Below, in pieces: positions 1-64,000 of a DNA stretch of 64,000 nucleotides (positions are counted from its first letter, which is position 1; each line of letters opens with the position of its first letter). The notes beneath the pieces are model-generated. The model had not been told where the DNA came from and did no database searches. It was given only the letters and a program-made list of their open reading frames with translations. The stretch comes from Rhizophagus irregularis (taxonomy: Eukaryota): the NCBI RefSeq assembly GCF_026210795.1, contig NC_089432.1, positions 2,790,001 through 2,854,000 of the forward strand, in the 5' to 3' direction. The position numbers and the translations under genes are program-made.

Positions 1-163
1 TTATTAATACCCTGTAATAAATCATCGTTTGTTAATTTTATTGCGCTATTCGTTTTAAAAAAAGCTCGACTAGGGAGAAATTCTTGGAATCAAAAATATT
101 TAGTTTATTTTCATAATAAATACATGTATTCTTTAATATTTCATTTTATGTGTTTACTACTAA

Positions 164-1714
164 TTAATTTCCTTTTATAAAATCACTTGTACGAATCACT
201 AAGCTAGAATAACTTTGCACTTTAATATTATACAACCCAAATTCTTTCACTTCATTGTTAAATGAAGATAAATCACTACTATGACCTCTAAGATCATATA
301 ATGGAGTTATAAAGAAAGATAAATACTCAACTCTTTTCTTTTTTAAGATATATTTTTTTATAGAAGGTAAAATATCTTGACCTTCAATACTATAGATTAA
401 TAATTTCTTAATAAAAGTATTTTGAGAATTTTTTAGAAATACTTCAAAATCAATTATTTTAATATGATGAAGAAATAAATGTAAATATTCTAATTTATAA
501 GGAATATGTTGACCTAAATTTTGTAATATAATTGAACTACATCCATTACTGTCATATGATGTACTGATTGAAAGATGATTAAGATTTTGTTTAATACTTT
601 CAATTAAATATAATACTGGATAAATAATTTGATCATCATTTCCAATTAAGTCAAGATATTTGATATTTTTACAATATTTTATAATTAATTCTAATATTTT
701 TTGTTTTGATGATGAATTAGGTATAAATCCAAATTCATACCCAAAATTTTCTAAATAATCACCGAATTTTTGTAATAATAATTGTAATGATTCAATTTGT
801 AATAATTCGTTTATAAATAAAGATTTCAATTTAAATGATTTAGTTAAATTAATAATTTGTTTAGTAAAATCATTATTTAAAGAAGTACATTTAATGATAT
901 GAACTGATTCTAAAACATTTAGTCGTTCAAAAATTCTATTTAAATTGGTTATACTGTTAAAATCAACACAATAAAAAATGATTGTATTTAAAGTATTTGA
1001 ACAATTATAATCTTTTGATAATAATAATGATTGATATAAAGGAAAATTATTATGACGTAAGAAAATTCTTTTAAGATTTTGATGTAAATTAATTATTTGA
1101 AATATATAATCATTATTGTCGTTTTTGAGAACACCTGAAGTATTAATATAAAGGTTTAAATTTCTAATATTGTGAATGAAATTTATACTTTTTAAAATTA
1201 ACCCAAGTATAGTATTAAGACACGGGTAATAATAATTACCTGAGATCTCAATTTCAAGAGTATGTAAATTTACTTCATTTTCAATAAAAATTTTAAATAA
1301 TGATATATTAATCAATTTTCTAATATCAGATGCTCTATATTCGGGGTTTAAAGGTTTAATAGCAGTTTCAACCCACTTTTCAACAGAGATAATAAACTTA
1401 AATGTATTCAAATATTTTAAAAACTTGAGATAATTGAACAGGGTATTCGAAGGTAATGAATTATTAATAATTTTACATTCATTTAATTCCGTCTTAATAT
1501 CATCAGTTATATTATGTAAGTAAATTTCAATAAAATTATAGTTTCCGGTACGTGATGAAAAAGGATTTTCCCACAATAATGGGATCGCTAAACGACACCA
1601 TAATCTGTTGATTAAAGTGCACGAATATAAAGTTGAATGATCATTTTGAAAATATTTTATAACTCCATAAGTTAATTCAGGTAAATCTCCTGAAAATATT
1701 TTTGAACATGTCAT
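164..1714 (-). CDS. F-box-like/LRR (RNI-like) protein of the Glomeromycota-expanded family
   Basis: 516-aa single-exon ORF with N-terminal LPEL..IKYF..LYSCTLINRLWCRLAIPLLWENPF F-box-like motif followed by degenerate LxxLxL repeats. Confidence 0.75.
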   Translation of the reverse strand: MTCSKIFSGDLPELTYGVIKYFQNDHSTLYSCTLINRLWCRLAIPLLWENPFSSRTGNYNFIEIYLHNITDDIKTELNECKIINNSLPSNTLFNYLKFLKYLNTFKFIISVEKWVETAIKPLNPEYRASDIRKLINISLFKIFIENEVNLHTLEIEISGNYYYPCLNTILGLILKSINFIHNIRNLNLYINTSGVLKNDNNDYIFQIINLHQNLKRIFLRHNNFPLYQSLLLSKDYNCSNTLNTIIFYCVDFNSITNLNRIFERLNVLESVHIIKCTSLNNDFTKQIINLTKSFKLKSLFINELLQIESLQLLLQKFGDYLENFGYEFGFIPNSSSKQKILELIIKYCKNIKYLDLIGNDDQIIYPVLYLIESIKQNLNHLSISTSYDSNGCSSIILQNLGQHIPYKLEYLHLFLHHIKIIDFEVFLKNSQNTFIKKLLIYSIEGQDILPSIKKYILKKKRVEYLSFFITPLYDLRGHSSDLSSFNNEVKEFGLYNIKVQSYSSLVIRTSDFIKGN

Positions 1715-3306
1715 ATTTGTAAATTTTTGAAAGTGAAAAAAGGGGAGTTAACAAATTTTTATTTTGTCGAATTGGGTAAATTATATCGATTTTTTGCCGA
1801 TATTGTCGCACAATTACGCCAATTAATCATGTGTCACAGTGTTACTCTGTTACATGTTTTAATGATTTAGCGCAATTTTAAACTAATGAAATCTAATTAT
1901 GGCAAAGATATACATAGTAAAGATATGCATATTATTCAAGTTTTAAATATTCCGAGTACTCAATGCGTTCAAGATTTATTTGTTTCAATTTCATGTAAGT
2001 TTATACTAAAATATATGGAAATAAGGAAAGTATACAGAATTTATAACCATATATTTCCGTATCTATTTTTTTAATAAGGAATATTTCTCACATACGTTAA
2101 ATTCTACATAGAAATCAACAAAATGTTCCATTTTTATTATAATGATTCGTCAATCAAAAAAATTATTGTCCAGAGCGTAGTCAAAGGACATTCTATTTTA
2201 AAGTGACGGTGATACGGCTGGCCGAACTGGACCTATTTCGACCAGTTAGGAATATTCGGCTCCCGTCGAAATATATCAAAATTTTAAGTAACGGCAAATC
2301 GTCAGAGAAAGAGGAAGAAGAAGAAGATATCGATGTTGATTTGGTGATTTGTATTTTATTCTGACAATCATTAGTAAAAATGTTAACGATAATTCTTTTT
2401 ATATAGAAAATCGAAAATTAAAACGAGACCGGTATGCAAGATATCGGCTATTGAGCGACAGAAAGCCGAAGAATGGCCTACTAAGAGAAGGAAGAAGGGG
2501 AAAAGGTGGTTTGTGCATCCGACTTCCTCTTATTCAAGAGTTGCCATGTTCCCTAAATACATTTCTCATTAATACTATTTTCACGTTCACGTTTATTTCA
2601 CTGATACTAGGTAAATATTTTGCTGGTAGTTAATCACGTGAAGAATCATCGCGAGATTACTCCTCTTCGGACTAATAAAACTTAATACATAAAACTTATT
2701 AAGAGTTTTAATTAACGTATTTGGAAGCTCTTTCAGACTGGACTCAGCATAGCGGTCTTTCATATAAATGTCGATCATTTTGTCGATCATTTTGTCGTTT
2801 TGTCACATTTTACAAAATTCGCTAATTAAATTAAATTTTTATCAATAGTTATAATAATTGTAAGAACCATCAAGACATTAATAAATTTAAGTGTTAAATC
2901 AAGCAAATAAAAACAAATATAAATATTAAAAAAATAAATTTTAAATTATAATATTTTACGGTGAAGTTAAACGTAAATAAAATAAATTTAACGTAAACTT
3001 AATTATAAAATCAACCATTAAATTAACCTTAATTAGCTCCAAATTATATTATTGACATAATTTAAATGAGTTTAATGCCTCCTCCAATTTCTATTTATAT
3101 CTTCATCAGCGAAAACAACTACATTATCATCATTATCCTCTAAACTTGCCTGGAATATCTTGCAATTATCTTTATTAATACCATTACAAAGTTATTTAAT
3201 CTAAAAGGAAAATCGCAAACTTTTTTTTCCAGAAACTTTTAACTGCTTTTCTGTGTAAACAATGTTATGATTTTTGAAAAAACTTCGGTAAAGGAGTAAT
3301 TATCAC

Positions 3307-4023
3307 TAGGGATGGTTAGGTCGGTCCTGGTCCGGTCCTGGTCCTGGGACCTATAAGTCCTATTGAACGAACCTGCGGACCAGGTCCTGTTAGGACCAGT
3401 CCTGGACCTGGTCCCAGGACCTGGTCCTGACTAAGTTATTTATAGATTTTATGAATTTTAGTAATAATTAAATATTAAAAAAGTGAGTTGCGATATCGGG
3501 ATTCACTTTTTTATATTGATTTTATATAAAAAAAGTGAGTTGCGGTATCGGGATTCACTTTTTTATATTGATTTTATATAAAAAAAGTGAGTTGCGGTAT
3601 CGCGATTCACTTTTTTATATTGATTTTATATAAAAAAAGTGAGTTGCGGTATCGCGAGTCACTTTTTTATATTGATTTTATATAAAAAAAGTGAGTTGCG
3701 GTATCGCGATTCACTTTTTTATATTGATTTTAATATAAAAATGTGAATCGCAATATCGCAACTCATTTTTTATATGATTTTAATAATATAAAAATTGTAT
3801 TGCAATATTGCAGTGCACTTTTTTATAATTTATAATTACTTAAAATCAAATTTACAGCAAATTATACATATATAATTTAAACATATAGGTCTCTTATAAC
3901 CTTATTGGCTAGGACTTTTTAGGACCTGGTCCGCTTCTGGTCCAAAATTTGGACCTAAAGATCTGCAGACCAGGTCCTAGGACCAGGTCTTTAGGTCCAG
4001 GACCTAGGACTTTACCATCCCTA
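3307..4023. mobile_element. Non-autonomous hAT-type TIR element (MITE)
   Basis: Ends TAGGGATGGT...ACCATCCCTA; perfect 8-bp TSD ATTATCAC at 3299-3306 and 4024-4031; subterminal GGACC/GGTCC repeats. Confidence 0.9.
3477..3830. repeat. 52-bp tandem repeat of palindromic units inside the MITE
   Basis: GTGAGTTGC recurs at 3483, 3535, 3587, 3639, 3691, plus 2 degenerate copies; unit core AAAAAAGTGAGTTGCGGTATCGCGATTCACTTTTTT is an imperfect hairpin. Confidence 0.9.
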
Positions 4024-4703
4024 ATTATCACGCATCTGGTCAATTATTTTTGTTTGATTAATAATTTGTTGAGAAGTATTAAAATTATTTGTTTGATGTC
4101 TAATACAACTGTGAAAGTTTTCTACATAATATAATAATCATTAAAGATATGAAGAGAACTTTTGATAATTTCTGCCAATAAAAAACGTCACTAAGAAATG
4201 CTAATGGCGGCGGTATCGATAAAAATTTTCCACATACGAAGCATTGCTTCTTCGTAAACTTCCCAACAACCACTTCCGAAAAATTATTGGATAAAAATCC
4301 AAAACTACATTTTTCTGTCCAGGATAATCCATAGGGGCAACTAAAATATTTTCTTCACAAAAAAATAAAAAATGGAGTTAATTTTAAACAATCGGTAATA
4401 TTAAAAATATTAAAATAATTTTTATTAAGATGTAGAAATATAAAAAAATACGTTGTCAATAATATAATCTTTGACAGTTTCAGTTTCTGATGTAAATCAG
4501 CTAGCTGAATCTTTTTTTTTGAATAGTTTCTTTTCTCACTATAAGTCCAGCATTTGGCAAAGTATCAATTTCCGATACGGAAGTTCCTGGTGCATTCAGC
4601 AAAAATCCTACACCCTCTTTTACGCCTACATTCCTTTTTTTCTTACTGAAATTAATTTTATTTTTTTAATTCTCAGTTTTCGCAATTGCAGAAATATAGT
4701 TAA

Positions 4704-5010
4704 ATGTTATTAAGTTGTTATGTCTTAGGTAAAGGAACTATTTTCTCGATCCCTCTTAGCGATAAAATTTCTATTGAAAAAGAAGAGTACTTCATAGAAT
4801 CGTTAACTATCGATATCCTCAAGAAGTATATCTGGAAACATGAAGAAAAAAAATCTTAAATTTGCTGACAATGCTTCTGAACTGGAACTTTGGCATGTTA
4901 ATGTTGTCAAAGAAGTTGTTGGTGTTTTTAACAAAGTTGATATTAAACAAAAGCTTGAAGGAAATAAAATGAAACCTAATTTTCTGTTTAGCAGAACAAG
5001 GTTGCCATAA
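4704..5010 (+). pseudogene. Crinkler (CRN)-type N-terminal ubiquitin-like header fragment, frameshifted
   Basis: MLLSCYVLGKGTIFSIPL..LTIDILKKYIWKHEEKK, shift in an A-run near 4850, then LKFADNASELELWHVNV..IKQKLEGNKMKPNFLFS; LWxV motif typical of fungal CRN headers. Confidence 0.6.
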
Positions 5011-5019
5011 CTTCCTTGA

Positions 5020-5355
5020 TCATTGCATCCACTTGTTCACCTTCACCAGAATGAGGGTTATAGATAGTAATAAATTTTTAAAATAGTGAAATATGTTAGA
5101 AAATGCGTGGAGACCTACTTTATTTGAAGTTAGGAATGACATTCCTAAAATGCAAATATCTTTAAAGTGCGCATGCGACATCTTTACCCAAGCTCCCTTA
5201 TTATTTATGCTAACATGAAAACTATCATTTAAGGGATCTGCTAATTCAATTCTAAATGAGCATAACACTTCCTCGCTGATATAGGTCACTGAGGACCCAG
5301 TATCAATGAAGAAGATTATCATCTTGATCTTATTTTTTATCTTGACTGTTGTCAT
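5020..5355 (-). CDS. Retropepsin-like aspartic protease fragment
   Basis: FFIDTGSSVTYIS catalytic motif and C-terminal ILGMSFL motif. Confidence 0.6.
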   Translation of the reverse strand: MTTVKIKNKIKMIIFFIDTGSSVTYISEEVLCSFRIELADPLNDSFHVSINNKGAWVKMSHAHFKDICILGMSFLTSNKVGLHAFSNIFHYFKNLLLSITLILVKVNKWMQ

Positions 5356-7171
5356 GCAGAAAAGGCAGGTTCAAGATAGAAGGAGAAGTTTAAGAATGAA
5401 AGTAGTTAAGAATTTTAATGAAATAAAAATTGAGACAATTATGTTGTTGAGGATATAGGTATTTATGAGAATAATAATAAAAAGAATGTAATAGAGCAAT
5501 GGTAGATATTGAAGTAATGATAGATGGTGAGAGGTTTCAAATTGAAATATTAAATTGTAAAATTTGTTATTTGAAAGAAATTTTGATTTGGTACAGTTGA
5601 TATTGATATTTGAAAATCTGTTTTTTGATTTTTTCCTTGAGGAAATTTAAGGGTATATATATATTTTTAAAAACCCTTTGAATACATAGATACATAGTGA
5701 TTAATAATAAAATAGATAAAAAAAATCAAGATTATCTATGAGTCACAATTAATTTATAAGTTATTTAACCTAAACTAGTAATATTAATTGATTTAATGAT
5801 GACTAATATGTATAATTGTGGCTTATAATACATAGTTACTAATATGATTTATTCCCTATAAACCATATAATTAACTTAAATATACTTGCATAATTAATTA
5901 CATATTATGATATTGTGTAATATTCCTATATTATTAAAGTTTTTATTTTTGTTAATTAAAATAAATTTATTAAATTTTATTCAAGCTAAATTTATTTTTG
6001 ATATATAGTTTAACAGTAGTTTTAGTATTGTATGTATACATTACTGAAAAAATAAACTCAGCTCTTGAGTGTACTAGTGTAAATAAATTAAACACGCGTG
6101 ATATACATAACAAAAATGACATTTTGATAGTTACACAAGAACCTAAAATATAATATTTCCTAGTTGGAGTTGTAGTGTGTACTATACTTACGTTTCGGAC
6201 AATAAAAAAAGGTATACTGAAGTCTATTTCTTATTAATCATGTACTGATTGTAATATACTGCGTATTGATAAAATATGTTAGTTTGTATTATTACTCATA
6301 CATCTAATCTCTAATCTCATAATTAACATGATGTAAAGTATTATTATTATTTTATTTAATAAAAAAACTTACTATAGTATGGAGTAACACGCAATAAAAA
6401 CTTGTCAAACACCCTTTTAAATAGGTTAAATAGGTAAAGATCTGTATATGAGATAAGAAATTACTTTGATATTTTGTTATTAGATGACATAAAGAGACAT
6501 GAGGTATAATGCAACAATACAAACTCACTCAGGTGGGATATAAAAGCAAAATGTTTTTTTTTTAAAACGGTTTGTTATTTAAATGGTTAAAATACGCAGA
6601 AATAATTAAATATCATAAAATTTGTCATATCTAATTTTGTACCTATAATTTATACTGAATTATTTAACTATCAAAGTTATTTGCATTTTATACAAAATGT
6701 GAGGATTTAATGAATTATAAAATCGGCCAATAAATTCTTTTAATTAAATTGAATTTGGTTTATTATCTGGATTTGAATCCCAACATCTTTTCATTAATTA
6801 AGTCGATATAACATTATGGTGCAATTTTGTCGTTTATTTCAGGTCTAATTCCATTACATATTTTTAATGCCAGAACCCCATCATGGGCACAATCATCAAA
6901 AGGTTGCCTTCTAGTTGCTATAACATACATAATCATACCAAAGCTATATATATCTGCTGCTTGAGTATAAGGTTTTCCTTTTAATACTTCAGGAGCTATA
7001 TAAGGTATAACTCCATAAATACTTATCATCAATTTTTTTACTCCCATATCAGAAATACATGCAACATAATCAATAGACTCATTATTTTCATTATGATACT
7101 GATCAAATTTTGTAAATTTTGTAAATAATATATTTCCAATATGAAAATCACGATGAACCATCTGTTTTTGA

Positions 7172-7565
7172 TAAGGATGGTCAGTCGGTCTTTCGGTCCT
7201 GGACGGTCCTGCCCGGTCTTTGGGAAAGTTATAAGGAATGCACCCTTGAATTTTAAGGCGCAGCAAGTATGGCTAAAGACCAATAAATGTCAAAATTTGG
7301 CCTTTATACTTCTTTTTTTAAGACCAGCAGAGGCGAAATTGGAAAAAGACCGAAAAAAGCAAAAAATACTGGTTTTGGCAAAATAAAAACCTGCCTAGCT
7401 CTAAATTGGGTGATTAGATTGAGACCAAAATTTACCACTTTTTGGTCTTTAATCAGTTCTGTTGTGCTACAAAAAATTGGAAGCACAGCCTTATTACTTT
7501 TCCAAAAATTTCCTAAAGACCGATCAGGACCGATCAAAGACCGCAGGACCGACTGACCATCTCTA
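7172..7565. mobile_element. hAT-type MITE inserted in a kinase exon
   Basis: TIR TAAGGATGGTCAGTCGGTC / GACCGACTGACCATCTCTA; 8-bp TSD GTTTTTGA (7164-7171, 7566-7573); removal restores HQKQMVHRDFH. Confidence 0.9.
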
Positions 7566-8140
7566 GTTTTTGATGAATTTTATTAAGTCCTTCAATAGTA
7601 TTAGTTAATACACTTAATTCATTAAATCAATCAAAAACTTCATACTTTTTATTTAAATAACTATTGAAATCTCCACCTTCTGCATATTCAATAACCATAA
7701 TATAATCATTTGTAGTTGGATTTTTAAATTATAAAGAAATTTCATACCTCATTTATAAATTCACCAAGGAAATTTTGTGAATTATGTAAACATTTTAAAG
7801 CAACTTTTGTATTTGATTCTCTTTTCCATTTATAATCAAGACTCATTCCAGGTCCTATATTACAATAGGATAATAAACCATCATTCCATATTACCGAATA
7901 TACTGTAGAGAAACCACCTTTACCAATTTCTTTAATATCATTAAACTGATCATATGGTATCCATTCAAATATCATACCAGAATCACTAGAATTATGATCA
8001 ATATTTAATTTTATTTCTTGAATTAAATCACTAATTTTGTTATTTTCATGATTTGTTTGACATGACATACAACTTTTATTATTTAATTCAAACTGATTAT
8101 TGTATTTTTTGCTACAGTTTTCACAATAATATTTACATTG

Positions 8141-8439
8141 CGGCGGATTTATGAAATTTGGCAAAAACCCTGGTGCGCCCTCGGGAATTAAAATTGACTT
8201 ACAGAAACATTAAGCCTTTTTTTCTAAAAAATGTCAAATATGACGCACCTTTAACACTGGAAAAATTGGTTAGGTAACGGAAAAATTGGTTAGACGCAAG
8301 ATTTGGGGTACAAAAAATTTTTTAGGGCTCATTTTGACCGTTCACTAATAAATTTGGGAAATTTGGTGACTGAAAGACTGTCAAATATTTATTTAATTTG
8401 ACATGACGGACAAATTTAGGGTATTTCATAAATCCGCCG
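8141..8439. mobile_element. MITE with 17-bp TIR and apparent 2-bp TSD (TG)
   Basis: CGGCGGATTTATGAAAT ... ATTTCATAAATCCGCCG; GC-richer than the flanking kinase exon. Confidence 0.8.
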
Positions 8440-9673
8440 TGATGAGTATAAAAACTAGAACAAAATCTCTTGTATTTGGATTTTGAGATACTCCATAACT
8501 TTCCTCAACTGAATATAAGATCTATTAAAATATAAAATCAATATATTATTTTCATTAATAATTAAATTAAATTAAATTTTCAAAAAAACTTCATGCCTCA
8601 TTTAAAAACGCGTGATTAATATTTTGTGAATTATATAGATATTTTAATAAAATCTTTTCATCTGATTCCCTTTTGTAATTCCTTCTTATTTTGCTATAAT
8701 ATAATGGTCCATCCTTCCATATTGCTGTAGCAAAGACACTATTTTCTATTTCTTTAACATCAATAAACTTATTGTATGGTATCCATTCAAATATCATATC
8801 ACCATATTCATTGAGTTTTAATTGCATCTTTTTGATGAAGTCATCAATTTTCTCATTTCCACTAGTCCAGTCTGCAAAATCATTTTTTAAACGATTCATT
8901 TCACGTGATTTACACCAATTATTATAAGCATTCTCGTCATATTTGTTTTCACATTTTAAACAATAATGATTAATATAATTATTATTAAAGACCAAAATAT
9001 AATCTCTTGTATCTGGATTTTGAGATATTCCGGAGACTAGAAATATGATTTAACCTATCAAATACAAAAAATCAAAAATTAATCTTATATTGTATTTAGT
9101 TTAAATAAATAAAAATTCAAATACCTTATTTAAAAATTCGTCAGTAATTTCTTGTGAATTATTTATATATTTTAAATAAACTTTTTCCTTATGTTAGACT
9201 ATTATTTCAAGTTATTTTCGTATTAGGTTAATACCCGAACCAATTTTGATATATACTCGTTTGATTTTGTATTTTTGTATCAATGTTAGAATATAAGAAT
9301 GAACCTATTTTGAAATATTTCTATTAATTATTTGTTCAATTTATCGAATGGTATTTGTATGTTATCGTTATACGAATTCAACGTTAAATAAAGTCACACG
9401 TACTGTACATTAAAAAAAAAATTTTCAAATTGATAAAATTTTCGAATAATTTGTATCACTCGGTTGAAAATTAATAGGACTCAATATTGTACGACTTAAC
9501 TGTTATTTAATGATTGCGTAATTTGTATTACACAAAAAAAAAAGGAAAAATATTTCCCGACATAATTAAGGCAAAAAATATATAATTGGTGAAGATCAAA
9601 TTTTAGGTAACATTAAATTTATATATAAAGTTCCCATTCACGACATTTTTTCTTTTTTATATTTAAAAAAAAA

Positions 9674-12151
9674 ATGGATGGTAATAAATTATTACGAAAA
9701 TTATCACAAAATTTACTTGAAGTTTTAGATGATGGCGAATATTACGATATTATGATTGAAGTTGGTGATGGTAAAACTCACGCAAAAATATTTCGTGCTC
9801 ATATGGCCATATTAAATTATCGTTCTCCTTATTTACGAGAAATTTTATTTGAAAATAAATGGAAGAATTATGATGGAACTTTAGTACGAATTGAATTACC
9901 AAATATTTTGCCGGAAATTTTTCAAGTAATTTTAAGGTATTAAAAAAAAATATATTATTTATGCATTTTATAATCATATAATTTTTTTTTTTAATCGTGA
10001 ATGATTTTTTTTATTTATTTAGATATATTTATGGAGGGAAGTTAACTTTGAAAAATTATGATAATTTATATATAATTAAATTATTGATTGCTGCTAATGA
10101 ATTAAGTATTAAGGAATTGGTTATTTATATACAATTATTTTTGATTAATAACAGAGCAAATTGGTTGGAACAAAATTTTTATTTGATATATCAGACAATT
10201 TTTGAAAGTTATTCTTTCTTAGAACTTCAAAATTATTGTAATAATTTAATGTCAAAAAATCCGAATAAGATATTCGAATCATTAGATTTCCCTTCAATTC
10301 CAGAAAAAATTTTTATTTCGATTATTCAAAATGATAATCTTCAAATGGATGTAGTTCAAATATGGAAAAATGTTCTTAAATGGGGTCTTGCACAAAATCC
10401 GGAGCTTTCTTCAGAACCTCTTAGTTATTCAAAAGATGATTTTAATAATTTAAGGAATACCTTAGAACAATGTATTCCTTTTATTAAATTTTATGATTTA
10501 ACTTCTAAAGAATTTTCGGATAATATATTACCTTATAGGAAAATTATACCAGAGGAATTATATTTGGATTTATTACAAAGCTTTTTAAATTTACACCCTG
10601 ATAGCAAATTAAATATATCAAAACCTCATATGGTTAAAGAAATTAATCCTTCTCAACATAATATAAATAAATCGATAGAAATATTTAATCCTGCACCTTT
10701 TAGCAGAACTAATAAACGTCGTGTTAGAAGATATAGACAGGTATTTTTAATGACTTTTATGATTTTATCAAGAAATATATTTTATTTTTTAAGTTTGATT
10801 TATGAATCGCTTATTAATATTTTTTTGAAATTATATTTAGAGGTTAAAGAAGGTAAATTTTTCAAATTCTCCAAAGAAATTAATTTACGTCCAATTAATA
10901 TTTTGAATTAATTTTGAATTTTTTTTTCTTTTTTTTTTTTAATCACATATAAAGATTTTTTCCCAGATTGACAGTGAAAATTGTAGTCGTGGTTTTGGTC
11001 GTGGTTTTGGTCGCGGTCGCGGTCGTGGCGGTCGTTTTGGTAGAGGTCGTGATGAAGGCGATGAAGGAGAGGTATTGATTTAATTTTATCACGAAATAGA
11101 TTTATATATATATATGTTATTTTGAAATTTATGATCAAACATTTTTTTTTTTAATCACGTATAAAGATTTGTTTTCGTGGTGGTTACGGTCGTGGTCGTG
11201 ATGAAGGAGAGGTATTGATTTAATTTTATCATGAAATAGATTTATATATATATATGTTATTTTGAAATTTATGATCAAATTTTTTTTTTTTTAATCACGT
11301 ATAAAGATTTTTTCCCAGATTAACAGTGAAAATTGTAGTCGTGGTCGTGGTCGTGGTCGTGGTCTTGGTCGTGGTCTTGGTCGTGGTCGTGGTCGTGGTG
11401 GTCGTGGTTACGGTCGTGGTCGTGATGAAGGAGAGGTATTGATTTAATTTTATCACGAAATAGATTTATATATATATGTTATTTTGAAATTTATGATCAA
11501 AATTTATTTTTATTGCTTTATTTTAAAAGACGCCTATAAATTATAGTTCATGGGATAGAGTAGTACTTGTAAGAGATACATGGAATACTGAAGAGCATTT
11601 AAAGTATACATGGGAGAAACCTACGAAGGATGCATGGGACTTCACATTGGATGGTTCTGCAGGTGAATGGGGTGAAACGCCAGTAGCGCCGCAGTCTGCA
11701 GGTGGATGGGGTGAACTCATTGAAGAACCAGAAGCAGGTGGATGGGGTGAAGAGCCAGAAGCGTTGCAGTCTGCAGGTGGATGGGGTGAAGAGCCAGAAG
11801 CGCCGCAGTCCGCAGGTGGATGGGGTGAAACGCCAGTAACGACAGCTACAGGTGGGTGGGATGAACTCATTGAAGAGCCAGAAGCGCCGCAGTCTGCAGG
11901 TACTGCAGGTAGTTTGGATGATACGCAAGTAGCGCCGCAATTTGTGGATGATGTGAAAACATCTATTTCTAGTGATTATGTTTCTGGACGGAGTACAGAA
12001 AAGGTAACTATAAAAATATTTATTAAGTATTTTATATTTAATTTAAAATTCATGAATATAATTTATCTTTTACGACAAGGATCCTCAGAGTAGCACGATT
12101 ATTGAGAATAGCAATACGAAAAAGAAAAAAAACAAAAAAAAGAAAGTATAG
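9674..12151 (+). CDS. BTB/POZ-BACK protein with RG/RGG exons, GW/WG repeat tract and basic C-terminal tail (8 predicted exons)
   Basis: Exons 9674-9936, 10023-10740, 10841-10852, 10955-11071, 11167-11211, 11307-11435, 11530-12003, 12080-12151; all introns GT-AG; frame open throughout; BTB motif FRAHMAILNYRSPYLR..LPNI.PEIF..ILRYIYGG. Confidence 0.8.
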
Positions 12152-12899
12152 TCATATGCAGATTTGGTGAAATAATGACGTAATTAATGAAAGTTTTTCA
12201 GGTTTTTGTTTTTATTCTAAATTTCCAATTCTTATTTACCCAAAACAATCTTAAACTCAATGTAGTACTAGTTATATAAATAAGAATTTACTAATATTAA
12301 CGTTAATGACTCACACTCTTATATCACCATTTGACTATTTGACAGTACATCTACTTATTTAAGATATTAAAATGATCGATTTACGTCTGAAATTTCGACA
12401 AAATTATCAACCAGTGTAAGACCTAAGCCCGTGATAAGTCACGTTGCCTTAGGCTTAACAAAATAATACTTTATTAATAATATAAATAAATACAAATATA
12501 TGCTTGATAATTACTAAATTAAATCATATAAAATCTGAAAATTTCAACTTTCCTTTTATTTACTATGTATATAATCAAATAGTTTTAATCGCGAAATTAC
12601 TAGTTTTATTTAAGTTAGATTTTTTAAACTTTTAAATCTTATCATATTTGAAATAATTTCAATGAATTTTATTATAACAAAAATATAAAATAAATAAGTA
12701 CATAATTTCGAAATATGGTCACTAAAATTTAAAATTCTATTTAACGTAATTTTCACTAAAAAAATTAAAATAAAAACAAAAAAAAAATACTATATTTCTA
12801 AATACACTCAAAAAAGTTAATGCTAATGTATAATTACTATAATGTCATTAATATTGCTGGTCAATTACTTAATATTATGATTTTTATACAATACTTTTA

Positions 12900-15445
12900 A
12901 ATTCTACATCGGAACCTAAAAAAAATCAACCAACAAATAAATTAATACATTAGTTTAGATATGGAAGATATGAATAAAAAAGTAATATTAGTAATTCATA
13001 TATAAACTAAAAAAAGTTACATTTTAATTAATGATCAATTGCTAATTCGAAAAGATTCTAAAGATTCTATTTAATAAATAAAAATTTCATTAGTATCCTT
13101 AACAATTTTTTAAAAAAATTAAATTATTAATTAACAACTGAAAAGTCTTTGCTTACTATATTATCATTCTGTTCGTAATAATCATCAGAATTGTTTGGTT
13201 CAGGAAGATTATTAAAATTGAGAAATCTTCTTGTGTAAATAGCTTCTGAATGCGTCATATATGATATTCCTAAACAAGTTGAAGATTTACTGCTATTTGA
13301 TGAATTTTTGTTAATATTATCTGCTTCTTTAATTTGTGTTTGTAATTCTATTGTTTACTTATTTCTGAATTTACAATTCCATGTGTATAAAATATTTTCA
13401 ATTTCTTCTGCTTTTGGCCGTTTTAATGGATCTGAATCTAAGCACCTTTTAATCAAATATATAATTAATTGAGGTACTTTAATATTAAATCTTGGTCTGA
13501 GTCCTTGACAAATTCCTATAGCTAAATTTTTATTATGGCTTATATTATGGTATGATGGTAATCCAGAAATTACTTCATACATAATTATACCAAAACTGTA
13601 AATATCAGCAGCCTTGGTATAATTTTTTCCTCTTAAAATTTCAGGAGCTATATAAAGTAAAATACCATATACCTTATTTTTTATGCATCATAATTTGCAG
13701 GTTTGCATAATCCCATGTCAGTTATAACTGCATTATGTTTAAGCTTTAATATGTTACCAATATGCAAATCTCGATGAATGAATTCCTTTTCATGAATATA
13801 TTTAAGTCCAAGTATAGTTTCTTATAAATAATCAATCTTTTTATTCCAATCTAATGTACTATAATATTTATCTAAATAATTTCGTAGACTTCCATCTTCT
13901 GCATAGTCTAAAATCATCATATAATTTCTGTTTCTGGATCCTGAGTTATTCCATAAAATTCAATAATATAATTATTGTTTAATTTTCCTTTATTATGCAA
14001 CATAATCTATAGGCAAGTAAAGTTATAATATATTAGTAAAATTAATAATTTTAGTATTTAATTACTTTAATAAATTTAATTAATAAAGTTAATATACCTC
14101 ATTCATGAATTCCAATGTGACATTTTTTGAATTATCTAAACTTTTTAGTGCCACAAACTTGTTTTTATTATTTCTTTTCCAATTTTTATTATTGAAATCC
14201 AATTTATCTATATAACCATCAACCCAATTTGCTCTATACACTTTGCCAAACCCTCCTTTTGTAATGTATTTAATATCTTATAACCTATCATAAGGTATCC
14301 ATTCTAATACTGTTTTAAATACTTTATATCTAACATGAGCCAATAGCTGAGTATCTTGAATAAATTTATCAATATTATTATTACCACTAGTCCAGTTTAC
14401 AAAATTTTGTTGAATATGAATTGCATTACATGTATAATTACATTTTTTACATTTATCTTTCAAAACCATTATATAATTATTTGTTTCTGGGTTTTGAGTT
14501 ATTCCATAAGATTCATTTATCTACAAATATAATACGTTAGCAAAAATACAAATTTCAAAATTTTCATTTAATATATTAGATATAGTAGTACCTCATCCAT
14601 AAATTTTGATTTAATATTTTTTGGTTATTTAATATTTTTAGAATCACAACAGTATTTCTATTTCTTCCCCAATTTTGTTTTTTATAATTCCATTCATAAA
14701 TATATCCATCAATCCAATTTGCTCTAAATCTGCTTTTTATAGTGTTATTAAATCTCATTCCAATGTTGTTTCTGCGTTTTCATGAGCTGATAACTGAGTA
14801 TCTTGAATAAATTTATCAATATTATTTTATTACCACTAGTCCAGTTTACAAAATTTTGGTTGAAAATAAATTGCATTACATGTACAATTACATTTTTTAC
14901 ATCTATCATTCAGAACCATCATATAATTATTTGTTTCTGGATTTTGAGTTATTCCATAAGATTCATTGATCTACAAATATAGTTTACATTAGCAAAAGTG
15001 CAAATTTTAAAATTCATTTAATAAATTAGATATACTTCATCCATAAATTTTAATTTAATATCTTTTAAACTTTTAAGAGTTACAAGTACGTTATGACGCC
15101 GTCTATTCCAATTTTGATTTTAATCATTCCATTCATAAATATATATCCATCAATCCAATTTGCTCTATATGTTTCGCCAAATCTACTTTTTATAGTGTTA
15201 TTAAATCTATTAAAACGTATCCATTCTAATGCTGATTTTGCAATATTATGAGCTGACAACTGAGTTTCTTGAATAAATTTATCAATATCATCATTACCAC
15301 TAGTCCAATTTCCATGTTGGAAAAGTACTGCATTACACGTGTAATTACATTCTTCACATATTTTATTTAATTCATTAACATTCGATGACTTAATTAGCTT
15401 CTTGATACTTTTAATAAAAGAATCTATTACCACAAATGAATTCAA
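12900..15445 (-). pseudogene. TKL protein kinase pseudogene with three tandem CxxC/WTSGN N-terminal modules
   Basis: KGGFGKVY, VALK, HRDLHIGN, TDMG and APE motifs present but broken by stops and frameshifts; repeated CKKCNYTCNA..WTSGN..IDKFIQ units. Confidence 0.8.
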
Positions 15446-17817
15446 ATTGATAAAATTACTAAATAATATAAAAGGCGACTGAAAAAAAATTGTTTAAATT
15501 CATAAGATCATATAAATTTAGCCGCTGATCAGTTGATCATCCTGGTGTAATTCCGTAGTATACCTAGTAAATTTATTAATTATGAGGCGCAGTATTATAT
15601 TTAGAATTAGCGTAGTAGTTTAAAATTGTATGACGTTATAAATGTAACGTCCGAGATAACGTTAAACTAAATAACATGTGATTTGAGTAAATCTATAATT
15701 AGATTTGGGAAGGGAACTATAATCAGAGTACTTACATATTAAGAAGGAAATTTGAAGGTCAAAAGAAGGAAAAATTCAAAATTTCAAAAACATGAAAAAC
15801 GATAAAGTTCCAAAGTGTGCAGTTTGATTGAGTATGAAATTTGGAGAATTTAAAATTTTATAGTTTTGAGTTGAAAAAGGGTAAAATGTTTCTTGGAGAA
15901 AGTAACTTAAGATATTATAAAAAGGGGTAAATTTTGATTTTTGGATACGAATTTGGGGATTTTATTATTAGTCATATTTAGTTATATTAAAGCAAGCATA
16001 GCAAAATGTATAAAATATAAAAATAAACTGTATTTCTCATCTAATAATTACATCCTACTAGAAGTATGAGTCCTTTTTTATTGAATGGTCAAAGATAGAG
16101 AAAATTACTGTAAATTTTATATTTGCACCATATTATTTAACAAAAAACAATTTCGCTAATAAATATTAAGTAATATTAAGCAAAATGTGTCATATAATCG
16201 TTTGAAGTTTATAATTATCAGCATTAATTGGAATAAAAAAATTAGGTTGGCAATAGTCCATAATAAATTTAGAATTATATCTACTATTTATTTTGAAAGA
16301 ATAAGAAGCTATTATTGTTCCAGTAAATTTCTCTAAGGGTTTATCAGGGATTAATTCACAAAGAGATTACGTGGCGATAAAGCAGGATACGGAACATGTC
16401 TCAGTGTCACATAAAATTCATGTTATATCAACGTAAGTCATATATATATTAGTTAGAGGAAAAATAAAACTTATTTACAACATATTGTTTACTACTAAGC
16501 ATCAAATGACAATACTTTTTATACAGACTAACCGTACATTTCCCTAATAAAATAATAAAATTTAAAATTTATCTCATTAAATCTTGTTACTAGAATAATA
16601 ATAATAATTTGTTTAAATTATATCATTTTATATTCCTTGTGATAATATTTCAATTTAATTATCTATATTCTTATTGAATGTACACTAAATACATTAGCTT
16701 TCCGTCGGGTTCTGTTTTTTTTTATTTCATTTATTTATTTTACTAATTAGAATGAATGTATTTAATTATTTTTATTTTTGATTTAATTTTCATTTAATTT
16801 GATGGATGGACTTTAAAGTTTTATTTTACTTTATTCATCATTAATTTTGTATTTTTGTGTGTACTATATAATTATAATGTAATCAATGTAATAATAAAAA
16901 AATTCATTTCTATTTTAGAAAAATTAATAAATTATATATAAATTATATAAATTCAAAAAAAAAATTTTTTAAAATGAGTTTTTAGCAGGATATGTGTATT
17001 ATTTGTTCTTAATTTATTATTTAGTATTTAAGTACTAGAACTATCAAGAGGAATTTATAAACAACTTTTTGATTAATAATATTATTGCTAAATGAGATTG
17101 TAATAAAACTTAATATTTTCATTTTGGTTGATATTAGTTTACAAGATAATCACCTACCTAATTAATAGAATTTTTTTTTAAACAAAAAAAAAAGATATTA
17201 AATCACATTTCTGTTTTAATAAATAATTAATACAATTTGATTACTTCTAATAGCATTAATATGAAGAGGTTATTCTTTAAGAAAAAATTTTCCTGTAAAG
17301 TCTTAAAATAATTTCAGCTTTAAATACAGGAACCCATTTGGATACAGAATTATTCTTTGGAATAAAAGATATCAATTTAATTTCCATGATTTGTATCATA
17401 TTTCCTTAAAACTCACAATGGTTTTCCTTATAGTGTAATCTGTGATATCTCATATATCTCATTTGGTAACAAAGAAATAAAAATAAGTTTTGTGAACATA
17501 ATTATTGTATTTTTTTTTCATTAAGAAATAATTTTGAATTAAAACAGTTTATATTTTTAATGAATATATAAATTTTTTTCAAAAGAAAATAATTGGTCAA
17601 ACCAATTTTTTTTTGTTAATTAATTTCTATAGTAATTATCACAATTAACAAATTTTTATTTTATATGATAATACACAAATTATAATTAAAATTTCCGTAT
17701 TACTGCTAATATTATTAATATTATAATATTATTCAGTTTATTATTCTTGAATCATAAACACTAAAGTAGATATCCATCATATGAATAGTATACAGTATAA
17801 TCATATATCATATTTCA

Positions 17818-19293
17818 TTAAGTTAATCCAAAATTTTTTTCCAATTTAATTTCAAATTTCTTAATAATACCTAATTTAATATATTTATCAATAGCTATTT
17901 TTATATCCTCTATATTTATATTTGATTCAATAATGCAATGATTAGAAGCAAAAATAATCAGTGAAAATGATCTATATGATACATTATGATTTTGCCAGTT
18001 TTTAGAAAATTCCTCCAAGTCATGAAGAAGATAATTTATTTGCATTCTAAAATAACAATCTAAAATTAAAGTATGAAAATATTTTTGTGAATAATTTGCT
18101 AAAATCTTGAATAAGGTTTTACCACTTTGCCAATCCTTATAACAAAGTTCAATAATTTCTAAATATTGACAATTATTTAAAGTTAGTTTCAATGATTTTT
18201 TCTCCCTAATATTAGAGTATAAAATTCTAAGATTTGGACAAAGTTTAGCTAGAGTTAAATTCATTAATAAACTATAGTAGTACATATTAAGTATGTATAA
18301 TTCTGTTAAATTTTTTCCATTAATTTCCAAAAATTTACATACACTGTGTAGCAGCATATCAATGCCAGTGTCAGTTGAAAATATGTAGTAATTGATTCTT
18401 AAAATCTTCAATTGTGAAAAATAAACATACTGTAATTGACCAAAACCAGAATAATCAAAATATAAATCTATATGGAGTTCTTGTAAATTTTTGAACATAG
18501 CTATAAATGATAAGGTTATATCACACCTATATAATGCTAACTTTGTTAATGTTAAAGAATGCTTAATTAACGAAGTGGTTATTTTATCATCATAATTATT
18601 ATAACGCTTAAGATTTACAATTTTTAGATTATTTTGTACAGAAATTAAATCTGTTAACCAATTTGAAATTTGAGATTCAAAAACTATAGTTAATGATTGC
18701 ATATTATGACATAGTTGAGTCATTTGATAAAAAAATTCAGAACAAATATTCGAACCACATTTTAATTCTGTGAGATTTTCTAAATGAATTTTTGCTTCAG
18801 GTAAATAAATAAATTTAATATTTCCTGAATTTGAATGCTTGAAATCCAAAACTTTTAATGATGAAATTTGATTCATAAACATTTTTAATATTTCTTGTGA
18901 TAAGATTTCTAAAACAGTTGATTGCTGATTTTTAAGTAAATACTGAATCATTTCATTAATTTTACAAATTGAAATACTTTTGCAAAATGATGCATAATTA
19001 AACAATGGAGGCTTCCGAACCATAATGGTAATATTAACACCATTCTTAATTAAAAGCTTTTTTGATTCTTTAGGAAGACAACCAATTAAAGTAGTAATAA
19101 TTGATGTTGATATATCACGAGGTTTATCATAAAAGTAAAACTTACAAAACTTCCAAAAATTCCTCCATAAAATTCTAACTGCAATTTCACAACAAAGTTG
19201 ATTAACTAATAGACAAGAATATAAAGTATTTTTATCATCATTTAAATATTCTAATATATCATTAAGACAATCATAAGGAAGTTGACAAGTCAT
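17818..19293 (-). CDS. F-box-like/LRR protein
   Basis: MTCQLPYDCLNDILEYL..LYSCLLVNQLCCEIAVRILW; PLFNYASFCK motif; LRR-like repeats; likely start is the ATG at 19293. Confidence 0.75.
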   Translation of the reverse strand: MTCQLPYDCLNDILEYLNDDKNTLYSCLLVNQLCCEIAVRILWRNFWKFCKFYFYDKPRDISTSIITTLIGCLPKESKKLLIKNGVNITIMVRKPPLFNYASFCKSISICKINEMIQYLLKNQQSTVLEILSQEILKMFMNQISSLKVLDFKHSNSGNIKFIYLPEAKIHLENLTELKCGSNICSEFFYQMTQLCHNMQSLTIVFESQISNWLTDLISVQNNLKIVNLKRYNNYDDKITTSLIKHSLTLTKLALYRCDITLSFIAMFKNLQELHIDLYFDYSGFGQLQYVYFSQLKILRINYYIFSTDTGIDMLLHSVCKFLEINGKNLTELYILNMYYYSLLMNLTLAKLCPNLRILYSNIREKKSLKLTLNNCQYLEIIELCYKDWQSGKTLFKILANYSQKYFHTLILDCYFRMQINYLLHDLEEFSKNWQNHNVSYRSFSLIIFASNHCIIESNINIEDIKIAIDKYIKLGIIKKFEIKLEKNFGLT

Positions 19294-20599
19294 TTTATTT
19301 GTTTTTAATGAAATGTTGAATGATTTAAGGATGATAATTTGTAAATTATTTAAGCAAACCTTCTCCACTCCATTTAAATGGAAATTAGTGTGTAAAAAAT
19401 TTTTCATGTTAGTTCAAAATTACTATTCACTTTATCATATTGCATACAAAATTACTAATAATTTTCCTAAATCGGAGATATTAGTCAAGATAATCAAGAT
19501 GATTCATGATTGATCTTATATAAAATTAGATATACTGACTTTTGGTCTTGAACCAAGATAATTTTTTTTGGAAATACATAATTTTTTTGGATATCGGGAT
19601 AAATACTTTGGTTAAAAAATATCCAGATTGACCCATGATAAATACAATTTTTTTTAAAAAATCTAAATTCAATTTTTAATTTTTGGTTAAATTGATATTA
19701 ATTTGATTTTGTACTATAGTATGTAATTTGTAAAAATGAAACACTTGTCTTTTAATTAAATGGTTCCATGATTTTAAATATCTTATTTATAATTAGAATG
19801 GTTGTGTTGAAACATATATATACTCTTACTTTTGATTAACTAAAATATTTTTAATCTATAAATTTTTTATATAAAGTGATTTTTTCGTTGGCTAAAAATA
19901 GTCTTAATGATTTTTATTGATAATTATTGTGATGTGTAAGTGGCAAAATGAAATTTTATAGCAAATGTACGATATTTTTTGAATAAAGATCATACCACTC
20001 ATTTTTTATGAATTATTCGTAACCATTCTATATAGTATCTATTAAATAATTATTTAACTTTTGAAATTGACAAAATATTTACATCACCAATCCTATTGAA
20101 TCCCTTGTCACATTTTTACTTTATCATTTATTATTAATTTACATTTACTAAATACTTTTTAAATAACTTTAAAGTCGATAACTGTACATATTCAGTGCTA
20201 TTACTAAACCACCCTGAATATGATTTCTTTAAAGTATATATTAAAACAGCAGTGGCAGTGTAATATTCTCTTTTGAGGCTTATATTGAATTTTCACTAAA
20301 AAAAAAGTAATTTTTATATTATAACATAAACGATTTATATATATAATATTAGAAAAAATATTCATAAAAAATTTTATTTTAAAATGAAACTTTACTTATT
20401 GCATTTGTGATATAATTTTTAGCTAAAACTTATTGAAATATAGATCAAAAGCAAAAAGGATAAAAATCAAAGAAATTCTTGTATATAAATTTAATATGAA
20501 AATTAATAATAAAACATCTCTAAACGTTTTTGGGCATTTTTCTGTCGAAAGGTGCTCTTCGTCACTATTCATAATAGCCTTTCCAATCGTTCATCCTCA

Positions 20600-20734
<135 letters not shown>

Positions 20735-21920
20735 TCATGATTGATGTGCTTAACAAGCCATTTACGATATGAAGCAATTCGATTGCTTCCTTTTGTACTC
20801 CCACGAATAGGGATATAGGGAATACTGATTGAAGATGTAAGAAAACGAAAACAAACCCACTCGCTCATATTTATATTTTTGGAGAAAATACTGTATTTAT
20901 GATAATAAATTATAAATTTTGCTTGCTCTGATCATGATTCAGTAATAATAACATTCTCTATTTAAATAAATAATAAAATATAATTGTTATTTAAATCATA
21001 TTATTTGTAATAGATGACAAAATAAAATAGCATTTACCTAATGTTTGTTTGTACCAACGATTTTCAATAAATTTCTTGGCCTGTTTTATTCAATATTTCC
21101 GTAATAACAAATTTTAAATTAAAGTCAATATTTTTGATAAGACAAAATTTGCAAAAAAAAATTTTTATGAAACATTTACTGAGCTAGAAGCTATATGTTA
21201 ACAACTTCAATTGTTAAACAAATTGTATTACGTCTGGCAAAGCCAATAATGATTTATTGAATAAACACGTTTCCATGTGACATGTGAGCGACATAAATAT
21301 TAAAGCATTTCTTATATTAAATAAAAACATTTCTTTTATTTTTATTTTTTTACTACTAGAGTTGCAGAAAAAATTAAATAATAATTATTTTATAAAAAAT
21401 AACAATGGCTATTTGAAAAGAATGTAATTTTGGGTATTATCAACAAAAAAGATGGTGAACTAATCGATAATTTTGGAAAAAGAAGTGGAAGAAATGATCA
21501 AAATAGATAATAATGATAATGACGGACTACTGAATAATGAAATAATATTAATAAATTATAATATTGCTTTAAATGATTATGTATTACATTGGAAAACAAT
21601 ATAATATTTGTAGATAATCGTAACTGAGCCAATTTTTGATAATCATCATCTATTATTAAGGAAAGATTTAATAGATTGAAATCAAAAATGTTATAATGTC
21701 ATCGTTTTTTTTTTTTAAAAAAAAAGTGATGAAAATTTTTTTAGCTAGTAGACACAAAAATATTGGCACATGACTAACATATTGTTGTTAAAGTTGTAAA
21801 TTTTGCTAGTTTAATTTTAAAAATTTTAATGATTTAATACGGATATACGATTAAAATATTTTTACTTATATAATAAATTAATCACCAGAGAGACTTCTAA
21901 TAGGAAGTCGATTTTTCAAA

Positions 21921-21954
<34 letters not shown>

Positions 21955-22639
21955 ATCACGTGGTTTTTACGACCACATCTGTCTAGCTTTTCTTTTAGTT
22001 TCTTTCATAAAGTATTTTTCATCTTTTTGTTAAAGGGTTTCTATTATTTTTTTTTGTATCATTTTTAAAATTTTGAATGTTACTAAATCCAGAAATTTGA
22101 TTATTGATATATATTGAGCATAATTTATATAATTATTTAAAACTAACCTAAGTTCATAATTCAGATACGGCTTAAAAACTTTTCGCGAGTTGAAGATCAT
22201 GATATTTAAACTTTGATTACAAATCTTCAAGTTAACTTGATTCCAAATATCATTCCTTAAACATTAATTTATTTTATTTATTAATTTTATTGATGAAGGT
22301 TGGTCAGAATGCTTAAATGCATTTAGGAGAGAGAATATATGATAAAAATGAAATGAACTGACTATCCTAAAAAGTATTAATCGTAAGAACTACATGGTTT
22401 GTTGATCAAAATGCTCTAATCTTAACCATAATATGTATGATAATACATTACGTCATTTACCATACACTGACTTATTACAAAACATGTTCATCCTATTTCA
22501 CCATATAAACAACAAACTGTCGCTAAATAGAAGAAATGTAGGAACGTTATATTCACTATTTATGAAACTTCTTAAAATTATTCAGAATAGTATACTAACT
22601 TTAGATGTTTAAAAAAAACTCTTTTTTAAAATAAAAATC

Positions 22640-22983
22640 GGATTCGATAAACCGGATTACGTGATAATTAACCAATAACATTTAAGTTACGTGTGCGGTA
22701 AATCTTAATTTTGGCCAGAATTATAAAAATCTTAATTCCGGCCGAAGTTATACATTACTTATATAAAATATTTTATATTCAATTTCATATGACCTCTATA
22801 ACTTAAAACTAAGATGAAAAATTAAAATATAGCGTATATTAATTTTATTAGCATGAATTTTTTTAAAAAAATTCGGTATAATAGATTTTCAATATATCGA
22901 AATATTTTCGCTATACCGGATATCCCGATAAACCGGATATTTTTAGTGGAACCGATAGATCCGGTTTATCGAATTTCACTATG
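22640..22983. mobile_element. Degenerate MITE
   Basis: Inverted repeat ATTCGATAAACCGGAT / ATCCGGTTTATCGAAT; left end eroded, no TSD readable. Confidence 0.55.
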
Positions 22984-23834
22984 TATTTACAATCAGCAGG
23001 AATATTTTAAAATTCACATTAAATAAACTAAAACACAAAGACCTTTTTCAATAACCTGCCTCAGTTTTTAATTAATTTGATTTAAATTTTTTTATCAAAT
23101 AAATTTAACATGCGTTGTTGAATTATTTTCTACAACAATAGGTTTTTTGGTAAGTTTGAAGTATTTTTGTTTCGAAGCTTATTTAACATTTTTAATTTTT
23201 TTTCTTTTTTTTGCAGATATTGGTAGATCGAGCCTCCTGAAATTGTTGAAAATTAAAAAAACCCATTTATTGCTCTCTTTTTTTGCTTCTTTTTAAAGAA
23301 TTTGTAGTAACCATCATATATTTAAATGAAAAAAAAAAATTGTAGAAATTGTAATCATGAAAACATTTTTCATTTTTTTTTAAGTTTTAAATTATAGTTC
23401 ATCCGTTTTTTTGTTATAACTATACTTACAGTATATTAGAGCATTAAAGTATGTATTTAAATTTAATCAAAATTATTGTCTATTGTCTTGATAATATATC
23501 AGGCTTAGATTTTATTTTAATTTTTATTTTTGTATCAAAATGAAACTTAAACTATAGTACGAACTGTAAAAGTGACGTTTAGTGATATAAAACAAAATAT
23601 ATAGTAAAAATAAGGCCTCTCAAGAACAACCTCCATCGGTTAAAAGAACAACTTAAACTAATTGATAAGGGGCAAGTTTAAAAGAAATAAAAAAAAAATC
23701 AATTCAAATAAAGATAAGAGAAAAATTAATTTAATATATCCGATTCTTTAAAATTGCTGTTTGATCCATGCGTTTTTCCAGGACCAGGTAGTATAAATTA
23801 ATAATTCTTTTATGCAGAGCCGAATTCAACGTTA

Positions 23835-24044
23835 CAACTGATTTCATAATGTGCGGGACACTTAGCAAATTTTAAAGAACTCGGAAGTATTCGGTAAAGC
23901 TTGATATAAAATAAAAATTATACGCTAATTTTGGAGTACTATTCCGAGAATGGTGGTATAATTTTATCTTATTTTGAACTTTTACCGAATATTTCTGAGT
24001 TCTTTAAATTTTGCCAAGTGTCCCGTACATTATGAAATCAGCTG
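23835..24044. mobile_element. MITE, CAGCTG-ended family, TA flanks
   Basis: CAACTGATTTCATAATGTGCGGGACACTT / AAGTGTCCCGTACATTATGAAATCAGCTG. Confidence 0.85.
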
Positions 24045-24225
24045 TAAATATTTTCGTTATTATCTTAAAACGCCGCAGTACCCGAGTTTATTAGCCGGCA
24101 CTATGTAATGCTGGTCAAATGGAAGCGATCTACATGATTTCTCTCATTCTAAGCAAATAACCTGATAACCAGGACCTTGACCTTTCTATATATAGCTCAG
24201 GGTCTTAGTAGTTGCTTGCTAATAA

Positions 24226-24474
24226 CAGCTGATTTTATAATATGCGGGACAATCGGGACATCCATCATTTTTACTCCATGCCGAGAGAAACTCGGTAAGA
24301 TTCGGTATAACTCAGAATAAAATAAAAACTACACCACGGTGCTCGGACCAGTGCTCCGAAGTCCGAATCAAACAATATGGTTTTACCTTATTCTGAACTT
24401 TACCGAGTTTTACCGAATGTACCGAGATGTCTCTCGGTAACTATTAGGTGCCCCGTATATTATGAAATCAGCTG
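24226..24474. mobile_element. Second related CAGCTG-ended MITE, AA flanks
   Basis: CAGCTGATTTTATAATATGCGGGACA / TGCCCCGTATATTATGAAATCAGCTG; internal sequence similar to 23835-24044. Confidence 0.8.
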
Positions 24475-25141
24475 AAATGAAAAAAACTTAGCCTTGAGCC
24501 CTCTGAATAACGACGCATTTTAGATTTTTCGTGATCCGTGAGTTAATTGCAAAGTATCTGGAATCTGGCGTGGCATCAAAATAAAAGTAAAAATTTTATT
24601 TTAAAATAAAACTATTTAAGATTTTGGAATAAAATATTATGTATTGAAATATATTGGTGTTGAATGGGTAGAACGAAAATCAGGTATATATCAAATTACT
24701 AATGGTTGATATAAATTTGCACCGAAATCATATATCCGCGTCAGATATAGAAAATGTACCACATGTTATATATAAAAGAAAAGGATTATTTCATTTTTGT
24801 TTTCATATCTTATATATCTTGTAATACTTGTAATGAAAAGAAAGACCTTATATATATATATATATATTGTTTAATTGCACAGTAAATATTAGTGAGTTAT
24901 AATAACAAATAACGCAATATCGTACAGTATGAAGCTTATTAAATCCAATTGTGAATTTATCCGAAAAAAATGATATTTTTATTATTTGAAAATACGTATA
25001 TAAAAAGAGAAAAAAAAAGCTTGTCTATAAGTAAATGTACTATGATAATTGAAAAAAGTCTATAGAAATTGAATAATAATTGTGATGAATTATGCAAAAT
25101 TAATAAGTTAATTCTTTTTAAAAAAAAATTGTTTCCTTTTT

Positions 25142-26507
25142 TTAAACGATATCTTCAACAATTTTATGAGGATCTAAACCCTCAAATACGATTCTATAAA
25201 CGGTTGTAAATAGAGGAAATCTATCGAGGAGAGAAAAAAATAAGGAATTAAGTAAATTTTTGAATGAAATATATTTTTTATAAAAATATTAAGTTTACTT
25301 ACTCTTTCTCCAATCCTTTTCGATGTAAAACTAAGTAGATTTCTTTTGCAGTAAGCGTTCCTTGTAATTTTTGACCATTGAGAAGTTCTTTCTCCAATTG
25401 TTCAAATGACTAGGAAGTGATTCATATAAGATACGTTAAGATACGTTAGCATACAAATACTAAACTATATAAAAATGCACATATAATATATTATATAACT
25501 ACTAATTACCTTTCCTGTAACAATGAATGCCTCAGCAGCTTTTCTATTTCTACCGCCATAACAAGTTGTAATTACATCAGCAATACCACAGCTTTCAAAG
25601 AAAGTTTCATCCTTGATACCCTTATAAAACATTTTAATATACTTTTTCATCTCCAATAAACCAATTCTAATAATAGCAGCTTTGGTATTTTCACCCAATT
25701 TTAAACCATCAATCATACCAGCACCTATAGCGATAACATTTTTTAATGCACCACATAATTCAACCCCTAAAACATCATCGACTATATTAACCTTAAAATA
25801 TTTTGTTTCAAATAACCTTTTAAATAATTTTCCTTCATGACGATTCTTATATCCAATTGTTGTTTCGGAAAACTTTTCTTGTGCAATTTCATTTGCTAAA
25901 TTTGCACCAGAAAGTGTACAAACCGAAATTTTCAAAGCTTCTTTGATCAAATGTGATATTGGACGAATTCCTGATTCTGTGGTATAAAATCCTTTAACTA
26001 AAGAGATAGCTTTAACTTTTGGATGAACATTTCCTTTTAATTTATCACATACACCATTTACAAACTGAAACAAAAAAAAAATATATTTTTATGTTATAAG
26101 TGAAAGTTCTTCAAAAATATTGTTACACTGAAATAAGTAAATAATAGTACCTGATGAGGAATAACTATTACTAAAATCGTAGCACCTTTGGCAGCTTCCA
26201 CGACATCAGGTACAGCTACAACATTTTCAGGAATACTAACTCCGGGTAAATATTTTACATTTTCATGTTTTTCGTTGATTAGATCAGTTAATTTTCTTTC
26301 GCCGATCATTTCTTCAAAAACCCACATTTTAATTTCATGTTCGAATCCACTCTGTTGAACAACATTTGTTCCTAATATCTTCGCAACCACAGTACCCCTG
26401 TAGAAAGTAGATTTTGATTAGTAACGAACGTTTGTATTACTGTCTAAAGATAATAATATTATATACCAATTTCCACTTCCAATCACAGCGACTTTCTCTT
26501 TAATCAT
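25142..26507 (-). CDS. GPD1: Glycerol-3-phosphate dehydrogenase (NAD+), multi-exon
   Basis: [15 protein letters not shown]ossmann motif, [37 protein letters not shown]; canonical introns. Confidence 0.93.
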
Positions 26508-26897
26508 TGTATGAACAAGATATCTTTTTAAAATTATGAGATGATAATTGTTGTTTATATAATGAAATTTTGATTGATTAATTGATGTAAGCAATAATGC
26601 AATTTCATGATTTTTTTTCCCACCGCCTTCACCGCCTTTATATAAAATTTTTTGGAAAACAATGATATAAAAAAATTAGATTAAAATTGTATGACAAATA
26701 ATTTATTAGCCCCTGGATTATCTGTCCATGTGGCATAGTTCTCATAGAGGTTCATCAATACCCTCCCTATTTTTTTATTAAAATGCAATAATCCGTGATA
26801 ATACGTGATAAAAATTTTTTAGTAAAAAATATGTTCCGATAGAGTGTTTTTGTTTGTGCGTCAAAGTTGGGCTGTGACGTAATATCCATTTATTATA

Positions 26898-27342
26898 GCA
26901 CATCTGAAATGTGTGTCAGGTTGACGGCGCAGTGTGGCGCAGCGATTTTTCCAAAAAAAATTAAATTGCAATTTTTTTTATTTAAAATAAAACCTTTAAA
27001 TTACTGCACTAGATGTATTTTCGTCCGCTCTGCAAATTTACTTAGAGTATATACGGGCGGTTTAGAAGGCCATTTTCGAGTTATTTAACAAAAACCGTTT
27101 TTTTGACAAATCCAATTTTGGAAATGATCGGCAAAGACGATAAAATCAGTTGTTATATACTAAAGTCAAAATCTACGTCCAAAACCTCCTTCCGTTTATA
27201 AGTGAATTTTGTAAAACAGATGAAAATACATCTAATGTGTAAATTTGAAAGCATTACATTAAAAAGAAAATCTTCAACTTAGATTTTTTTTGAATTACTG
27301 CGCCACACTGCGCCGTCAACCTGACACACATTTCAGACGTGC
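26898..27342. mobile_element. Mutator-like (MULE) MITE upstream of GPD1
   Basis: ~45-bp near-perfect TIR GCACATCTGAAATGTGTGTCAGGTTGACGGCGCAGTGTGGCGCAG; 9-bp TSD TTTATTATA (26889-26897, 27343-27351). Confidence 0.9.
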
Positions 27343-28853
27343 TTTATTATAAGCCTATACTCACCCCATGTGATATATGTAATCCTACGTTACACTCATA
27401 TAAGACCTTTAAAGACGTAATAAATGTCATGGCCATTATGTGCATGTGCGCCCACCTGTCAATAATTTAATTAATATAAATGGGGGAATGGTTTCTTATT
27501 ACGGAATGTCATTAAAGTGGCTCATGCTAATTTGGGTTTTTGCATCATTTTCGCACATTATTTACGTAATCATTTTTGTAATTATTTTAGTAAGGAAAGA
27601 AAATGTCATTATTTTGGATCTGAAATAAAATATTAAATTTTTTGAAAATTCATTTTATTCAAAAAATTTGTATATATTTTTTTCACATGAAAATCATCCT
27701 GATCACCAGATTGAGAATTCGACACGATCAGAATCCCGCCTCGTTATAACACAAGTCATTTTGCCGACATGATCAACATAGTATTAACGATGAAATTTTG
27801 CATTTACAGTAATAATAATAAGAAAGCAAGGAATATTTTTAAATTCTAACCGTTATATCTGAGAAAAGATTACAAAGGAATAATTAGATTGATGCAATAT
27901 AACCTTGAATTATTAATGGATTTTGTAATCAATTCTTTTACATTTCGGCACTAGAAATAATTTGAAATTAAAGCGCAATAAGGAGTGAGACGCAGATAAT
28001 TGGTGAAATGACTGTCTATAAATTGTACTGTAACCATCAGCCATATGAATAAAAGTTACTCGTAATTTTAAATAATTTTGATTGTCTAGTCTAAATAAAA
28101 AATAAAATTATTACGCAAAATTTTATTCGCCAAAATTTTAAATCGCGAACTTTCACTTTTAAAACGGATGTTTGTTTATAAATTTTAAAAGAGAATTAAA
28201 CTTTGTAATATTAAATTGAAATTATAAAATCAATAAAAAAATAATTTAACTAAATAGTAATCAGAAACTGTACAATATTAAACATAGAGAGATATACGAT
28301 CCCCGATCAAATTTTCATCAAAAAAAATTAAAATATTGATAAAAAATACTAAATTTTCTTATTATATTCTCTTATTATATTTAGAAAGTATGTTGTTTTT
28401 ATCTTATATCGTTTCAAGATTCAATTTATTATTGTTTGAGAAAATGTTATTCACAGATAGATTTTTTTTTTTTTAAATAATTTGAGTAACTAAAAAGAGT
28501 ACATACAATAGACAATAAAATCTTTTTTTTTTGTAATTGATTTGAAACGAAAAAAAAATTTTGAAAATACAATATTATTTTTTTTTGTTCTAATAAGTAA
28601 TAAATAAATCTATATAAATAAAAAAATTTGATGATTTATTAGATTATCATTGTTCTTAAATTCATATTAACCATACGGATTTACTCGATAATCAGAATCA
28701 CGTTATAACACAAAAATCGACGCTTATAATCATAATCCCAAAAATTCAAATTATCCCGACACTCATCCCGAAACTTAATATCTTTCATGAATAAAAAATA
28801 TTTATTTAAAAATTTTAATAATTATATTAAAAAAAAATTTATATCTTTATTAT

Positions 28854-29921
28854 GGGGATTGCTAACCATCGCCTGGATTTTTTTTTTCAAATATGTCACA
28901 ATATATAGAGTAAATTTATTAATCGGCTGATGGCTGATTTTTTTAACATAGCTATTTTGATCGGTTAAACTTAAAATTTTATTGCGAAGATATTTTTTAA
29001 AAAAATTTTTTTGCAAACATATTTATTCAAAATAATCTTATTTAATGAAATTTTATTTGCAGATATTAAAATTTAAGTCACACATTTACGATTTTAAAGA
29101 AAAAAATCACCGTATTTATTTTAATGAAGTGATACAAATAAAAAAAATAATAGTAACAAATAAAAAAGATAAGTAAATTACAATGATCAAGGAGACGAAA
29201 AGAAGTGATGGGAAGATGAAGAGGAGTAATAGGAAACGAAAAGGAGTGATGAGAGACAAAAAGAAATGATGGGAAGTAAACAGGAGAGAAAAAGAAATAA
29301 TGGAAAATGAAAAGATGTAATAGGAAATAATGGGAGACGAAAGGATGGAATAATGAGAATTAATACAAAAAATAAAAAGATGGTCATGATAGGAGGTTGG
29401 GTAATGATAGGAAACCAAGTAAAAATGAAACTATAAAGTAAAAAAAAAATGAAGTTAGTAAGAAACGAAATATAAGATAGAAACGAAATAAAAAAAATAA
29501 ATAAAAATAAAAAAACATACCTTTATTAATTATAGAACCGAAAGAACTAATTATCTAAAAAAAAGTGAAATAAAATTAGTGAAAACAAAATATGAAACAA
29601 AAACAAAATAAAAAAAAAATAAAAAAAATGAGTAAGAAACGAAACGTAAAGTGAAAAACAACTGAACCTTAATTGCAGAACCGGAACCTAAAAATAATGA
29701 AATGGAGTTAGTAAGAAACAAAGTGTAAGCAGAATGTAAGTTAGAAATAAAAATAAAAGAAAAGAAAAATACCTTGAGACCGAAAGAACCAAAGAAACGA
29801 ACCTATACTGAAAACGAGATTCGATTAATAAACATGTTACCAATCTGGCCAATCAAAAATATTAAATCTGTCACGTGATCGAAGACCCAGGCGACGCCCA
29901 GGCGACGTTTAGCAATTCCCC
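28854..29921. mobile_element. ~1.07-kb non-autonomous TIR element with 4-bp TSD (TTAT)
   Basis: GGGGATTGCTAACCATCGCCTGG / CCAGGCGACGTTTAGCAATTCCCC; strong purine strand bias; second copy inverted at 63352-64000. Confidence 0.8.
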
Positions 29922-30653
29922 TTATTTAATATAAATAAATTTGTTTTTTCTGACTAAATAACATTAATAATAATTATTAAAAATATTAATAAAATTTAAA
30001 TTTTAAAATAAAACATCAATCTTTTCAAATATTTTAAAAATGAAATATATTAGAAATACAAATATAGAAAATTATTATGACTAAAATAAAAAATAAAAAA
30101 AGATAATAAGTGTCGGGATCAGGATTGACATTCAGATTGTCCTGCTGATTGCCAGCACGATCCATTCCCAGGGGTTAAACGTGAAATCACGATTAATTTC
30201 ATTTAATTTAGGTGTTTAAATTTGTTGGTGTTTTAAATTTACTGCGGTCCGAAAAGATCTTAAACTAGTGGGGAGTTGTGGTAATCCCGGAAATACTGTA
30301 TTATAAGAAACTTATTATGGAAACAATTTATTTTAATTGGTGATCTTAACAGGAATATCTTAAGCATGTGATTATTTAGGAGACTAGGGGTTTATTGAAA
30401 TGATCATCATTTTTATGGGAACTTATAATTTTGGGGAAAACTAATTTTATTGATTCTACATAATGTTAACTGAGAAATTAGTATTTAATGACTTGAAATT
30501 CGTTTTAGAAAAATTTAGATATTTAATTTTTCCTTTATTTTTGCAGCGTCAGCATGTTTAATTTTTATTTTAATATTTTTATCAAACATGTATTACTAAT
30601 GAACTCGGACATGAAATAGCAGATGCAATAAGTCTAGTGGTACTTTTTCTATG

Positions 30654-30796
30654 GGTATCAGGACATTTCGCCGAAAGCCATTTCGCCGAAAAATAATCTC
30701 TGGCCTGAGTTATTTATAATTCTGCATAATGTTGGCCCTATTTTTCGGCGAACCGTCCTTTCGGCGAAATGGCTTTCGGCGAAATGTACCGTAACC
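30654..30796. mobile_element. 143-bp Mutator-like MITE
   Basis: TIR with CATTTCGCCGAAAGCCATTTCGCCGAAA repeats; 9-bp TSD TTTTCTATG (30645-30653, 30797-30805). Confidence 0.9.
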
Positions 30797-31512
30797 TTTT
30801 CTATGTCAGACCAAGATAATAAACAGGTTTATATTGATTTTAATTTTTGGCCAAATGAAATATTATTAAATCTGGCCAAAATTATAACTTTCAGCCAGAA
30901 TTGAGAGGTGTTCCGATAGTGAACTTTATCAACACTTATTTTATTTATTTTATTTTTTGAAGTTTAAACATTAAAAAGTTTATAAATTTCAATAAATATC
31001 TTGATGTGTATATTTATTAGAAAAACAATTGATTTTTATCTGGATATTACTCGATAAAAAAGTAAAGGGGTATAAACGGTAATACCCCCGTTATGTGAGT
31101 TGGATAATACTTTTTTTGATTTGGGTATGATCCGGATCCAGAAATTCTGACGGGTCGCAGCTCTAATTTATTGTACTCTTTTAATTACTTAAAAAAAAAA
31201 CAAAAAAAAAATCTTTTGTAATTGTTGATTTTAGTTTGATTCTTGACGAAAAAAAAAGATCAAACAATTATAAAAAAAAATCTTAGAAGTGAACAAAAAA
31301 ATTTTGATTTATGAAAAAATTAGAAATTCAATGTTTAAATGATGAAATCAGGAATTTTACAGTTGACATCAGTGGTAGCTAAAATATTTTGTAAATTTGA
31401 TCGCGGTTTGTTATTAAAAATGCTAATTTTTCAACTAATGATTAATTTTGATTTTCAAATATATAATCAAAAAATAATGAACACACCATCATATAATATG
31501 TTGTTTAAAACT

Positions 31513-31667
31513 GGGGATCGTACAAAATCCCGACGGTCCAAAATCCCGAATGGTACGAAATCCCGACAAATAGCCCGCGTTATGCAGAATTATGCAGAGT
31601 CACGTGATGTGTTTGACCAGCATTAGAGTTCGGGATTTCGTGCCTGTCGGGATTTCGTACCAGACCC
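31513..31667. mobile_element. Short MITE with AAATCCCGA subterminal repeats
   Basis: GTACAAAATCCCGAC..AAATCCCGAA / TTCGGGATTT..GTCGGGATTTCGTAC; TSD not clear. Confidence 0.65.
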
Positions 31668-32574
31668 GTTATATTACCTCAATATCATATATTGTACATT
31701 CATTATTGCAATCTTTTGATGGACAAAAACTTATTCAAAACTATGGTTAAATTTGATTTTTAGGTCATCAGAATTTTATGAAAGTAGATGTTCCGGCTGG
31801 AATAACCTTGACTTGAGAGAAGTGCATTTACAATGTTCCCAAGGCATGCATATGAATGGCTTGAAAGAATAGCCAATAACCCCTTGTCAATCCAACGTCT
31901 ATTAAATAATGATATACATTTTTAAATAATGATATACACTTTTAAATATAATGATATACATTTACCAAAATAGTTTATATATTGAAAAAATAAAATCACA
32001 CTACGATAGTAACGTGTCTGATACTATATCGTTGTGATTTATTGGCGATTGCTCAACTGCATGATAGCAAATCATGGATTTCTGCAAAGTATGCTTGCAT
32101 AAAGAGGGACGTAATGAGAAGATTTAACAATAAAGAATATAGTTAACGATAGTGATATTTTTAAATTAACCAGTATTCGGAATTATTGGAACAAGGATAT
32201 TAGTAGATACTCAGAAAGAAAATGACAATAATAAAAATTTTTTTTTACATTTTAAAATCAGCTTAAACTCGTTTGCACTTTCTTTATTAACTTTCGAAAA
32301 TCATTCATTTTTTAGGGTCCATGTAAGGTCAAAATCCTACTTTTAAATCTCAAAAGTTCAAATAATAAATGTTGTTCGTCTTGACTAATTCTACATATTG
32401 TATTATGGTACTATATAGCTACAATTAAATCCTGATGAAAGCGTTGAAATTAATTGTAAAAAAATTTAAGGGTGAACAGTGAACTCTTGATTTACACCTC
32501 CCTATGATAGTCAATTGTAAAAGAAACATATAGAATTCCGGCTAAAATCATATAATAATAAATACTCTAACAAT

Positions 32575-32920
32575 ACATGTCGAAACTCGACAATTTCGGA
32601 ATAATTTCAGGATTCGGCCTTCGGCCAATCATTCCAAAACGAAACTCTAGCCGAAAGTTGAAAGTTGGGCCGAAATTTTCTGGCCGGCATTATGCATCAT
32701 TATAAATTATTTGTAACATTAATGTAACACAAAATTTCATCGCAGCATGAAAATTTCTGTGTCCCGGTTGGCTAAACTTTTATCCTGTGTCACGTGACAT
32801 ATGATTCTGGCCGGCACTAAAAAATTTGGCCAGAATTATAAAATAGTTTCGGACATTGATCTCAAGTTTCGGCCAGAGTTTCGTTTCAGATTTCGGATTC
32901 GTCCATGTTTTCGGAAACAA
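32575..32920. mobile_element. Degenerate MITE
   Basis: AAACGAAACTCTAGCCGAAAGTTGA / TCAAGTTTCGGCCAGAGTTTCGTTT inverted pair; TTCGG-rich. Confidence 0.55.
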
Positions 32921-33164
32921 TATAATCAATTGTAACACAAAAAGAATAAACAAAAGGTGATTACAGTAGTAATACCTAAGACAAAATGATCAACCAGTAC
33001 TGCGATTTCGTGCTTGTACTTGTGATCAATGCTTTTGCGCATAATATAAATATTGTTACCATATATACCTATCTTTATAATAAAGGCGTTTAATAAAGAA
33101 AAGAAAAAAAAATATTTACATTATCTTTTCCAGTCACAGAGAATTTTAATATAATTATATAGTA

Positions 33165-36100
33165 ATGACTCACAGTAATGATAAGGGTAATAATTATATA
33201 TAATATATAGCATATAATTAGAACTCTAAAATTTTTAACAAATTTGCAATGCAATAAAATTAGTTTCCAAAGAATTTGAAGGAAGTAGTACCGAGGAATC
33301 TAAAGGTATATTAAACTAGCTGAAATATTAAATTTTTATTTGTAAATAATTTAAATACTATCAATAATTGTACCTTATATTATATAAAAATTATATTAAA
33401 TAATTTAGCTCGTAAGTTAATAGGTTATATTATAATTGAATAATAATGGAATTACTTAACATTTCTATTACATTTCATATAACTCATTAAATAATTAATA
33501 ATACTATAGTTGGTAAGTTATTAGTTATTTAAATCTTTAGTTTTTGCTTTATTTATTTTACATATTATTCAATTAACTAATTCTTTATTTAATAAATAAC
33601 TATTTAATATTGTATTACAGAAGGTAAGTTAAACTATCATATTTATTTGTTTAATATTTTATATAATTCAACTGATTATATTCTTAATTTAAATAACCAG
33701 ATTGTAAGTGATATTTAATTTGCAGTAAATATTTTTGTAATGTATTTATATCTAACTAATAATTAATTAACAATACTAGGGTGTAAGTTATAAATACATA
33801 TATTTTATATTATTTATATAATTTAAACTAATTAAATTCTTTATTTAAAAAATTATTTTATAGGTGGTATGTTATTTATTTAATTCTATTATTACTGATT
33901 TATATAATAATTACATATAATTTAAACTAACTAAATTCTTTATTTAAAAAATTATTATACAATCCAATATAGAGAGTAAGTTATTTATTTAATTATTTTA
34001 TTAATTATTTATATAATATTTGCATAAAATTTAAACTAACTAATTTTTTTATTTAAAAAATTATTGAATAACAATATAGAGAGTAAGTTATATTTATTTA
34101 ATTCTATTATTACTTATTTATATAATATTTATATATAATTTAAACTAACTAATTTATTTATTTAAAAAATTATTAAACATATAGAGAGTAAGTTATTTAT
34201 TTAACTATATTATTACTTATTCATATAATATTTACATATAATTTAAACTAACTAATTTTTTATTTAAAAAATTATTTTGTAATTTATTTTAGTTAGTAAG
34301 TTATAAGTTATTTATTTAATTTTATTATTACTTATTTATATAATATTTATATATAATTTAAACTAACTAAATTCTTTATTTACATAGTTTGTAAGTTATA
34401 AGTTATTTATTTAATTCTATTATTACTTATTTAACATTTATATATAATTTAGACTAACTAAATTCTTTATTTAAAATATTATTTAATTATATAGGGCGTA
34501 AGTTATTCTATTTTTACTTATTTAAATAATATTTACATATAATTTAAACTAATTAAATTCTTTATTTAAAAAAATTATTTTATAGATGGTATGTTATTTA
34601 TTTTATTCTATTATTACTTATTTATATAATAGTTATATACAATTTAAACTAAATTCTTTATTTAAAAAATTATTTTATAGATGGTATATTATTTATTTAA
34701 TTCTATTATTACATATTTATATAAGATTTACATATAATTTAAACAAATTCTTTATTTAAAAAATTATTTTACAGATGGTATGTTATTTATTTAATTCTAT
34801 TATTACATATTTATATAACATTTACATATAATTTAAACTAACTAAATTCTTTATTTAAAATATTATATAATAATACAGGGTGTAAGTTATTTATTTAATT
34901 TTATTATTACATATTTATATAATATTTACATATAATTTAACTAACAATTCTTTATTTAAAAAAATTATTTTATAGATGGTATGTTAGTTATTTACTTAAT
35001 TTTATTATTACTTATTTATATTATATATACATATTATTTAAAATGACTAAATCCTTTGTTTAAAAAATTATTTTATAGATGGTATGTTATTTATTTAATT
35101 CTATTATTATTACTTATTTATATAATATGTATTACATATACTAATTTAAACTAACTAAACTCTTTATTTAAATAGTTTGTAAGTTATAAGTTATTTATTT
35201 AATTCTATTATTATTTATTAATATAATATTACATATAATTTAAACTAACTAAATTCTTTGTTTAAATAGATTGTAAGTTATAAGTTATTTATTTAATTCT
35301 ATTATTACTATTATTACTTATTTATATAATATTTTATAATTTAAACTAACTAAATTCTTTATTTAAAAAATTATTTTATAGTTGGTATGTTATTTATTTA
35401 ATTCTATTATTATTTGTTTATATAATATTTACATATAATTTAAACTAACTAAATTCTTTATTTAAAAAATTATATAATATAGGGCGTGAGTTATTTATTT
35501 AATTATATAATATTTATATATAATTTAAACTAAATTATTCTTTATTTAAAAATTATTTTATAGTTGGTATGTTATTTATTTAATTCTATTATTATAATAT
35601 TTACATATAATTTAAACTAACAATTCTTTATTTAAAAAATTATTTAATAATATAGGGTGTAAGATATTCTATTATTACTTATTTATATAATATTTACATG
35701 TAATTTAAACTAACTAAATTCTTTATTTAAAAAATTATTTAATAATATAGGGCGTAAGTTATTTATTATTACTTATTTATATAATATTTACATATAATTT
35801 AAACTAACTAAATTCTTTATTTAAAAAAATTATTTTATAGATGGTATGTTATTTATTTAATTCTATTATTACTTATTTAGATAATCTTTAAATGTAATTT
35901 AAACTAACTAATAAACTCTTTATTTAAAAAATTATTTTATAGATGGTATGTTATTTATTTAATTCTATTATTACTTATTTATATAATATTTATATACAAT
36001 TTTAAACTAACTAAATTCTTTATTTAAAAAATTATTTTATAGATGGTATGCTATTTATTTGATTCTATTATTACTTTATTTATATAATATTTATATATAA

Positions 36101-37663
36101 TTTAAACTAACTAAATTCTTTATTTATAAAAATTATTTAATAATGTAGCTCGTAAGCTATTTGTTGTTTCTATTGTTATATTTTATATAGTATTTATTTG
36201 TTGATTGAATTCTTTCATTTAAATTTCTGTTACTTTAGTTGGTAAGTCGTAGGTTATTATTATATATTTTACAAAAACTAATGCCGTATATTATATTAAA
36301 TTTCTTCTTAAATTTAGAGTAAGTGTTGATTTTAATACTGTAACTTTTAATGTAAACTTTAATATAATTACAATTATTCAAATTTATAGATTTGGAAAAA
36401 GTGGAAATATAAATATGGATAATTTTATTTTGAAAAACAAATTAAAATGGATTCCTTATGATAAATTTAAAAATGCTGAATATCTTGATAAAGGAGGATT
36501 TGGTACTATATATAAAGCTAATTGGCTAAATAATAATGGATATAAAGAAGTAATTCTTAAATGTCATAATAATTTAAATGAAAATTTAAATGAGTTTTTA
36601 AATGAAGTATGATAATATATTATTTACTTTTTAGATTAAATATCTAAATTATAATTTATTTATACTAATACATTATTATTTTTTTATAGTGGAAATATCA
36701 CAAAAGTTGCTTAAGTTCAGATAAAATTATTTATTTTTATGGATTTACAAAAGATCCTAATACTTTGAAATATATGGTAGTAATGGATTGTGCAAATAAA
36801 GGTAATTTAAGAGGAAACTTAATGAGAGTAATCAAAAAAAAATGGAGTCAAAAATTATATATGTTATATGAAATTATTTCTGGACTTAATAATATACATG
36901 AACAAAATCTTATTCATTGTGATTTTCATGATGGCAATATTTTAGATCATAATTATGAAGATAATGATAAAATTTATGTTAGTGATTTAGGTTTATGTCG
37001 ACCTGTAAAATCATTTTTGAAAGAGCATAGTATTTATGGTGTATTACCATTTATGGCACCTGAAGTTTTAAGAGGCAAATCTTATACTCCAGCTAGTGAT
37101 ATTTATAGTTTTTCTATGATTATGTGGGAATTTACATCTGGTATACCACCATTTAACGATAAAGCACATGATATCCAACTTAGTTTAAGTATTTGTAAAG
37201 GTGAACGTCCTGAAATTATTGAAGATACTCCACAATGTTATGTAGATTTAATGAAAAGGTGTTGGGATGAAGACTCATTAAATAGGCCATCTTCTAAAGA
37301 AGTTTTAAGTATTATTGAAAATTGGATTTTTCGTTCTTCAGATAAGAAAATTAAAGATATTAATGAAGAATTAAAATACAATATTATGGAATTTATAAAT
37401 GCGCCAATTGGGCATAACAATAATCTTTCTAATGAGTCTCATCCACAGGCATATAATACAAGTCGCTTACTTGGTTTTACTAGTAAAGAATTGAATGAAA
37501 TTCTTGAAAGTAAAGATTCACCAGATTTGGATGATTGTATAGTTTTATTAGGTGTGTAATATAGTATATAAAAAGAATTAATTTGCAAATTATTTATGTG
37601 AGTTAACTTTATTTATTTAATTGTTTAGATACTAAAACAGTGTGTTTTTATAAGAATTTATAG
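33165..37663 (+). CDS. Intact TKL protein kinase whose N-terminus is encoded by 31 micro-exons (36 predicted exons)
   Basis: Exons 33165-33186, 33264-33305, thirty 3-nt exons (33409..36241), a 1-nt exon at 36318, then 36390-36606, 36690-37551, 37629-37663; GGFGTIY, VILK, HCDFHDGN, SDLG and APE all present. Confidence 0.8.
33306..36389 (+). repeat. Tandem array of ~70-110-bp intron units (GTAAGT/GTATGT...ACTAAC...YAG) separated by 3-nt exons
   Basis: 32 GT-AG units; central units near-identical (TAATTTAAACTAACTAAATTCTTTATTTAAAAAATTAT). Confidence 0.9.
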
Positions 37664-38105
37664 TTTTTTTTTAGTGATATTTGATGTCATGCATTTAACA
37701 GAAATTGTTGTTTAGATTTATTTAAACACTAATAAGGCTAGAGTAGTAAAATATCTTACAAGATTCTTAGTTTGTAATTTAAATAATTCCTTTTTTTATA
37801 GCTTATCCAAGTATTAAATATTATATTCTCTTTTATTTTACTTAGAATTATTTAAACACTAAGACTAGAGTAGTAAATATTTTACAAGTTTCTTACTTTG
37901 CAATTTAAATAAATCTTTTTTTTATAACTTTTCCAGTTATTAGATAAATCATCAAAATAATAATATAAGTATAAAAAATCATTATCAATTCATAAAATTG
38001 AAAATTTTTATACTCATTTAAGTAGATAATTGTTTTTAATTTATATTGTCAACCTTTATTTTTAGTATTATTTAAAGAAAATTTCTCACTGGCAGTCATG
38101 TTGTG

Positions 38106-38478
38106 TAGGGATCATGGTTATTAACCGGCCATGACTGGTTATGGCTGTGACCAATATCAGTTGGTCAAAGGCTTCTGACTGACTGTTTAACTGACCATTT
38201 AACCAATTATTTAGCCAAATTTATTCACTTAACACTTTTTTATGAACTTAATCAATAAAAAAAGTTAAATAACAACTTTTTTTTGATTAAATTACACTTT
38301 TTAATGTTTTTTCTTGATTAAAATTCATTAAAAAGAAAAAAGTGATCGGTTAAATGGTTGGTTAAATGGTTGGTTAAATGGTCAGAAAAACGGTTAGCCA
38401 AACTGGTCAGTTGGTCGAAGGCCCTTAACCAGTTATGACCAACTGATAACCAACCATGACCGACCATTGCCATCTCTA
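38106..38478. mobile_element. hAT-type MITE
   Basis: TAGGGAT... / ...CCATCTCTA; 8-bp TSD ATGTTGTG (38098-38105, 38479-38486); TGACC/GGTCA repeats. Confidence 0.85.
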
Positions 38479-38833
38479 ATGTTGTGTGTCAACTTTGTTA
38501 TGTACAATATTTTACTTTAATATATTTTTTGAATGAGATGAACAATCAGGGCGCTGGTAAATGCTAATTTTTATTTGTAATTGCTTTCAACTATTTGGAT
38601 TTATATTCCATGTAGTCTATATATATAAATAAAATGTAGTAAGATTAGAATGTTAATTATATTAAAATTTATTTATTCATTATTGCTGCTTTTTGTTTGG
38701 TAATACTACCAAATAAACTGTAAATTTTATTAATTAATATTTTTGTGATTTACATAATATTCAATTATATCTCTTCAATAAATCTAAAAAAAATAATTAT
38801 GGAATATATAATGAAAATTTATTATTATATAAT

Positions 38834-40943
38834 TTATTCATTTAATTTATATTTAGCATTTTGATATCCTTGTTCAGCAGATTTTTTAAACAAACAAATT
38901 GCTTGACTTATATCTTTTTTAATTCCCATTCCATCTTTATAAAAAAAAGCAAGATTATATTGAGCCAAATAATTTCCTAAATCTGTAGCCTTTTTATATA
39001 ATTCAAATGATTTCTGATAATCAATATTAGTTCCAATTCCTTTTTTATAACACCATCCTAAATTACATATTCCAAGTAAATTTCCTAAACTTGCTGACAT
39101 TTGAAATAATTCAAATGCTTTTTGATCATTAATAAGAACCCCAATTCCATAAAGATAACAATTTCCTAGATTATAAAGTCCACGTGCACTTTCTAAATTT
39201 GCAGCCTTTTGATAAAATTCAAATGCTTTTAGTTGATTAGCAAAGGTTCCAATTCCTTTTTCATAACAATAACCTAAACTAGTTATTCCAAATGTATTAT
39301 TTAAATTTGAAGACTTTTGATATAATTCAAATGCTTTTTGTTCATCAACATTAATTTCAATTCCAAAATAATTAAATACTCCAAGTAAAAAAATAGAATC
39401 AGAATTTTCCTGATTATTAAGTAACCAATTATAAATTTCTTGTGAGGATACATTATGATTATCAAGATATTTAACAACTTTACATTTTCTCATTTTTATT
39501 TCTATATTTTCAAAAAGAGAAATTATTTCAACAACCATTATTTCAAAATCATTCATGATTAGATCTGATGAAATTGAAGGATCTATTTCATTTATATCAA
39601 TCCTACTAAAATTTTGAATAATTTGAGATATTTGTAAATTATTATTAATTACGTTTTCAGAAATTTCATTATAATCGTTTAATTGAATTTCTGAAATAAT
39701 TGTATTTAATTTCATAACAACCTGATTGATAGTTGGACGATTATCTGGTTCATTATTCCAGCAATCTAAAATATAATAAAATAAACTTTTATAAATATTG
39801 TTATTTTAAAATAATATATAATAATTAAATTTAATTAGTATATTTACCAGTATATATTTTTATGTAATCTTTAGGTGTATTGAGAGTGGGCTTCTCTCTA
39901 AGACCTTGTAATATTTCCATAGCCAAACCAACATCATATGGCTCATTACAAAAAGGTGGACGTCCACTAGAAATTTCCCATAAGAGTATGCCAATACTGT
40001 ATATATCACTCTTTTTGCTTAATGTATATATTTGTAATTGATTATTGCTATCTCTTCTATTAAAAATTTGTGGATCGATATAAGTAACCATTCCGAACAA
40101 TTTTGATTGAACATTAGATAATTCTTCAATCCTTTCTGATAATCCAAAATCAGTCAATTTGATGGTATTCTTATTAACTAATATATTATTTGAGTGCTAT
40201 TATTAAATATAATATGTATTAGATACTATAATCTTGCAGTATAATTTAATATAATATAAATTTAATAAATAACCTACCAAATTACGATGTACGATTTCTT
40301 TATCATGTAAGTATGATATTGCATTAGATAATTGAAATGCCAAATTTAATTTATCATTCCAAGTGAGGTTTTCAAAGTATTCACTTAAATAGTATCGAAG
40401 GGTACCATTGTCGGCATATTCCATCACTAACAAATATCTTTTTGAATCATCACTTTGGATTTCTTTTGAAAGAAAAAAAAATTATTTTAGATTTTTTTTC
40501 ATATGCGTATAATATGTATATATTTTTTAAAAATATTTGTAATATCGCACCTGATGTAATACCATAAAAGCGAATTATATTTTCATGAAAATCCATTTCA
40601 CGATGAAGTTTAAGCTAAAAAATAAATGAAATTATAAATTAGAAACATAATTTATTATAATACTTCATAAGAAATAAATACTAATAATCATATAAATTAC
40701 TTCATTAACAATTTCTTTGGTAATGGTATCAAAATTAAAAAAAAGTTTTAACGCTAAATAATTATGAGAATTATTCCAATTTGCACGATATACTTTTCCA
40801 AATCTTCCAAGACCAATTCCTTGAATATTATTAAAATATTTATAATCATAATATTTAATTTGTTTTTTTACAATAGATTCTTCAATCCAATTAATCCACT
40901 CCTTTGAATTATCAATAAATTTAATTTCAGTGTTATTAGACAT
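38834..40943 (-). CDS. TKL kinase-like domain plus Sel1-like repeats; catalytic HRD reads HRN
   Basis: GLGRFGKVY, ALK, HRNL|HSNN, TDFG; C-terminal LG.CY..GIG...KAFE.Y.KAA repeats; conserved intron positions. Confidence 0.85.
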
Positions 40944-42303
40944 CGTAAATATCAAATTTTTTACTGTGGAAGTTAATTTACGTCAAAAAGGTTAAAAAGA
41001 TTTAAGAAAAAAAAAAAAGAAAAAAAGAAATTTTATTCCGTTTATAGTTAGTAGAACATGAACACATTCCAAAAAAATAAATTTTGTGTAATTTGTTAAG
41101 TCAGCAAGAAAAAAAATTATGAGTAACAACGTCCTACGTCACACAGATCGTTATGGCCTGCATTTGGTTACATTTGAAAATCTGGGACACAGATCGGAAT
41201 TTTCATACAATTTATTCGGCTTAAAGTCATATTTTAATATTCTAGTATTCTTAAAAATTTTAATATTTAATTTTTTTCCAATAAATGTTTTAAAATTCTA
41301 AAAAAAAAAAATATTAAACTTAATTTATCTGTTATAGCGTAAATGCATATCTTCATAATCTTCATAAGAAAGTGATGATTGCCTTGATAAATTTAATTTA
41401 TAAGTCCATTTATGCGGACAGAAAATAAAAGTCATTTGATTAGACAATTTATTAAAAATCTGTCATGTAGCCGGAGTAAAATATCTGATATAAAACAAAA
41501 AAATAAAATAATCAAGTGATATAAAAGTGAATTTGAAATATTAGCAAAAATTTTGATTATTTAAAAGAAAAATGTTGACAATATATTGTTCCAATAGACA
41601 TTTTGTTATAGGATTAAGAGTACAAAGTTTTAATAAAAAAAAAATAACAAAAGAGTAAAAAAAAACTAATGCTCAAATTATGATGATATTGACACAACTG
41701 ATATAATCATAATAGAGATTTTTAATAAACATGTAAAACTTTAAAACTTAAGGTTTAAACATCCCGCGTAAATTTGGTAATTCATTTTTAATTATTATGT
41801 AATTTTTATTTTCTTTCATAAAAAATATATTAATATAATAATTGAATATTCTTTATTTCAAATTTATTCATAAATAAACAATATTTATGCTCAAGTAAAT
41901 AAAAATACCAATTCAGTTTTATTCATTAATTAGGTTTAAATCAGAAATGTAACGGAAAATTGGTTCCAGATTGTCTGAAATTTTTATTTCAAATTTGATT
42001 TAATTTTTACAAACGATTGTTTATGCTTTCATCAGTAAGAATTTTAAAATTATAAATAATTTATACGATAATCTATTCAATTATAACTAAGAATTTTGGA
42101 AGATGTCTCAAATCTAAAAATGATATTAAAGGGCGGTAATGCAGATCAATAAATCGGAAAAAATACGGCCCGGAAACAAATTAAATGATCACCTGGATTG
42201 TGCAATGATCGGAGTAATTTCCGCTTTTGATTTCTCATTATAAATATAAAAAAAAAATTTTATTTTTCTTTTTTTTTAAATACTTATATTACAAAAATAA
42301 CTA

Positions 42304-43854
42304 ATGGAACCCGAATTTAGTAAATTAAATATCTCAGGTGGAAATTCTAATTACAAAAATTGTTCATATTGTAATAATCCCTTTACTGAAGAATTATGGT
42401 GTAAAGAATGTGACCCATTTAGAATAATGGAAGGATGGACCAGCGGAAATTCTGATATTGATAAATTTATAAAAGATACAATGTGTAAGCCGAAAAATTA
42501 TAGTCGTGATTATGATAATTATTCATTTCTTGAATGGGTACCATTTGATAGATTTACAGATATAAAAGAAATTGGTGAAGGTGGATTTTCCAAAGTATAT
42601 TCTGCAACTTGGATTAATGGTAAATCATATTATGACGAAAAAAGTGATGGAAGTTGGAAAAAATTAGAACCTGAATCTATGGAAATTGCTTTGAAAAGGT
42701 TAAATGGATCACAGAATATGTCAGATAAATATTTAAATGAAGTACGTTTTTATACTATTTTGTATCTTATTTAATTTATTTCATTTGGGTGTTTAATAGT
42801 ATTAAATTATTTTATTTTAAATTTATTAAAATATAGCTTAAAATACATTGGGAAATTTCTAACAAAAGTGGATTATCATTTTATGGATTAACTAAAGACC
42901 CAGAAACTAAAGAATTTATGATGATTATAGAATTTGCTAGTAAAGGAAATTTGAGAAATGTTCTTTCAAATAACTTTAGTAACATTATGTGGGAATGTAA
43001 AATTAAATATTTAATGTATATATTAGTTGACTTAAAACAATTACATAAATTAGGATATTGCCATAAAGATTTTCATAGTGGGAATATTTTACAAACTGTT
43101 GTTACTTTTATTTCAGACTTCGGATTATCTGGACCAGCAAATGAACAAAAATCAGATGATAAAGTAGTATATGGAGTAATGCCATATATTGCACCAGAAG
43201 TCTTAAACGGAGAACCATATACATCATCATCCGATATTTATAGTCTAGGTGTAATTATGGCTGAATTATCATCAGGAAAACCACCTTTTTACAATAAAAA
43301 ACATGATTTAAGTTTAGCATTAGCCATATGTAATGGACTCAGACCAGAATTTGGAAAAGGAACTCCTGAATTTTATAAGAAATTAGCTTATAAATGCATG
43401 AGTGCCAATCCAAATGAAAGACCAGCAGCTGAAGAATTAAAAAAAATATTTGGTTTCTGGGATAGTTTTATTACAGGTAGTGAAAATAATAAAGAAAAAT
43501 ACGGTTATAAAGGAAAAGAAATTAAAGCAGCATTTGAAGAAGCTGATAAAGAAATACCAAACATCTCAACTTCGTATGAAAAGAATTCTGATGCTGTATA
43601 TACCAGTAGAGCGTTTACATTTAGCGATTTATTACCAAAACCCGTTAATTCATCCATTATTACTTCATATGTTAATAATGAAGGTATTTTCTATTTTATT
43701 TAAAAATTTTATTTTTACTTGAATAATTATTAATTTTATTATTTCAATAGTTAGTGACTCTCAATTAATCGACTTGGAAGTGTCTAATTCAATACAATTA
43801 AAAGGCACTATAGATATTGACGATGAAAGTAAGATTGATTATTTAGTGAATTAA
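42304..43854 (+). CDS. TKL protein kinase with N-terminal CxxC...CxxC module
   Basis: CSYC..WCKEC, GEGGFSKVY, IALK, HKDFHSGN, SDFG, APE; three predicted exons, frame intact. Confidence 0.85.
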
Positions 43855-44429
43855 ATATTATTTATTTATAAGTTATAGTATAACAGTATAATTGGTAACT
43901 TAATTCCTTGTAATCTTATGATAAAATTAAGTGACTTAAAAAATTTTATATTCATATACATATATATTAATAAACTTATGCATGTTTAAAGTTAATATAT
44001 ACTGTATAATTATTTGTAAAATTCTGGTATTATAGCCTACCAGCTGTAAACAAAGAATTTAGTTATTTGAATATTAGTATGTAAAACAAAACTAAAAATT
44101 TAACATAGAATATGATAAAAATAATAAATAATTCCATTATTATTTAATTATAAGATAACCTATTAACTTATGAGCTAAATTATTCAATAAAATTTTTATA
44201 TAATATGGTTAGTTTGTGTATTATGTATTATATATAGGTTTATTTATAGATAAGTATTTAAATTATTTTGCAAATAAAAATTTGATATTTCAACTTGTTT
44301 AATATACCCTCAGATTCCTTGATACTATTTATTTCAGATTCTTCAGAGCTATATACTACCAGAAATTAGTTTATTATATTGCCAATGAACATACTATATA
44401 TATGATTTTTACTTTTATCATTACTGTGA

Positions 44430-44779
44430 TAGGGATTGGAACCAGTTAAGATGGTTAACCGGTTAAAACTATATTTACCATAATTCTAGTCAGATTTATA
44501 TAATGCAGCCCAGAAATATGTAAATTGCGGCCACGTGTTCCTAAACTTGAAGTTTTAATGCCGAATTATTTTCTATTTATTTATAATAATTTTAGTGATA
44601 CATAGTCTTCCTATAACTAAATATGCAAATAAAATCAAAAATTGGTACAATTTGCAGTAAAAAAAGTTTTTAAAATATTTTTAATATTAACCAGTTATTA
44701 ACCGGTTATTAACCGGTTAAGACCCTTGGTTAACCGGTTTTTAACTGGTTAAGGTTTTTTTGGACGGTTCCAATCCCTA
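44430..44779. mobile_element. hAT-type MITE
   Basis: TIR TAGGGATTGGAACC / GGTTCCAATCCCTA; 8-bp TSD TACTGTGA (44422-44429, 44780-44787); TTAACCGGTT repeats. Confidence 0.92.
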
Positions 44780-45083
44780 TACTGTGAGATCAGCACACAA
44801 AAAATAAGTTGCTATAATTTCTAATATTCCATTTTCCCATGATTTCCTAGTATCAAAATTGGTAAAATAATCTTTATTCTTCAAGTGAATAAAATCCTAT
44901 AAAAGCACTTTCTAATTTTATCAGTTGCCAGTAGAGATGACAATGGTCAGTCATGGTCGGAAAAGGGGATACTGCTAAATATACGTCACAATCTGTATGT
45001 TCAGTTCTTTTCAAACGGTTAATTAAAAATTATTATTTAAATAATTTTACTTTAATTAATAATTAGACGATTTTAGAGATTAT

Positions 45084-47570
45084 TTAATCAAATTCAACCC
45101 TATCAAATTTTAACTTTTTAAATTTATCCTCTTTAATGTCGAGCCTATTTTTTATATCATTCAGACTATTGAAGGGGCGTTTTCCTTGTTCAATACGGAT
45201 ATCGTTAAATCCAATATGTTTGAGTGATTCAACAGGTGCTGAATTAAAATATATTTTTCGTTTGCTAAGTAAAAGAATAGAGAATGCATTAGCAGATATT
45301 ATAATAAAAAAAAGGAATTCCAAATTTTGCAAACATACCAGATGCAAATTGTGCTCGACTTGCATATGTATATCCATAAAATTCTTGCATTTTTTCCATA
45401 GATACTAATGCGCTATTTGGTCTATCACTTATAGAAAGGTTGTCTTTCTGATCTGCATTTGTTAAGAATAACAAAACCCAATTTGGGTCAATTTTCTCCA
45501 TATTTTCAGTAACCTTATTACATAAGAAAGTTATTCGTTAACCCAACAATTTTAACGATTTGTATGTATACTTTATATATAAAGCAATGTTGTTACCTTT
45601 TTATACTCATTATCGAATAAATCTTGATTAATGATAAGCTTTGAAGTAGTAGTTAGTTTAGCTTGCAGAGCTAAACAAATTTCAGATTCTGAACTTCCAT
45701 CTTTAAGAAGCACAAAGACATCCCAGGTAGTGCTTCGACCCGGATGAAAACCGTCATCCGGATTACACAAAAAAAAAATCTGGATTATATCTGGATTGAC
45801 CCGGATTTTGAATCCGGATCAGATAATCCGGATAGAAACCGGAAACCGGATTGGATTTACAAATGATCGGCAATAATTCTGGCCAGAATTCATAACGCCG
45901 GCCAGAATTACAAATTGTGTAACATTAAATTTTCATGCCAGCCAATAAAAAATTTTTTGCCCGGTGGCTAAACTATTTTCCCGGTGTCACGTGCGTGATG
46001 TTAATTTTGGCCAGAATTACAAATTTGGCCAAAATTATCCAAGACCACGAAATTTACATAATTCCAATTTCATTAAATACTTTTCTTTAAAACAATTTCA
46101 TATTATTTCAGCATTTCTCAGACTATTGTTTTACATTTCTTTGTAAATTAACTAATTATGAAATTTTAAACAAGATATTTTTATATACAGCTAAAGATTA
46201 CTATAAATAGATGTGTTGGGTTAGTAAGGCAATTTTTTAAGGATTTGTTTCTTCTTTCAAAAATTAAAGAATCATTTGAATCAAATTACATAACACTAGT
46301 TTTAATTTTTAAAAAAAGTTGTTATAATTATATAAATTTATAATATTGAACAATTTTTCATTTTAAAACAATAATTATTATTTTGTTGTAGCAAAAATAA
46401 TATAAAGTTTTTTTTCTTTTGAACATTTGAATGTGAAATCTAAAATTATTTGTTATTTGTTAATGTATAAATTTAAATAAACAAATCTGATACAAACTTC
46501 AATAAATAAATTATAATTGAAAAATCTTCTTAAACTTACTGTATTAAAAAGTTTAATAACAAATATAAATTTAATAAATTTTAATAAAAAAATTGGTATT
46601 AGGCGCAAAAATAATTAGCCATAATATTATTTAGATATAGATCTTTATGGATCAGCAAAATTATTATTAATAAAAAAAAAAATAATAAAAATTTCATCCA
46701 GATTCCGGGTCAAACCGGATATTTTTCATCCGGTTTATAATCCGGATGAAACCCGTGAAAATCCGGATATCCGAAAAAAAAAAATCCGGATCAATCCGGA
46801 TTGATCCGGATACGGGTCGAGGCACTAATCCCAGGGTGCTCCAGCAGCATTAAGAAAGATACAACCAGTGTATTTCTTGGTATCATCAAGTAAATCAAGG
46901 TCGAAATAACCATTTCTCATTTCTGTCAAGTTTACATATTTCGCTTTTTGTTTCTCGTAAGTTTTAGTGGCTAAATTATATTAAATTTGAGTTTGAATTT
47001 GATGCGACATTTAAAAACTAAAACTTAATTACCTGGATATCGATGTAGTAATTTGTACAATTTGATATCTTTAGTTTTAGGTAAGACAACTTCAAAATTC
47101 GGAAATTCATGCGAGAATTCCGCACCCTTTAAAAGTGTCTTCAAATTAATTTTCTCATATCCTAGTAAACGAAAAAGACTGAGGCGCAATGCCAAGAATT
47201 TGGCATTAAAGTCTTCAAAATTCTGCCAATTATTTGGATCATCATATTGTAACATGGGTTTCCAATGCATCATCAACAATTCAGGGTCAGTGGAATATTC
47301 AGCGATTGCATATACCCATAGGTAAGGTAAACGAATAAGGTAGTGTGCTTTTGCCGGAACCAGGTTCACAAATCCCATTGAAACAAGATCTCTATAGGTT
47401 AGAAATTTTCCTAATTCGTGGTCCTCAACTTTCACATTCTCTTTTTTAGCCGCTTCCATTTTACCAACTGGAAGACCCAAAATGGCCTTTGCGAGAGGTA
47501 CTGACAAAGAATTTGAAAAATTATCAAGTTGATATTTATTTACAATCCTATGTTTGACGTGTTCCATAAC
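45084..47570 (-). pseudogene. Crinkler-type C-terminal region (restriction-endonuclease-like fold plus HhH-like tail), 5'-truncated and MITE-disrupted
   Basis: WQNFEDFNAKF, rejoined FLNAAGAPWDVF..CLALQAK, LFLTNA, EFYGYTYASRAQF, RPFNSLNDIKNRL; family assignment by recall, not by search. Confidence 0.6.
45728..46827. mobile_element. 1.1-kb non-autonomous hAT-type element
   Basis: TIR TAGTGCTTCGACCCG / CGGGTCGAGGCACTA; 8-bp TSD ATCCCAGG (45720-45727, 46828-46835); ATCCGGAT subterminal repeats. Confidence 0.92.
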
Positions 47571-50360
47571 TTTTCCGATACCATGGTGGGATGTTAATCA
47601 TTATTGTATAGTTTACAATCAAACGCTAAAATTTAAAACTGATTGTCAAAAATGGTGTTCATATTGTATTATAATTTATACTGGATGTAGGCATTGTTTG
47701 ACAACAAATATTATTTTTGGAATTATAGGTGAATCTCAATGTAAGAAATGCAAAAGAGTATCACTTATTACAATCAAAATGATAAAGATTAAAAAAAAAA
47801 TATCTAAAATTAACACAAATAGCTATAAACAGATTTCCAATTATATGAATAATAATGATAAAAATTCTAATCCACTTGAATTATATAAGTTTATCAAAAA
47901 ACTCGATCTTTTTCCTTTAAAACCATTGATATTCTGGAGTTCATATTCTCAAATTACAAGTTTATTAGGAAATAATGAAAATTCTTTTAAACCAAGTTTA
48001 CCAATTATGTTTATTCCTTTTAATAATAATGAAGATGAATGTCATTATTGTAATAGGAAATACGATAAATTAGATTCATTTGAACCAAAATTTTGTCATT
48101 ATTGTTTACGTTTTCATATTAATTTTATAGCTAAAAATATCAAATATACAATCAAAGACATGTATATATGTGATATTATAAATACATGTAAACATAAACG
48201 ACAAGAATGGTGTGAAATTTGCACTACAATTTTGTTCTTTGATATAATAGTTATAAATTATACAAAGAATAATAGATTTTGTGATTATGAAAATATTATT
48301 GAAAGTAGAAAAGATTGTAAATTATGTGGAAAATTAATTTATGAACAGACTTCAATTGATTCTGAGTATAAACTATGTTCAAATTGCTATAAAATTTCTT
48401 TTGAATGTGTTAAATCAACTTTGATTGAAAAAGCCATTCTAATTCTTTATTTACTATGGTGGGATGCTTATAATCAATGTATAGTTTGTAATAAACTCCT
48501 TGAATTCGAAGGTGATTGTCAAAAATTGTGTTCAAGCTGCTTTATATTTTATATTGGATGTAGATATTGTTTGACAACAAATATTATTTTTGGATATACA
48601 AATCAATCTAAATGTAGTAAATGTAAAAGAATTTTTATTATTGAAATCAGTGGAAATTATATTATTGACAAATTTTTACATTTTACAAATGTTGATAATA
48701 ATGATAAATATTATGAAATAGTTAATTATATTAATAATATTAATAATACCAACAAAAATTCTAATCCATTAAATATATATAGTTTTATTCGTGATAAGTA
48801 TTAGTTATTTACTAATCTAGTAGTATATAAATGGGTTATCATCCGAAGGATGATGGCCCATTTATATACTAAACTAGATCAGTAAATAACTTTTTTATCA
48901 TCCTAGATATACTAATTGGTCCGCCAGTTTATAACTGGCGGAAAAATCCTAAATACCAATTAGTAGCCAGGTGATAAGTTTGATTATCACTCTACAAGAC
49001 CAAAAATAAAATGGGTTTCATATTCACAAATTAAAATTTTTTTAAAAAATAGCAGATGGAGGATTTGGTATTATTTATAAAGCTTTAATTAATGGAAACG
49101 TTGTGACTATAAAAAAAATTTTGGGTTCTCAAGAACCAAATAAATATTTTCTGAATGAGGTAATTAATTTTTAAAATTAATTTTACTTTAAAAAAAAATA
49201 TTTATATAATATACTAATTTGAACTTTAAAATTTTAGTTAAAATCACTTTATCAATTTTATGATGGTAAATTTGAATATATTATTAAATGTCATGGTATC
49301 GCAAAAGATCCTATAACAAAAGAACTTATGTTTATAATGAAATATGCAAATGCATAATTATTTACAAAAGAATTTTGCAGAGATTACCTGGAAGAAAAAA
49401 TTGCATATTTTGTGGCGAATTTCAGATGGGTATTTATAACTTAATTAATAATGATTTTAAAATTATTTAAATAAAATTTTATTAATAACCAATTTTTTGT
49501 TTTAGACTACAAACTATTCATGAAAAAGATTTCGTACATCGAGATTTTCATAGTGGAAATACAGTATATTGATTGAAATAATTGAAAATGATTCATATAA
49601 AATAGATCAATATCTAATTGGAGATTTAGGATTTTCACGACCTGCAAATGACATTCCACAAGATAACATTATATATGGAGTAATGTCTTATATTGCACCA
49701 GAAATATTTAAAGGCATCAAATTTTCTAAATCGTCTGATATTTATTGTATGGTCATGATTATGTGGGAATTGACAACTGGCTGTAAGCCTTTTGCTAATA
49801 TTGAACATGATGTTGGTTTAATTTATAAGATCATTGATGGGAAACGGCCTAATATTACTGACGACACTCCGGACGATTTTACTAATTTAATGAAAAAATG
49901 TTGGAATCCTGATCCTAAAATGAGACCTTCGGCAACGGAAGTTTGTGAATTTTTTAATTCTTGGTCAAATATGGGAATGGATGCCGAATATTTTGATCAA
50001 GCTGAAGAAATAAGATTAGAATTAATAAAATCAAAAATGCTTGGACCAGATTTTAATGAAAAATCTCATCCAAAAGCAATTTATACAAGCAGATCAATAA
50101 CATTTAATACGAATACGAAACCAAGTATGTAAACATTATTTTTTATATAAATTTGGACAATATTTAAAACATTTTAACATTTAATAATTATTATCATCTT
50201 AGATAATAAACTTATTGATGAATCAGTCAACAATAAAGGTATTAAGTTATTTTTTTAATGATAGAATCAGTACGTAAAGGAATTTATTAATTACTTGATT
50301 CTTTTTCTTTGGAATATATTACAAGGGAATATGAGTTTGATATAAATGAAAATTATGAAA
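47570..50360 (+). pseudogene. Cys-rich repeat (multi-CxxC) TKL kinase pseudogene
   Basis: Duplicated WWD..C..C....GCRxCLTTNIIFG..CKKCKR modules, then GGFGIIY, HRDFHSGN, GDLG, APE with frameshifts; no clear start; insertion at 48800-48970. Confidence 0.8.
48800..48970. mobile_element. 171-bp structured insertion with 9-bp TSD and no terminal inverted repeats
   Basis: GTGATAAGT at 48791-48799 and 48971-48979; removal restores RDKFDYHSTRPKIKWVSYSQI; two internal hairpins. Confidence 0.8.
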
Positions 50361-50706
50361 TTTAAAGGTATATTTAAAAGCTTTCTATTATTGCTTTTAA
50401 TAATTGCTTTGTCCAATTCAGTATCAAGATAAGATTTCAGAAGTAATCCAATAAATCCAAGGAAATAAGATGCAACTGAAGATTTTACTAAATGAATTTT
50501 TTATCATTTTTATTTTATTTTATTTTATTTTTTTTAAAAAAAGGAATGCATATTAAAGTTAGTAACAATGTTAACACAGAATCTTATGAACAGCTTTTAT
50601 TAAGTTATTTATTTATTTTTCTTAAATTTTGAATATAAATTAAAATAAAAATACATAAAATTGTATAAACTTAACCTATAATAAAGTATGGAAAATTCTA
50701 GAGAAT

Positions 50707-52969
50707 TTATTCTTGTAGGTTTTCTAATTTAATTTGAGCATTTTGAAATCCTTGCTTAGCAGATTGTTTATACCAATAAATGGCTTTATTTATATCTTTT
50801 TCAACTCCATTTCCTGATTCATACAATAAGGCAAGATGATACTGAGCATCGTAATTCCCTAAATCAGCTGCTTTTTTATATAATCCAAATGCCTTTTTTA
50901 TATCAACATTAGTTCCAATTCCAAGATTATAATAACATCCTAATAGAGATATTCCGAATAAATATTTCCCTTCTGCTGATTTTTTAGCTAATTCGAAAGC
51001 TTTATCAAAATCTATTTCAACACCTTCTCCAAATTCATACATCAAAGCAAGGTTATATTGAGCTTTTGGATTTTCTAAAATTGTTGCCTTTTGATATAAT
51101 TCAAATGCCTTTTGCATATTGATTTCAGTTCCAATACCACTACAATAACAATACCCTAATAAATTTAATCCACCCAAGAGCCCAATTTCTGCTAATTTTT
51201 TAGATAATTCAAAGGCTTTTTTATAATTTCTATCACAAACTTCTCCATCTTTATACATATAAACAAGTTTTAATTGAGCCATATTGTTTTCTAATACTGC
51301 AGCTTTTTCATAAAGTTCAAGTGCTTTTTCCTTATTAATATCAGTTACAATTCCATGATAATTAAAATATCCAAGTAAATAAATAGAATTTGAACAATCT
51401 TGATTAATTAAAAGCCAATGGTAAATTTCTTGTATACTAATTTTGCAATCATCAATATAACCGAAAGCACTTTCCCTACATACACTTTCTTCTATTCCTT
51501 CATTTATTTCCTTAAAATAAATATTAACAAATTTATCAATTATGATACTTAAATCTTCTTCAAATATGTTTTCGTGAATTTGTTGTATTGTAGGTTCTAT
51601 TTCGATCATATGAGACAATTTTCCATATCCATACAATAAACAATCATTAGTATCCGATCGAATAACATTGCTTGAATTAAATAATTGGGTTGACTTTGTA
51701 ACCATTGCTCTTAATTTATAAATCACTTGTCTCATTGTCGGTCTTTTATTTGGTTCATTATTCCAACATTCTAAAAAATTAAAAAGCAGTGTATTACGTT
51801 ACATAAAAATTAAGATTTTAATATTAAATTGATATTAATGTAAAATTATAAATATAAAATTATATTTACCAGTATATAAATTAGAATAATCAACGGGAGT
51901 ACCTAAAACGTTTGTTTCTCTGTAACCCTGTAAAATTTTCTTAATTAAATTAGCATCATTTGATTCGTCTTCAAATGATGGTCGACCACTTGATATTTCC
52001 CATAGAATCATTCCAAAAGCGTAAACATGGCTCTTTTCATTTAATGAATATGATTGTATTAATTCATTATTGTCATTTAACCTTTTTGGGTCGATATAAA
52101 GAATTTTATCAAATGAACCTGATTGGTTTTCAGAAACTCTTTTGATTCTATTTAATAATGTAAAATTGGCTAATTTGATGGTTTTCTGATGAAAAAAAAT
52201 ATTCCCAGGGTACTAAAAAAAAATAAAATTTTTTAATTAATATTTATTTATTTTAATGAATTTAACGAAATAAATAAATTACCAAATCATGATACGCAAT
52301 TCCTTTATCATGTAAAAATAATATAGCACATGCTAACTGGTACGCCAATTCATATTTGTCCTTCCAAGTAAGATTATTAAAATTTTCTTTCAAATAATCT
52401 CGAAGGGAACCACCGTTAGCATATTCCATTACTAATAAATATTCTTTCATTTGACCATTTTGATTTTCTAAAGGAAATAATAATTATTATAATTTATCAA
52501 ATTAGTAAACATATTTTAAAAAATTTAATCCAAAATCTTTTAATTATTTATAATATTTTATACCTTTATCAGTAATTCCAAAAAAGTTAATTAAATTATT
52601 ATGAAAATTAACTTTACTTTGAAGTTTAAACTAAATTATGAATAAAATATAATTAAAAAATGATAAATTGCTATATAATGTTTTCAATATTAAAATATTA
52701 TAGACCAAGATATAAAATAAACCAAGATAATATTTTATTTATATAATTACCTCATGAATGAGTTCTTCTTTTAAAATGTCATTGTCAATAATATTAAAGG
52801 ACTTTAATACAAAATGTTGTTCCGAATTTTTACAATTTGCACGATAAATTTGGTTACCAATTTTCTCAATATTATAAAAATTTTCATATTTGTAATACTT
52901 AATATTATTTACTAATATAAAATCTTCAACCCAATTAATTAATTCATTTGAATTTTTGGTGGTTTTCAT
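50707..52969 (-). CDS. Pseudokinase (TKL-like) plus Sel1-like repeats
   Basis: Gly-loop lost (KIGNQIYRAN), YHDL|YPGN, DFG replaced by NFT; about 6 Sel1 repeats; same intron layout as paralogs. Confidence 0.8.
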
Positions 52970-54977
52970 TTTATTTTTATCAGACGTGAAAAAATACCAA
53001 AAAAAAAAAAGACGACCGCTGATGAGCCCTTTTTTTGTATGTTACACATTATGTAATTATGATGACTAATCACGGTATTGTAACGCTGTAACGCACGTGA
53101 GATCATGTAACTCACAGACCAATTAAGATTAATTTGATCGGCATTAAATATATGGTTAAAGTTGGCTGAAACAGAAATTTTAACCGATTAAACTCATCAT
53201 CTGATAATAACAATAATAACGATAGCGGGAAAATATATATGGATTGATTAATTGGATTGATAATTAAGAATATGAGGATTTATTAAAAGATTATTTCCGG
53301 AGTACAGTATTTGGAAAAGTGTGTCATAATAATTGTTACGTTGAAAATTTTGATATACTAAATTGTATTCTAATATAGTCTCAGAAATTAAATCGATTGA
53401 AGTTATTCTTCAATATCTCCGTCAGCGTTACTGATAAATAATCTCTTTATTTGATCAACTTTATTTCTAACGAAATATAATAAAAAAATAAATTTTACAA
53501 TTGTTAAATCATTATTAAATATTGTATTAAAATTTTGTAATTCCGGGTTACCGAGAAAATATACGTTTCGTTCAAATTACTTAACCAATGCACCTGTGGG
53601 CTGTGGTTTTGTTGACCGCACAAAACAGTCTATCTATTTGTTATAAAACTTACCCTTTACAATTTAATCAAAAATAGTTTCTTGAGGATTTGATGTACTA
53701 TTAAACTTACATAGTCCATACAATTTTATTGACACTTGCCAAATGTAACAAAATATAATAAATAAATTGGCAGAATGTAAATATAATCTTGGTATTAAAT
53801 TATTTGCTTCAGGAGTTATCCAGTAAATCAATACGGCTAATAACTTTAAGTTCATCATAAACTATTACTATTTACTACTATCGGTGTTGTAAATTTTTTA
53901 AAAAATATAAATACTTTCTTTTGTCACTGCAGAATAACTCTTTTATAAAATTAGATAATCTACAAGTAAAATAACGATCCCTTAACTTCTCTGCACTACA
54001 CAATATCTCTTTTCTAAGAAGAAACAGAAGAAACAATAATTTTTTTTCAGTTGCTAATAAAACAGAATAACCAAGAAGACTTTCTTTTTAAAATTAATTA
54101 ATAATTCAATATTGATCTTAATTGAATGTTTTTACATTCTAATAGTATAATAAAGTATTATCATAGGCTCTTAATCGAATCAATTAACATCGAACTTAAT
54201 CAATGGTTCGATCACAAAATATTGGCTTTGATTAAAATTGAACTATCTCTTGATCAAACAAATTTGATAATTTGATTGATCAAACTTATCCGAATTGATC
54301 GATCATGAAAATCTGGTGCATAAAAAACTAATTTTTTTTTCTAATTTCTACATAATAAAATAAATTAAAGTAAAAATTAGAAATTTTTAATAAAAGTTCA
54401 ATCATTTAAATTTAATGATCGATCAAAAATTGATTGCACGATTTTGATCGATCACGCACCTGCAAGATCGATCAAATTCCTCGATTGCAACTTTTTGATA
54501 CCCTAATCTTTAAATATTAATATGGTGCATTTTTTTGCATAAATATAAATTTATATATATATTCTGAAATTTGTTTGTAGTTTGTATAACTTTCCATTTT
54601 ATTCATTTATATTTTAAAGATTTGGCATTTTAGTTATTTATTTCTTTATGCGCCTATCAATCTTAATATCATTTTATACTTTATATAATCCTTGTTTATT
54701 TGTCATTACTCTTTTACCTGCATACTAAACATGGCCTACATTTTATGAAAAATTTTCTAATTTTTAAACGATTGGACATATTACTATTAAATTTTACGTA
54801 AAATTGTACAAAGACAAAAGATCGTCATAATTATATTACACAATAGTGTAACCCGGAAAAATATTTATTAACACTATTTCGAATGATCAACAATTAATTT
54901 TAGGTTTCCATAATTCCATAAAGAGTTTTTTTTTAACCATTTTTGTCGACAATTTTTTTTGTTTACTTAATAGCGCT

Positions 54978-57108
54978 ATGTCTAATAATAACAATATTAA
55001 CATTAACGAAATACAAAGTGAAGAAAATATAAAAGAATGTATTAATTGGATTGAAGAAGCTCTTACTAAGGAATATTTTAAATACTACGAATTCGAAAAT
55101 TTTAAACATATTCAAGAAATTGGTTCCGGAACATTTGGAAAAGTTTACCGTGCAAATTGGAAAAATTTTGAACATTATTTAGCGTTAAAATCTTTTTTTA
55201 AGCCCAGTAATATCACCATAAAAGAAATTGTTAATGAGGTAAATTTATTGAAATACATAAAATAAAATATTTTATCTTTTCTTAATAATAATTATTATAC
55301 ATTCACAATTTAGCTTAAACTTCAACGAGATGTAAATTTTCATGCCAATATTATTCGATATTACGGAATTACAAAACTTGAATCAGGTATTTGATAAAAT
55401 ATTTAATAATTATAATTAAATTATATTAATTTAAACTTTTTTTTTTTTGCAAAATCTAACAAAAATTTTATTTCCCTTTTTTTTTGTTAGAAAATAAAAT
55501 TGATCAAACAAAAAATTATTTGTTGGTTATGGAATGCGCAGATGGTGGTACTCTTCGAGATTATTTGAAAAATAACTTTAATAGACTTACCTGGAAACAT
55601 AAATATAACTTGGCTTACCAATTAGCTTGTTCTGTATCATTTCTGCATGATGAAGGGATTGTTCACCGAGACTTGGTAATCTTTTTATTTAATATAAAAC
55701 GATAATATGTTTATTTCATAAAAGCTAATTTGCCTTTATTTGTACTAGCATTCCTGTAATGTGTTGGTTCATCAGAATTCCATCAAGTTGGCGGACTTTG
55801 GGCTATCAAAAAGGATTGACGAGGCATCTAATTCAAAATCAAAATTACTTGGTATGGTGCCCTATATTGATCCAAAAATATTATTGTTCAACAATTTAAA
55901 ATTAAATGAGAAGAGCGATGTATATAGTATTGGCGTATTGTTATGGGAAATATCAAGTGGGAACCCACCATTTCATGAAGAATCAAATAAGTCTAGTTTA
56001 ATGTATGAAATTTTGTATGGTCGAAGAGAAAAGATTATTCCTAATACTCTTAATGATTATTCTAATCTCTATACTGGTAAATATAATTTCAATATATTAA
56101 ATATAACATTTTTTCTTACTATTCATCAAAATAATTATTTAGTCAAATTATTATTATTAATTATTAGAATGTTGGAAAGGTAAACCAAACAATCGACCAT
56201 TCATGCATGAAGTTGTTGATAGGTTAGAAAATTTTATTTCAAATTTAAATAGTGATATTTCATCCGAGAATTCAAGCATAATAGTTAATGAAATAATTGA
56301 TCTCATTTTTAAGGAAGTTAATAAAAGAAATGTGTCAAAACCACATGTTCTTGATTATATTACTAATCATAGTATAAATTCAAAAGAAATTTATAATAGG
56401 TTATTAAATAATCAAAATACTCCGAATTTCATTTTTTTACTTGGATATTTTAATTATGTAGGAATTGAAACAATTAAGAATCATGAAAAAGCATTTAATT
56501 TATTTATAAATGCATCTGAAGAGGGTCATATGTTAGCAAAATATTTGGTTGGACATTGTTATGAATTTGGAGATGGAATTATAAGAAATGATAAGCTTGC
56601 TTTTGAAAATTATGAAAAATTGGCTAATAAAGATTATGCAATAGGACAATTTAAATTAGGTTGGTTTTACAAAAATGGATTAAGTGTTAAAAAAGATTCA
56701 AAATTAGCTGTATATTGGTATGAAAAAGCTGCAAATAATGGAAATTTGATAGCTATGTCTAATCTTGGCCATTCATATAAAGATGGAAATGGTGTTAATA
56801 AAGATAACCAAAAAGCTTTTGAATTATTTAAAAAATCAGCTGAAGGAGAATTTTCAGGTGGAATAATGATGTTAGGATATTGTTATGAACTTGGTATTGG
56901 AATTGATATTGATAAGCAAAAAGCAGCTGAATTATACCAAAAAGCTGCAAATTTAGGACATAAGGCAGCACAATATAATCTAGCATTGATGTATGAAAAA
57001 GGAAACAGTATTGAAAAAGATTTGAATAAAGCAATTTATTGGTATGAAAAATCTGCTAATCAAGGAGATAAAGATGCTCAAAATAAATTAAACATACTCA
57101 AAATTTAG
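54978..57108 (+). CDS. TKL kinase plus Sel1-like repeats (tandem copy 1)
   Basis: GSGTFGKVY, ALK, HRDL|HSCN, ADFG; Sel1 repeats in the last exon. Confidence 0.88.
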
Positions 57109-58103
57109 AAACAATTTATGTAGATTATTTAAAAAATATGTTCGTTTTATTTACATAGAAAAGTAACATTCCAAATTTGTAGTATTGTTTTTTAACAAAA
57201 ATTATGGTTTAAATCTTGTATAATAAATGATTAATTTTTTTGTTAAAACGTTAAAATATTTATGATGACTCTAAAGAAATAAGTGATAGAACATTAGTAA
57301 AGGCAAATTACCAAAATTAAACTTATTTGTTTTGTATTGCTATTCGTCAATGGTTAATTCTACAAGAGCAATTGGCTAGTTTTTTTTTGAGCTAAAAGCT
57401 GTTTCTTGAGGACTTGAATTATCATTACTAAACTTATGCAGTCTATATAATTATAACTAAAAAGTTGTACAATGCCAAGCAAATGTAGCAAAAATAATAA
57501 AAGAATTAATTGAATTTGCAGAATGTAACATAGTTCTGGCATTAAATTATTTGCTTCAGGAGTTATCCAACTGAACATGGCTAATACTAACCTTAAGTCC
57601 ATCATAAACTATTACTGCTATCCGGTGTGGAAGATTTTTTTTTAAAAAAAAATAAATAGTATTTCTTTGTCTCTCTCGTTTTCCTCATAATTCTATTAAT
57701 TTAAAATAATCACCGCTAGATAATCTACAAGTCATACAATGACCCCTTAATTTCTCAACCAAGAAGAAGCAGAAGAAACAACAAATTTTCTTCAGTGCTA
57801 ATAAAAAGAGAATAGCCAAGTCGTTAAATTATCTTTTTAAAAATTAATCAATACCGACAGTTTATTATGCAACTATCAGAGAATTCTTATCTTAAAAGTA
57901 TATTGTATATGCTTCATATAGTCTTTATTTAGTATTCGTCCTTACTATTTTTTGCATGCTACACGAGATACATATTTTTGCGAAATTATTTCTAATTTTT
58001 CAAATGATTCTGGCCGCTTTTCCAACTTTTACATAAAGGTATAGTTAAAATGCATAACAACGTTTTTATTTTTATTAATGGTTATCAAAATATACAGTAG
58101 TTA

Positions 58104-58491
58104 TTGAGTATGATATATACCTCCGATGGTTGTATAGTAGTATAGTGTAAAAAAACTATACTGTATAAATAAAAGCTATATACCGTATATAAATCGTATA
58201 AATAAAAAATTTTATCAGTCATTTACTAATTGGTGATTTATGTTATACAAACAGTTACTAAGCTGTATAAAAAAATGTAAGCCTGATAAAACAGTTACGG
58301 CACACGTGACCTCATAACTGCGGCACTATCGTGCCGAGTAACTATTAAATACTGTATAGATAAAAAATTATACTGTATGGATAAAAAATTATACTGTATG
58401 GATAAAAAATTATACTGTATAGATAAAAACTATACTGTATAGATTTTTGTCAACTATACTATACAACATCGGAGGTATATATCATACTCAA
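58104..58491. mobile_element. MITE with TA flanks and internal 21-bp tandem repeat
   Basis: TTGAGTATGATATATACCTCCGATG / CATCGGAGGTATATATCATACTCAA; GATAAAAAATTATACTGTAT x4. Confidence 0.85.
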
Positions 58492-58673
58492 TATCGTTTA
58501 ACCGTATCAAAATGCATAACGATAAGATTGTATTGTGTAACTGGAAAATTATTAATAAACACTATTTCGGATAATCATCAAATAATTTTAGGTTTGTTAC
58601 GTGACAATCTTATTTATACACAAGGGGTTTTTTTTCCGATTATTTCTGTCAACAAATTTTACTTCATTACACC

Positions 58674-60953
58674 ATGTCTAATAATAACAATATTAACGAA
58701 ATACAAAATAAAGAAAATACAAATGAATGGATCAATTAGATTGAAGAAGCTCTTACTAAAGAATATTTAAAATATTACGAATTTGAAAATTTTAAAAATA
58801 TTCAAGAAATTGGTTCCGGAGCATTTGGAAAAGTTTTCCGTGCAAATTGGAAAAATTTTGAACATTATTTAGCGCTAAAATCCTTTTTTAATCTTAATAA
58901 CATTACCGTAAAAGAAATTGTTAATGAGGTAATTTCTATTTGAATTTGCAATATTCTTCAATAATAATAATTTATTTTTGCGTATTATTTTTATATTTAT
59001 TGTTTTTTTTTTTATAATACATTCATAATTTAGCTTAAACTACAACGAGATGTAGATTTTCATGGCAATATTATTCGCTTTTATGGAATTACAAAATTTG
59101 AGTCAGGTATTGATAAATTATTAAAATAAAATTTATTTAATTAAATTTATTTTTTCTTTTTTTTGCAAAAACTAATAAAACTTTGTTTCTTTTTTTTGTT
59201 AGAAAATAAAATCGACCAAACAAAAAATTATTTGTTGGTAATGGAATACGCAAACGGTGGTACTCTTCGAGATTATTTGAAAAATAATTTTAATAGACTT
59301 ACTTGGACCGATAAATATAATTTGGCTTATCAATTAGCTTGTTCTGTATCATGTCTACATGACGAAGGGATCGTTCACCGAGACCTGGTAATCTTTTTTC
59401 TTAATATAAAATAATAATATGGTTATCATAGAAGCTAACAAGCCTTCATTTGTATAGCATTCCTGTAATGTGTTGGTTCATCAGAATTCTATCAGGTTGG
59501 CGGACTTTGGGTTATCTAAAAGGATCGACGAAGCATCTAGAACACGTTCAAAATTACTTGGTATGGTTCCCTATATTGATCCAAAAGTATTAATGAACAA
59601 CAATCTAAAATTAAATGAGAAAAGTGATGTGTATAGTATTGGCGTATTGTTATGGGAAATATCAAGTGGGAACCCACCATTTTATGAAGAGTCAAATAAG
59701 ATTGGTCTAATCTACGAAATTTCACAAAATCGAAGGGAAGAAATTATTCCTAATACTCCCAATGATTATTCTAATCTCTATACTGGTAAATATAATTTCA
59801 ATATATTAAATACTGTATAAACATTTTCAAAATAATTGTTTGATTAAATAAATATTATTAATTATTAGGGTGCTGGAATGGTGAACCAATCAATCGACCA
59901 AATATACATGAAGTTGTTAATAGGCTAAAATTCATTTCAAATTCTAGTAATAGTGTAACAACTTGTCAACAGAATGATATATCTAACCAAACTAATTCCA
60001 AGTTAAGTGAAATTCTAACTCCTAGTAGTACTATAATTTCATTACATGGAGAATTATCTCAAATGATCGAAAGTTTTAATAATATGAATACAAATGAAAT
60101 AGATATGATGACTAGTACAATTAAGCAAATTAATGATAATGTTTCATCTGAAAATTTAAGCATAATAGTTGACGAAATAGTTGATCTCATTTTTAAGGTG
60201 GGTAATAAGTGGAATGTGGTAGAACAGCATGTTCTTAATTATCTTAATAATCATAATATAAATTCAAAAGAAATTTATAATTGGTTATTAGATAATCAAA
60301 ATATTTCAAATTTCATATTTTTACTTGGGTTTTTTTATTATGCTGGAATTGAAACGATTAGGAATCATGAAAAAGCATTTAATTTATTTATAAATGCATC
60401 TGAAGAGGGTCATATATTAGCACAATATTTGGTTGGACATTGTTATGAATTTGGGGATGGAATTATAAGAAATGATAATCTTGCTTTTGAAAATTATGAA
60501 AAATTGGCTAATAAAGATTACGCAATAGGACAATTTAAATTAGGTTGGTTTTATGATAATGGATTATATGTTAAGAAGGATCCAAAATTAGCAGCATATT
60601 GGTTTGAAAAAGCTGTAAAAAATGGAAATTTGGTAGCTATGTTTAATCTTGGCATTTTGTATATAAATGGAAATGGTGTCGATGAAAATCATCAAAAAGC
60701 TTTTGAACTATTCAAACAATCAGCTGAAGGAGAAGATTTAGATGGAATCATGTTGTTAGGAGATTGTTATAATGATGGAATTGGAATTAATATTGATAAG
60801 CGAAAGGCAGCTGAATTATATCAGAAGGCTGCAAATTTAGGACATAAAGTAGCTCAATATAATCTTGCTACAATGTATGAAAAAGGAGGCGGCATTGAAA
60901 AGGATTTAGATAAAGCAATTTACTGGTATGAGCAATCTACTAAACATATATGA
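58674..60953 (+). pseudogene. TKL kinase plus Sel1-like repeats (tandem copy 2) with premature stop
   Basis: In-frame TAG at 58737-58739 where copy 1 has TGG (WINW); otherwise collinear with 54978-57108. Confidence 0.8.
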
Positions 60954-61814
60954 AGATTAAGGAATTATAAGAAAAGTTAGAACCGAGTTATATAAACTTA
61001 TTTTTGGTCTATCTATGAATTGTATCATTTTAATAGAAATATAATTTTTTATTTATTTAAATTATTTATGTAGCATTGGGTTTTTGTTTACAACAAAATC
61101 ATTGTAATTTATAATATTTATAATAAATGATTAAATTTCTGTTTAATGTTTAAAATTGTTGTGCAATTTAAAAGAAAATGACAGAATGATAATGTTCTAA
61201 CCTAAAATTAAAAATGAATAAACCAACAAATTTTATAAATTACCGTAACAATTACATTATCCTAAACACAAGTTATATAAAATTAAAATCTAAAGTATAA
61301 TAACCATTAGTAACAAAATCTAAACTTCATTACTTTGTATATATATAATATCCATCACTAAATTATCAGGTAGTACAATGACCATCCTGGTCAAAATTGT
61401 AAATTTTACGCATAAAATTAACGAAAATACAGTATGTCAATAACTATAGTAACGAAACAAAAATTGATGGGTCATGTAATGGCGAATCATCCACTCCGAA
61501 ACTTTTATAATAGCGGAAGAATAAATTAGATAGTTTTAGGTAGCTTGATTAGTTATAGGGCTAATTATAAATTTTATATTTATTTTTTTTTATTTTTTTT
61601 CTATGTATTTTTGAAAATCATGTAATCTATTTGATTTAAATAATTAATTGCATATTTTTATTCTCGTACTTTAACATTTTAAAGCATCAATGAGAAATCA
61701 AATGATAATGATATTACAAAATACCAATATATGAAAATTTTGATATTTCTGAAATGAAAACTTTATTAATAATATGTAATTTAACATTTTTATATTAGGT
61801 GATAAATTTATATA

Positions 61815-61919
61815 ATCAGTTCTGGTCTGGACCGGTCCCCAAATTTTGGACCAAAGACCATGAGTACTGGTCCCAAGACCGATATAGGACTGGTCTTTGC
61901 TGGGACTGATCCAACCCTA
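61815..61919. mobile_element. hAT-type MITE end remnant
   Basis: GGACC/GGTCC repeats ending CCAACCCTA, similar in style to 3307-4023. Confidence 0.45.
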
Positions 61920-63351
61920 GTTGTGATGGAAACTACAATCAAAAATATGCTATAATTTTCTTATAAATTTTTCATATTTATCATAAATTTTTCATCTATA
62001 ATGTTTAGTTGATTAGATTTCTAAATAAACAATGTTCATACAGCAAATTTATTATTAAAATGCAAAAGCATCTTAAAACATTAAGCAGAATAAACAAATT
62101 TTAATTAACAAAAAATTTAAGATAATGAAATTTTATTTATAAATAACATTCCCATTGGAAATACTAAAACTAAAGATTAGATCCAGTATTTAATATTCAG
62201 ATTTAAATCCAAATATCAAAAGAAATCAGATATAATAAATCTGGATGGAAAAAAGGAAACCAGATTTATCATATCTAACTAAAACTAATTTGATTTTATA
62301 TCTAAATATAAGTTTCTTTCAGATTCACATTTAAAATTTTTAATTTTCCTCTTCTTTTTATTAATTAATCTTCTAATATTTCTACAATACATTAGAATTC
62401 TTTGAATATAATAATTTTATTTATGTTCAGTGTTAAAAAGTCAAAAAATGAAACTGGTAAAAAATATTTGGAAAAAAATTTTAAGGGGAAAGGGGCTCAA
62501 AAAAGGTGGTAAATTAATAAGAAAATGTTGGATCATCGATTCAAAGACATAATATTGTTGTACAGGTTCTTTCTTTAATTAAATAATACGTTGAGATATA
62601 TCATATGGCCTCATGTCATGTTGTACCGATATACATCTCTAGTAATGATTTGCTGAGTTGCTAATGTAAAAATTTTTTTTTTTTTCCCTAAAATAAATTA
62701 CTATGATATTATTTGGGTTTTTTGTTTTGTAAAATTAATAAGCATATAAATATTGCATTATTTCAACAATTAAAAGTATTTTATTAGATGTTACAGATGA
62801 CCAATAAATTTATAATTTGTGTAACTTATCATGCATTATTGACGTCTCACAATAAACACTTGATTTCTAGAGTGATCGGTTATTTATAAATATGGTAAAT
62901 AATTTATAAACAGAATGAATAATTTATATAAGATACATAATTATTTGAAATATTTTTTTCTCTAAAATTTGAAATTAATGCTAATGTATAGATTTTTCTA
63001 ATATAAATTGTATTATGTGTTAATATTTAATATAACAAATATTCAAAATATTCAAAAGCAACATTTATTTCAATCATTATCCATGTTTATATACTATATA
63101 ATTTAATAATGAAATATGTAATAATTAAATTTTGTAAAGACTGTTAGCTATTTTTATTTTTTTTATTTATTTATTTATTTGTTTTTTTTTTCTTTCTGTG
63201 ATCAATTATTAGAAATTATCACACAGCTAATTTGACAAATCTGAATAAATTTTAAAAAAAATTTCTAATTTACATACAAAATTATCTTGACCTTTATATA
63301 GAAATTTTTTATGACTATTACATAATTTTTGTTACATATAATATATAAAAT

Positions 63352-64000
63352 AGAAAATTGCTAACCGTCGCCTGGGCCTGGGACCTCGATCACGTGACAG
63401 ATTTAATATTTTTGATTGGCCAGATTGGCCACATGATCGCGTCATGTTTATTTGTTTATCGAATCTCGTTTTTCAGTTTTTTCGGTCTGTTTTTTCGGTC
63501 TCAAGGTATTTTTCTTTTCTTTTATTTTTATTTCTAACTTACATTCTGGTTTCTTACTACTCTGTTTCATTATTTTTAGGTCCTTTAGTCCTTCCGGTTC
63601 TGTAATTAAGGTTCAGTTGTTTTTCACTTTACGTTTCGTTTCTTTATTTTTTATTATTTTTATTTTGTTTCTGTTTCATATTTCGGTTTTCAACGATTTT
63701 ATTTAGATATTTTAGTTCTTTCGGTTCTACAATTAATAATGGTATGTTTTTTTATTTTATTTTTTTATTTTTTTTATTTCGTTTCTATCTTATATTTCGT
63801 TCCTTACTAAACTTCAATTTTTTTTACTTTATCTGTTATGGTTTTATTTTTTACTTGGTTTCATCATTACCCAACCTCCTATCATGATCATTTTAATTTT
63901 TTATTTTTTGTATTACTTCTCATTATTCCATCCTTTCGTCTCCCATTATTTTCTATTACAACTTTTCATTTTCTATTATCTCTATCTTTTTCTCTCCTGT
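63352..64000. mobile_element. Inverted second copy of the 28854-29921 element, running off the window
   Basis: AATTGCTAACCGTCGCCTGGG..GATCACGTGACAGATTTAATATTTTTGATTGGCCAGATTGG is the reverse complement of 29840-29918; collinear to about 29280. Confidence 0.9.

What the first reader, a model, noticed from the sequence alone, without database searches (positions are those of the whole stretch)
9674..12151. BTB-BACK protein with an Argonaute-hook-like GW/WG tract: candidate CUL3 adaptor for RNA silencing
Seen: an open 8-exon frame links BTB-BACK to RG-rich exons, then GEWGE, four AGGWGE repeats and GGWDE in an acidic low-complexity context, ending in KKKKNKKKKV (NLS-like). Established: BTB-BACK proteins are Cullin-3 substrate adaptors; GW/WG repeats bind Argonaute PIWI domains (GW182, Tas3, NRPE1, SPT5L); RG/RGG tracts bind RNA. 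Inference: a ubiquitin-ligase adaptor recruiting Argonaute-RNA complexes, in place of the TLDc, kelch or kinase domain usually found after this BTB type. AM fungi have expanded Argonaute families.
Basis: partly seen in the sequence, partly recalled or inferred. Interest (0 to 1): 0.82.

Follow-up and report, generated by a model that had tools for sequence, protein, structure and literature searches.

The report
Fungal BTB protein with tryptophan-repeat tail
This is a real, spliced and expressed gene of a plant-symbiotic fungus whose folded BTB front end carries a tail predicted to be floppy with ten evenly spaced tryptophans, which likely works as a multi-point hook for RNA-protein complexes (possibly Argonaute), while a role in tagging proteins for destruction is only possible, because a key Cullin-3 contact motif is missing.

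Summary
Eight exons (9674-12151) give a 609-aa protein identical to Rhizophagus irregularis OCT59_023932. RNA contigs from two studies join BTB-BACK to the RG exons across a 12-nt micro-exon; poly(A) reads support the four later introns and show no depth at the 10911 stop. BTB-BACK folds like KLHL11; residues 343-606 are predicted disordered. The Trp tail occurs in three R. irregularis paralogues and one R. diaphanus protein, nowhere else found; its constant feature is Trp followed by acid rather than Gly-Trp. It passes the published Ago-hook score only weakly. RG exons are recent cassette duplications private to this paralogue. The Cullin-3 phi-x-E motif is absent. All three R. irregularis Argonautes tabulated lack Trp pocket-1 residues, though two other AM-fungal Argonautes keep them. 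The gene sits in a TLDc-less clade whose sister genes carry NBR1-type FW, UBA or other Trp-acid tails, so tail swapping is common there. Best reading: a BTB dimer with multivalent Trp-acid hooks for ribonucleoprotein partners (0.35); full Argonaute-targeting Cullin-3 adaptor about 0.12.

The parts
9674..9936 (+). Exon 1: start codon, N-terminal helix and first half of BTB
   Evidence: Pfam BTB E 1.9e-8; spliced contig X4 record 9; AF2 pLDDT mostly above 90
9860..9868 (+). W63-K64-N65, the place of the Cullin-3-binding phi-x-D/E motif; no acidic residue in either register
   Evidence: phmmer alignment to SPOP M233-E234-E235; family alignment; motif definition in PMC3616122 and bioRxiv 461806
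10023..10740 (+). Exon 2: rest of BTB, 3-box/BACK helices (to about 10614), linker and start of a basic helix
   Evidence: Pfam BACK; AF2 and Foldseek top hits KLHL11 and KLHL11-Cul3
10841..10852 (+). Exon 3: 12-nt micro-exon (RLKK) inside the basic helix 318-342
   Evidence: 9-letter gap plus AAG in contigs of X4 and X6; present in NCBI models
10955..11071 (+). Exon 4: RG-rich cassette 1
   Evidence: splice joint 11069-11165; repeat families D4, D5
11167..11211 (+). Exon 5: short RG cassette 2
   Evidence: joints on both sides; flanking introns 92 of 95 identical
11307..11435 (+). Exon 6: RG-rich cassette 3
   Evidence: joints on both sides; 79-85% identical to cassette 1
11530..12003 (+). 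Exon 7: acidic disordered tract with ten tryptophans spaced 8-13 residues apart
   Evidence: joints 11433-11528 and 12000-12077
11551..11637 (+). Four non-GW tryptophans (W436, W446, W456, W464), each followed by D, N or E; 36 of 40 residues identical to paralogue OCT59_020928; contains WDRV
11653..11868 (+). Six GW/WG repeat units, 39-nt period, net charge -17; the last (GGWDEL) also fits an ATG8-binding core
12080..12151 (+). Exon 8 coding part: lysine run (12119-12145, NLS-like by recalled rule) and stop; shared with paralogue OCT59_020926; transcript continues to at least 12518

Best explanation
The gene is an expressed, Rhizophagus-restricted member of a BTB-BACK clade that has lost TLDc, and its protein likely forms a BTB dimer presenting two predicted-disordered tails whose evenly spaced Trp-acid motifs likely act as multivalent hooks on ribonucleoprotein complexes, with a pocket-bearing Argonaute as the likeliest single partner. 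Shown: gene structure, splicing, domain content, clade position, motif spacing. Predicted: fold and disorder. Inferred: dimerisation through the N-terminal BTB helix (as in KLHL3/KLHL11); each Trp docking in a hydrophobic pocket helped by flanking acid, as for SGS3 on AGO1; the recently added RG block binding RNA or the acidic block and favouring condensates. Ubiquitin-ligase output is not assumed (about 0.4 on its own). Argonaute as the actual partner is about 0.25.
For: Splicing and identity to the annotated protein. BTB-BACK pLDDT mostly above 90, residues 343-606 below 50. Ten Trp spaced 8-13 apart; 6 Gly-flanked Trp in 100 residues, against 4 or more in only 2 of 147 relatives, one of them a tail-family member. 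With a Trp-independent anchor, Trp is kept in 10 of 10, 8 of 8, 5 of 5 and 6 of 6 units of P0012, P0004, P0005, P0018 while spacers and Gly flanks change. Trp in an IDR plus negative charge are the criteria used to find the AGO1 partner SGS3 (bioRxiv 2025.10.18.683247, passages). An independent BTB-BACK gene (P0066, sister to a TLDc protein, support 97) also ends in Trp repeats plus an RG tract. Geosiphon and Ambispora Argonautes keep P590, F653, K660, R688, E695, Y698; pocket 2 and 3 positions are largely kept across 29 named AM-fungal Argonautes (F653 27, P590 22, basic at 688 in 26).
Against: Pocket-1 residues K660, E695, Y698 are each kept in only 2 of 29 named Glomeromycotina Argonautes and in 0 of 3 from R. 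irregularis (sample biased to one clade). PMC12477606 finds fungal pockets variable. dos scores are low and unspecific. Trp+acid (9/10, 14/15, 8/10, 12/13) is more constant than Gly-flanking (6/10, 11/15, 4/10, 4/13), so other Trp-motif readers fit as well. RG exons are private to this paralogue. In the window gene 2 of 5 anchored units have lost Trp. No relative of the tail outside Rhizophagus. Tandem copying alone can keep Trp in repeats.
Confidence: 0.35

Rival explanations
1. Mostly a by-product of gene-family turnover: a duplicated BTB-BACK gene picked up and amplified low-complexity exons, and the tail has no dedicated partner.
For: 3297 library proteins match the profile; close relatives end in many unrelated or simple-repeat tails or are truncated. 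The window copy lies among kinase-like fragments, has a longer branch than its sisters (0.06 against 0.017 and 0.016), has lost two Trp and gained RG exons by recent cassette duplication. Read depth is low, about 6-8 at the end of exon 2.
Against: Intact, spliced frame in several strains; the four-Trp block is 37 of 40 identical between R. irregularis and R. diaphanus, and Trp survives in all anchored units of four relatives while spacers change; a Trp+RG tail arose a second time.
Confidence: 0.25
2. Selective-autophagy or ubiquitin-receptor-like adaptor: BTB oligomerises in place of PB1 and the Trp-acid motifs bind ATG8.
For: The 12-row TLDc-less clade (SH-aLRT 95, quick tree; 9 rows at 0.976) includes NBR1-type FW (P0021, E 5e-34), double UBA (P0025/P0222) and PWDEW-repeat tails; a near relative carries ZZ fingers. 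One match to the recalled xLIR pattern in each of P0007 (GGWDEL), P0005, P0018 and P0223.
Against: Only 1 of 10 Trp in the window protein fits xLIR, and P0012 and P0004 have none; the repeat consensus has E/T, not L/I/V, three places after Trp. The window protein has no UBA, ZZ, FW or PB1 hit.
Confidence: 0.15
3. One reading: a Cullin-3 substrate adaptor that captures Argonaute-RNA complexes through the hook and ubiquitylates them.
For: Fold closest to KLHL11 and KLHL11-Cul3, then KBTBD2-CUL3; 3-box/BACK present; relatives carry typical substrate-receptor domains such as MATH, TPR, SH3; precedent of FBW2 with a putative hook and ZSWIM8 (PMC11371168, passages).
Against: phi-x-E is W-K-N or K-W-K here, and the equivalent E85A severely disrupts KLHL3-Cul3 binding; only 17 of 88 family loops hold any loose phi-x-D/E (the window protein's loose match LFE lies upstream of the motif position). 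Needs two unshown interactions, plus the Argonaute pocket problem.
Confidence: 0.12
4. Endocytic or coat-related adaptor whose repeats resemble Sla1/Pan1 QxTG repeats or clathrin W-box motifs.
For: Paralogues pass the Pfam DUF1720 cut-off (P0002 28.6, P0012 25.1 bits against 21.4); clade member P0223 has two PWxxW (the W-box and the DUF1720 link to endocytic proteins are recalled).
Against: No DUF1720 hit for the window exon or its 99% twin; 0 [LIVM]xxQxTG sites in the window protein, 1-3 in relatives; low-complexity match.
Confidence: 0.08

Closest known systems
Glomeromycotina BTB-BACK-TLDc expansion (e.g. R. irregularis OCT59_001208, OCT59_020984)
   Same: Same BTB-BACK module; nested inside this family in both trees
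   Different: TLDc replaced by a basic helix, RG exons and a Trp-acid disordered tail
KLHL11, KLHL3, KBTBD2, SPOP (Cullin-3 adaptors)
   Same: BTB, 3-box and BACK fold; top Foldseek hits, E about 1e-8, 15-22% identity
   Different: No Kelch or MATH domain; phi-x-E not kept
GW/WG Ago-hook proteins (GW182/TNRC6, NRPE1, SPT5L, SDE3, SGS3, Tas3; Cryptococcus Gwo1 as a fungal Argonaute partner)
   Same: Repeated GW/WG in an acidic IDR; passes the dos cut-off
   Different: No homology detected; rich in E, P, A rather than N, S; much lower score; fused to BTB-BACK; binding unshown
Arabidopsis FBW2 (SCF) and animal ZSWIM8 (CRL3)
   Same: Concept of a cullin receptor that turns over Argonaute; FBW2 has Trp repeats likened to a hook
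   Different: Different receptor folds; FBW2-AGO1 contact is itself not shown to be direct
NBR1/p62-type autophagy receptors
   Same: Sister genes carry FW, UBA and ZZ modules; one LIR-like core here
   Different: The window protein has none of these domains

Membership tests
BTB-BACK Cullin-3 substrate adaptors | BTB domain with N-terminal dimerisation helix | tested here: met
   Pfam BTB; helix 3-19 in AF2 model
BTB-BACK Cullin-3 substrate adaptors | 3-box/BACK helices after BTB | tested here: met
   Pfam BACK 23 bits on exon 2 (20.1, just under cut-off, on full-length P0001); Foldseek to KLHL11
BTB-BACK Cullin-3 substrate adaptors | phi-x-D/E motif in the alpha3-beta4 loop | tested here: not met
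   SPOP M-E-E aligns to W-K-N, or K-W-K without the gap
BTB-BACK Cullin-3 substrate adaptors | Folded substrate-binding domain (Kelch, MATH or similar) | tested here: not met
   No Pfam hit on tail exons; pLDDT below 50 for 343-606
BTB-BACK Cullin-3 substrate adaptors | Physical binding to Cullin-3 | not testable with these tools
   No Cullin-3 sequence was fetched and no complex could be folded
GW/WG Ago-hook proteins | Several GW/WG motifs in a disordered region | tested here: met
   6 Gly-flanked Trp in exon 7; disorder
GW/WG Ago-hook proteins | Composition score (dos at least 6.99 and ics at most 2.14, PMC2910046) | tested here: inconclusive
   dos 14.9, 9.2, 18.8 pass, but so do 24 of 147 relatives without the tail; ics matrix is in a supplement not fetched
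GW/WG Ago-hook proteins | Conserved Trp with conserved negative charge | tested here: met
   Within Rhizophagus only
GW/WG Ago-hook proteins | Cognate Argonaute with intact Trp pockets | tested here: inconclusive
   Pocket 1 lost in 3 of 3 R. irregularis Argonautes tabulated, of about 40 reported; intact in 2 of 29 named AM-fungal ones
GW/WG Ago-hook proteins | Trp-dependent Argonaute binding | not testable with these tools
   Needs pull-down
GW182/TNRC6 orthologues | UBA, PAM2 and RRM domains besides the hook (recalled) | tested here: not met
   Only BTB and BACK found
NBR1/p62 autophagy receptors | LIR/AIM in a disordered region | tested here: inconclusive
   One match to the recalled xLIR pattern, absent from the two closest relatives
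NBR1/p62 autophagy receptors | PB1, ZZ, FW or UBA domains | tested here: not met
   None in this protein; present in sister genes
DUF1720 (QxTG) repeat proteins | Pfam PF08226 above cut-off and [LIVM]xxQxTG sites | tested here: not met
   No hit and 0 sites in the window protein; paralogues pass
Glomeromycotina BTB-BACK-TLDc family | C-terminal TLDc domain | tested here: not met
   Absent here and in the 12-row clade; present in 61 of 147 relatives

The most novel reading that the evidence does not exclude
Rhizophagus has built, by exon shuffling inside its BTB-BACK expansion, a small family of Cullin-3 receptors that use a GW182-style multivalent Trp hook as the substrate-binding module and so sort or degrade pocket-bearing Argonautes, while the expanded Argonaute clade, having lost pocket 1, escapes; sister genes built from NBR1-type FW, UBA and ZZ parts would route cargo to degradation.
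Probability: 0.12. Interest if true: 0.82.

Novelty: new variant of a known kind. Interest (0 to 1): 0.42.

Why it matters
AM fungi carry about 40 Argonaute-like genes (PMC6399891) and the paper searches here turned up no GW-type partner for them. A BTB protein with an Ago hook would link two of their largest gene expansions and give a handle on how so many Argonautes are sorted. Even without that, the clade shows recognition tails being swapped onto one scaffold within a single genus, and the split between pocket-less and pocket-bearing Argonautes gives a clear, testable prediction. As it stands the architecture is real and was not found described, but its function is unproven and its range is narrow.

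Tried and rejected
Complex prediction of the repeat tract with a pocket-bearing Argonaute was not available, so there is no docking result either way. No whole genome is held, so paralogue DNA, dN/dS and a full Argonaute or cullin census could not be done. The first AF2 run on 8 sequences was unusable (pLDDT 36); the 81-sequence run was used. ESM Atlas gave no usable hit for residues 425-560; PDB sequence search with exon 7 gave 0 hits to E 10; viral contig scans gave 0 loci. The run list had no holder on record as RNA; evidence rests on what was laid. A weak hit to an unnamed RG+Trp protein (P0020, E 1.2e-4), which looked Stm1/SERBP1-like from memory, was rejected as donor evidence: BLASTP E 0.58 and no Pfam hit. 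A recalled likeness to prion-protein repeats could not be backed by a paper. Read-through to the 10911 stop rejected for the two raw runs, although one older model of a paralogue reads through the same intron (P0014). A fused 915-aa model with downstream kinase fragments (P0010) is rejected by the exon 7-8 joint and their opposite strand. The careful tree did not finish; the quick tree is cited. Shuffle P values overstate significance because repeats are copies. Proteomics supplements of PMC8647823: 0 hits for six identifiers in 8 files, file 1 not searched, and the identifiers may not match that paper's. Three papers on Trp spacing were not held, so the roughly 10-residue spacing rule is recalled. 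Three look-ups of earlier findings returned nothing.

Full report
Observation. The eight exons 9674-9936, 10023-10740, 10841-10852, 10955-11071, 11167-11211, 11307-11435, 11530-12003 and 12080-12151 splice to one open frame that equals the NCBI protein UZO03525.1 / XP_065991128.1, R. irregularis OCT59_023932, 609 aa, annotated only as uncharacterized. Pfam finds BTB and BACK and nothing above cut-off in the tail exons.

Transcription. In two raw poly(A) runs the four introns after exon 4 are spanned by 34/30, 43/51, 32/40 and 26/17 reads at 90% likeness; paralogues can add to these. Spliced contigs of X4 and X6 join exon 2 to exon 4 with 9 unprinted letters plus AAG between, matching the 12-nt micro-exon. 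Raw depth over 10758-10933 is zero, so the 10911 stop is intronic in those runs. Gene-specific depth at the end of exon 2 is only about 6-8. No single record spans the mRNA; overlapping pieces do most of it, and the transcript runs to at least 12518.

Structure. With 81 aligned relatives AF2 gives pLDDT mostly above 90 for residues 1-280, a basic helix at 318-342 and pLDDT below 50 for 343-606. Foldseek ranks KLHL11 and KLHL11-Cul3 first, then KBTBD2-CUL3. The Cullin-3 contact motif phi-x-D/E (passages of PMC3616122 and bioRxiv 461806) is not kept: SPOP M233-E234-E235 aligns to W63-K64-N65, or to K62-W63-K64 if the gap in helix 3 is removed. Only 17 of 88 family loops hold any loose match, and the window protein's own loose match lies upstream of the site. 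E85A at this motif severely disrupts KLHL3-Cul3 binding, though vaccinia A55 shows other residues can carry the interface. So it looks like a Cullin-3 adaptor in fold but fails one defining test.

Family. Two word-based searches with the tail found 5 and 6 proteins: three R. irregularis paralogue groups (OCT59_023932, _020928, _020926), R. diaphanus RGB41344, and one weak unnamed hit that did not hold up. A profile search of 1.84 billion representatives gave 3297 hits; only the best 150 were seen, and the only ones with the repeat tail were again Rhizophagus. Of 147 of them scanned, 61 have TLDc and none Kelch (hand count; thresholds 1e-4 and 1e-5). The window gene falls in a 12-row clade without TLDc (SH-aLRT 95, quick tree of 41 rows; 9 rows at 0.976 among 111) whose tails are GW repeats, NBR1-type FW with a zinc finger, two UBA, PWDEW repeats, or other low-complexity sequence. 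Adjacent accessions on contigs of equal length suggest these genes form an array (inference), while the window gene is on another contig among kinase-like fragments. It is a mosaic: BTB-BACK 260 of 283 identical to OCT59_020928, last exon region 25 of 29 identical to OCT59_020926, and RG exons found in neither. Those exons arose by copying an intron-exon cassette; two of the introns are 92 of 95 identical. Separately, P0066, sister to a TLDc protein, ends in Trp repeats plus an RG tract, a second origin of the same mix.

Ago-hook test. With the published matrix (PMC2910046; abstract and parts 1-3 of 8 read) the tail scores 14.9, 9.2 and 18.8 against a cut-off of 6.99, but 27 of 150 hits pass, 24 of them without the repeat tail, and SDE3 and NRPE1 score 74.5 and 170.3. 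The second score (ics) was not computed. Density is more telling: 6 Gly-flanked Trp per 100 residues, against 4 or more in 2 of 147 relatives. Across four proteins Trp followed by D/E is steadier than Gly-flanking, and R. diaphanus units drift to GNW, GSW and GCW while keeping Trp in 8 of 8 anchored units; the window gene keeps it in 3 of 5. Trp in an IDR with negative charge is what marks SGS3 as an AGO1 partner, and the same preprint warns that aromatic residues also drive condensation (bioRxiv 2025.10.18.683247, passages).

Partner side. A metagenome motif scan gave an AM-fungal-like Argonaute fragment that retrieved 48 Argonautes; 37 were aligned, 11 short or redundant ones dropped. Human AGO2 pocket positions (K660, L694, F653, R688; P590; E695 and Y698 recalled) were mapped by hand. 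Among 29 named Glomeromycotina sequences K660, E695 and Y698 are each kept in 2 (Geosiphon, Ambispora), F653 in 27, P590 in 22, a basic residue at 688 in 26. The three R. irregularis Argonautes tabulated have K660L and E695Y. The sample is biased toward the query's clade and covers 3 of about 40 genes (PMC6399891, passages), so a pocket-bearing R. irregularis Argonaute is neither shown nor excluded. PMC12477606 (section 35) likewise finds fungal pockets variable. No complex could be folded.

Mechanism. Most likely the protein dimerises through BTB (inferred from KLHL3/KLHL11) and displays two long tails, each with a basic helix, a recent RG block and ten Trp-acid motifs that bind partner pockets multivalently and favour RNP condensates (inferred; 0.35, Argonaute itself about 0.25). 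Rivals: neutral by-product of family turnover (0.25); ATG8-type receptor, suggested by the NBR1-like modules of sister genes and one xLIR match (0.15); the full Argonaute-targeting Cullin-3 adaptor (0.12); endocytic adaptor (0.08).

Known and new. Precedents for the idea are FBW2, with Trp repeats likened to a hook, and ZSWIM8 (PMC11371168, passages; PMC9035678, one passage); Gwo1 is a fungal Argonaute partner (PMC10402008, passages). PMC8647823 (passages) treats BTB genes as a high-copy class and names only ARB1/ARB2-type Argonaute partners. Searches for Ago hook with BTB and Cullin (1 paper), Rhizophagus with Argonaute and BTB (3 listed), Rhizophagus with GW terms (none of 18 listed mentions Rhizophagus), AM fungi with BTB/TLDc/Cullin/NBR1 (2 unrelated) and the locus prefix (0) found no description of this architecture; most subscription papers are not in the library, and bioRxiv supplements were closed. 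Verdict: a real new domain combination of known parts, narrow in range, function open; new variant of a known kind, interest 0.42.

Noticed in passing
P0021, P0217, P0025/P0222, P0056, P0223 (relatives): Sister BTB-BACK genes in Rhizophagus carry modules typical of NBR1-type autophagy receptors: FW with an inserted zinc finger, two UBA, ZZ fingers, and PWDEW repeats; several appear to sit in one gene array with the GW-tail genes.
   Followed up: partly
P0168-P0215: A divergent Glomeromycotina Argonaute group keeps the three catalytic-site positions checked almost throughout but has replaced Trp pocket-1 residues (K660 mostly L, E695 mostly Y), whereas Geosiphon and Ambispora Argonautes keep them.
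   Followed up: partly
P0066: Independent BACK protein with a TLDc remnant start, five spaced Trp in an N/S-rich tract and a terminal RG run.
   Followed up: partly
P0101, P0027, P0085, P0086, P0091, P0110: Other BTB-BACK fusions: MIF4G plus MA3 (Diversispora; may be a fused gene model), FG-like repeats, SH3, MATH, TPR.
   Followed up: no
window 10955-11435: RNA loose ends show RG-cassette variants absent from the window and more depth on exons 5-6 than on exon 4, suggesting other RG-cassette loci, strain differences in exon number, or a BTB-less transcript.
   Followed up: partly
window 8136-8444: 22-nt inverted repeats 265 nt apart, MITE-like, inside kinase-like fragments upstream; a similar pair at 7176-7561.
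   Followed up: no
window 12408-12518: Very high contig depth in run X1 marks a high-copy repeat inside the transcribed 3' region.
   Followed up: no
window 10711-10987 (residues 318-342): Basic predicted helix split over exons 2-4 including the micro-exon, largely kept in OCT59_020928 and R. diaphanus; a second NLS-like or nucleic-acid-binding element.
   Followed up: no
window 164-1747 and 17818-19413; 36253-60953: Two long ORFs that look like F-box/LRR genes and several kinase and Sel1-repeat genes (by eye, not scanned).
   Followed up: no

What the first reader, a model, noticed from the sequence alone, without database searches (positions are those of the whole stretch)
33306..36389. Thirty consecutive 3-nt micro-exons encode a kinase N-terminus
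Seen in sequence: this region looks like an AT satellite, but every unit reads YAG-NNN-GT(A/G)(A/T), typically GTAAGT or GTATGT, with a CTAAC-type branch point in most. Exon start positions: CTC 33409, TTG 33510, AAG 33621, ATT 33701, GGT 33780, GTG 33864, AGA 33973, AGA 34080, AGA 34185, TTA 34293, TTT 34388, GGC 34495, ATG 34586, ATG 34681, ATG 34775, GGT 34879, ATG 34976, ATG 35079, TTT 35176, ATT 35270, TTG 35382, GGC 35483, TTG 35564, GGT 35656, GGC 35751, ATG 35841, ATG 35943, ATG 36043, CTC 36149, TTG 36239. All sit in phase 1, so each codon is split across two exons. Joined to exons 33165-33186 and 33264-33305 they read MTHSNDKVSKEFEGSSTEESK-ALEDWCEKKIIWHDDGYDVYFGLGWHDDALE-FGKSGNINMDNFILKNKLKWIPY, with no stop, into an intact TKL kinase. 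About 3 kb of DNA encodes 31 residues. Isolated micro-exons are known, but I do not recall a run of this length; that novelty claim is unverified. Gene finders would miss it.
Basis: partly seen in the sequence, partly recalled or inferred. Interest (0 to 1): 0.97.

Follow-up and report, generated by a model that had tools for sequence, protein, structure and literature searches.

The report
Single-codon exon array in fungal kinase
In a root-symbiont fungus, a 3-kb AT-rich repeat at the front of a kinase gene consists of 32 short intron-like units separated by thirty 3-base spacers and one 1-base spacer, which are likely spliced together as tiny exons to give the enzyme a variable 31-amino-acid head; related kinase genes carry the same layout.

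Summary
Observation confirmed. 33306-36389 holds 32 GT..YAG introns (71-109 nt) separated by thirty 3-nt exons and one 1-nt exon (36318), which the frame needs. The kinase is identical to a Rhizophagus irregularis protein. It is not a plain satellite: in 24 near-identical units all splice dinucleotides are intact (about 16 of 96 damaged expected) while triplets are 5-8 times more diverse than intron interiors. Five of 12 metagenome loci (58-74% identity) keep the 1-nt exon; four show 3-nt exons on the same intron scaffold, some with new triplets. Triplets travel with their splice-site flanks, not with intron middles, suggesting shuffling by recombination. An RNA-like contig shows this gene spliced at its 3' end, but no read showing joined triplets was seen, so inclusion is inferred. 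[quoted passage not shown] New here: Glomeromycotina, a stand-alone kinase family, split codons, a conserved 1-nt closing exon. One public gene model already chains 21-23 of the triplets, in the wrong phase.

The parts
33165..33186 (+). Coding exon 1 (ATG start, 22 nt, ends in phase 1)
   Evidence: Sequence; a like N-terminus stands in 19 of 368 fetched proteins, most of them kinases of this family
33264..33305 (+). Coding exon 2, acidic (EFEGS-type motif), 42 nt, phase 1 to phase 1
   Evidence: same acidic exon, often with the motif repeated, in P0005, P0008, P0022, P0051, P0055
33306..36389 (+). Array of 32 introns (71-109 nt, median 94; 28 TAG and 4 CAG acceptors) with 30 three-base exons starting at 33409, 33510, 33621, 33701, 33780, 33864, 33973, 34080, 34185, 34293, 34388, 34495, 34586, 34681, 34775, 34879, 34976, 35079, 35176, 35270, 35382, 35483, 35564, 35656, 35751, 35841, 35943, 36043, 36149, 36239, and one 1-nt exon; predicted to code 31 residues
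33306..33782 (+). Five diverged, probably older units at the 5' edge (mean intron identity to the others 0.60-0.76)
33783..36151 (+). Homogeneous core of 24 units (about 95-nt period); intron interior diversity 0.088, exon positions 0.46-0.72, splice dinucleotides invariant
36239..36241 (+). Last 3-nt exon; same triplet before the 1-nt exon in L002, L003 and L005
36318..36318 (+). 1-nt exon (YAG, one base, GTAAGT) that moves phase 1 to phase 2
   Evidence: Needed for the frame; present in L001-L005; its donor is inferred to be used by 10 of 148 public models ending NLE/ILE before the exon
36281..36283 (+). In-frame ATG inside the second-last intron, used by public model P0121; rival start, absent from L001-L005
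36390..36606 (+). Kinase N-lobe exon beginning FGKSGN (phase 2 to phase 0)
   Evidence: a paralog contig of run X3 begins exactly at 36390
36690..37551 (+). Main kinase exon (PF07714 109 bits, PF00069 104 bits)
   Evidence: joint 36606-36690 GT..AG in 7 reads of X24
37629..37663 (+). Likely further 3' exon (acceptor 37629, reading like the LDIKT tail of 34 of 155 homologs); its end is not settled; public model P0001 reads through the donor at 37552 instead
   Evidence: X3 contig identical over 37314-37551 leaves at the GT

Best explanation
The stretch is an array of 32 short GT-AG intron-like units with thirty 3-base and one 1-base spacer in front of a Rhizophagus kinase; the spacers are likely spliced in one after another as exons to give a 31-residue N-terminal segment, the array likely grows and reshuffles by unequal recombination within the near-identical intron middles, and the segment likely serves as a variable recognition or regulatory head of this kinase subfamily. 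Shown: the layout, the open frame, intact splice signals against a decaying background, excess diversity of the triplets, linkage of triplet to its own acceptor tail and donor head but not to the intron middle, the same layout in four to five related loci. Inferred: inclusion of the exons in mRNA (about 0.85; short introns defined one by one make inclusion the default, from general knowledge), recombination as the shuffling force (about 0.7), an adaptive role of the variation (about 0.45). Because every codon is split over two exons, each residue is set by a pair of neighbouring cassettes: the 11 triplet types here can form 28 junction codons covering 19 amino acids, against 8 if read in phase 0. 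The array sits where other Rhizophagus kinases (WTSGN type) carry a continuous Cys-rich module.
For:: 30 spacers of 3 nt, one of 1 nt, none of other lengths to 12; 32 of 32 introns GT..YAG, 71-109 nt, CTRAY in 24; 96 of 96 splice letters intact, about 16 damaged expected; 9 different distances from the last conserved block to the AG, 19 intron lengths among 24 units, yet exon length always 3; diversity 0.46-0.72 in exons against 0.088 in interiors (3 of 87 interior columns reach the lowest exon value); triplet distance tracks acceptor tail (r 0.58, p 0.0002) and donor head (r 0.40, p 0.0004), not the intron middle (r -0.08, p 0.78); 28 codons, 19 residues. L001-L005 keep the 1-nt exon, L002-L005 show 1, 2, 1 and 4 three-base exons, three triplets not in the window, five introns 90-97% alike to the window's core consensus while the kinase exon is 82-85% alike; exons 1-2 match N-termini of paralogous kinases, fixing phase 1; three contigs of X3 leave the window exactly at splice sites (36390, 36690, 37551), the last with 0 differences in 238 nt. 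Cys-rich module before WTSGN in other kinases (one search read by eye).
Against: No read or contig showing joined triplets was seen; reads were laid only on 36150-37600 and the letters beyond 36390 were not displayed. Only 4 of 620 (X23) and 11 of 747 (X24) laid reads were 99% alike, so those runs report on paralogs or another allele. None of the N-termini printed shows this segment in phase 1. Skipping all 30 triplets but keeping the 1-nt exon also leaves the frame open. The no-stop test is weak (0.24 and 0.07). Units share ancestry, so the p values overstate independence; identities in AT-rich DNA run high; the mid-intron anchor was out of register in some units. L004 has a damaged unit, L005 is open only at its second acceptor, L003's array starts abruptly after unrelated kinase-like DNA. 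High triplet diversity can arise from old cassette lineages plus intron homogenisation without positive selection. No function was tested.
Confidence: 0.58

Rival explanations
1. The exons are spliced in, but the array is a neutral by-product: duplications of an intron-plus-triplet unit are tolerated because each adds one residue to a loose linker; selection only guards splice sites, length 3 and absence of stops.
For: Low-complexity acidic neighbour exon with variable repeat number; the kinase family is greatly expanded and often methylated (PMC8647823 passages); 8 of 30 triplets are the same; linkage pattern fits passive unequal crossing-over too.
Against: Exon positions 5-8 times more diverse than the intron interior; layout and scaffold kept in kinases at 58-72% identity; a like design is tied to nonself-recognition genes in truffle.
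Confidence: 0.22
2. The splice sites are real but most 3-nt exons are skipped in any one transcript (heavy alternative or stepwise splicing), so the 31-residue form is rare and the gene makes a ladder of shorter heads, down to the form with the 1-nt exon alone.
For: The 1-nt-only form is open; 29 of 30 single skips and 452 of 465 block skips stay open; alternative splicing is what reviews report for Tuber nank.
Against: Strong donors (GTAAGT 17, GTATGT 9 of 32) and short introns favour inclusion (general knowledge); no RNA view either way. Partial skipping would add to, not replace, the best explanation.
Confidence: 0.12
3. The array is a silent satellite or relic; the kinase starts at the ATG at 36281 or at the Met inside the N-lobe exon, as public models P0121 and P0001 have it.
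For: TRF calls a 95-nt repeat, 18.9 copies; those two models exist; no joined read seen.
Against: Splice letters intact against expected decay; the 36281 ATG is absent from 5 of 5 related loci; exons 1-2 conserved with the kinase in paralogs; raw reads have zero depth at 36248-36345 and an X3 paralog contig leaves at the acceptor 36390.
Confidence: 0.08

Closest known systems
[quoted passage not shown] 2012; paper not held; seen only through passages of PMC4986451, PMC13449251, PMC10197012, PMC3689799)
   Same: Tens of 3-nt exons, expanded gene family, mycorrhizal fungus, proposed diversification device
   Different: Host here is a stand-alone kinase, not an NLR; array at the N-terminus; Glomeromycotina rather than Ascomycota; closing 1-nt exon; alternative splicing reported there, untested here. 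Phase and intron likeness in Tuber could not be compared.
Schistosoma mansoni micro-exon genes (MEGs; PMC10526429, abstract)
   Same: Runs of short exons giving variable proteins
   Different: MEG exons 3-81 bp, introns up to 5 kb, secreted products; here uniform 3-nt exons, 71-109-nt near-identical introns, fused to a kinase
Single-nucleotide exons of plant APC11 and VPS55 (PMC4674806 abstract; PMC8831610 passages)
   Same: A conserved, frame-setting 1-nt exon near the N-terminus, missed by annotation
   Different: Isolated there; here it closes a run of 30 three-base exons
Repeat shuffling in fungal NLR sensor domains and exon shuffling in brown-algal receptors (PMC10197012 and PMC13449251 passages)
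   Same: Near-identical repeats reshuffled by recombination around a few variable codons
   Different: There the repeat is coding; here the conserved scaffold is intron and only the variable triplet reaches the protein
Expanded protein kinase family of Rhizophagus irregularis (2,533 members by PMC10234402 passage; high-copy class in PMC8647823)
   Same: The kinase is 100% identical over 353 residues to P0001 (EXX60025.1, GBC22031.1)
   Different: Public models start at an internal Met, use intron sequence, or chain triplets in the wrong phase

Membership tests
Spliceosomal micro-exons | Each exon flanked by GT..YAG introns of spliceable size with branch point | tested here: met
   32 of 32 GT..YAG, 71-109 nt, CTRAY in 24 of 32
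Spliceosomal micro-exons | Splice signals and exon length conserved beyond background and in relatives | tested here: met
Spliceosomal micro-exons | Exons joined in mRNA | tested here: inconclusive
Tuber nank-type codon-sized exon array | Tens of 3-nt exons in one gene | tested here: met
   30; definition from review passages
Tuber nank-type codon-sized exon array | Member of an expanded gene family | tested here: met
   150 hits at E<=1e-10; the 120 listed are all Rhizophagus
Tuber nank-type codon-sized exon array | NACHT and ankyrin domains in the host gene | tested here: not met
   Only kinase families on the main exon, none on the N-lobe exon
Tuber nank-type codon-sized exon array | Alternative splicing of the mini-exons | tested here: inconclusive
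   No RNA view of the array; most skips would stay in frame and open
Protein kinase, Tyr/Ser-Thr (TKL-like) | PF07714 above curated cut-off | tested here: met
   109 bits against 23.1; PF00069 103.9. The label TKL is recalled, not from a call
Protein kinase, Tyr/Ser-Thr (TKL-like) | Catalytic Lys, catalytic-loop Asp/Asn, Mg-binding Asp, APE present | tested here: met
   VILK, HCDFHDGN, DLG, APE; first Gly of the Gly-rich loop is replaced, as in many family members
Protein kinase, Tyr/Ser-Thr (TKL-like) | Phosphotransfer activity | not testable with these tools
   Needs an assay
Schistosome MEG | Long introns (to 5 kb) between exons of 3-81 bp | tested here: not met
   Introns 71-109 nt against abstract
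Schistosome MEG | Secreted product | not tested
   No signal-peptide prediction run; the head is acidic and polar
Introner-like elements (recalled definition) | Near-identical introns dispersed over unrelated genes | tested here: inconclusive
   All 22 copies of the core motif in the window lie in the array; elsewhere seen only in this kinase subfamily, but loci were found by kinase search and no genome was held
Ordinary satellite | Even decay along the unit | tested here: not met
   Splice letters invariant, triplets hypervariable

The most novel reading that the evidence does not exclude
A whole subfamily of Glomeromycotina kinases carries a recombining 'codon cassette' device: each split codon is packed in a shared 95-nt intron scaffold, exchanged within and between genes and further varied by exon skipping, so that a clonal symbiont can write a hypervariable sensor peptide residue by residue; with the truffle genes and the HET, RING and LRR cases noted elsewhere in this scan it would be a recurrent eukaryotic diversity generator hidden as satellite DNA.
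Probability: 0.3. Interest if true: 0.88.

Novelty: new variant of a known kind. Interest (0 to 1): 0.7.

Why it matters
If the exons are used, a model symbiont's spliceosome joins 31 consecutive exons of 1-3 nt, and many members of its largest gene family are annotated with wrong N-termini (homolog models upstream of FGKSGN disagree wildly). It would offer a concrete, testable source of protein variation in a fungus long regarded as clonal (PMC8647823 abstract start), extend a design known in print from one truffle family to another fungal subphylum and another protein class, and show that some 'AT satellites' are coding arrays.

Tried and rejected
No whole genome is held for the window, so no genome-wide count of arrays. 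Run search listed no holder on record as RNA: no evidence either way. Reads could be laid only on 36150-37600, which leaves the joining of the triplets open; loose ends at 36390 were among 143 rows not shown. Three protein searches and one representative search gave no recognisably transcript-derived N-terminus. The intron motif had 0 matches in viral contigs and genome contigs, as expected for a fungus. Seven of 12 metagenome loci (L006-L012, more distant kinases) show no array in the DNA held. The sigma-70 scan is irrelevant to a fungus. No-stop test: weak. Phase-0 reading (as in P0122) rejected: it needs a start unrelated to exons 1-2 and loses the N-lobe. Intron retention rejected as a coding option: 0 of 32 retained introns leave the frame open. 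No structure was predicted for the spliced head. Earlier-finding look-ups by sequence and place gave nothing. Literature searches without a description of this array in Glomeromycotina, judged by titles and abstract starts; 'microexon' occurs 0 times in the main text of PMC10234402. Subscription papers and supplements (gene tables of the long-read annotation) were not seen and could bear on this.
Full report
Setting. The window is AT-rich fungal DNA with several kinase and Sel1-repeat genes. The kinase behind the array is 100% identical over 353 residues to P0001, a Rhizophagus irregularis DAOM 197198 protein, whose public model starts at a Met inside the N-lobe exon. No whole genome was held.

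Observation. All 30 coordinates are correct. Counting YAG-N(k)-GT with common donors in 33306-36389 gives 30 for k=3, 1 for k=1 and 0 for k=0, 2, 4-12; 1000 dinucleotide shuffles give mean 0.21 and at most 3. The single k=1 case, at 36318, matters: without it the frame closes at residue 59, with it the model is open. So there are 32 introns of 71-109 nt, all GT..YAG, with CTAAC in 19 and CTRAY in 24. The triplets are 41% G+C against 12% for the region. Outside the array the window has no second run, and all 22 copies of the intron core motif lie inside it.

Not a plain satellite. TRF reports a 95-nt repeat, and a repeat copies whatever motif it has, so I tested decay inside the 24 homogeneous units. 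Interior columns lose 9-10% of A/T cells and 24% of C cells; 16 of 81 A/T columns and 0 of 6 C columns are fully intact. At those rates about 16 of the 96 AG/GT letters should be damaged (my arithmetic, C rate used for G); none is. The distance from the last conserved block to the AG takes 9 values and intron length 19 values among 24 units, while the exon is always 3 nt. Diversity is 0.088 in intron interiors and 0.67, 0.46, 0.72 at the three exon positions. Units share ancestry, so these are not independent trials.

How the array changes. Triplet similarity tracks the 11 nt before the acceptor (r 0.58, p 0.0002) and the donor head (r 0.40, p 0.0004) but not a 22-nt stretch of the intron middle (r -0.08, p 0.78; the anchor was out of register in a few units). 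I infer cassettes of acceptor tail, triplet and donor that move as units, with exchange in the shared middle. The five 5' units and the last unit are diverged from the core, as expected at array edges. Since all exons are in phase 1, each residue is set by two neighbours: the 11 triplet types allow 28 junction codons for 19 amino acids (2 stops); 13 amino acids are used in the 31 residues, against 8 in a phase-0 reading. 29 of 30 single skips and 452 of 465 block skips would stay open.

Relatives. A metagenome scan gave 12 loci. The five closest (58-74% identity) all have a 1-nt exon before the N-lobe exon; L002, L003, L004 and L005 also show 1, 2, 1 and 4 three-base exons before their contigs end or break, with three triplets absent from the window; L001 begins too close to show any. 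Five of their introns are 90-97% alike to the window's core consensus, the three before the 1-nt exon 78-86%, and the N-lobe exons of L002-L005 82-85% (aligned columns only, AT-rich). Against: L004 has one damaged unit, L005 is open only at its second acceptor, L003's array follows unrelated kinase-like DNA. The other seven loci are more distant kinases without an array in the DNA held. The organisms behind the loci are not known. Among public proteins, exons 1-2 match the N-terminus of 19 of 368 fetched sequences, which fixes phase 1. Upstream of the N-lobe exon the models disagree: of 148 with a recognisable exon start, 20 begin at it, 10 end in NLE/ILE (what intron sequence ending at the 1-nt exon's donor gives), 30 end in S/C/G/R then K (what a donor shifted by four bases gives), 8 read through the acceptor, 80 are other (the readings are my inference, their DNA was not seen). 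P0122, a model of this very gene, chains 21-23 triplets in phase 0 and drops the N-lobe exon. In WTSGN-type kinases, such as the one at 42301-43703, the same position holds a continuous Cys-rich module (one search read by eye).

RNA. Reads were laid on 36150-37600 only. Raw runs X23 and X24 gave 620 and 747 reads, 4 and 11 of them 99% alike; at 36594 all 9 and all 33 reads differ from the window, so these are paralogs or another allele. They have no depth at 36248-36345, begin in the bin holding 36390, and show the joint 36606-36690 (7 reads of X24). Of 8 listed contigs of X3 (82 laid; RNA status is the tool's guess), three leave the window exactly at splice sites with letters left over: at 36390 (paralog, 5 differences in 80, 140 unseen letters upstream), at 36690, and at 37551 (0 differences in 238 nt, then a GT). 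The last points to transcription and splicing of this gene and to a further exon at 37629 resembling the tail of 34 of 155 homologs. One X18 contig runs unspliced over 36152-36475 and behaves as DNA. No joined triplets were displayed; inclusion stays inferred.

Mechanism. Shown: layout, frame, selection-like conservation of splice sites, hypervariable triplets, cassette linkage, recurrence in relatives. Inferred: serial splicing by intron definition (general knowledge), reshuffling by unequal recombination, and a variable recognition or regulatory head. Neutral growth in a loose linker (0.22), predominant skipping (0.12) and a silent relic with an internal start (0.08; the ATG at 36281 is absent from 5 of 5 related loci) are the rivals.

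What is known. One-base exons are known in plants (PMC4674806 abstract; PMC8831610 passages); schistosome MEGs differ in intron size and product (PMC10526429 abstract). Eight literature searches and passages of PMC10234402 and PMC8647823 showed no description in Glomeromycotina; supplements and subscription papers were not seen. It works like the truffle arrays but is not a nank gene.

Verdict. Real feature, very likely real exons, new variant of a known kind. Interest 0.70.

Noticed in passing
window 37552-37663: The public model P0001 reads through a GT donor at 37552; an X3 contig leaves there and an acceptor at 37629 gives the family's usual tail, so the annotated C-terminus is probably wrong.
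   Followed up: partly
window 33409-36241: Weaker GTATG/GTATA donors follow only exons ending in G (11 of 14, against 0 of 16 others), as if the exon's last base compensates; may only reflect one cassette lineage.
   Followed up: partly
window 38834-40196 (-), 50707-52212 (-), 55749-57108 (+), 59458-60953 (+): Four kinase-plus-Sel1-repeat genes cluster beside the array gene.
   Followed up: no
window 42301-43703 (+): WTSGN-type kinase with a Cys-rich N-terminal module and no micro-exon array; a natural control.
   Followed up: partly
window 164-1747 (-), 17818-19413 (-), 47533-48804 (+): Long open frames of 527, 531 and 423 codons without a Pfam match.
   Followed up: no
window 25465-26088 (-), 9982-10911 (+), 49554-50132 (+): Glycerol-3-phosphate dehydrogenase exon, a weak BACK-domain match, and a kinase piece.
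   Followed up: no
window 3472-3827, 11656-11885, 37712-37946, 58349-58444: Other tandem repeats: 52 nt x 6.8; 39/75 nt in a G+C-rich patch with open frames; 126 nt x 1.8 behind the kinase; 21 nt x 4.6.
   Followed up: no
window 5524, 28385, 29733 (+), 63545 (-): Isolated YAG-NNN-GT sites; may be chance or lone micro-exons.
   Followed up: no
L004 130-165: A partial duplication leaves 36 nt, a multiple of three, between an intact acceptor and an intact donor: a cassette caught mid-change or a misassembly.
   Followed up: partly
window 36152-36475: X18 holds a slightly different allele (3 other letters, 2 gaps); the gaps listed in this range, at 36176 and 36307, fall in introns.
   Followed up: partly
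   Followed up: partly

Follow-up and report, generated by a model that had tools for sequence, protein, structure and literature searches.

A serial array of one-codon micro-exons ahead of a predicted TKL-type kinase in Rhizophagus irregularis and its possible diversification in DNA

What can a kinase gene gain from thirty consecutive exons of three nucleotides each? This question is raised by a locus of Rhizophagus irregularis lying in the window, by which we mean the whole 64-kb stretch of DNA that was analysed, an AT-rich piece of fungal DNA with several kinase and Sel1-repeat genes. A sequence-only reading of the window had proposed that the array is a combinatorial diversifier of a receptor-like kinase. 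We lean, with moderate confidence, towards a different explanation, namely that splicing of the array yields a variable segment, 31 residues long, in a kinase predicted to be cytosolic, and that this segment is diversified mainly in the DNA, by unequal crossing-over.

The micro-exon array is a real feature of this DNA. In a motif scan of the forward strand, the reading AG|NNN|GT accounted for 30 of 30 units between 33409 and 36241, with start-to-start spacings of 79-112 nt and introns of 76-109 nt. The units have TAG (26) or CAG (4) acceptors and GTAAGT (16) or GTATGT (9) donors, the remaining five donors being single variants, and a CTRAY branch-like motif was present in 23 of the 29 array introns. 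On the forward strand the AG-NNN-GT motif occurred 30 times in the 2,880 nt of the array and 12 times in the remaining 61,120 nt, whereas 1,000 mononucleotide shuffles gave a mean of 0.18 and a maximum of 3; on the reverse strand of the array region it was absent. The triplets are drawn from an alphabet of 11 types, with ATG used eight times, and 8 of the 30 contain an inner AG or GT that permits an alternative cut of 0 or 1 nt.

The array is not uniform along its length. The four 5' micro-exons (CTC, TTG, AAG and ATT; 33409..33703, +) have introns diverged from the repeat core, with best intron scores to the core of 16-38 as against 50-82 inside it. They are followed by a homogenised core of 25 three-nt exons (33780..36151, +), delimited by Tandem Repeats Finder (TRF), intron alignment and Mantel tests and organised in exon-centred cassettes of about 95 nt; over the array, TRF reported a period of 95, 18.9 copies and 79% matches. 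Introns 5-28 share the core sequence and the terminal introns are diverged, including those on either side of the last 3-nt exon, TTG (36239..36241, +), a triplet that occupies the same place in paralog RNA. The array ends in a one-base exon, A (36318..36318, +), read as AG|A|GTAAGT, which sets the frame for the kinase. The statement of the sequence-only reading that every exon measures 3 nt holds for the 30 units and fails for this exon, which lies outside the range it had covered. Thirty-one exons of 1-3 nt in series represent an extreme case for the spliceosome.

The predicted gene consists of two upstream exons, the 30 triplets, the 1-nt exon and two kinase exons, which together encode a stop-free protein of 413 aa, the micro-exons supplying 91 of the 1,242 coding nt. 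Exon 1 (33165..33186, +) was predicted from the sequence, carries the start codon (MTHSNDK plus a G) and has the donor GTAATA; exon 2 (33264..33305, +), likewise predicted, is 42 nt long, encodes SKEFEGSSTEESK and lies between a TAG acceptor and a GTATAT donor. A peptide resembling exon 1/exon 2 was present in 18 of 199 paralog models. Kinase exon A (36390..36606, +) encodes the FGKSGN linker, WIPY, the glycine loop and the catalytic Lys; its start is marked by a step in RNA depth and its end by the joint 36606>36690. Kinase exon B (36690..37559, +) encodes HCDFHDGN, DLG and APE and runs up to the stop. Exons 1 and 2 end in phase 1, the 30 triplets hold phase 1, and the 1-nt exon leads to phase 2. 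As the model without the 1-nt exon meets a stop at residue 59, the frame closes only with this exon and not all exons are skippable; thus the earlier claim that any subset can be skipped in frame is right in that 3-nt exons keep the phase, but it does not extend to the single-base exon. The stop-free order of the triplets argues only weakly for the model, since 24% of random triplet orders were also stop-free. Frame 0, in which the triplets themselves are codons and give a G/M/I/L-rich peptide as in the public models, was rejected, as it does not join kinase exon A via the strong donor of the 1-nt exon and also runs against the RNA ends, which fit that exon; the third frame contains 7 stops. 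There may be one more short exon on the 3' side, near 37629: the public model P0121 ends in LDTKT..., as expected of a splice 37552>37629. Behind the kinase, in its 3' flank, we also observed a 126-nt direct duplication (37712-37946), and a similar element lies behind a metagenomic paralog locus (L001, about 1-200), so that it may be a family-wide 3' feature.

Read in this frame, the array encodes 31 residues by split codons, N-terminal to the kinase. The richness in W, H, D, Y and C noted earlier was found in 14 of the 31 residues, but with a single Cys among them. The term 'receptor-like' did not survive: a simple window scan of the 413-aa protein revealed no signal peptide, membrane span or hydrophobic leader, the highest 19-residue hydropathy being -0.22 in the first 80 aa and 0.73 overall, so we predict a cytosolic protein. 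The catalytic Lys (ILK), HCDFHDGN, DLG and APE motifs can all be read in the predicted kinase domain, and kinase exon B (36690-37556) is 100% identical to the R. irregularis TKL-type kinase P0001. For that protein, Pfam gave kinase families only, with PF07714 as the best match and PF00069 besides, and neither NACHT nor ankyrin domains. The nearest solved chains were those of EGFR, CTR1, MLT, RIPK4, Roco4, RIPK1 and IRAK4. By these sequence comparisons the domain would belong to the TKL/TK branch and be of TKL type.

To what extent is the array spliced? RNA was compared in 5 of 24 runs, using two stretches outside the array core. In the first comparison, at 90% likeness, the intron 36606>36690 (GT..AG) was spliced in reads of three runs; these reads were dominated by kinase-domain paralogs, and those 99+% alike to the locus numbered 4 of 1289, 11 of 1553 and 0 of 937. 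In the second comparison (36225-36480, 85% likeness) the depth rose from 0-2 over the introns to 42-227 just inside kinase exon A. At 36390 the reads departed from the genome, with upstream letters ending in CTT TTG A in 125 (X21), 167 (X22) and 28 (X24) reads and in three contigs (X3), that is, in three raw-read runs from two studies and the contigs of a fourth run, X24 and X3 being taken as RNA by guess. For the studied locus the prediction at this place is CTC TTG A; the genome itself has the end of an intron at that point. These reads came from paralogs: reads 99+% alike to the locus were 0 of 295, 2 of 334 and 0 of 107, and contigs 4 of 16. Since the last three micro-exons can be read in the paralog reads directly upstream of the kinase exon start, these terminal units are spliced at the family level, in paralogs. 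The idea of micro-exons with split codons ahead of a kinase was thereby borne out, both by the gene model and by the terminal micro-exons spliced in paralog RNA. We infer that the array core is spliced as well and that the studied copy is expressed.

Further upstream, consensus ends parsed by hand from the right often contained AT-starting triplets in the ATG/ATT register of the window, with an agreement of 0.61-0.71, as expected for mixed paralogs; these loose ends are known from a 30-letter consensus only. Over about nine micro-exons, a read group ending at 36391 reached an agreement of 0.85 in X21 (23 reads) and of only 0.68 in X22 (20 reads). Moreover, four X3 contigs extended 121-459 letters upstream unbroken at a depth of 4-16, contigs being prone to drop rare variants. 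We take this as a weak sign of one main isoform per gene. Another run, X17, behaved as DNA and carried the 3' end of the studied locus with three changed letters and two gaps. In addition, a loose end at 36424 (X24) and the model P0252 revealed an expressed relative in which a KFEGSRN motif stands directly before the kinase linker, apparently with no array; it is a possible outgroup for the origin of the array.

The way in which the units differ from each other bears on how the array changes. Mantel tests on units 6-28 linked exon distance to the distance of the upstream acceptor tail (r 0.45, p 0.0005) and of the downstream donor head (r 0.32, p 0.003), and linked tail and head across one exon (r 0.54, p 0.0005), whereas head and tail of the same intron were unlinked (r -0.01, p 0.50). 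In the same units a GTAT donor followed 11 of 11 G-ending exons and 0 of 12 others. As the exon is linked to both flanks and the two intron ends are not linked to each other, descent goes by exon-centred units with breakpoints in the intron core, and we interpret this linkage as a probable trace of unequal crossing-over or conversion. The expectation that exon positions vary more than intron positions was also confirmed: the exon columns carried 1.47, 0.93 and 1.81 bits, as against a mean of 0.27 over the 96 of 137 intron columns with few gaps. This contrast mostly reflects cassette classes. Within the largest class (unit 17 being dropped downstream for an insertion) the 3 exon sites held 2 changes and the 34 flank sites 5, numbers too small to demonstrate selection.

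The locus is, by sequence, a member of a strongly expanded Rhizophagus kinase family. A search with the kinase returned 1,288 proteins at E<=1e-30 among 1,746 candidates, and among the matches listed (120 of the 1,288) 113 were named Rhizophagus and 7 were JGI entries. The public model of the locus itself, P0122, contains 23 of the 30 triplets in order, a string that occurred in 0 of 200,000 shuffled orders; it reads them in the wrong frame, takes exon 2 in another frame and omits kinase exon A. The models P0001 and P0121 both begin without any array. A rough filter on composition picked out a triplet-like stretch in 12 of 197 models: that of the studied locus, a doubtful one (P0026), and those of ten paralogs belonging to R. 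irregularis and R. diaphanus. The comparison of arrays between paralogs, suggested together with the diversifier idea, thus revealed that content differs between their gene models: the ten stretches vary in content and measure 23-74 residues, including a few from exon 2, mostly in the wrong frame, and as automatic gene models that pick subsets they show difference, not exact arrays. The paralog models P0025 and P0043 begin with MGQCIC and MGQYIG, which we take to resemble myristoylation starts; the studied locus has no such start. Altogether, in the public models of the subfamily that were examined the true front end is absent, truncated or misframed, which leaves the hypervariable segment invisible.

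Other searches extended this picture. L001, the sole locus obtained from a metagenome scan, retains the 1-nt exon and an equally long last intron, and its sequence ends 51 nt above the 1-nt exon; there is no array in it. A scan of viral contigs for the core cassette gave 0 matches, a search with the N-terminus of P0148 gave 3 matches with no in-frame array peptides, and a representative search gave no recognisable transcript-derived N-termini of the FGKSGN-type kinase subfamily. Five other kinase loci of the window, examined over 4 kb of approximately placed upstream DNA, showed no micro-exon triplets. Among WTSGN-type relatives, 38 of 47 have a Cys pair immediately before the linker, as against 1 of 29 of the FGKSGN type, a comparison limited by the frequent mis-modelling of upstream sequences in the latter.

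Several neighbours of the locus were recorded in passing. The window contains four kinase plus Sel1-repeat genes (38834-41000, -; 50707-53000, -; 55000-57108, +; 58800-60953, +) and further kinases at 42301-43703 and 49554-50132, genes that are typical of expanded families of R. irregularis. Part of a gene for an NAD-dependent glycerol-3-phosphate dehydrogenase lies at 25465-26417 (-). There are also about seven tandem copies of a nearly palindromic 52-nt unit (3472-3827), a run of GTCGTG hexamers with, behind it, an open frame that carries AGGWGE-type repeats and has no Pfam match (11338-11885), and similar purine-rich motifs on opposite strands (about 29700-29750, +, and 63540-63560, -), perhaps two copies of one repeat or mobile element.

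Could alternative splicing, as in the Tuber nank genes, be the main diversifier, giving many peptides per gene for non-self or ligand recognition? We consider this rather unlikely, although much in the array would allow it. All 30 exons have 3 nt, the frame stays open in 29 of the 30 single skips and in 452 of the 465 block deletions, and by calculation a skip rate of 5% per exon would leave just 21% full-length transcripts, so that even slight leakiness would yield isoforms; the Tuber precedent exists in the accessible literature, and the low agreement of the loose RNA ends is compatible with combinatorial splicing. However, mixed paralogs also explain that low agreement, one read group agreed at 0.85, and the contigs pass upstream unbroken. 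The phase-keeping design would be needed equally for gain and loss at the DNA level. Moreover, stops arise in a third of fully random subsets. It had been claimed that they come from a few joins only; ATT or GGT joined to AGA does give TAG, in 6 of 435 pairs, but seven T-ending exons joined to the 1-nt exon give TAA, and in all a stop occurs in 33% of the 2^30 subsets, in 13 of the 465 block deletions and in 1 of the 30 single skips. A two-level generator, in which one-codon cassettes are reshuffled between copies and nuclei and each gene adds combinatorial splicing, strikes us as unlikely.

It is also conceivable that an intron with one codon expanded as a neutral minisatellite in a tolerant linker, its splice signals being kept for the sake of the kinase frame and its peptide having no specific role. 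The array is indeed a tandem repeat with a small triplet alphabet, from which its richness in D, H, Y, W and G follows; the segment holds no conserved metal motif, and the expressed relative without a linker array (the 36424 loose end and P0252) exists. Yet the exon positions are more varied than the intron core, and expressed paralogs, as well as R. irregularis and R. diaphanus models, retain the layout and the terminal units despite the cost of about 30 introns, and we judge neutrality to be quite unlikely. Very unlikely, in our view, is a silent studied copy, or a core that is lost from the transcript, by block skipping or by recursive splicing, before its triplets can reach the protein. 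The near absence of 99%-alike reads, the higher methylation of R. irregularis kinase genes relative to core genes given in the accessible text of PMC8647823, and the start of the P0001 and P0121 models without the array would fit it. However, the frame and all 30 splice-site pairs are intact, the compared runs may lack the studied copy, and paralog RNA holds at least nine triplets upstream of the kinase exon.

The anatomy of the array, as read from the DNA, points to reshuffling at the DNA level as coming first. According to the explanation that we favour, the whole array would be spliced like the last three micro-exons of the paralogs, giving the 31-residue segment ahead of the TKL-type kinase, and unequal crossing-over between near-identical intron cores would diversify this segment in the DNA. 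Acceptor tail, triplet and donor head would form a cassette that moves as one unit. Because every triplet keeps phase 1, the gain, loss or swap of a cassette would keep the frame and rewrite residues at the joins. In this way every paralog or allele would acquire a peptide of its own, probably with one main isoform and some leaky skipping. Since the segment occupies the position of the Cys-pair module found in many superfamily kinases, it likely tunes partner binding or activation.

Codon-sized mini-exons were reportedly described by Iotti et al. in 2012 for the nank family of Tuber melanosporum. In the accessible parts of the literature, these NACHT-ANK NLRs contain dozens of 3-bp alternatively spliced mini-exons (PMC4986451, PMC13449251, PMC10197012, PMC9815663, PMC3689799), and they appear to be the closest known system. 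Both cases combine dozens of coding 3-bp exons with an expanded gene family in a mycorrhizal fungus, as far as those sources go, and paralogs share the layout here too, as judged from ten gene models, L001 and paralog RNA. Unlike in Tuber, the host gene is a kinase with no NACHT or ankyrin domains, the lineage is a distant one (Glomeromycotina), and the array is N-terminal, forms part of a homogenised tandem repeat and closes with a 1-nt exon that sets the frame. Whereas alternative splicing is reported in the available text for Tuber nank, the 30-letter consensus ends of mixed paralogs agree here at 0.61-0.85.

Serial, frame-keeping micro-exons are also present in the micro-exon genes of Schistosoma, where they are larger and make up most of secreted proteins with signal peptides. 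The likeness lies in the series of frame-keeping micro-exons, whereas the gene studied here encodes a kinase with no hydrophobic leader and owes just a small part of its coding sequence to micro-exons. Scattered micro-exons of 1-3 nt are spliced in fungi, and gene models break if they are missed, as the accessible portions of the sources indicate: for Coprinopsis cinerea, 27 three-nt exons are spread over 26 genes and 13 genes hold one one-nt exon each (PMC12230235), and Arabidopsis has a single-nucleotide exon (PMC4674806). The single Rhizophagus gene, with 30 three-nt exons, thus exceeds the 27 given for the whole C. cinerea annotation. In fungal NLRs, repeats of high internal conservation are reshuffled by unequal crossing-over, according to the available text (PMC9815663, PMC13449251). 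The array resembles them in its near-identical tandem units with few variable positions, likely reshuffled in the DNA, but here conservation resides in the intron, and what varies is coding sequence of just one split codon. The high-copy Ser/Thr/Tyr (TKL-like) kinases of R. irregularis are class C genes and often methylated (PMC8647823); the studied gene is one of them, and the accessible text of that paper does not mention the micro-exon front end. Likewise, no such arrays are described in the available text on long-read-refined R. irregularis models, and our literature search, in which subscription journals were poorly covered, found no report of micro-exon arrays in arbuscular mycorrhizal fungi.

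One-codon arrays beside recognition or signalling domains in distant fungi, those of the Tuber NLRs being in print, hint at a recurring route of diversification. If true, the two-level generator would equip a largely clonal, many-nucleate fungus with a great variety of cytosolic sensor kinases by which to recognise self and non-self or partners. Through the array, what the many kinases of its expanded signalling families sense and how this clonal symbiont varies become directly testable.

Follow-up and report, generated by a model that had tools for sequence, protein, structure and literature searches.

The locus described here raises the question of how a gene comes to carry an unbroken row of three-base exons, and of what these exons contribute to its product. 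In the window, the whole 64-kb stretch of Rhizophagus irregularis DNA that was analysed, positions 33409–36318 hold 30 exons of three bases and one exon of a single nucleotide, separated by 32 short GT-AG introns. We consider it likely that these sites are spliced into about 31 residues preceding a kinase domain, and that the array has grown and been reordered through unequal exchange in the intron cores.

Organisation of the array

A splice-signal scan finds 30 YAG-NNN-GT sites in an unbroken row from 33409 to 36241, followed by the 1-nt exon at 36318; this row of 30 answers to the dozens of consecutive 3-nt exons by which Tuber-type arrays are recognised (see below). With a strict donor pattern, 29 sites are recovered in the array, as against four isolated sites on the forward strand and two on the reverse strand in the rest of the window, never clustered. 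The same splice-pattern scan gives 0–7 sites per strand for exon lengths of 0–12 other than three bases, and no second array is present in the 64-kb window. The array introns are 71–109 nt long (n = 32), all 32 have GT-AG ends, and no decayed cassettes were found among them. The region is strongly AT-rich (GC 0.105–0.111 at 34–36 kb) and is identified by TRF as a tandem repeat with a 95-nt period and ∼19 copies; in a window scan, matches to the intron unit are confined to the array, except for one 39-nt match at 44047–44085. The parts of the gene are as follows.

33165..33186, forward strand: predicted coding exon 1, with the ATG, 22 nt, ending in phase 1; similar leaders occur in public paralogue models, e.g. 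P0005 and P0008
33264..33305, forward strand: predicted exon 2, 42 nt, an acidic Ser/Glu leader, ending in phase 1
33409..33703, forward strand: outer 5' microexons 1–4, 3 nt each, starting at 33409, 33510, 33621 and 33701, with diverged introns
33780..36151, forward strand: central array, microexons 5–29, with 24 related introns of 78–109 nt
33780..36151, forward strand: shared core of the central introns, in which most copies have a branch motif of the CTAAC type
36239..36241, forward strand: last 3-nt exon, TTG; in paralogue RNA this triplet likewise precedes the 1-nt exon
36318..36318, forward strand: single-nucleotide exon A, required by the frame, its context kept in a paralogue
36390..36606, forward strand: exon coding for the pre-kinase segment and the N-lobe of the kinase (GGFG, VILK)
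36690..37559, forward strand: last exon, with the kinase C-lobe (HCDFHDGN, DLG, APE), tail and stop (PF07714, E 3e-31)

The host gene and its reading frame

Splicing in silico of the exon at 33165, the exon at 33264–33305, the 31 microexons and the exons at 36390–36606 and 36690–37559 yields a single open frame of 413 amino acids in which the kinase motifs can be placed. The Gly loop, Lys, catalytic loop, DFG-like and APE motifs are all in the model, with HCD replacing HRD and DLG replacing DFG, and the kinase profiles PF07714 and PF00069 match, the public model P0001 scoring 135 bits against a curated cut-off of 23. Pfam returns kinase families only; NACHT and ankyrin are absent, and the 413-aa model is too small for either. 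The product is predicted to be a Rhizophagus Tyr/Ser-Thr kinase, which we take to be of the TKL type. A motif like that of its leader is found in 15 of 164 homologue models.

Every array intron lies in phase 1, so that each residue is built from two exons. The frame is open to codon 414 when the 1-nt exon is included, and meets a stop at codon 59 when it is skipped. A last exon of 5 nt, the phase-0 reading implied by four public models, was rejected: with it, this gene meets a stop at codon 53, and the consensus from RNA described below ends in TTGA.

With the 72-aa exon as query, 157 proteins match among 183 candidates; every one of the 120 matches listed carries the name Rhizophagus (irregularis, clarus, diaphanus), 27 of them sharing one assembly's locus-tag prefix. 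Public models of these homologues mostly omit the array or begin at an internal Met. P0001 matches 64 aa of the 72-aa query and is identical throughout them, but begins at an internal Met, and P0127, a public prediction for this gene, has 23 of the 30 triplets in window order in a different frame (0 of 100000 shuffles), its assembly being possibly not independent of the window's. Unlike the model presented here, these public 'kinase-like domain-containing' PF07714 models omit the array or misframe it, and the N-termini of the kinase family have to this extent been missed or misread. In protein searches with inspection of the N-termini, no database protein carries the spliced phase-1 peptide. 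A metagenome scan finds one locus (L001), with 125 nt upstream of the match, and a viral scan none among 48 candidates; two short matches from a prokaryote genome scan were rejected as chance.

RNA and paralogue evidence

Four of 24 listed runs, picked by small size or by a guess that they held RNA, were compared over 36295–36612; their RNA nature is guessed and not on record. In three of them, from two studies (X18, X19 and X20), depth is zero over 36295–36371 and loose ends mark each exon border, the ones at 36606 running on like the next kinase exon. The depth gap and border loose ends indicate that these three runs behave as spliced RNA. The fourth, X21, is left out of the RNA support since one of its contigs covers the intron and it has no listed loose end at 36390.

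Loose ends lying exactly before 36390 belong, among those listed, to at least 7, at least 10 and at least 13 contigs in X18, X19 and X20 respectively. Their consensus, made up of strings from mixed paralogue contigs, ends in TTGA, which corresponds to the final triplet followed by the 1-nt exon, and neither to the intron end nor to the 5-nt alternative. Agreement between contigs before 36390 is 0.57–0.62, compared with 0.84–0.85 into the next kinase exon (X19 and X20), and the upstream segment is thus much more variable between paralogues. The median loose length is 93–185 nt. The three consensus ends, read by eye in the kinase frame, are stop-free, and codons ending in T or G account for 25 of 27 in the consensus (by eye), 29 of 30 in the array and 61% in the kinase exons.

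Most of the contigs are from paralogues: at 36476 the letter of the window is contradicted by the entire depth of X19 and X20 and by 221 of 226 in X18, and at 36526 too the contigs nearly lack the window's letter. The data support splicing of the last junctions as modelled in paralogues. Because the contigs nearly lack the window-specific letters, it is by extension that we infer splicing of the inner microexons of this gene. In the paralogue contig L001, 12 of 12 letters around the 1-nt exon are the same and the adjoining intron sequence differs; the obligate 1-nt exon is likely to be family-wide, which would make it useful for splicing studies.

Among 22 homologue models whose N-terminus is long, four (P0028, P0036, P0057 and P0090) share the array alphabet at p<1e-5, and the other 18 fall short of this threshold. 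In these four, 86–100% of the residues are of the array alphabet, against a background of 50%, and the dominant letters differ from model to model. Such N-termini would be expected if predictors had read other arrays in phase 0, as appears to have happened in P0127.

It may be asked whether we are dealing with a minisatellite inside an intron, or with an error of assembly, exon 2 joining the kinase exon with few or no triplets in between. Such an explanation would account for the TRF repeat, for the many public models that bypass the array or use an internal Met, and for RNA support that comes from paralogue contigs and the last junctions and not from this exact array. It is harder to reconcile with the exact 3-nt spacing retained in the diverged outer units, with the frame that is open from the ATG, or with paralogue RNA that carries long variable sequence and has TTGA at the junction. 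Moreover, no two units are identical, the maximum being 0.955, which would speak against an artefact of assembly. We regard this explanation as very improbable.

Relationships among the introns

The 24 central introns have a mean identity of 0.784 (range 0.61–0.955, 276 pairs), compared with means of 0.629 for shuffled introns and 0.604 for the eight outer introns among themselves; when aligned, they show a common middle core and differing ends. The sequence-only reading had described them as near-identical and the outer introns as diverged. Similarity among the central introns is clear, but near-identity is not what was found, and since introns 2, 3 and 29, three of the eight outer ones, still resemble the centre (z 7–11 against base shuffles, a lenient null), the edge of the array is graded. 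Identity shows no trend with distance (rho 0.04, p 0.53).

One block of the array is present twice.

34495..34878, forward strand: block copy 1, exons 12–15 with the following introns, WHDD (rank 1 of 153)
35751..36148, forward strand: block copy 2, exons 25–28 with the following introns, WHDD

This duplication, first proposed from the repeated WHDD, is borne out by the introns: those after exons 12–15 and 25–28 form the best offset block, ranking first of 153 four-intron and first of 190 three-intron comparisons, with a mean identity of 0.90 and of 0.955 between introns 12 and 25. The two ends of the array, CTC-TTG-A (ALE) in both places, had been put forward as a further repeated block; this was rejected, as the flanking intron pairs (z = 1.1 and 1.4) show no homology.

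Exon-centred cassettes

The exons and their flanks fall into three to four cassette classes, two of which are located as follows.

33864..36045, forward strand: eleven NTG-class cassettes, with the tail AATTATTTTAYAG and a GTAT donor
Starts of the NTG exons, forward strand: 33864, 34586, 34681, 34775, 34976, 35079, 35382, 35564, 35841, 35943 and 36043
34293..35272, forward strand: T-class cassettes, with exons at 34388, 35176 and 35270 having a short tail and doubled donor; the exon at 34293 has the donor only

Covariation of the NTG exons with their flanks, as claimed earlier, is complete. All 11 central NTG exons are preceded by the tail AATTATTTTAYAG and followed by a GTAT donor, neither of which accompanies any of the 13 others (Fisher p = 4e-7 in both cases, the copies not being independent). 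The companion claim, that AATATAG precedes GGC, GGT and AGA exons with a GTAAGT-type donor, applies only in part: the exact tail precedes five of eight central GGY/AGA exons, the other three have one-letter variants, and the donors after two of these exons are GTGAGT and GTAAGA. The class with a short tail, a TTT or ATT exon and the doubled donor GTAAGTTATAAGT had been overlooked.

Across exons, the class of the tail matches that of the next head in 22 of 23 cases; within single introns, 8 of 9 head–tail combinations are present and 11 of 24 are class-matched. In Mantel tests (23 units, 5000 permutations) the correlation of tail with next head is r = 0.44 (p = 0.001), that of tail with exon 0.41 and that of exon with head 0.38, and the values for head against tail of the same intron and for exon against next exon are −0.05 and −0.01. 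The cassette tree, built from exon flanks with the exon excluded, has three class changes, the minimum, against a shuffled mean of 11.0. The whole-intron tree has six by the following exon (shuffled mean 12.0, with none of 200 shuffles as low) and nine by the preceding exon, so that the introns do cluster by triplet class as anticipated, both trees being poorly supported with one or two starred branches only.

These patterns indicate that the inherited unit is an exon-centred cassette of tail, exon and head, with breakpoints in the intron core. The introns are accordingly chimeric, and the cassettes stand in shuffled order. DNA-level reordering of frame-neutral exon units, as known from Ectocarpus (see below), is found here from the linkage within one array.

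Weaker GTAT donors require a preceding G under the U1-pairing rule, and all 11 GTAT donors do follow a G-ending exon. The covariation of exon and flank could thus be read as splice-site compensation and not as descent. The linkage between tail and next head nevertheless survives removal of the donor hexamer (r = 0.41, p = 0.002) and reaches the length and the sequence of the upstream tail, and GTAAGT is used by three outer G-ending exons. Compensation is largely refuted as the sole cause, and we consider this reading improbable; descent of whole cassettes is preferred.

A proposed mechanism of exchange between intron cores

In the mechanism that we propose, whose steps are inferred from a single array, misaligned intron cores would pair, and crossover or gene conversion would then add, drop or swap one exon-centred cassette, hence about one residue, with the frame preserved through every such event. 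The short introns would be recognised one by one and all 31 microexons presumably spliced, placing about 31 residues just ahead of the kinase domain, and similar arrays with different letters would be present in paralogues. As two neighbouring cassettes set a residue, reordering alone would create new residues. Exchange of cassettes via intron homology thus offers a testable mechanism for both the origin and the variation of the array.

Homology of the repeats only within the array, one duplicated block and the lack of a trend of identity with distance all fit unequal exchange. The sequence-only reading had invoked recent unequal crossover, adding one residue and one intron per unit, as a route to massive intron gain. 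Unequal crossover agrees with what was found, with the exon-centred cassette in place of the "intron plus codon" unit; "recent" can be kept in a relative sense only, there being no identical pair; and the intron gain is local, consisting in the duplication of 24 related introns and not in the insertion of new introns into coding sequence.

Possible variation of the predicted peptide

Paired at phase-1 junctions, the 11 triplets present encode 19 amino acids, and six of 121 pairs are stops. Since such junctions can form stops, the triplet alphabet is not skip-proof. This counts against alternative splicing as the main diversifier, with transcripts using different subsets of the 30 exons in the manner of the Tuber nank genes. 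In its favour, none of the 30 exons shifts the frame, single-exon skips are stop-free in 29 of 30 cases and give 23 distinct products, and a precedent is reported for Tuber; it could also operate alongside DNA shuffling. We hold it possible, at distinctly less than an even chance.

Shuffling might also be real and its outcome neutral, the peptide serving as a tolerant linker in which the number of units drifts and the variety has no function. Stop-free order was rejected as proof of selection: by chance, 24% of shuffled exon orders contain no stop, and the open frame is therefore weak evidence of selection. Codon change exceeds flank change clearly in the NTG class (0.16 versus 0.03) and weakly in the WTW class (0.33 versus 0.19), with no excess in GGY (0.20 versus 0.21) or AGA (0 versus 0.27), so that an excess of the kind expected for diversifying selection is clear in one of four classes and inconsistent across them. 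The leader is acidic and of low complexity, and all of the structural results are compatible with neutrality. Against it stand the GT-AG ends kept in all 32 introns, with no cassette decayed, the last triplet and 1-nt exon that are common to paralogues, and the recognition-type genes in which earlier arrays are known (PMC4986451, PMC9815663). Neutral drift of this kind seems to us a substantial possibility, a little short of even.

On the reading preferred here, in which cassettes are exchanged through intron cores, the likely outcome is an N-terminal peptide that varies across the kinase family, and shuffling would let the gene family vary this predicted peptide one amino acid at a time. A role for the peptide in recognising partners or controlling the kinase is conjecture, to which we give somewhat less than an even chance. 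A still broader proposal is that of a family-wide single-residue diversifier, in which dozens of kinase paralogues carry split-codon arrays, introns act as recombination handles, and a dozen or so triplets, yielding 19 amino acids, let alleles, and perhaps the nuclei within a single mycelium, differ in an N-terminal recognition peptide; this is tentative and, in our view, rather unlikely. For Rhizophagus irregularis, public strains and RNA sets are numerous enough to make tests of alleles, nuclei and isoforms practical.

Comparison with known systems

Arrays of codon-sized exons are already known as an architecture. The NACHT-ankyrin (nank) genes of Tuber melanosporum contain 3-bp mini-exons by the dozen in a row, and are reported to be diversified by alternative splicing (Iotti et al. 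2012, as cited in PMC4986451, PMC10197012 and PMC9815663). They resemble the present locus in these long rows of 3-nt exons, in belonging to a fungal gene family that has expanded, and in the possibility of one-residue variation. The host is an ascomycete NLR in that case, whereas here it is a Glomeromycota kinase, with the array N-terminal to the kinase and closed by an obligate 1-nt exon; diversification is at the DNA level here, as against the alternative splicing reported for Tuber. We conclude that the locus is a real, extreme gene structure that works like known arrays and is not a nank gene.

ROCO-LRR and NB-ARC-TPR genes of Ectocarpus undergo shuffling of one repeat per exon at the DNA level (Zambounis et al., PMC3341825). 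There too, exon units that preserve the frame change their order in the DNA, inside a single gene region belonging to a multigene family. The Ectocarpus units are repeats of 24–42 aa that bear signs of diversifying selection, and inverted or dead exons occur among them, whereas the unit here is one split codon made from 3-nt exons, with no LRR or TPR, and no dead or inverted cassettes were seen in the array. For the high-internal-similarity repeats of fungal NLR genes, PMC9815663 has unequal crossing over as the reshuffling process, similarity being both cause and result; the proposed engine is the same, but the homology lies in coding repeats there and in introns here, with a payload of 3 nt. 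A 1-nt internal exon needed for frame has been shown experimentally in Arabidopsis APC11 (PMC4674806). That exon is isolated, whereas the one here closes a 30-exon array and is supported by frame logic, conservation and the paralogue RNA consensus.

A search by title and abstract for microexons together with Rhizophagus or arbuscular mycorrhiza found no paper on such an array, with incomplete coverage of subscription papers. What appears to be new is the occurrence in Glomeromycota, the position at a kinase N-terminus, the split codons, the obligate 1-nt exon and the mapped shuffling unit. Codon-sized exon arrays are thereby extended from ascomycete NLR genes to a large kinase family of a model mycorrhizal fungus.

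Other kinases, both in the window and among the homologues, carry by eye a Cys-rich CxxC...WCxxC segment at the position of the array. There are hints, also by eye, that the pre-kinase slot may be a module and not filler.

Kinase-exon matches and the position of the array

Eight further, weaker matches to the 72-residue kinase exon (36390-36606) are spread across the whole window, and a 3-nt exon array was found at none of the eight (0/8).

Weaker kinase-exon matches in the window
7748-7969, weaker match
8726-8863, weaker match
14218-14388, weaker match
15149-15301, weaker match
40701-40886, weaker match
42442-42630, weaker match
55050-55178, weaker match
58740-58928, weaker match

Sel1 repeats follow some of the genes that carry these matches (38837-39805 and 56161-57105). 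In other kinases (42301-42771 in the window, and homologues), a Cys-rich CxxC...WCxxC segment is located at the position of the microexon peptide, the predicted spliced product of the array.

Within the array itself, exons that start or end with AG (33621-33623; 33973, 34080 and 34185) create alternative acceptors close by, which are predicted to give 0-nt or 1-nt exon forms. Judged from the sequence, the 1-nt forms would shift the reading frame.

Acidic leader

At the N-termini of P0005, P0008, P0051 and P0055, public protein models from homologue searches, the acidic leader preceding the array is a short tandem repeat of EFEGS-like units, the copy number of which varies among paralogues, with one unit in the window gene. 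Another such model, P0123, combines a kinase-family acidic leader, similar to the one encoded by exons 1-2, with a DUF8211 domain unrelated to kinases, which may reflect either a mis-join or reuse of the leader.

Other features of the window

An open frame at 11527-12090 (+), for which no Pfam match was found, carries several GGWGE-type repeats (11656-11885) with a period of 39/75 nt, and a GTCGTG repeat lies 5' of it at 11338-11424. These Trp-Gly repeats may resemble Argonaute-binding hooks. A near-duplication of 126 nt is seen at 37712-37946, shortly 3' of the stop codon of the kinase gene. At 3472-3827, a 52-nt unit is repeated in tandem in ∼7 copies, with an inverted segment inside.

Other genes and weak gene matches in the window
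5023-5370 (-), retroviral-type aspartyl protease, weak match below cut-off
9629-10908 (+), BTB/BACK-type gene
25468-26417 (-), glycerol-3-phosphate dehydrogenase exons
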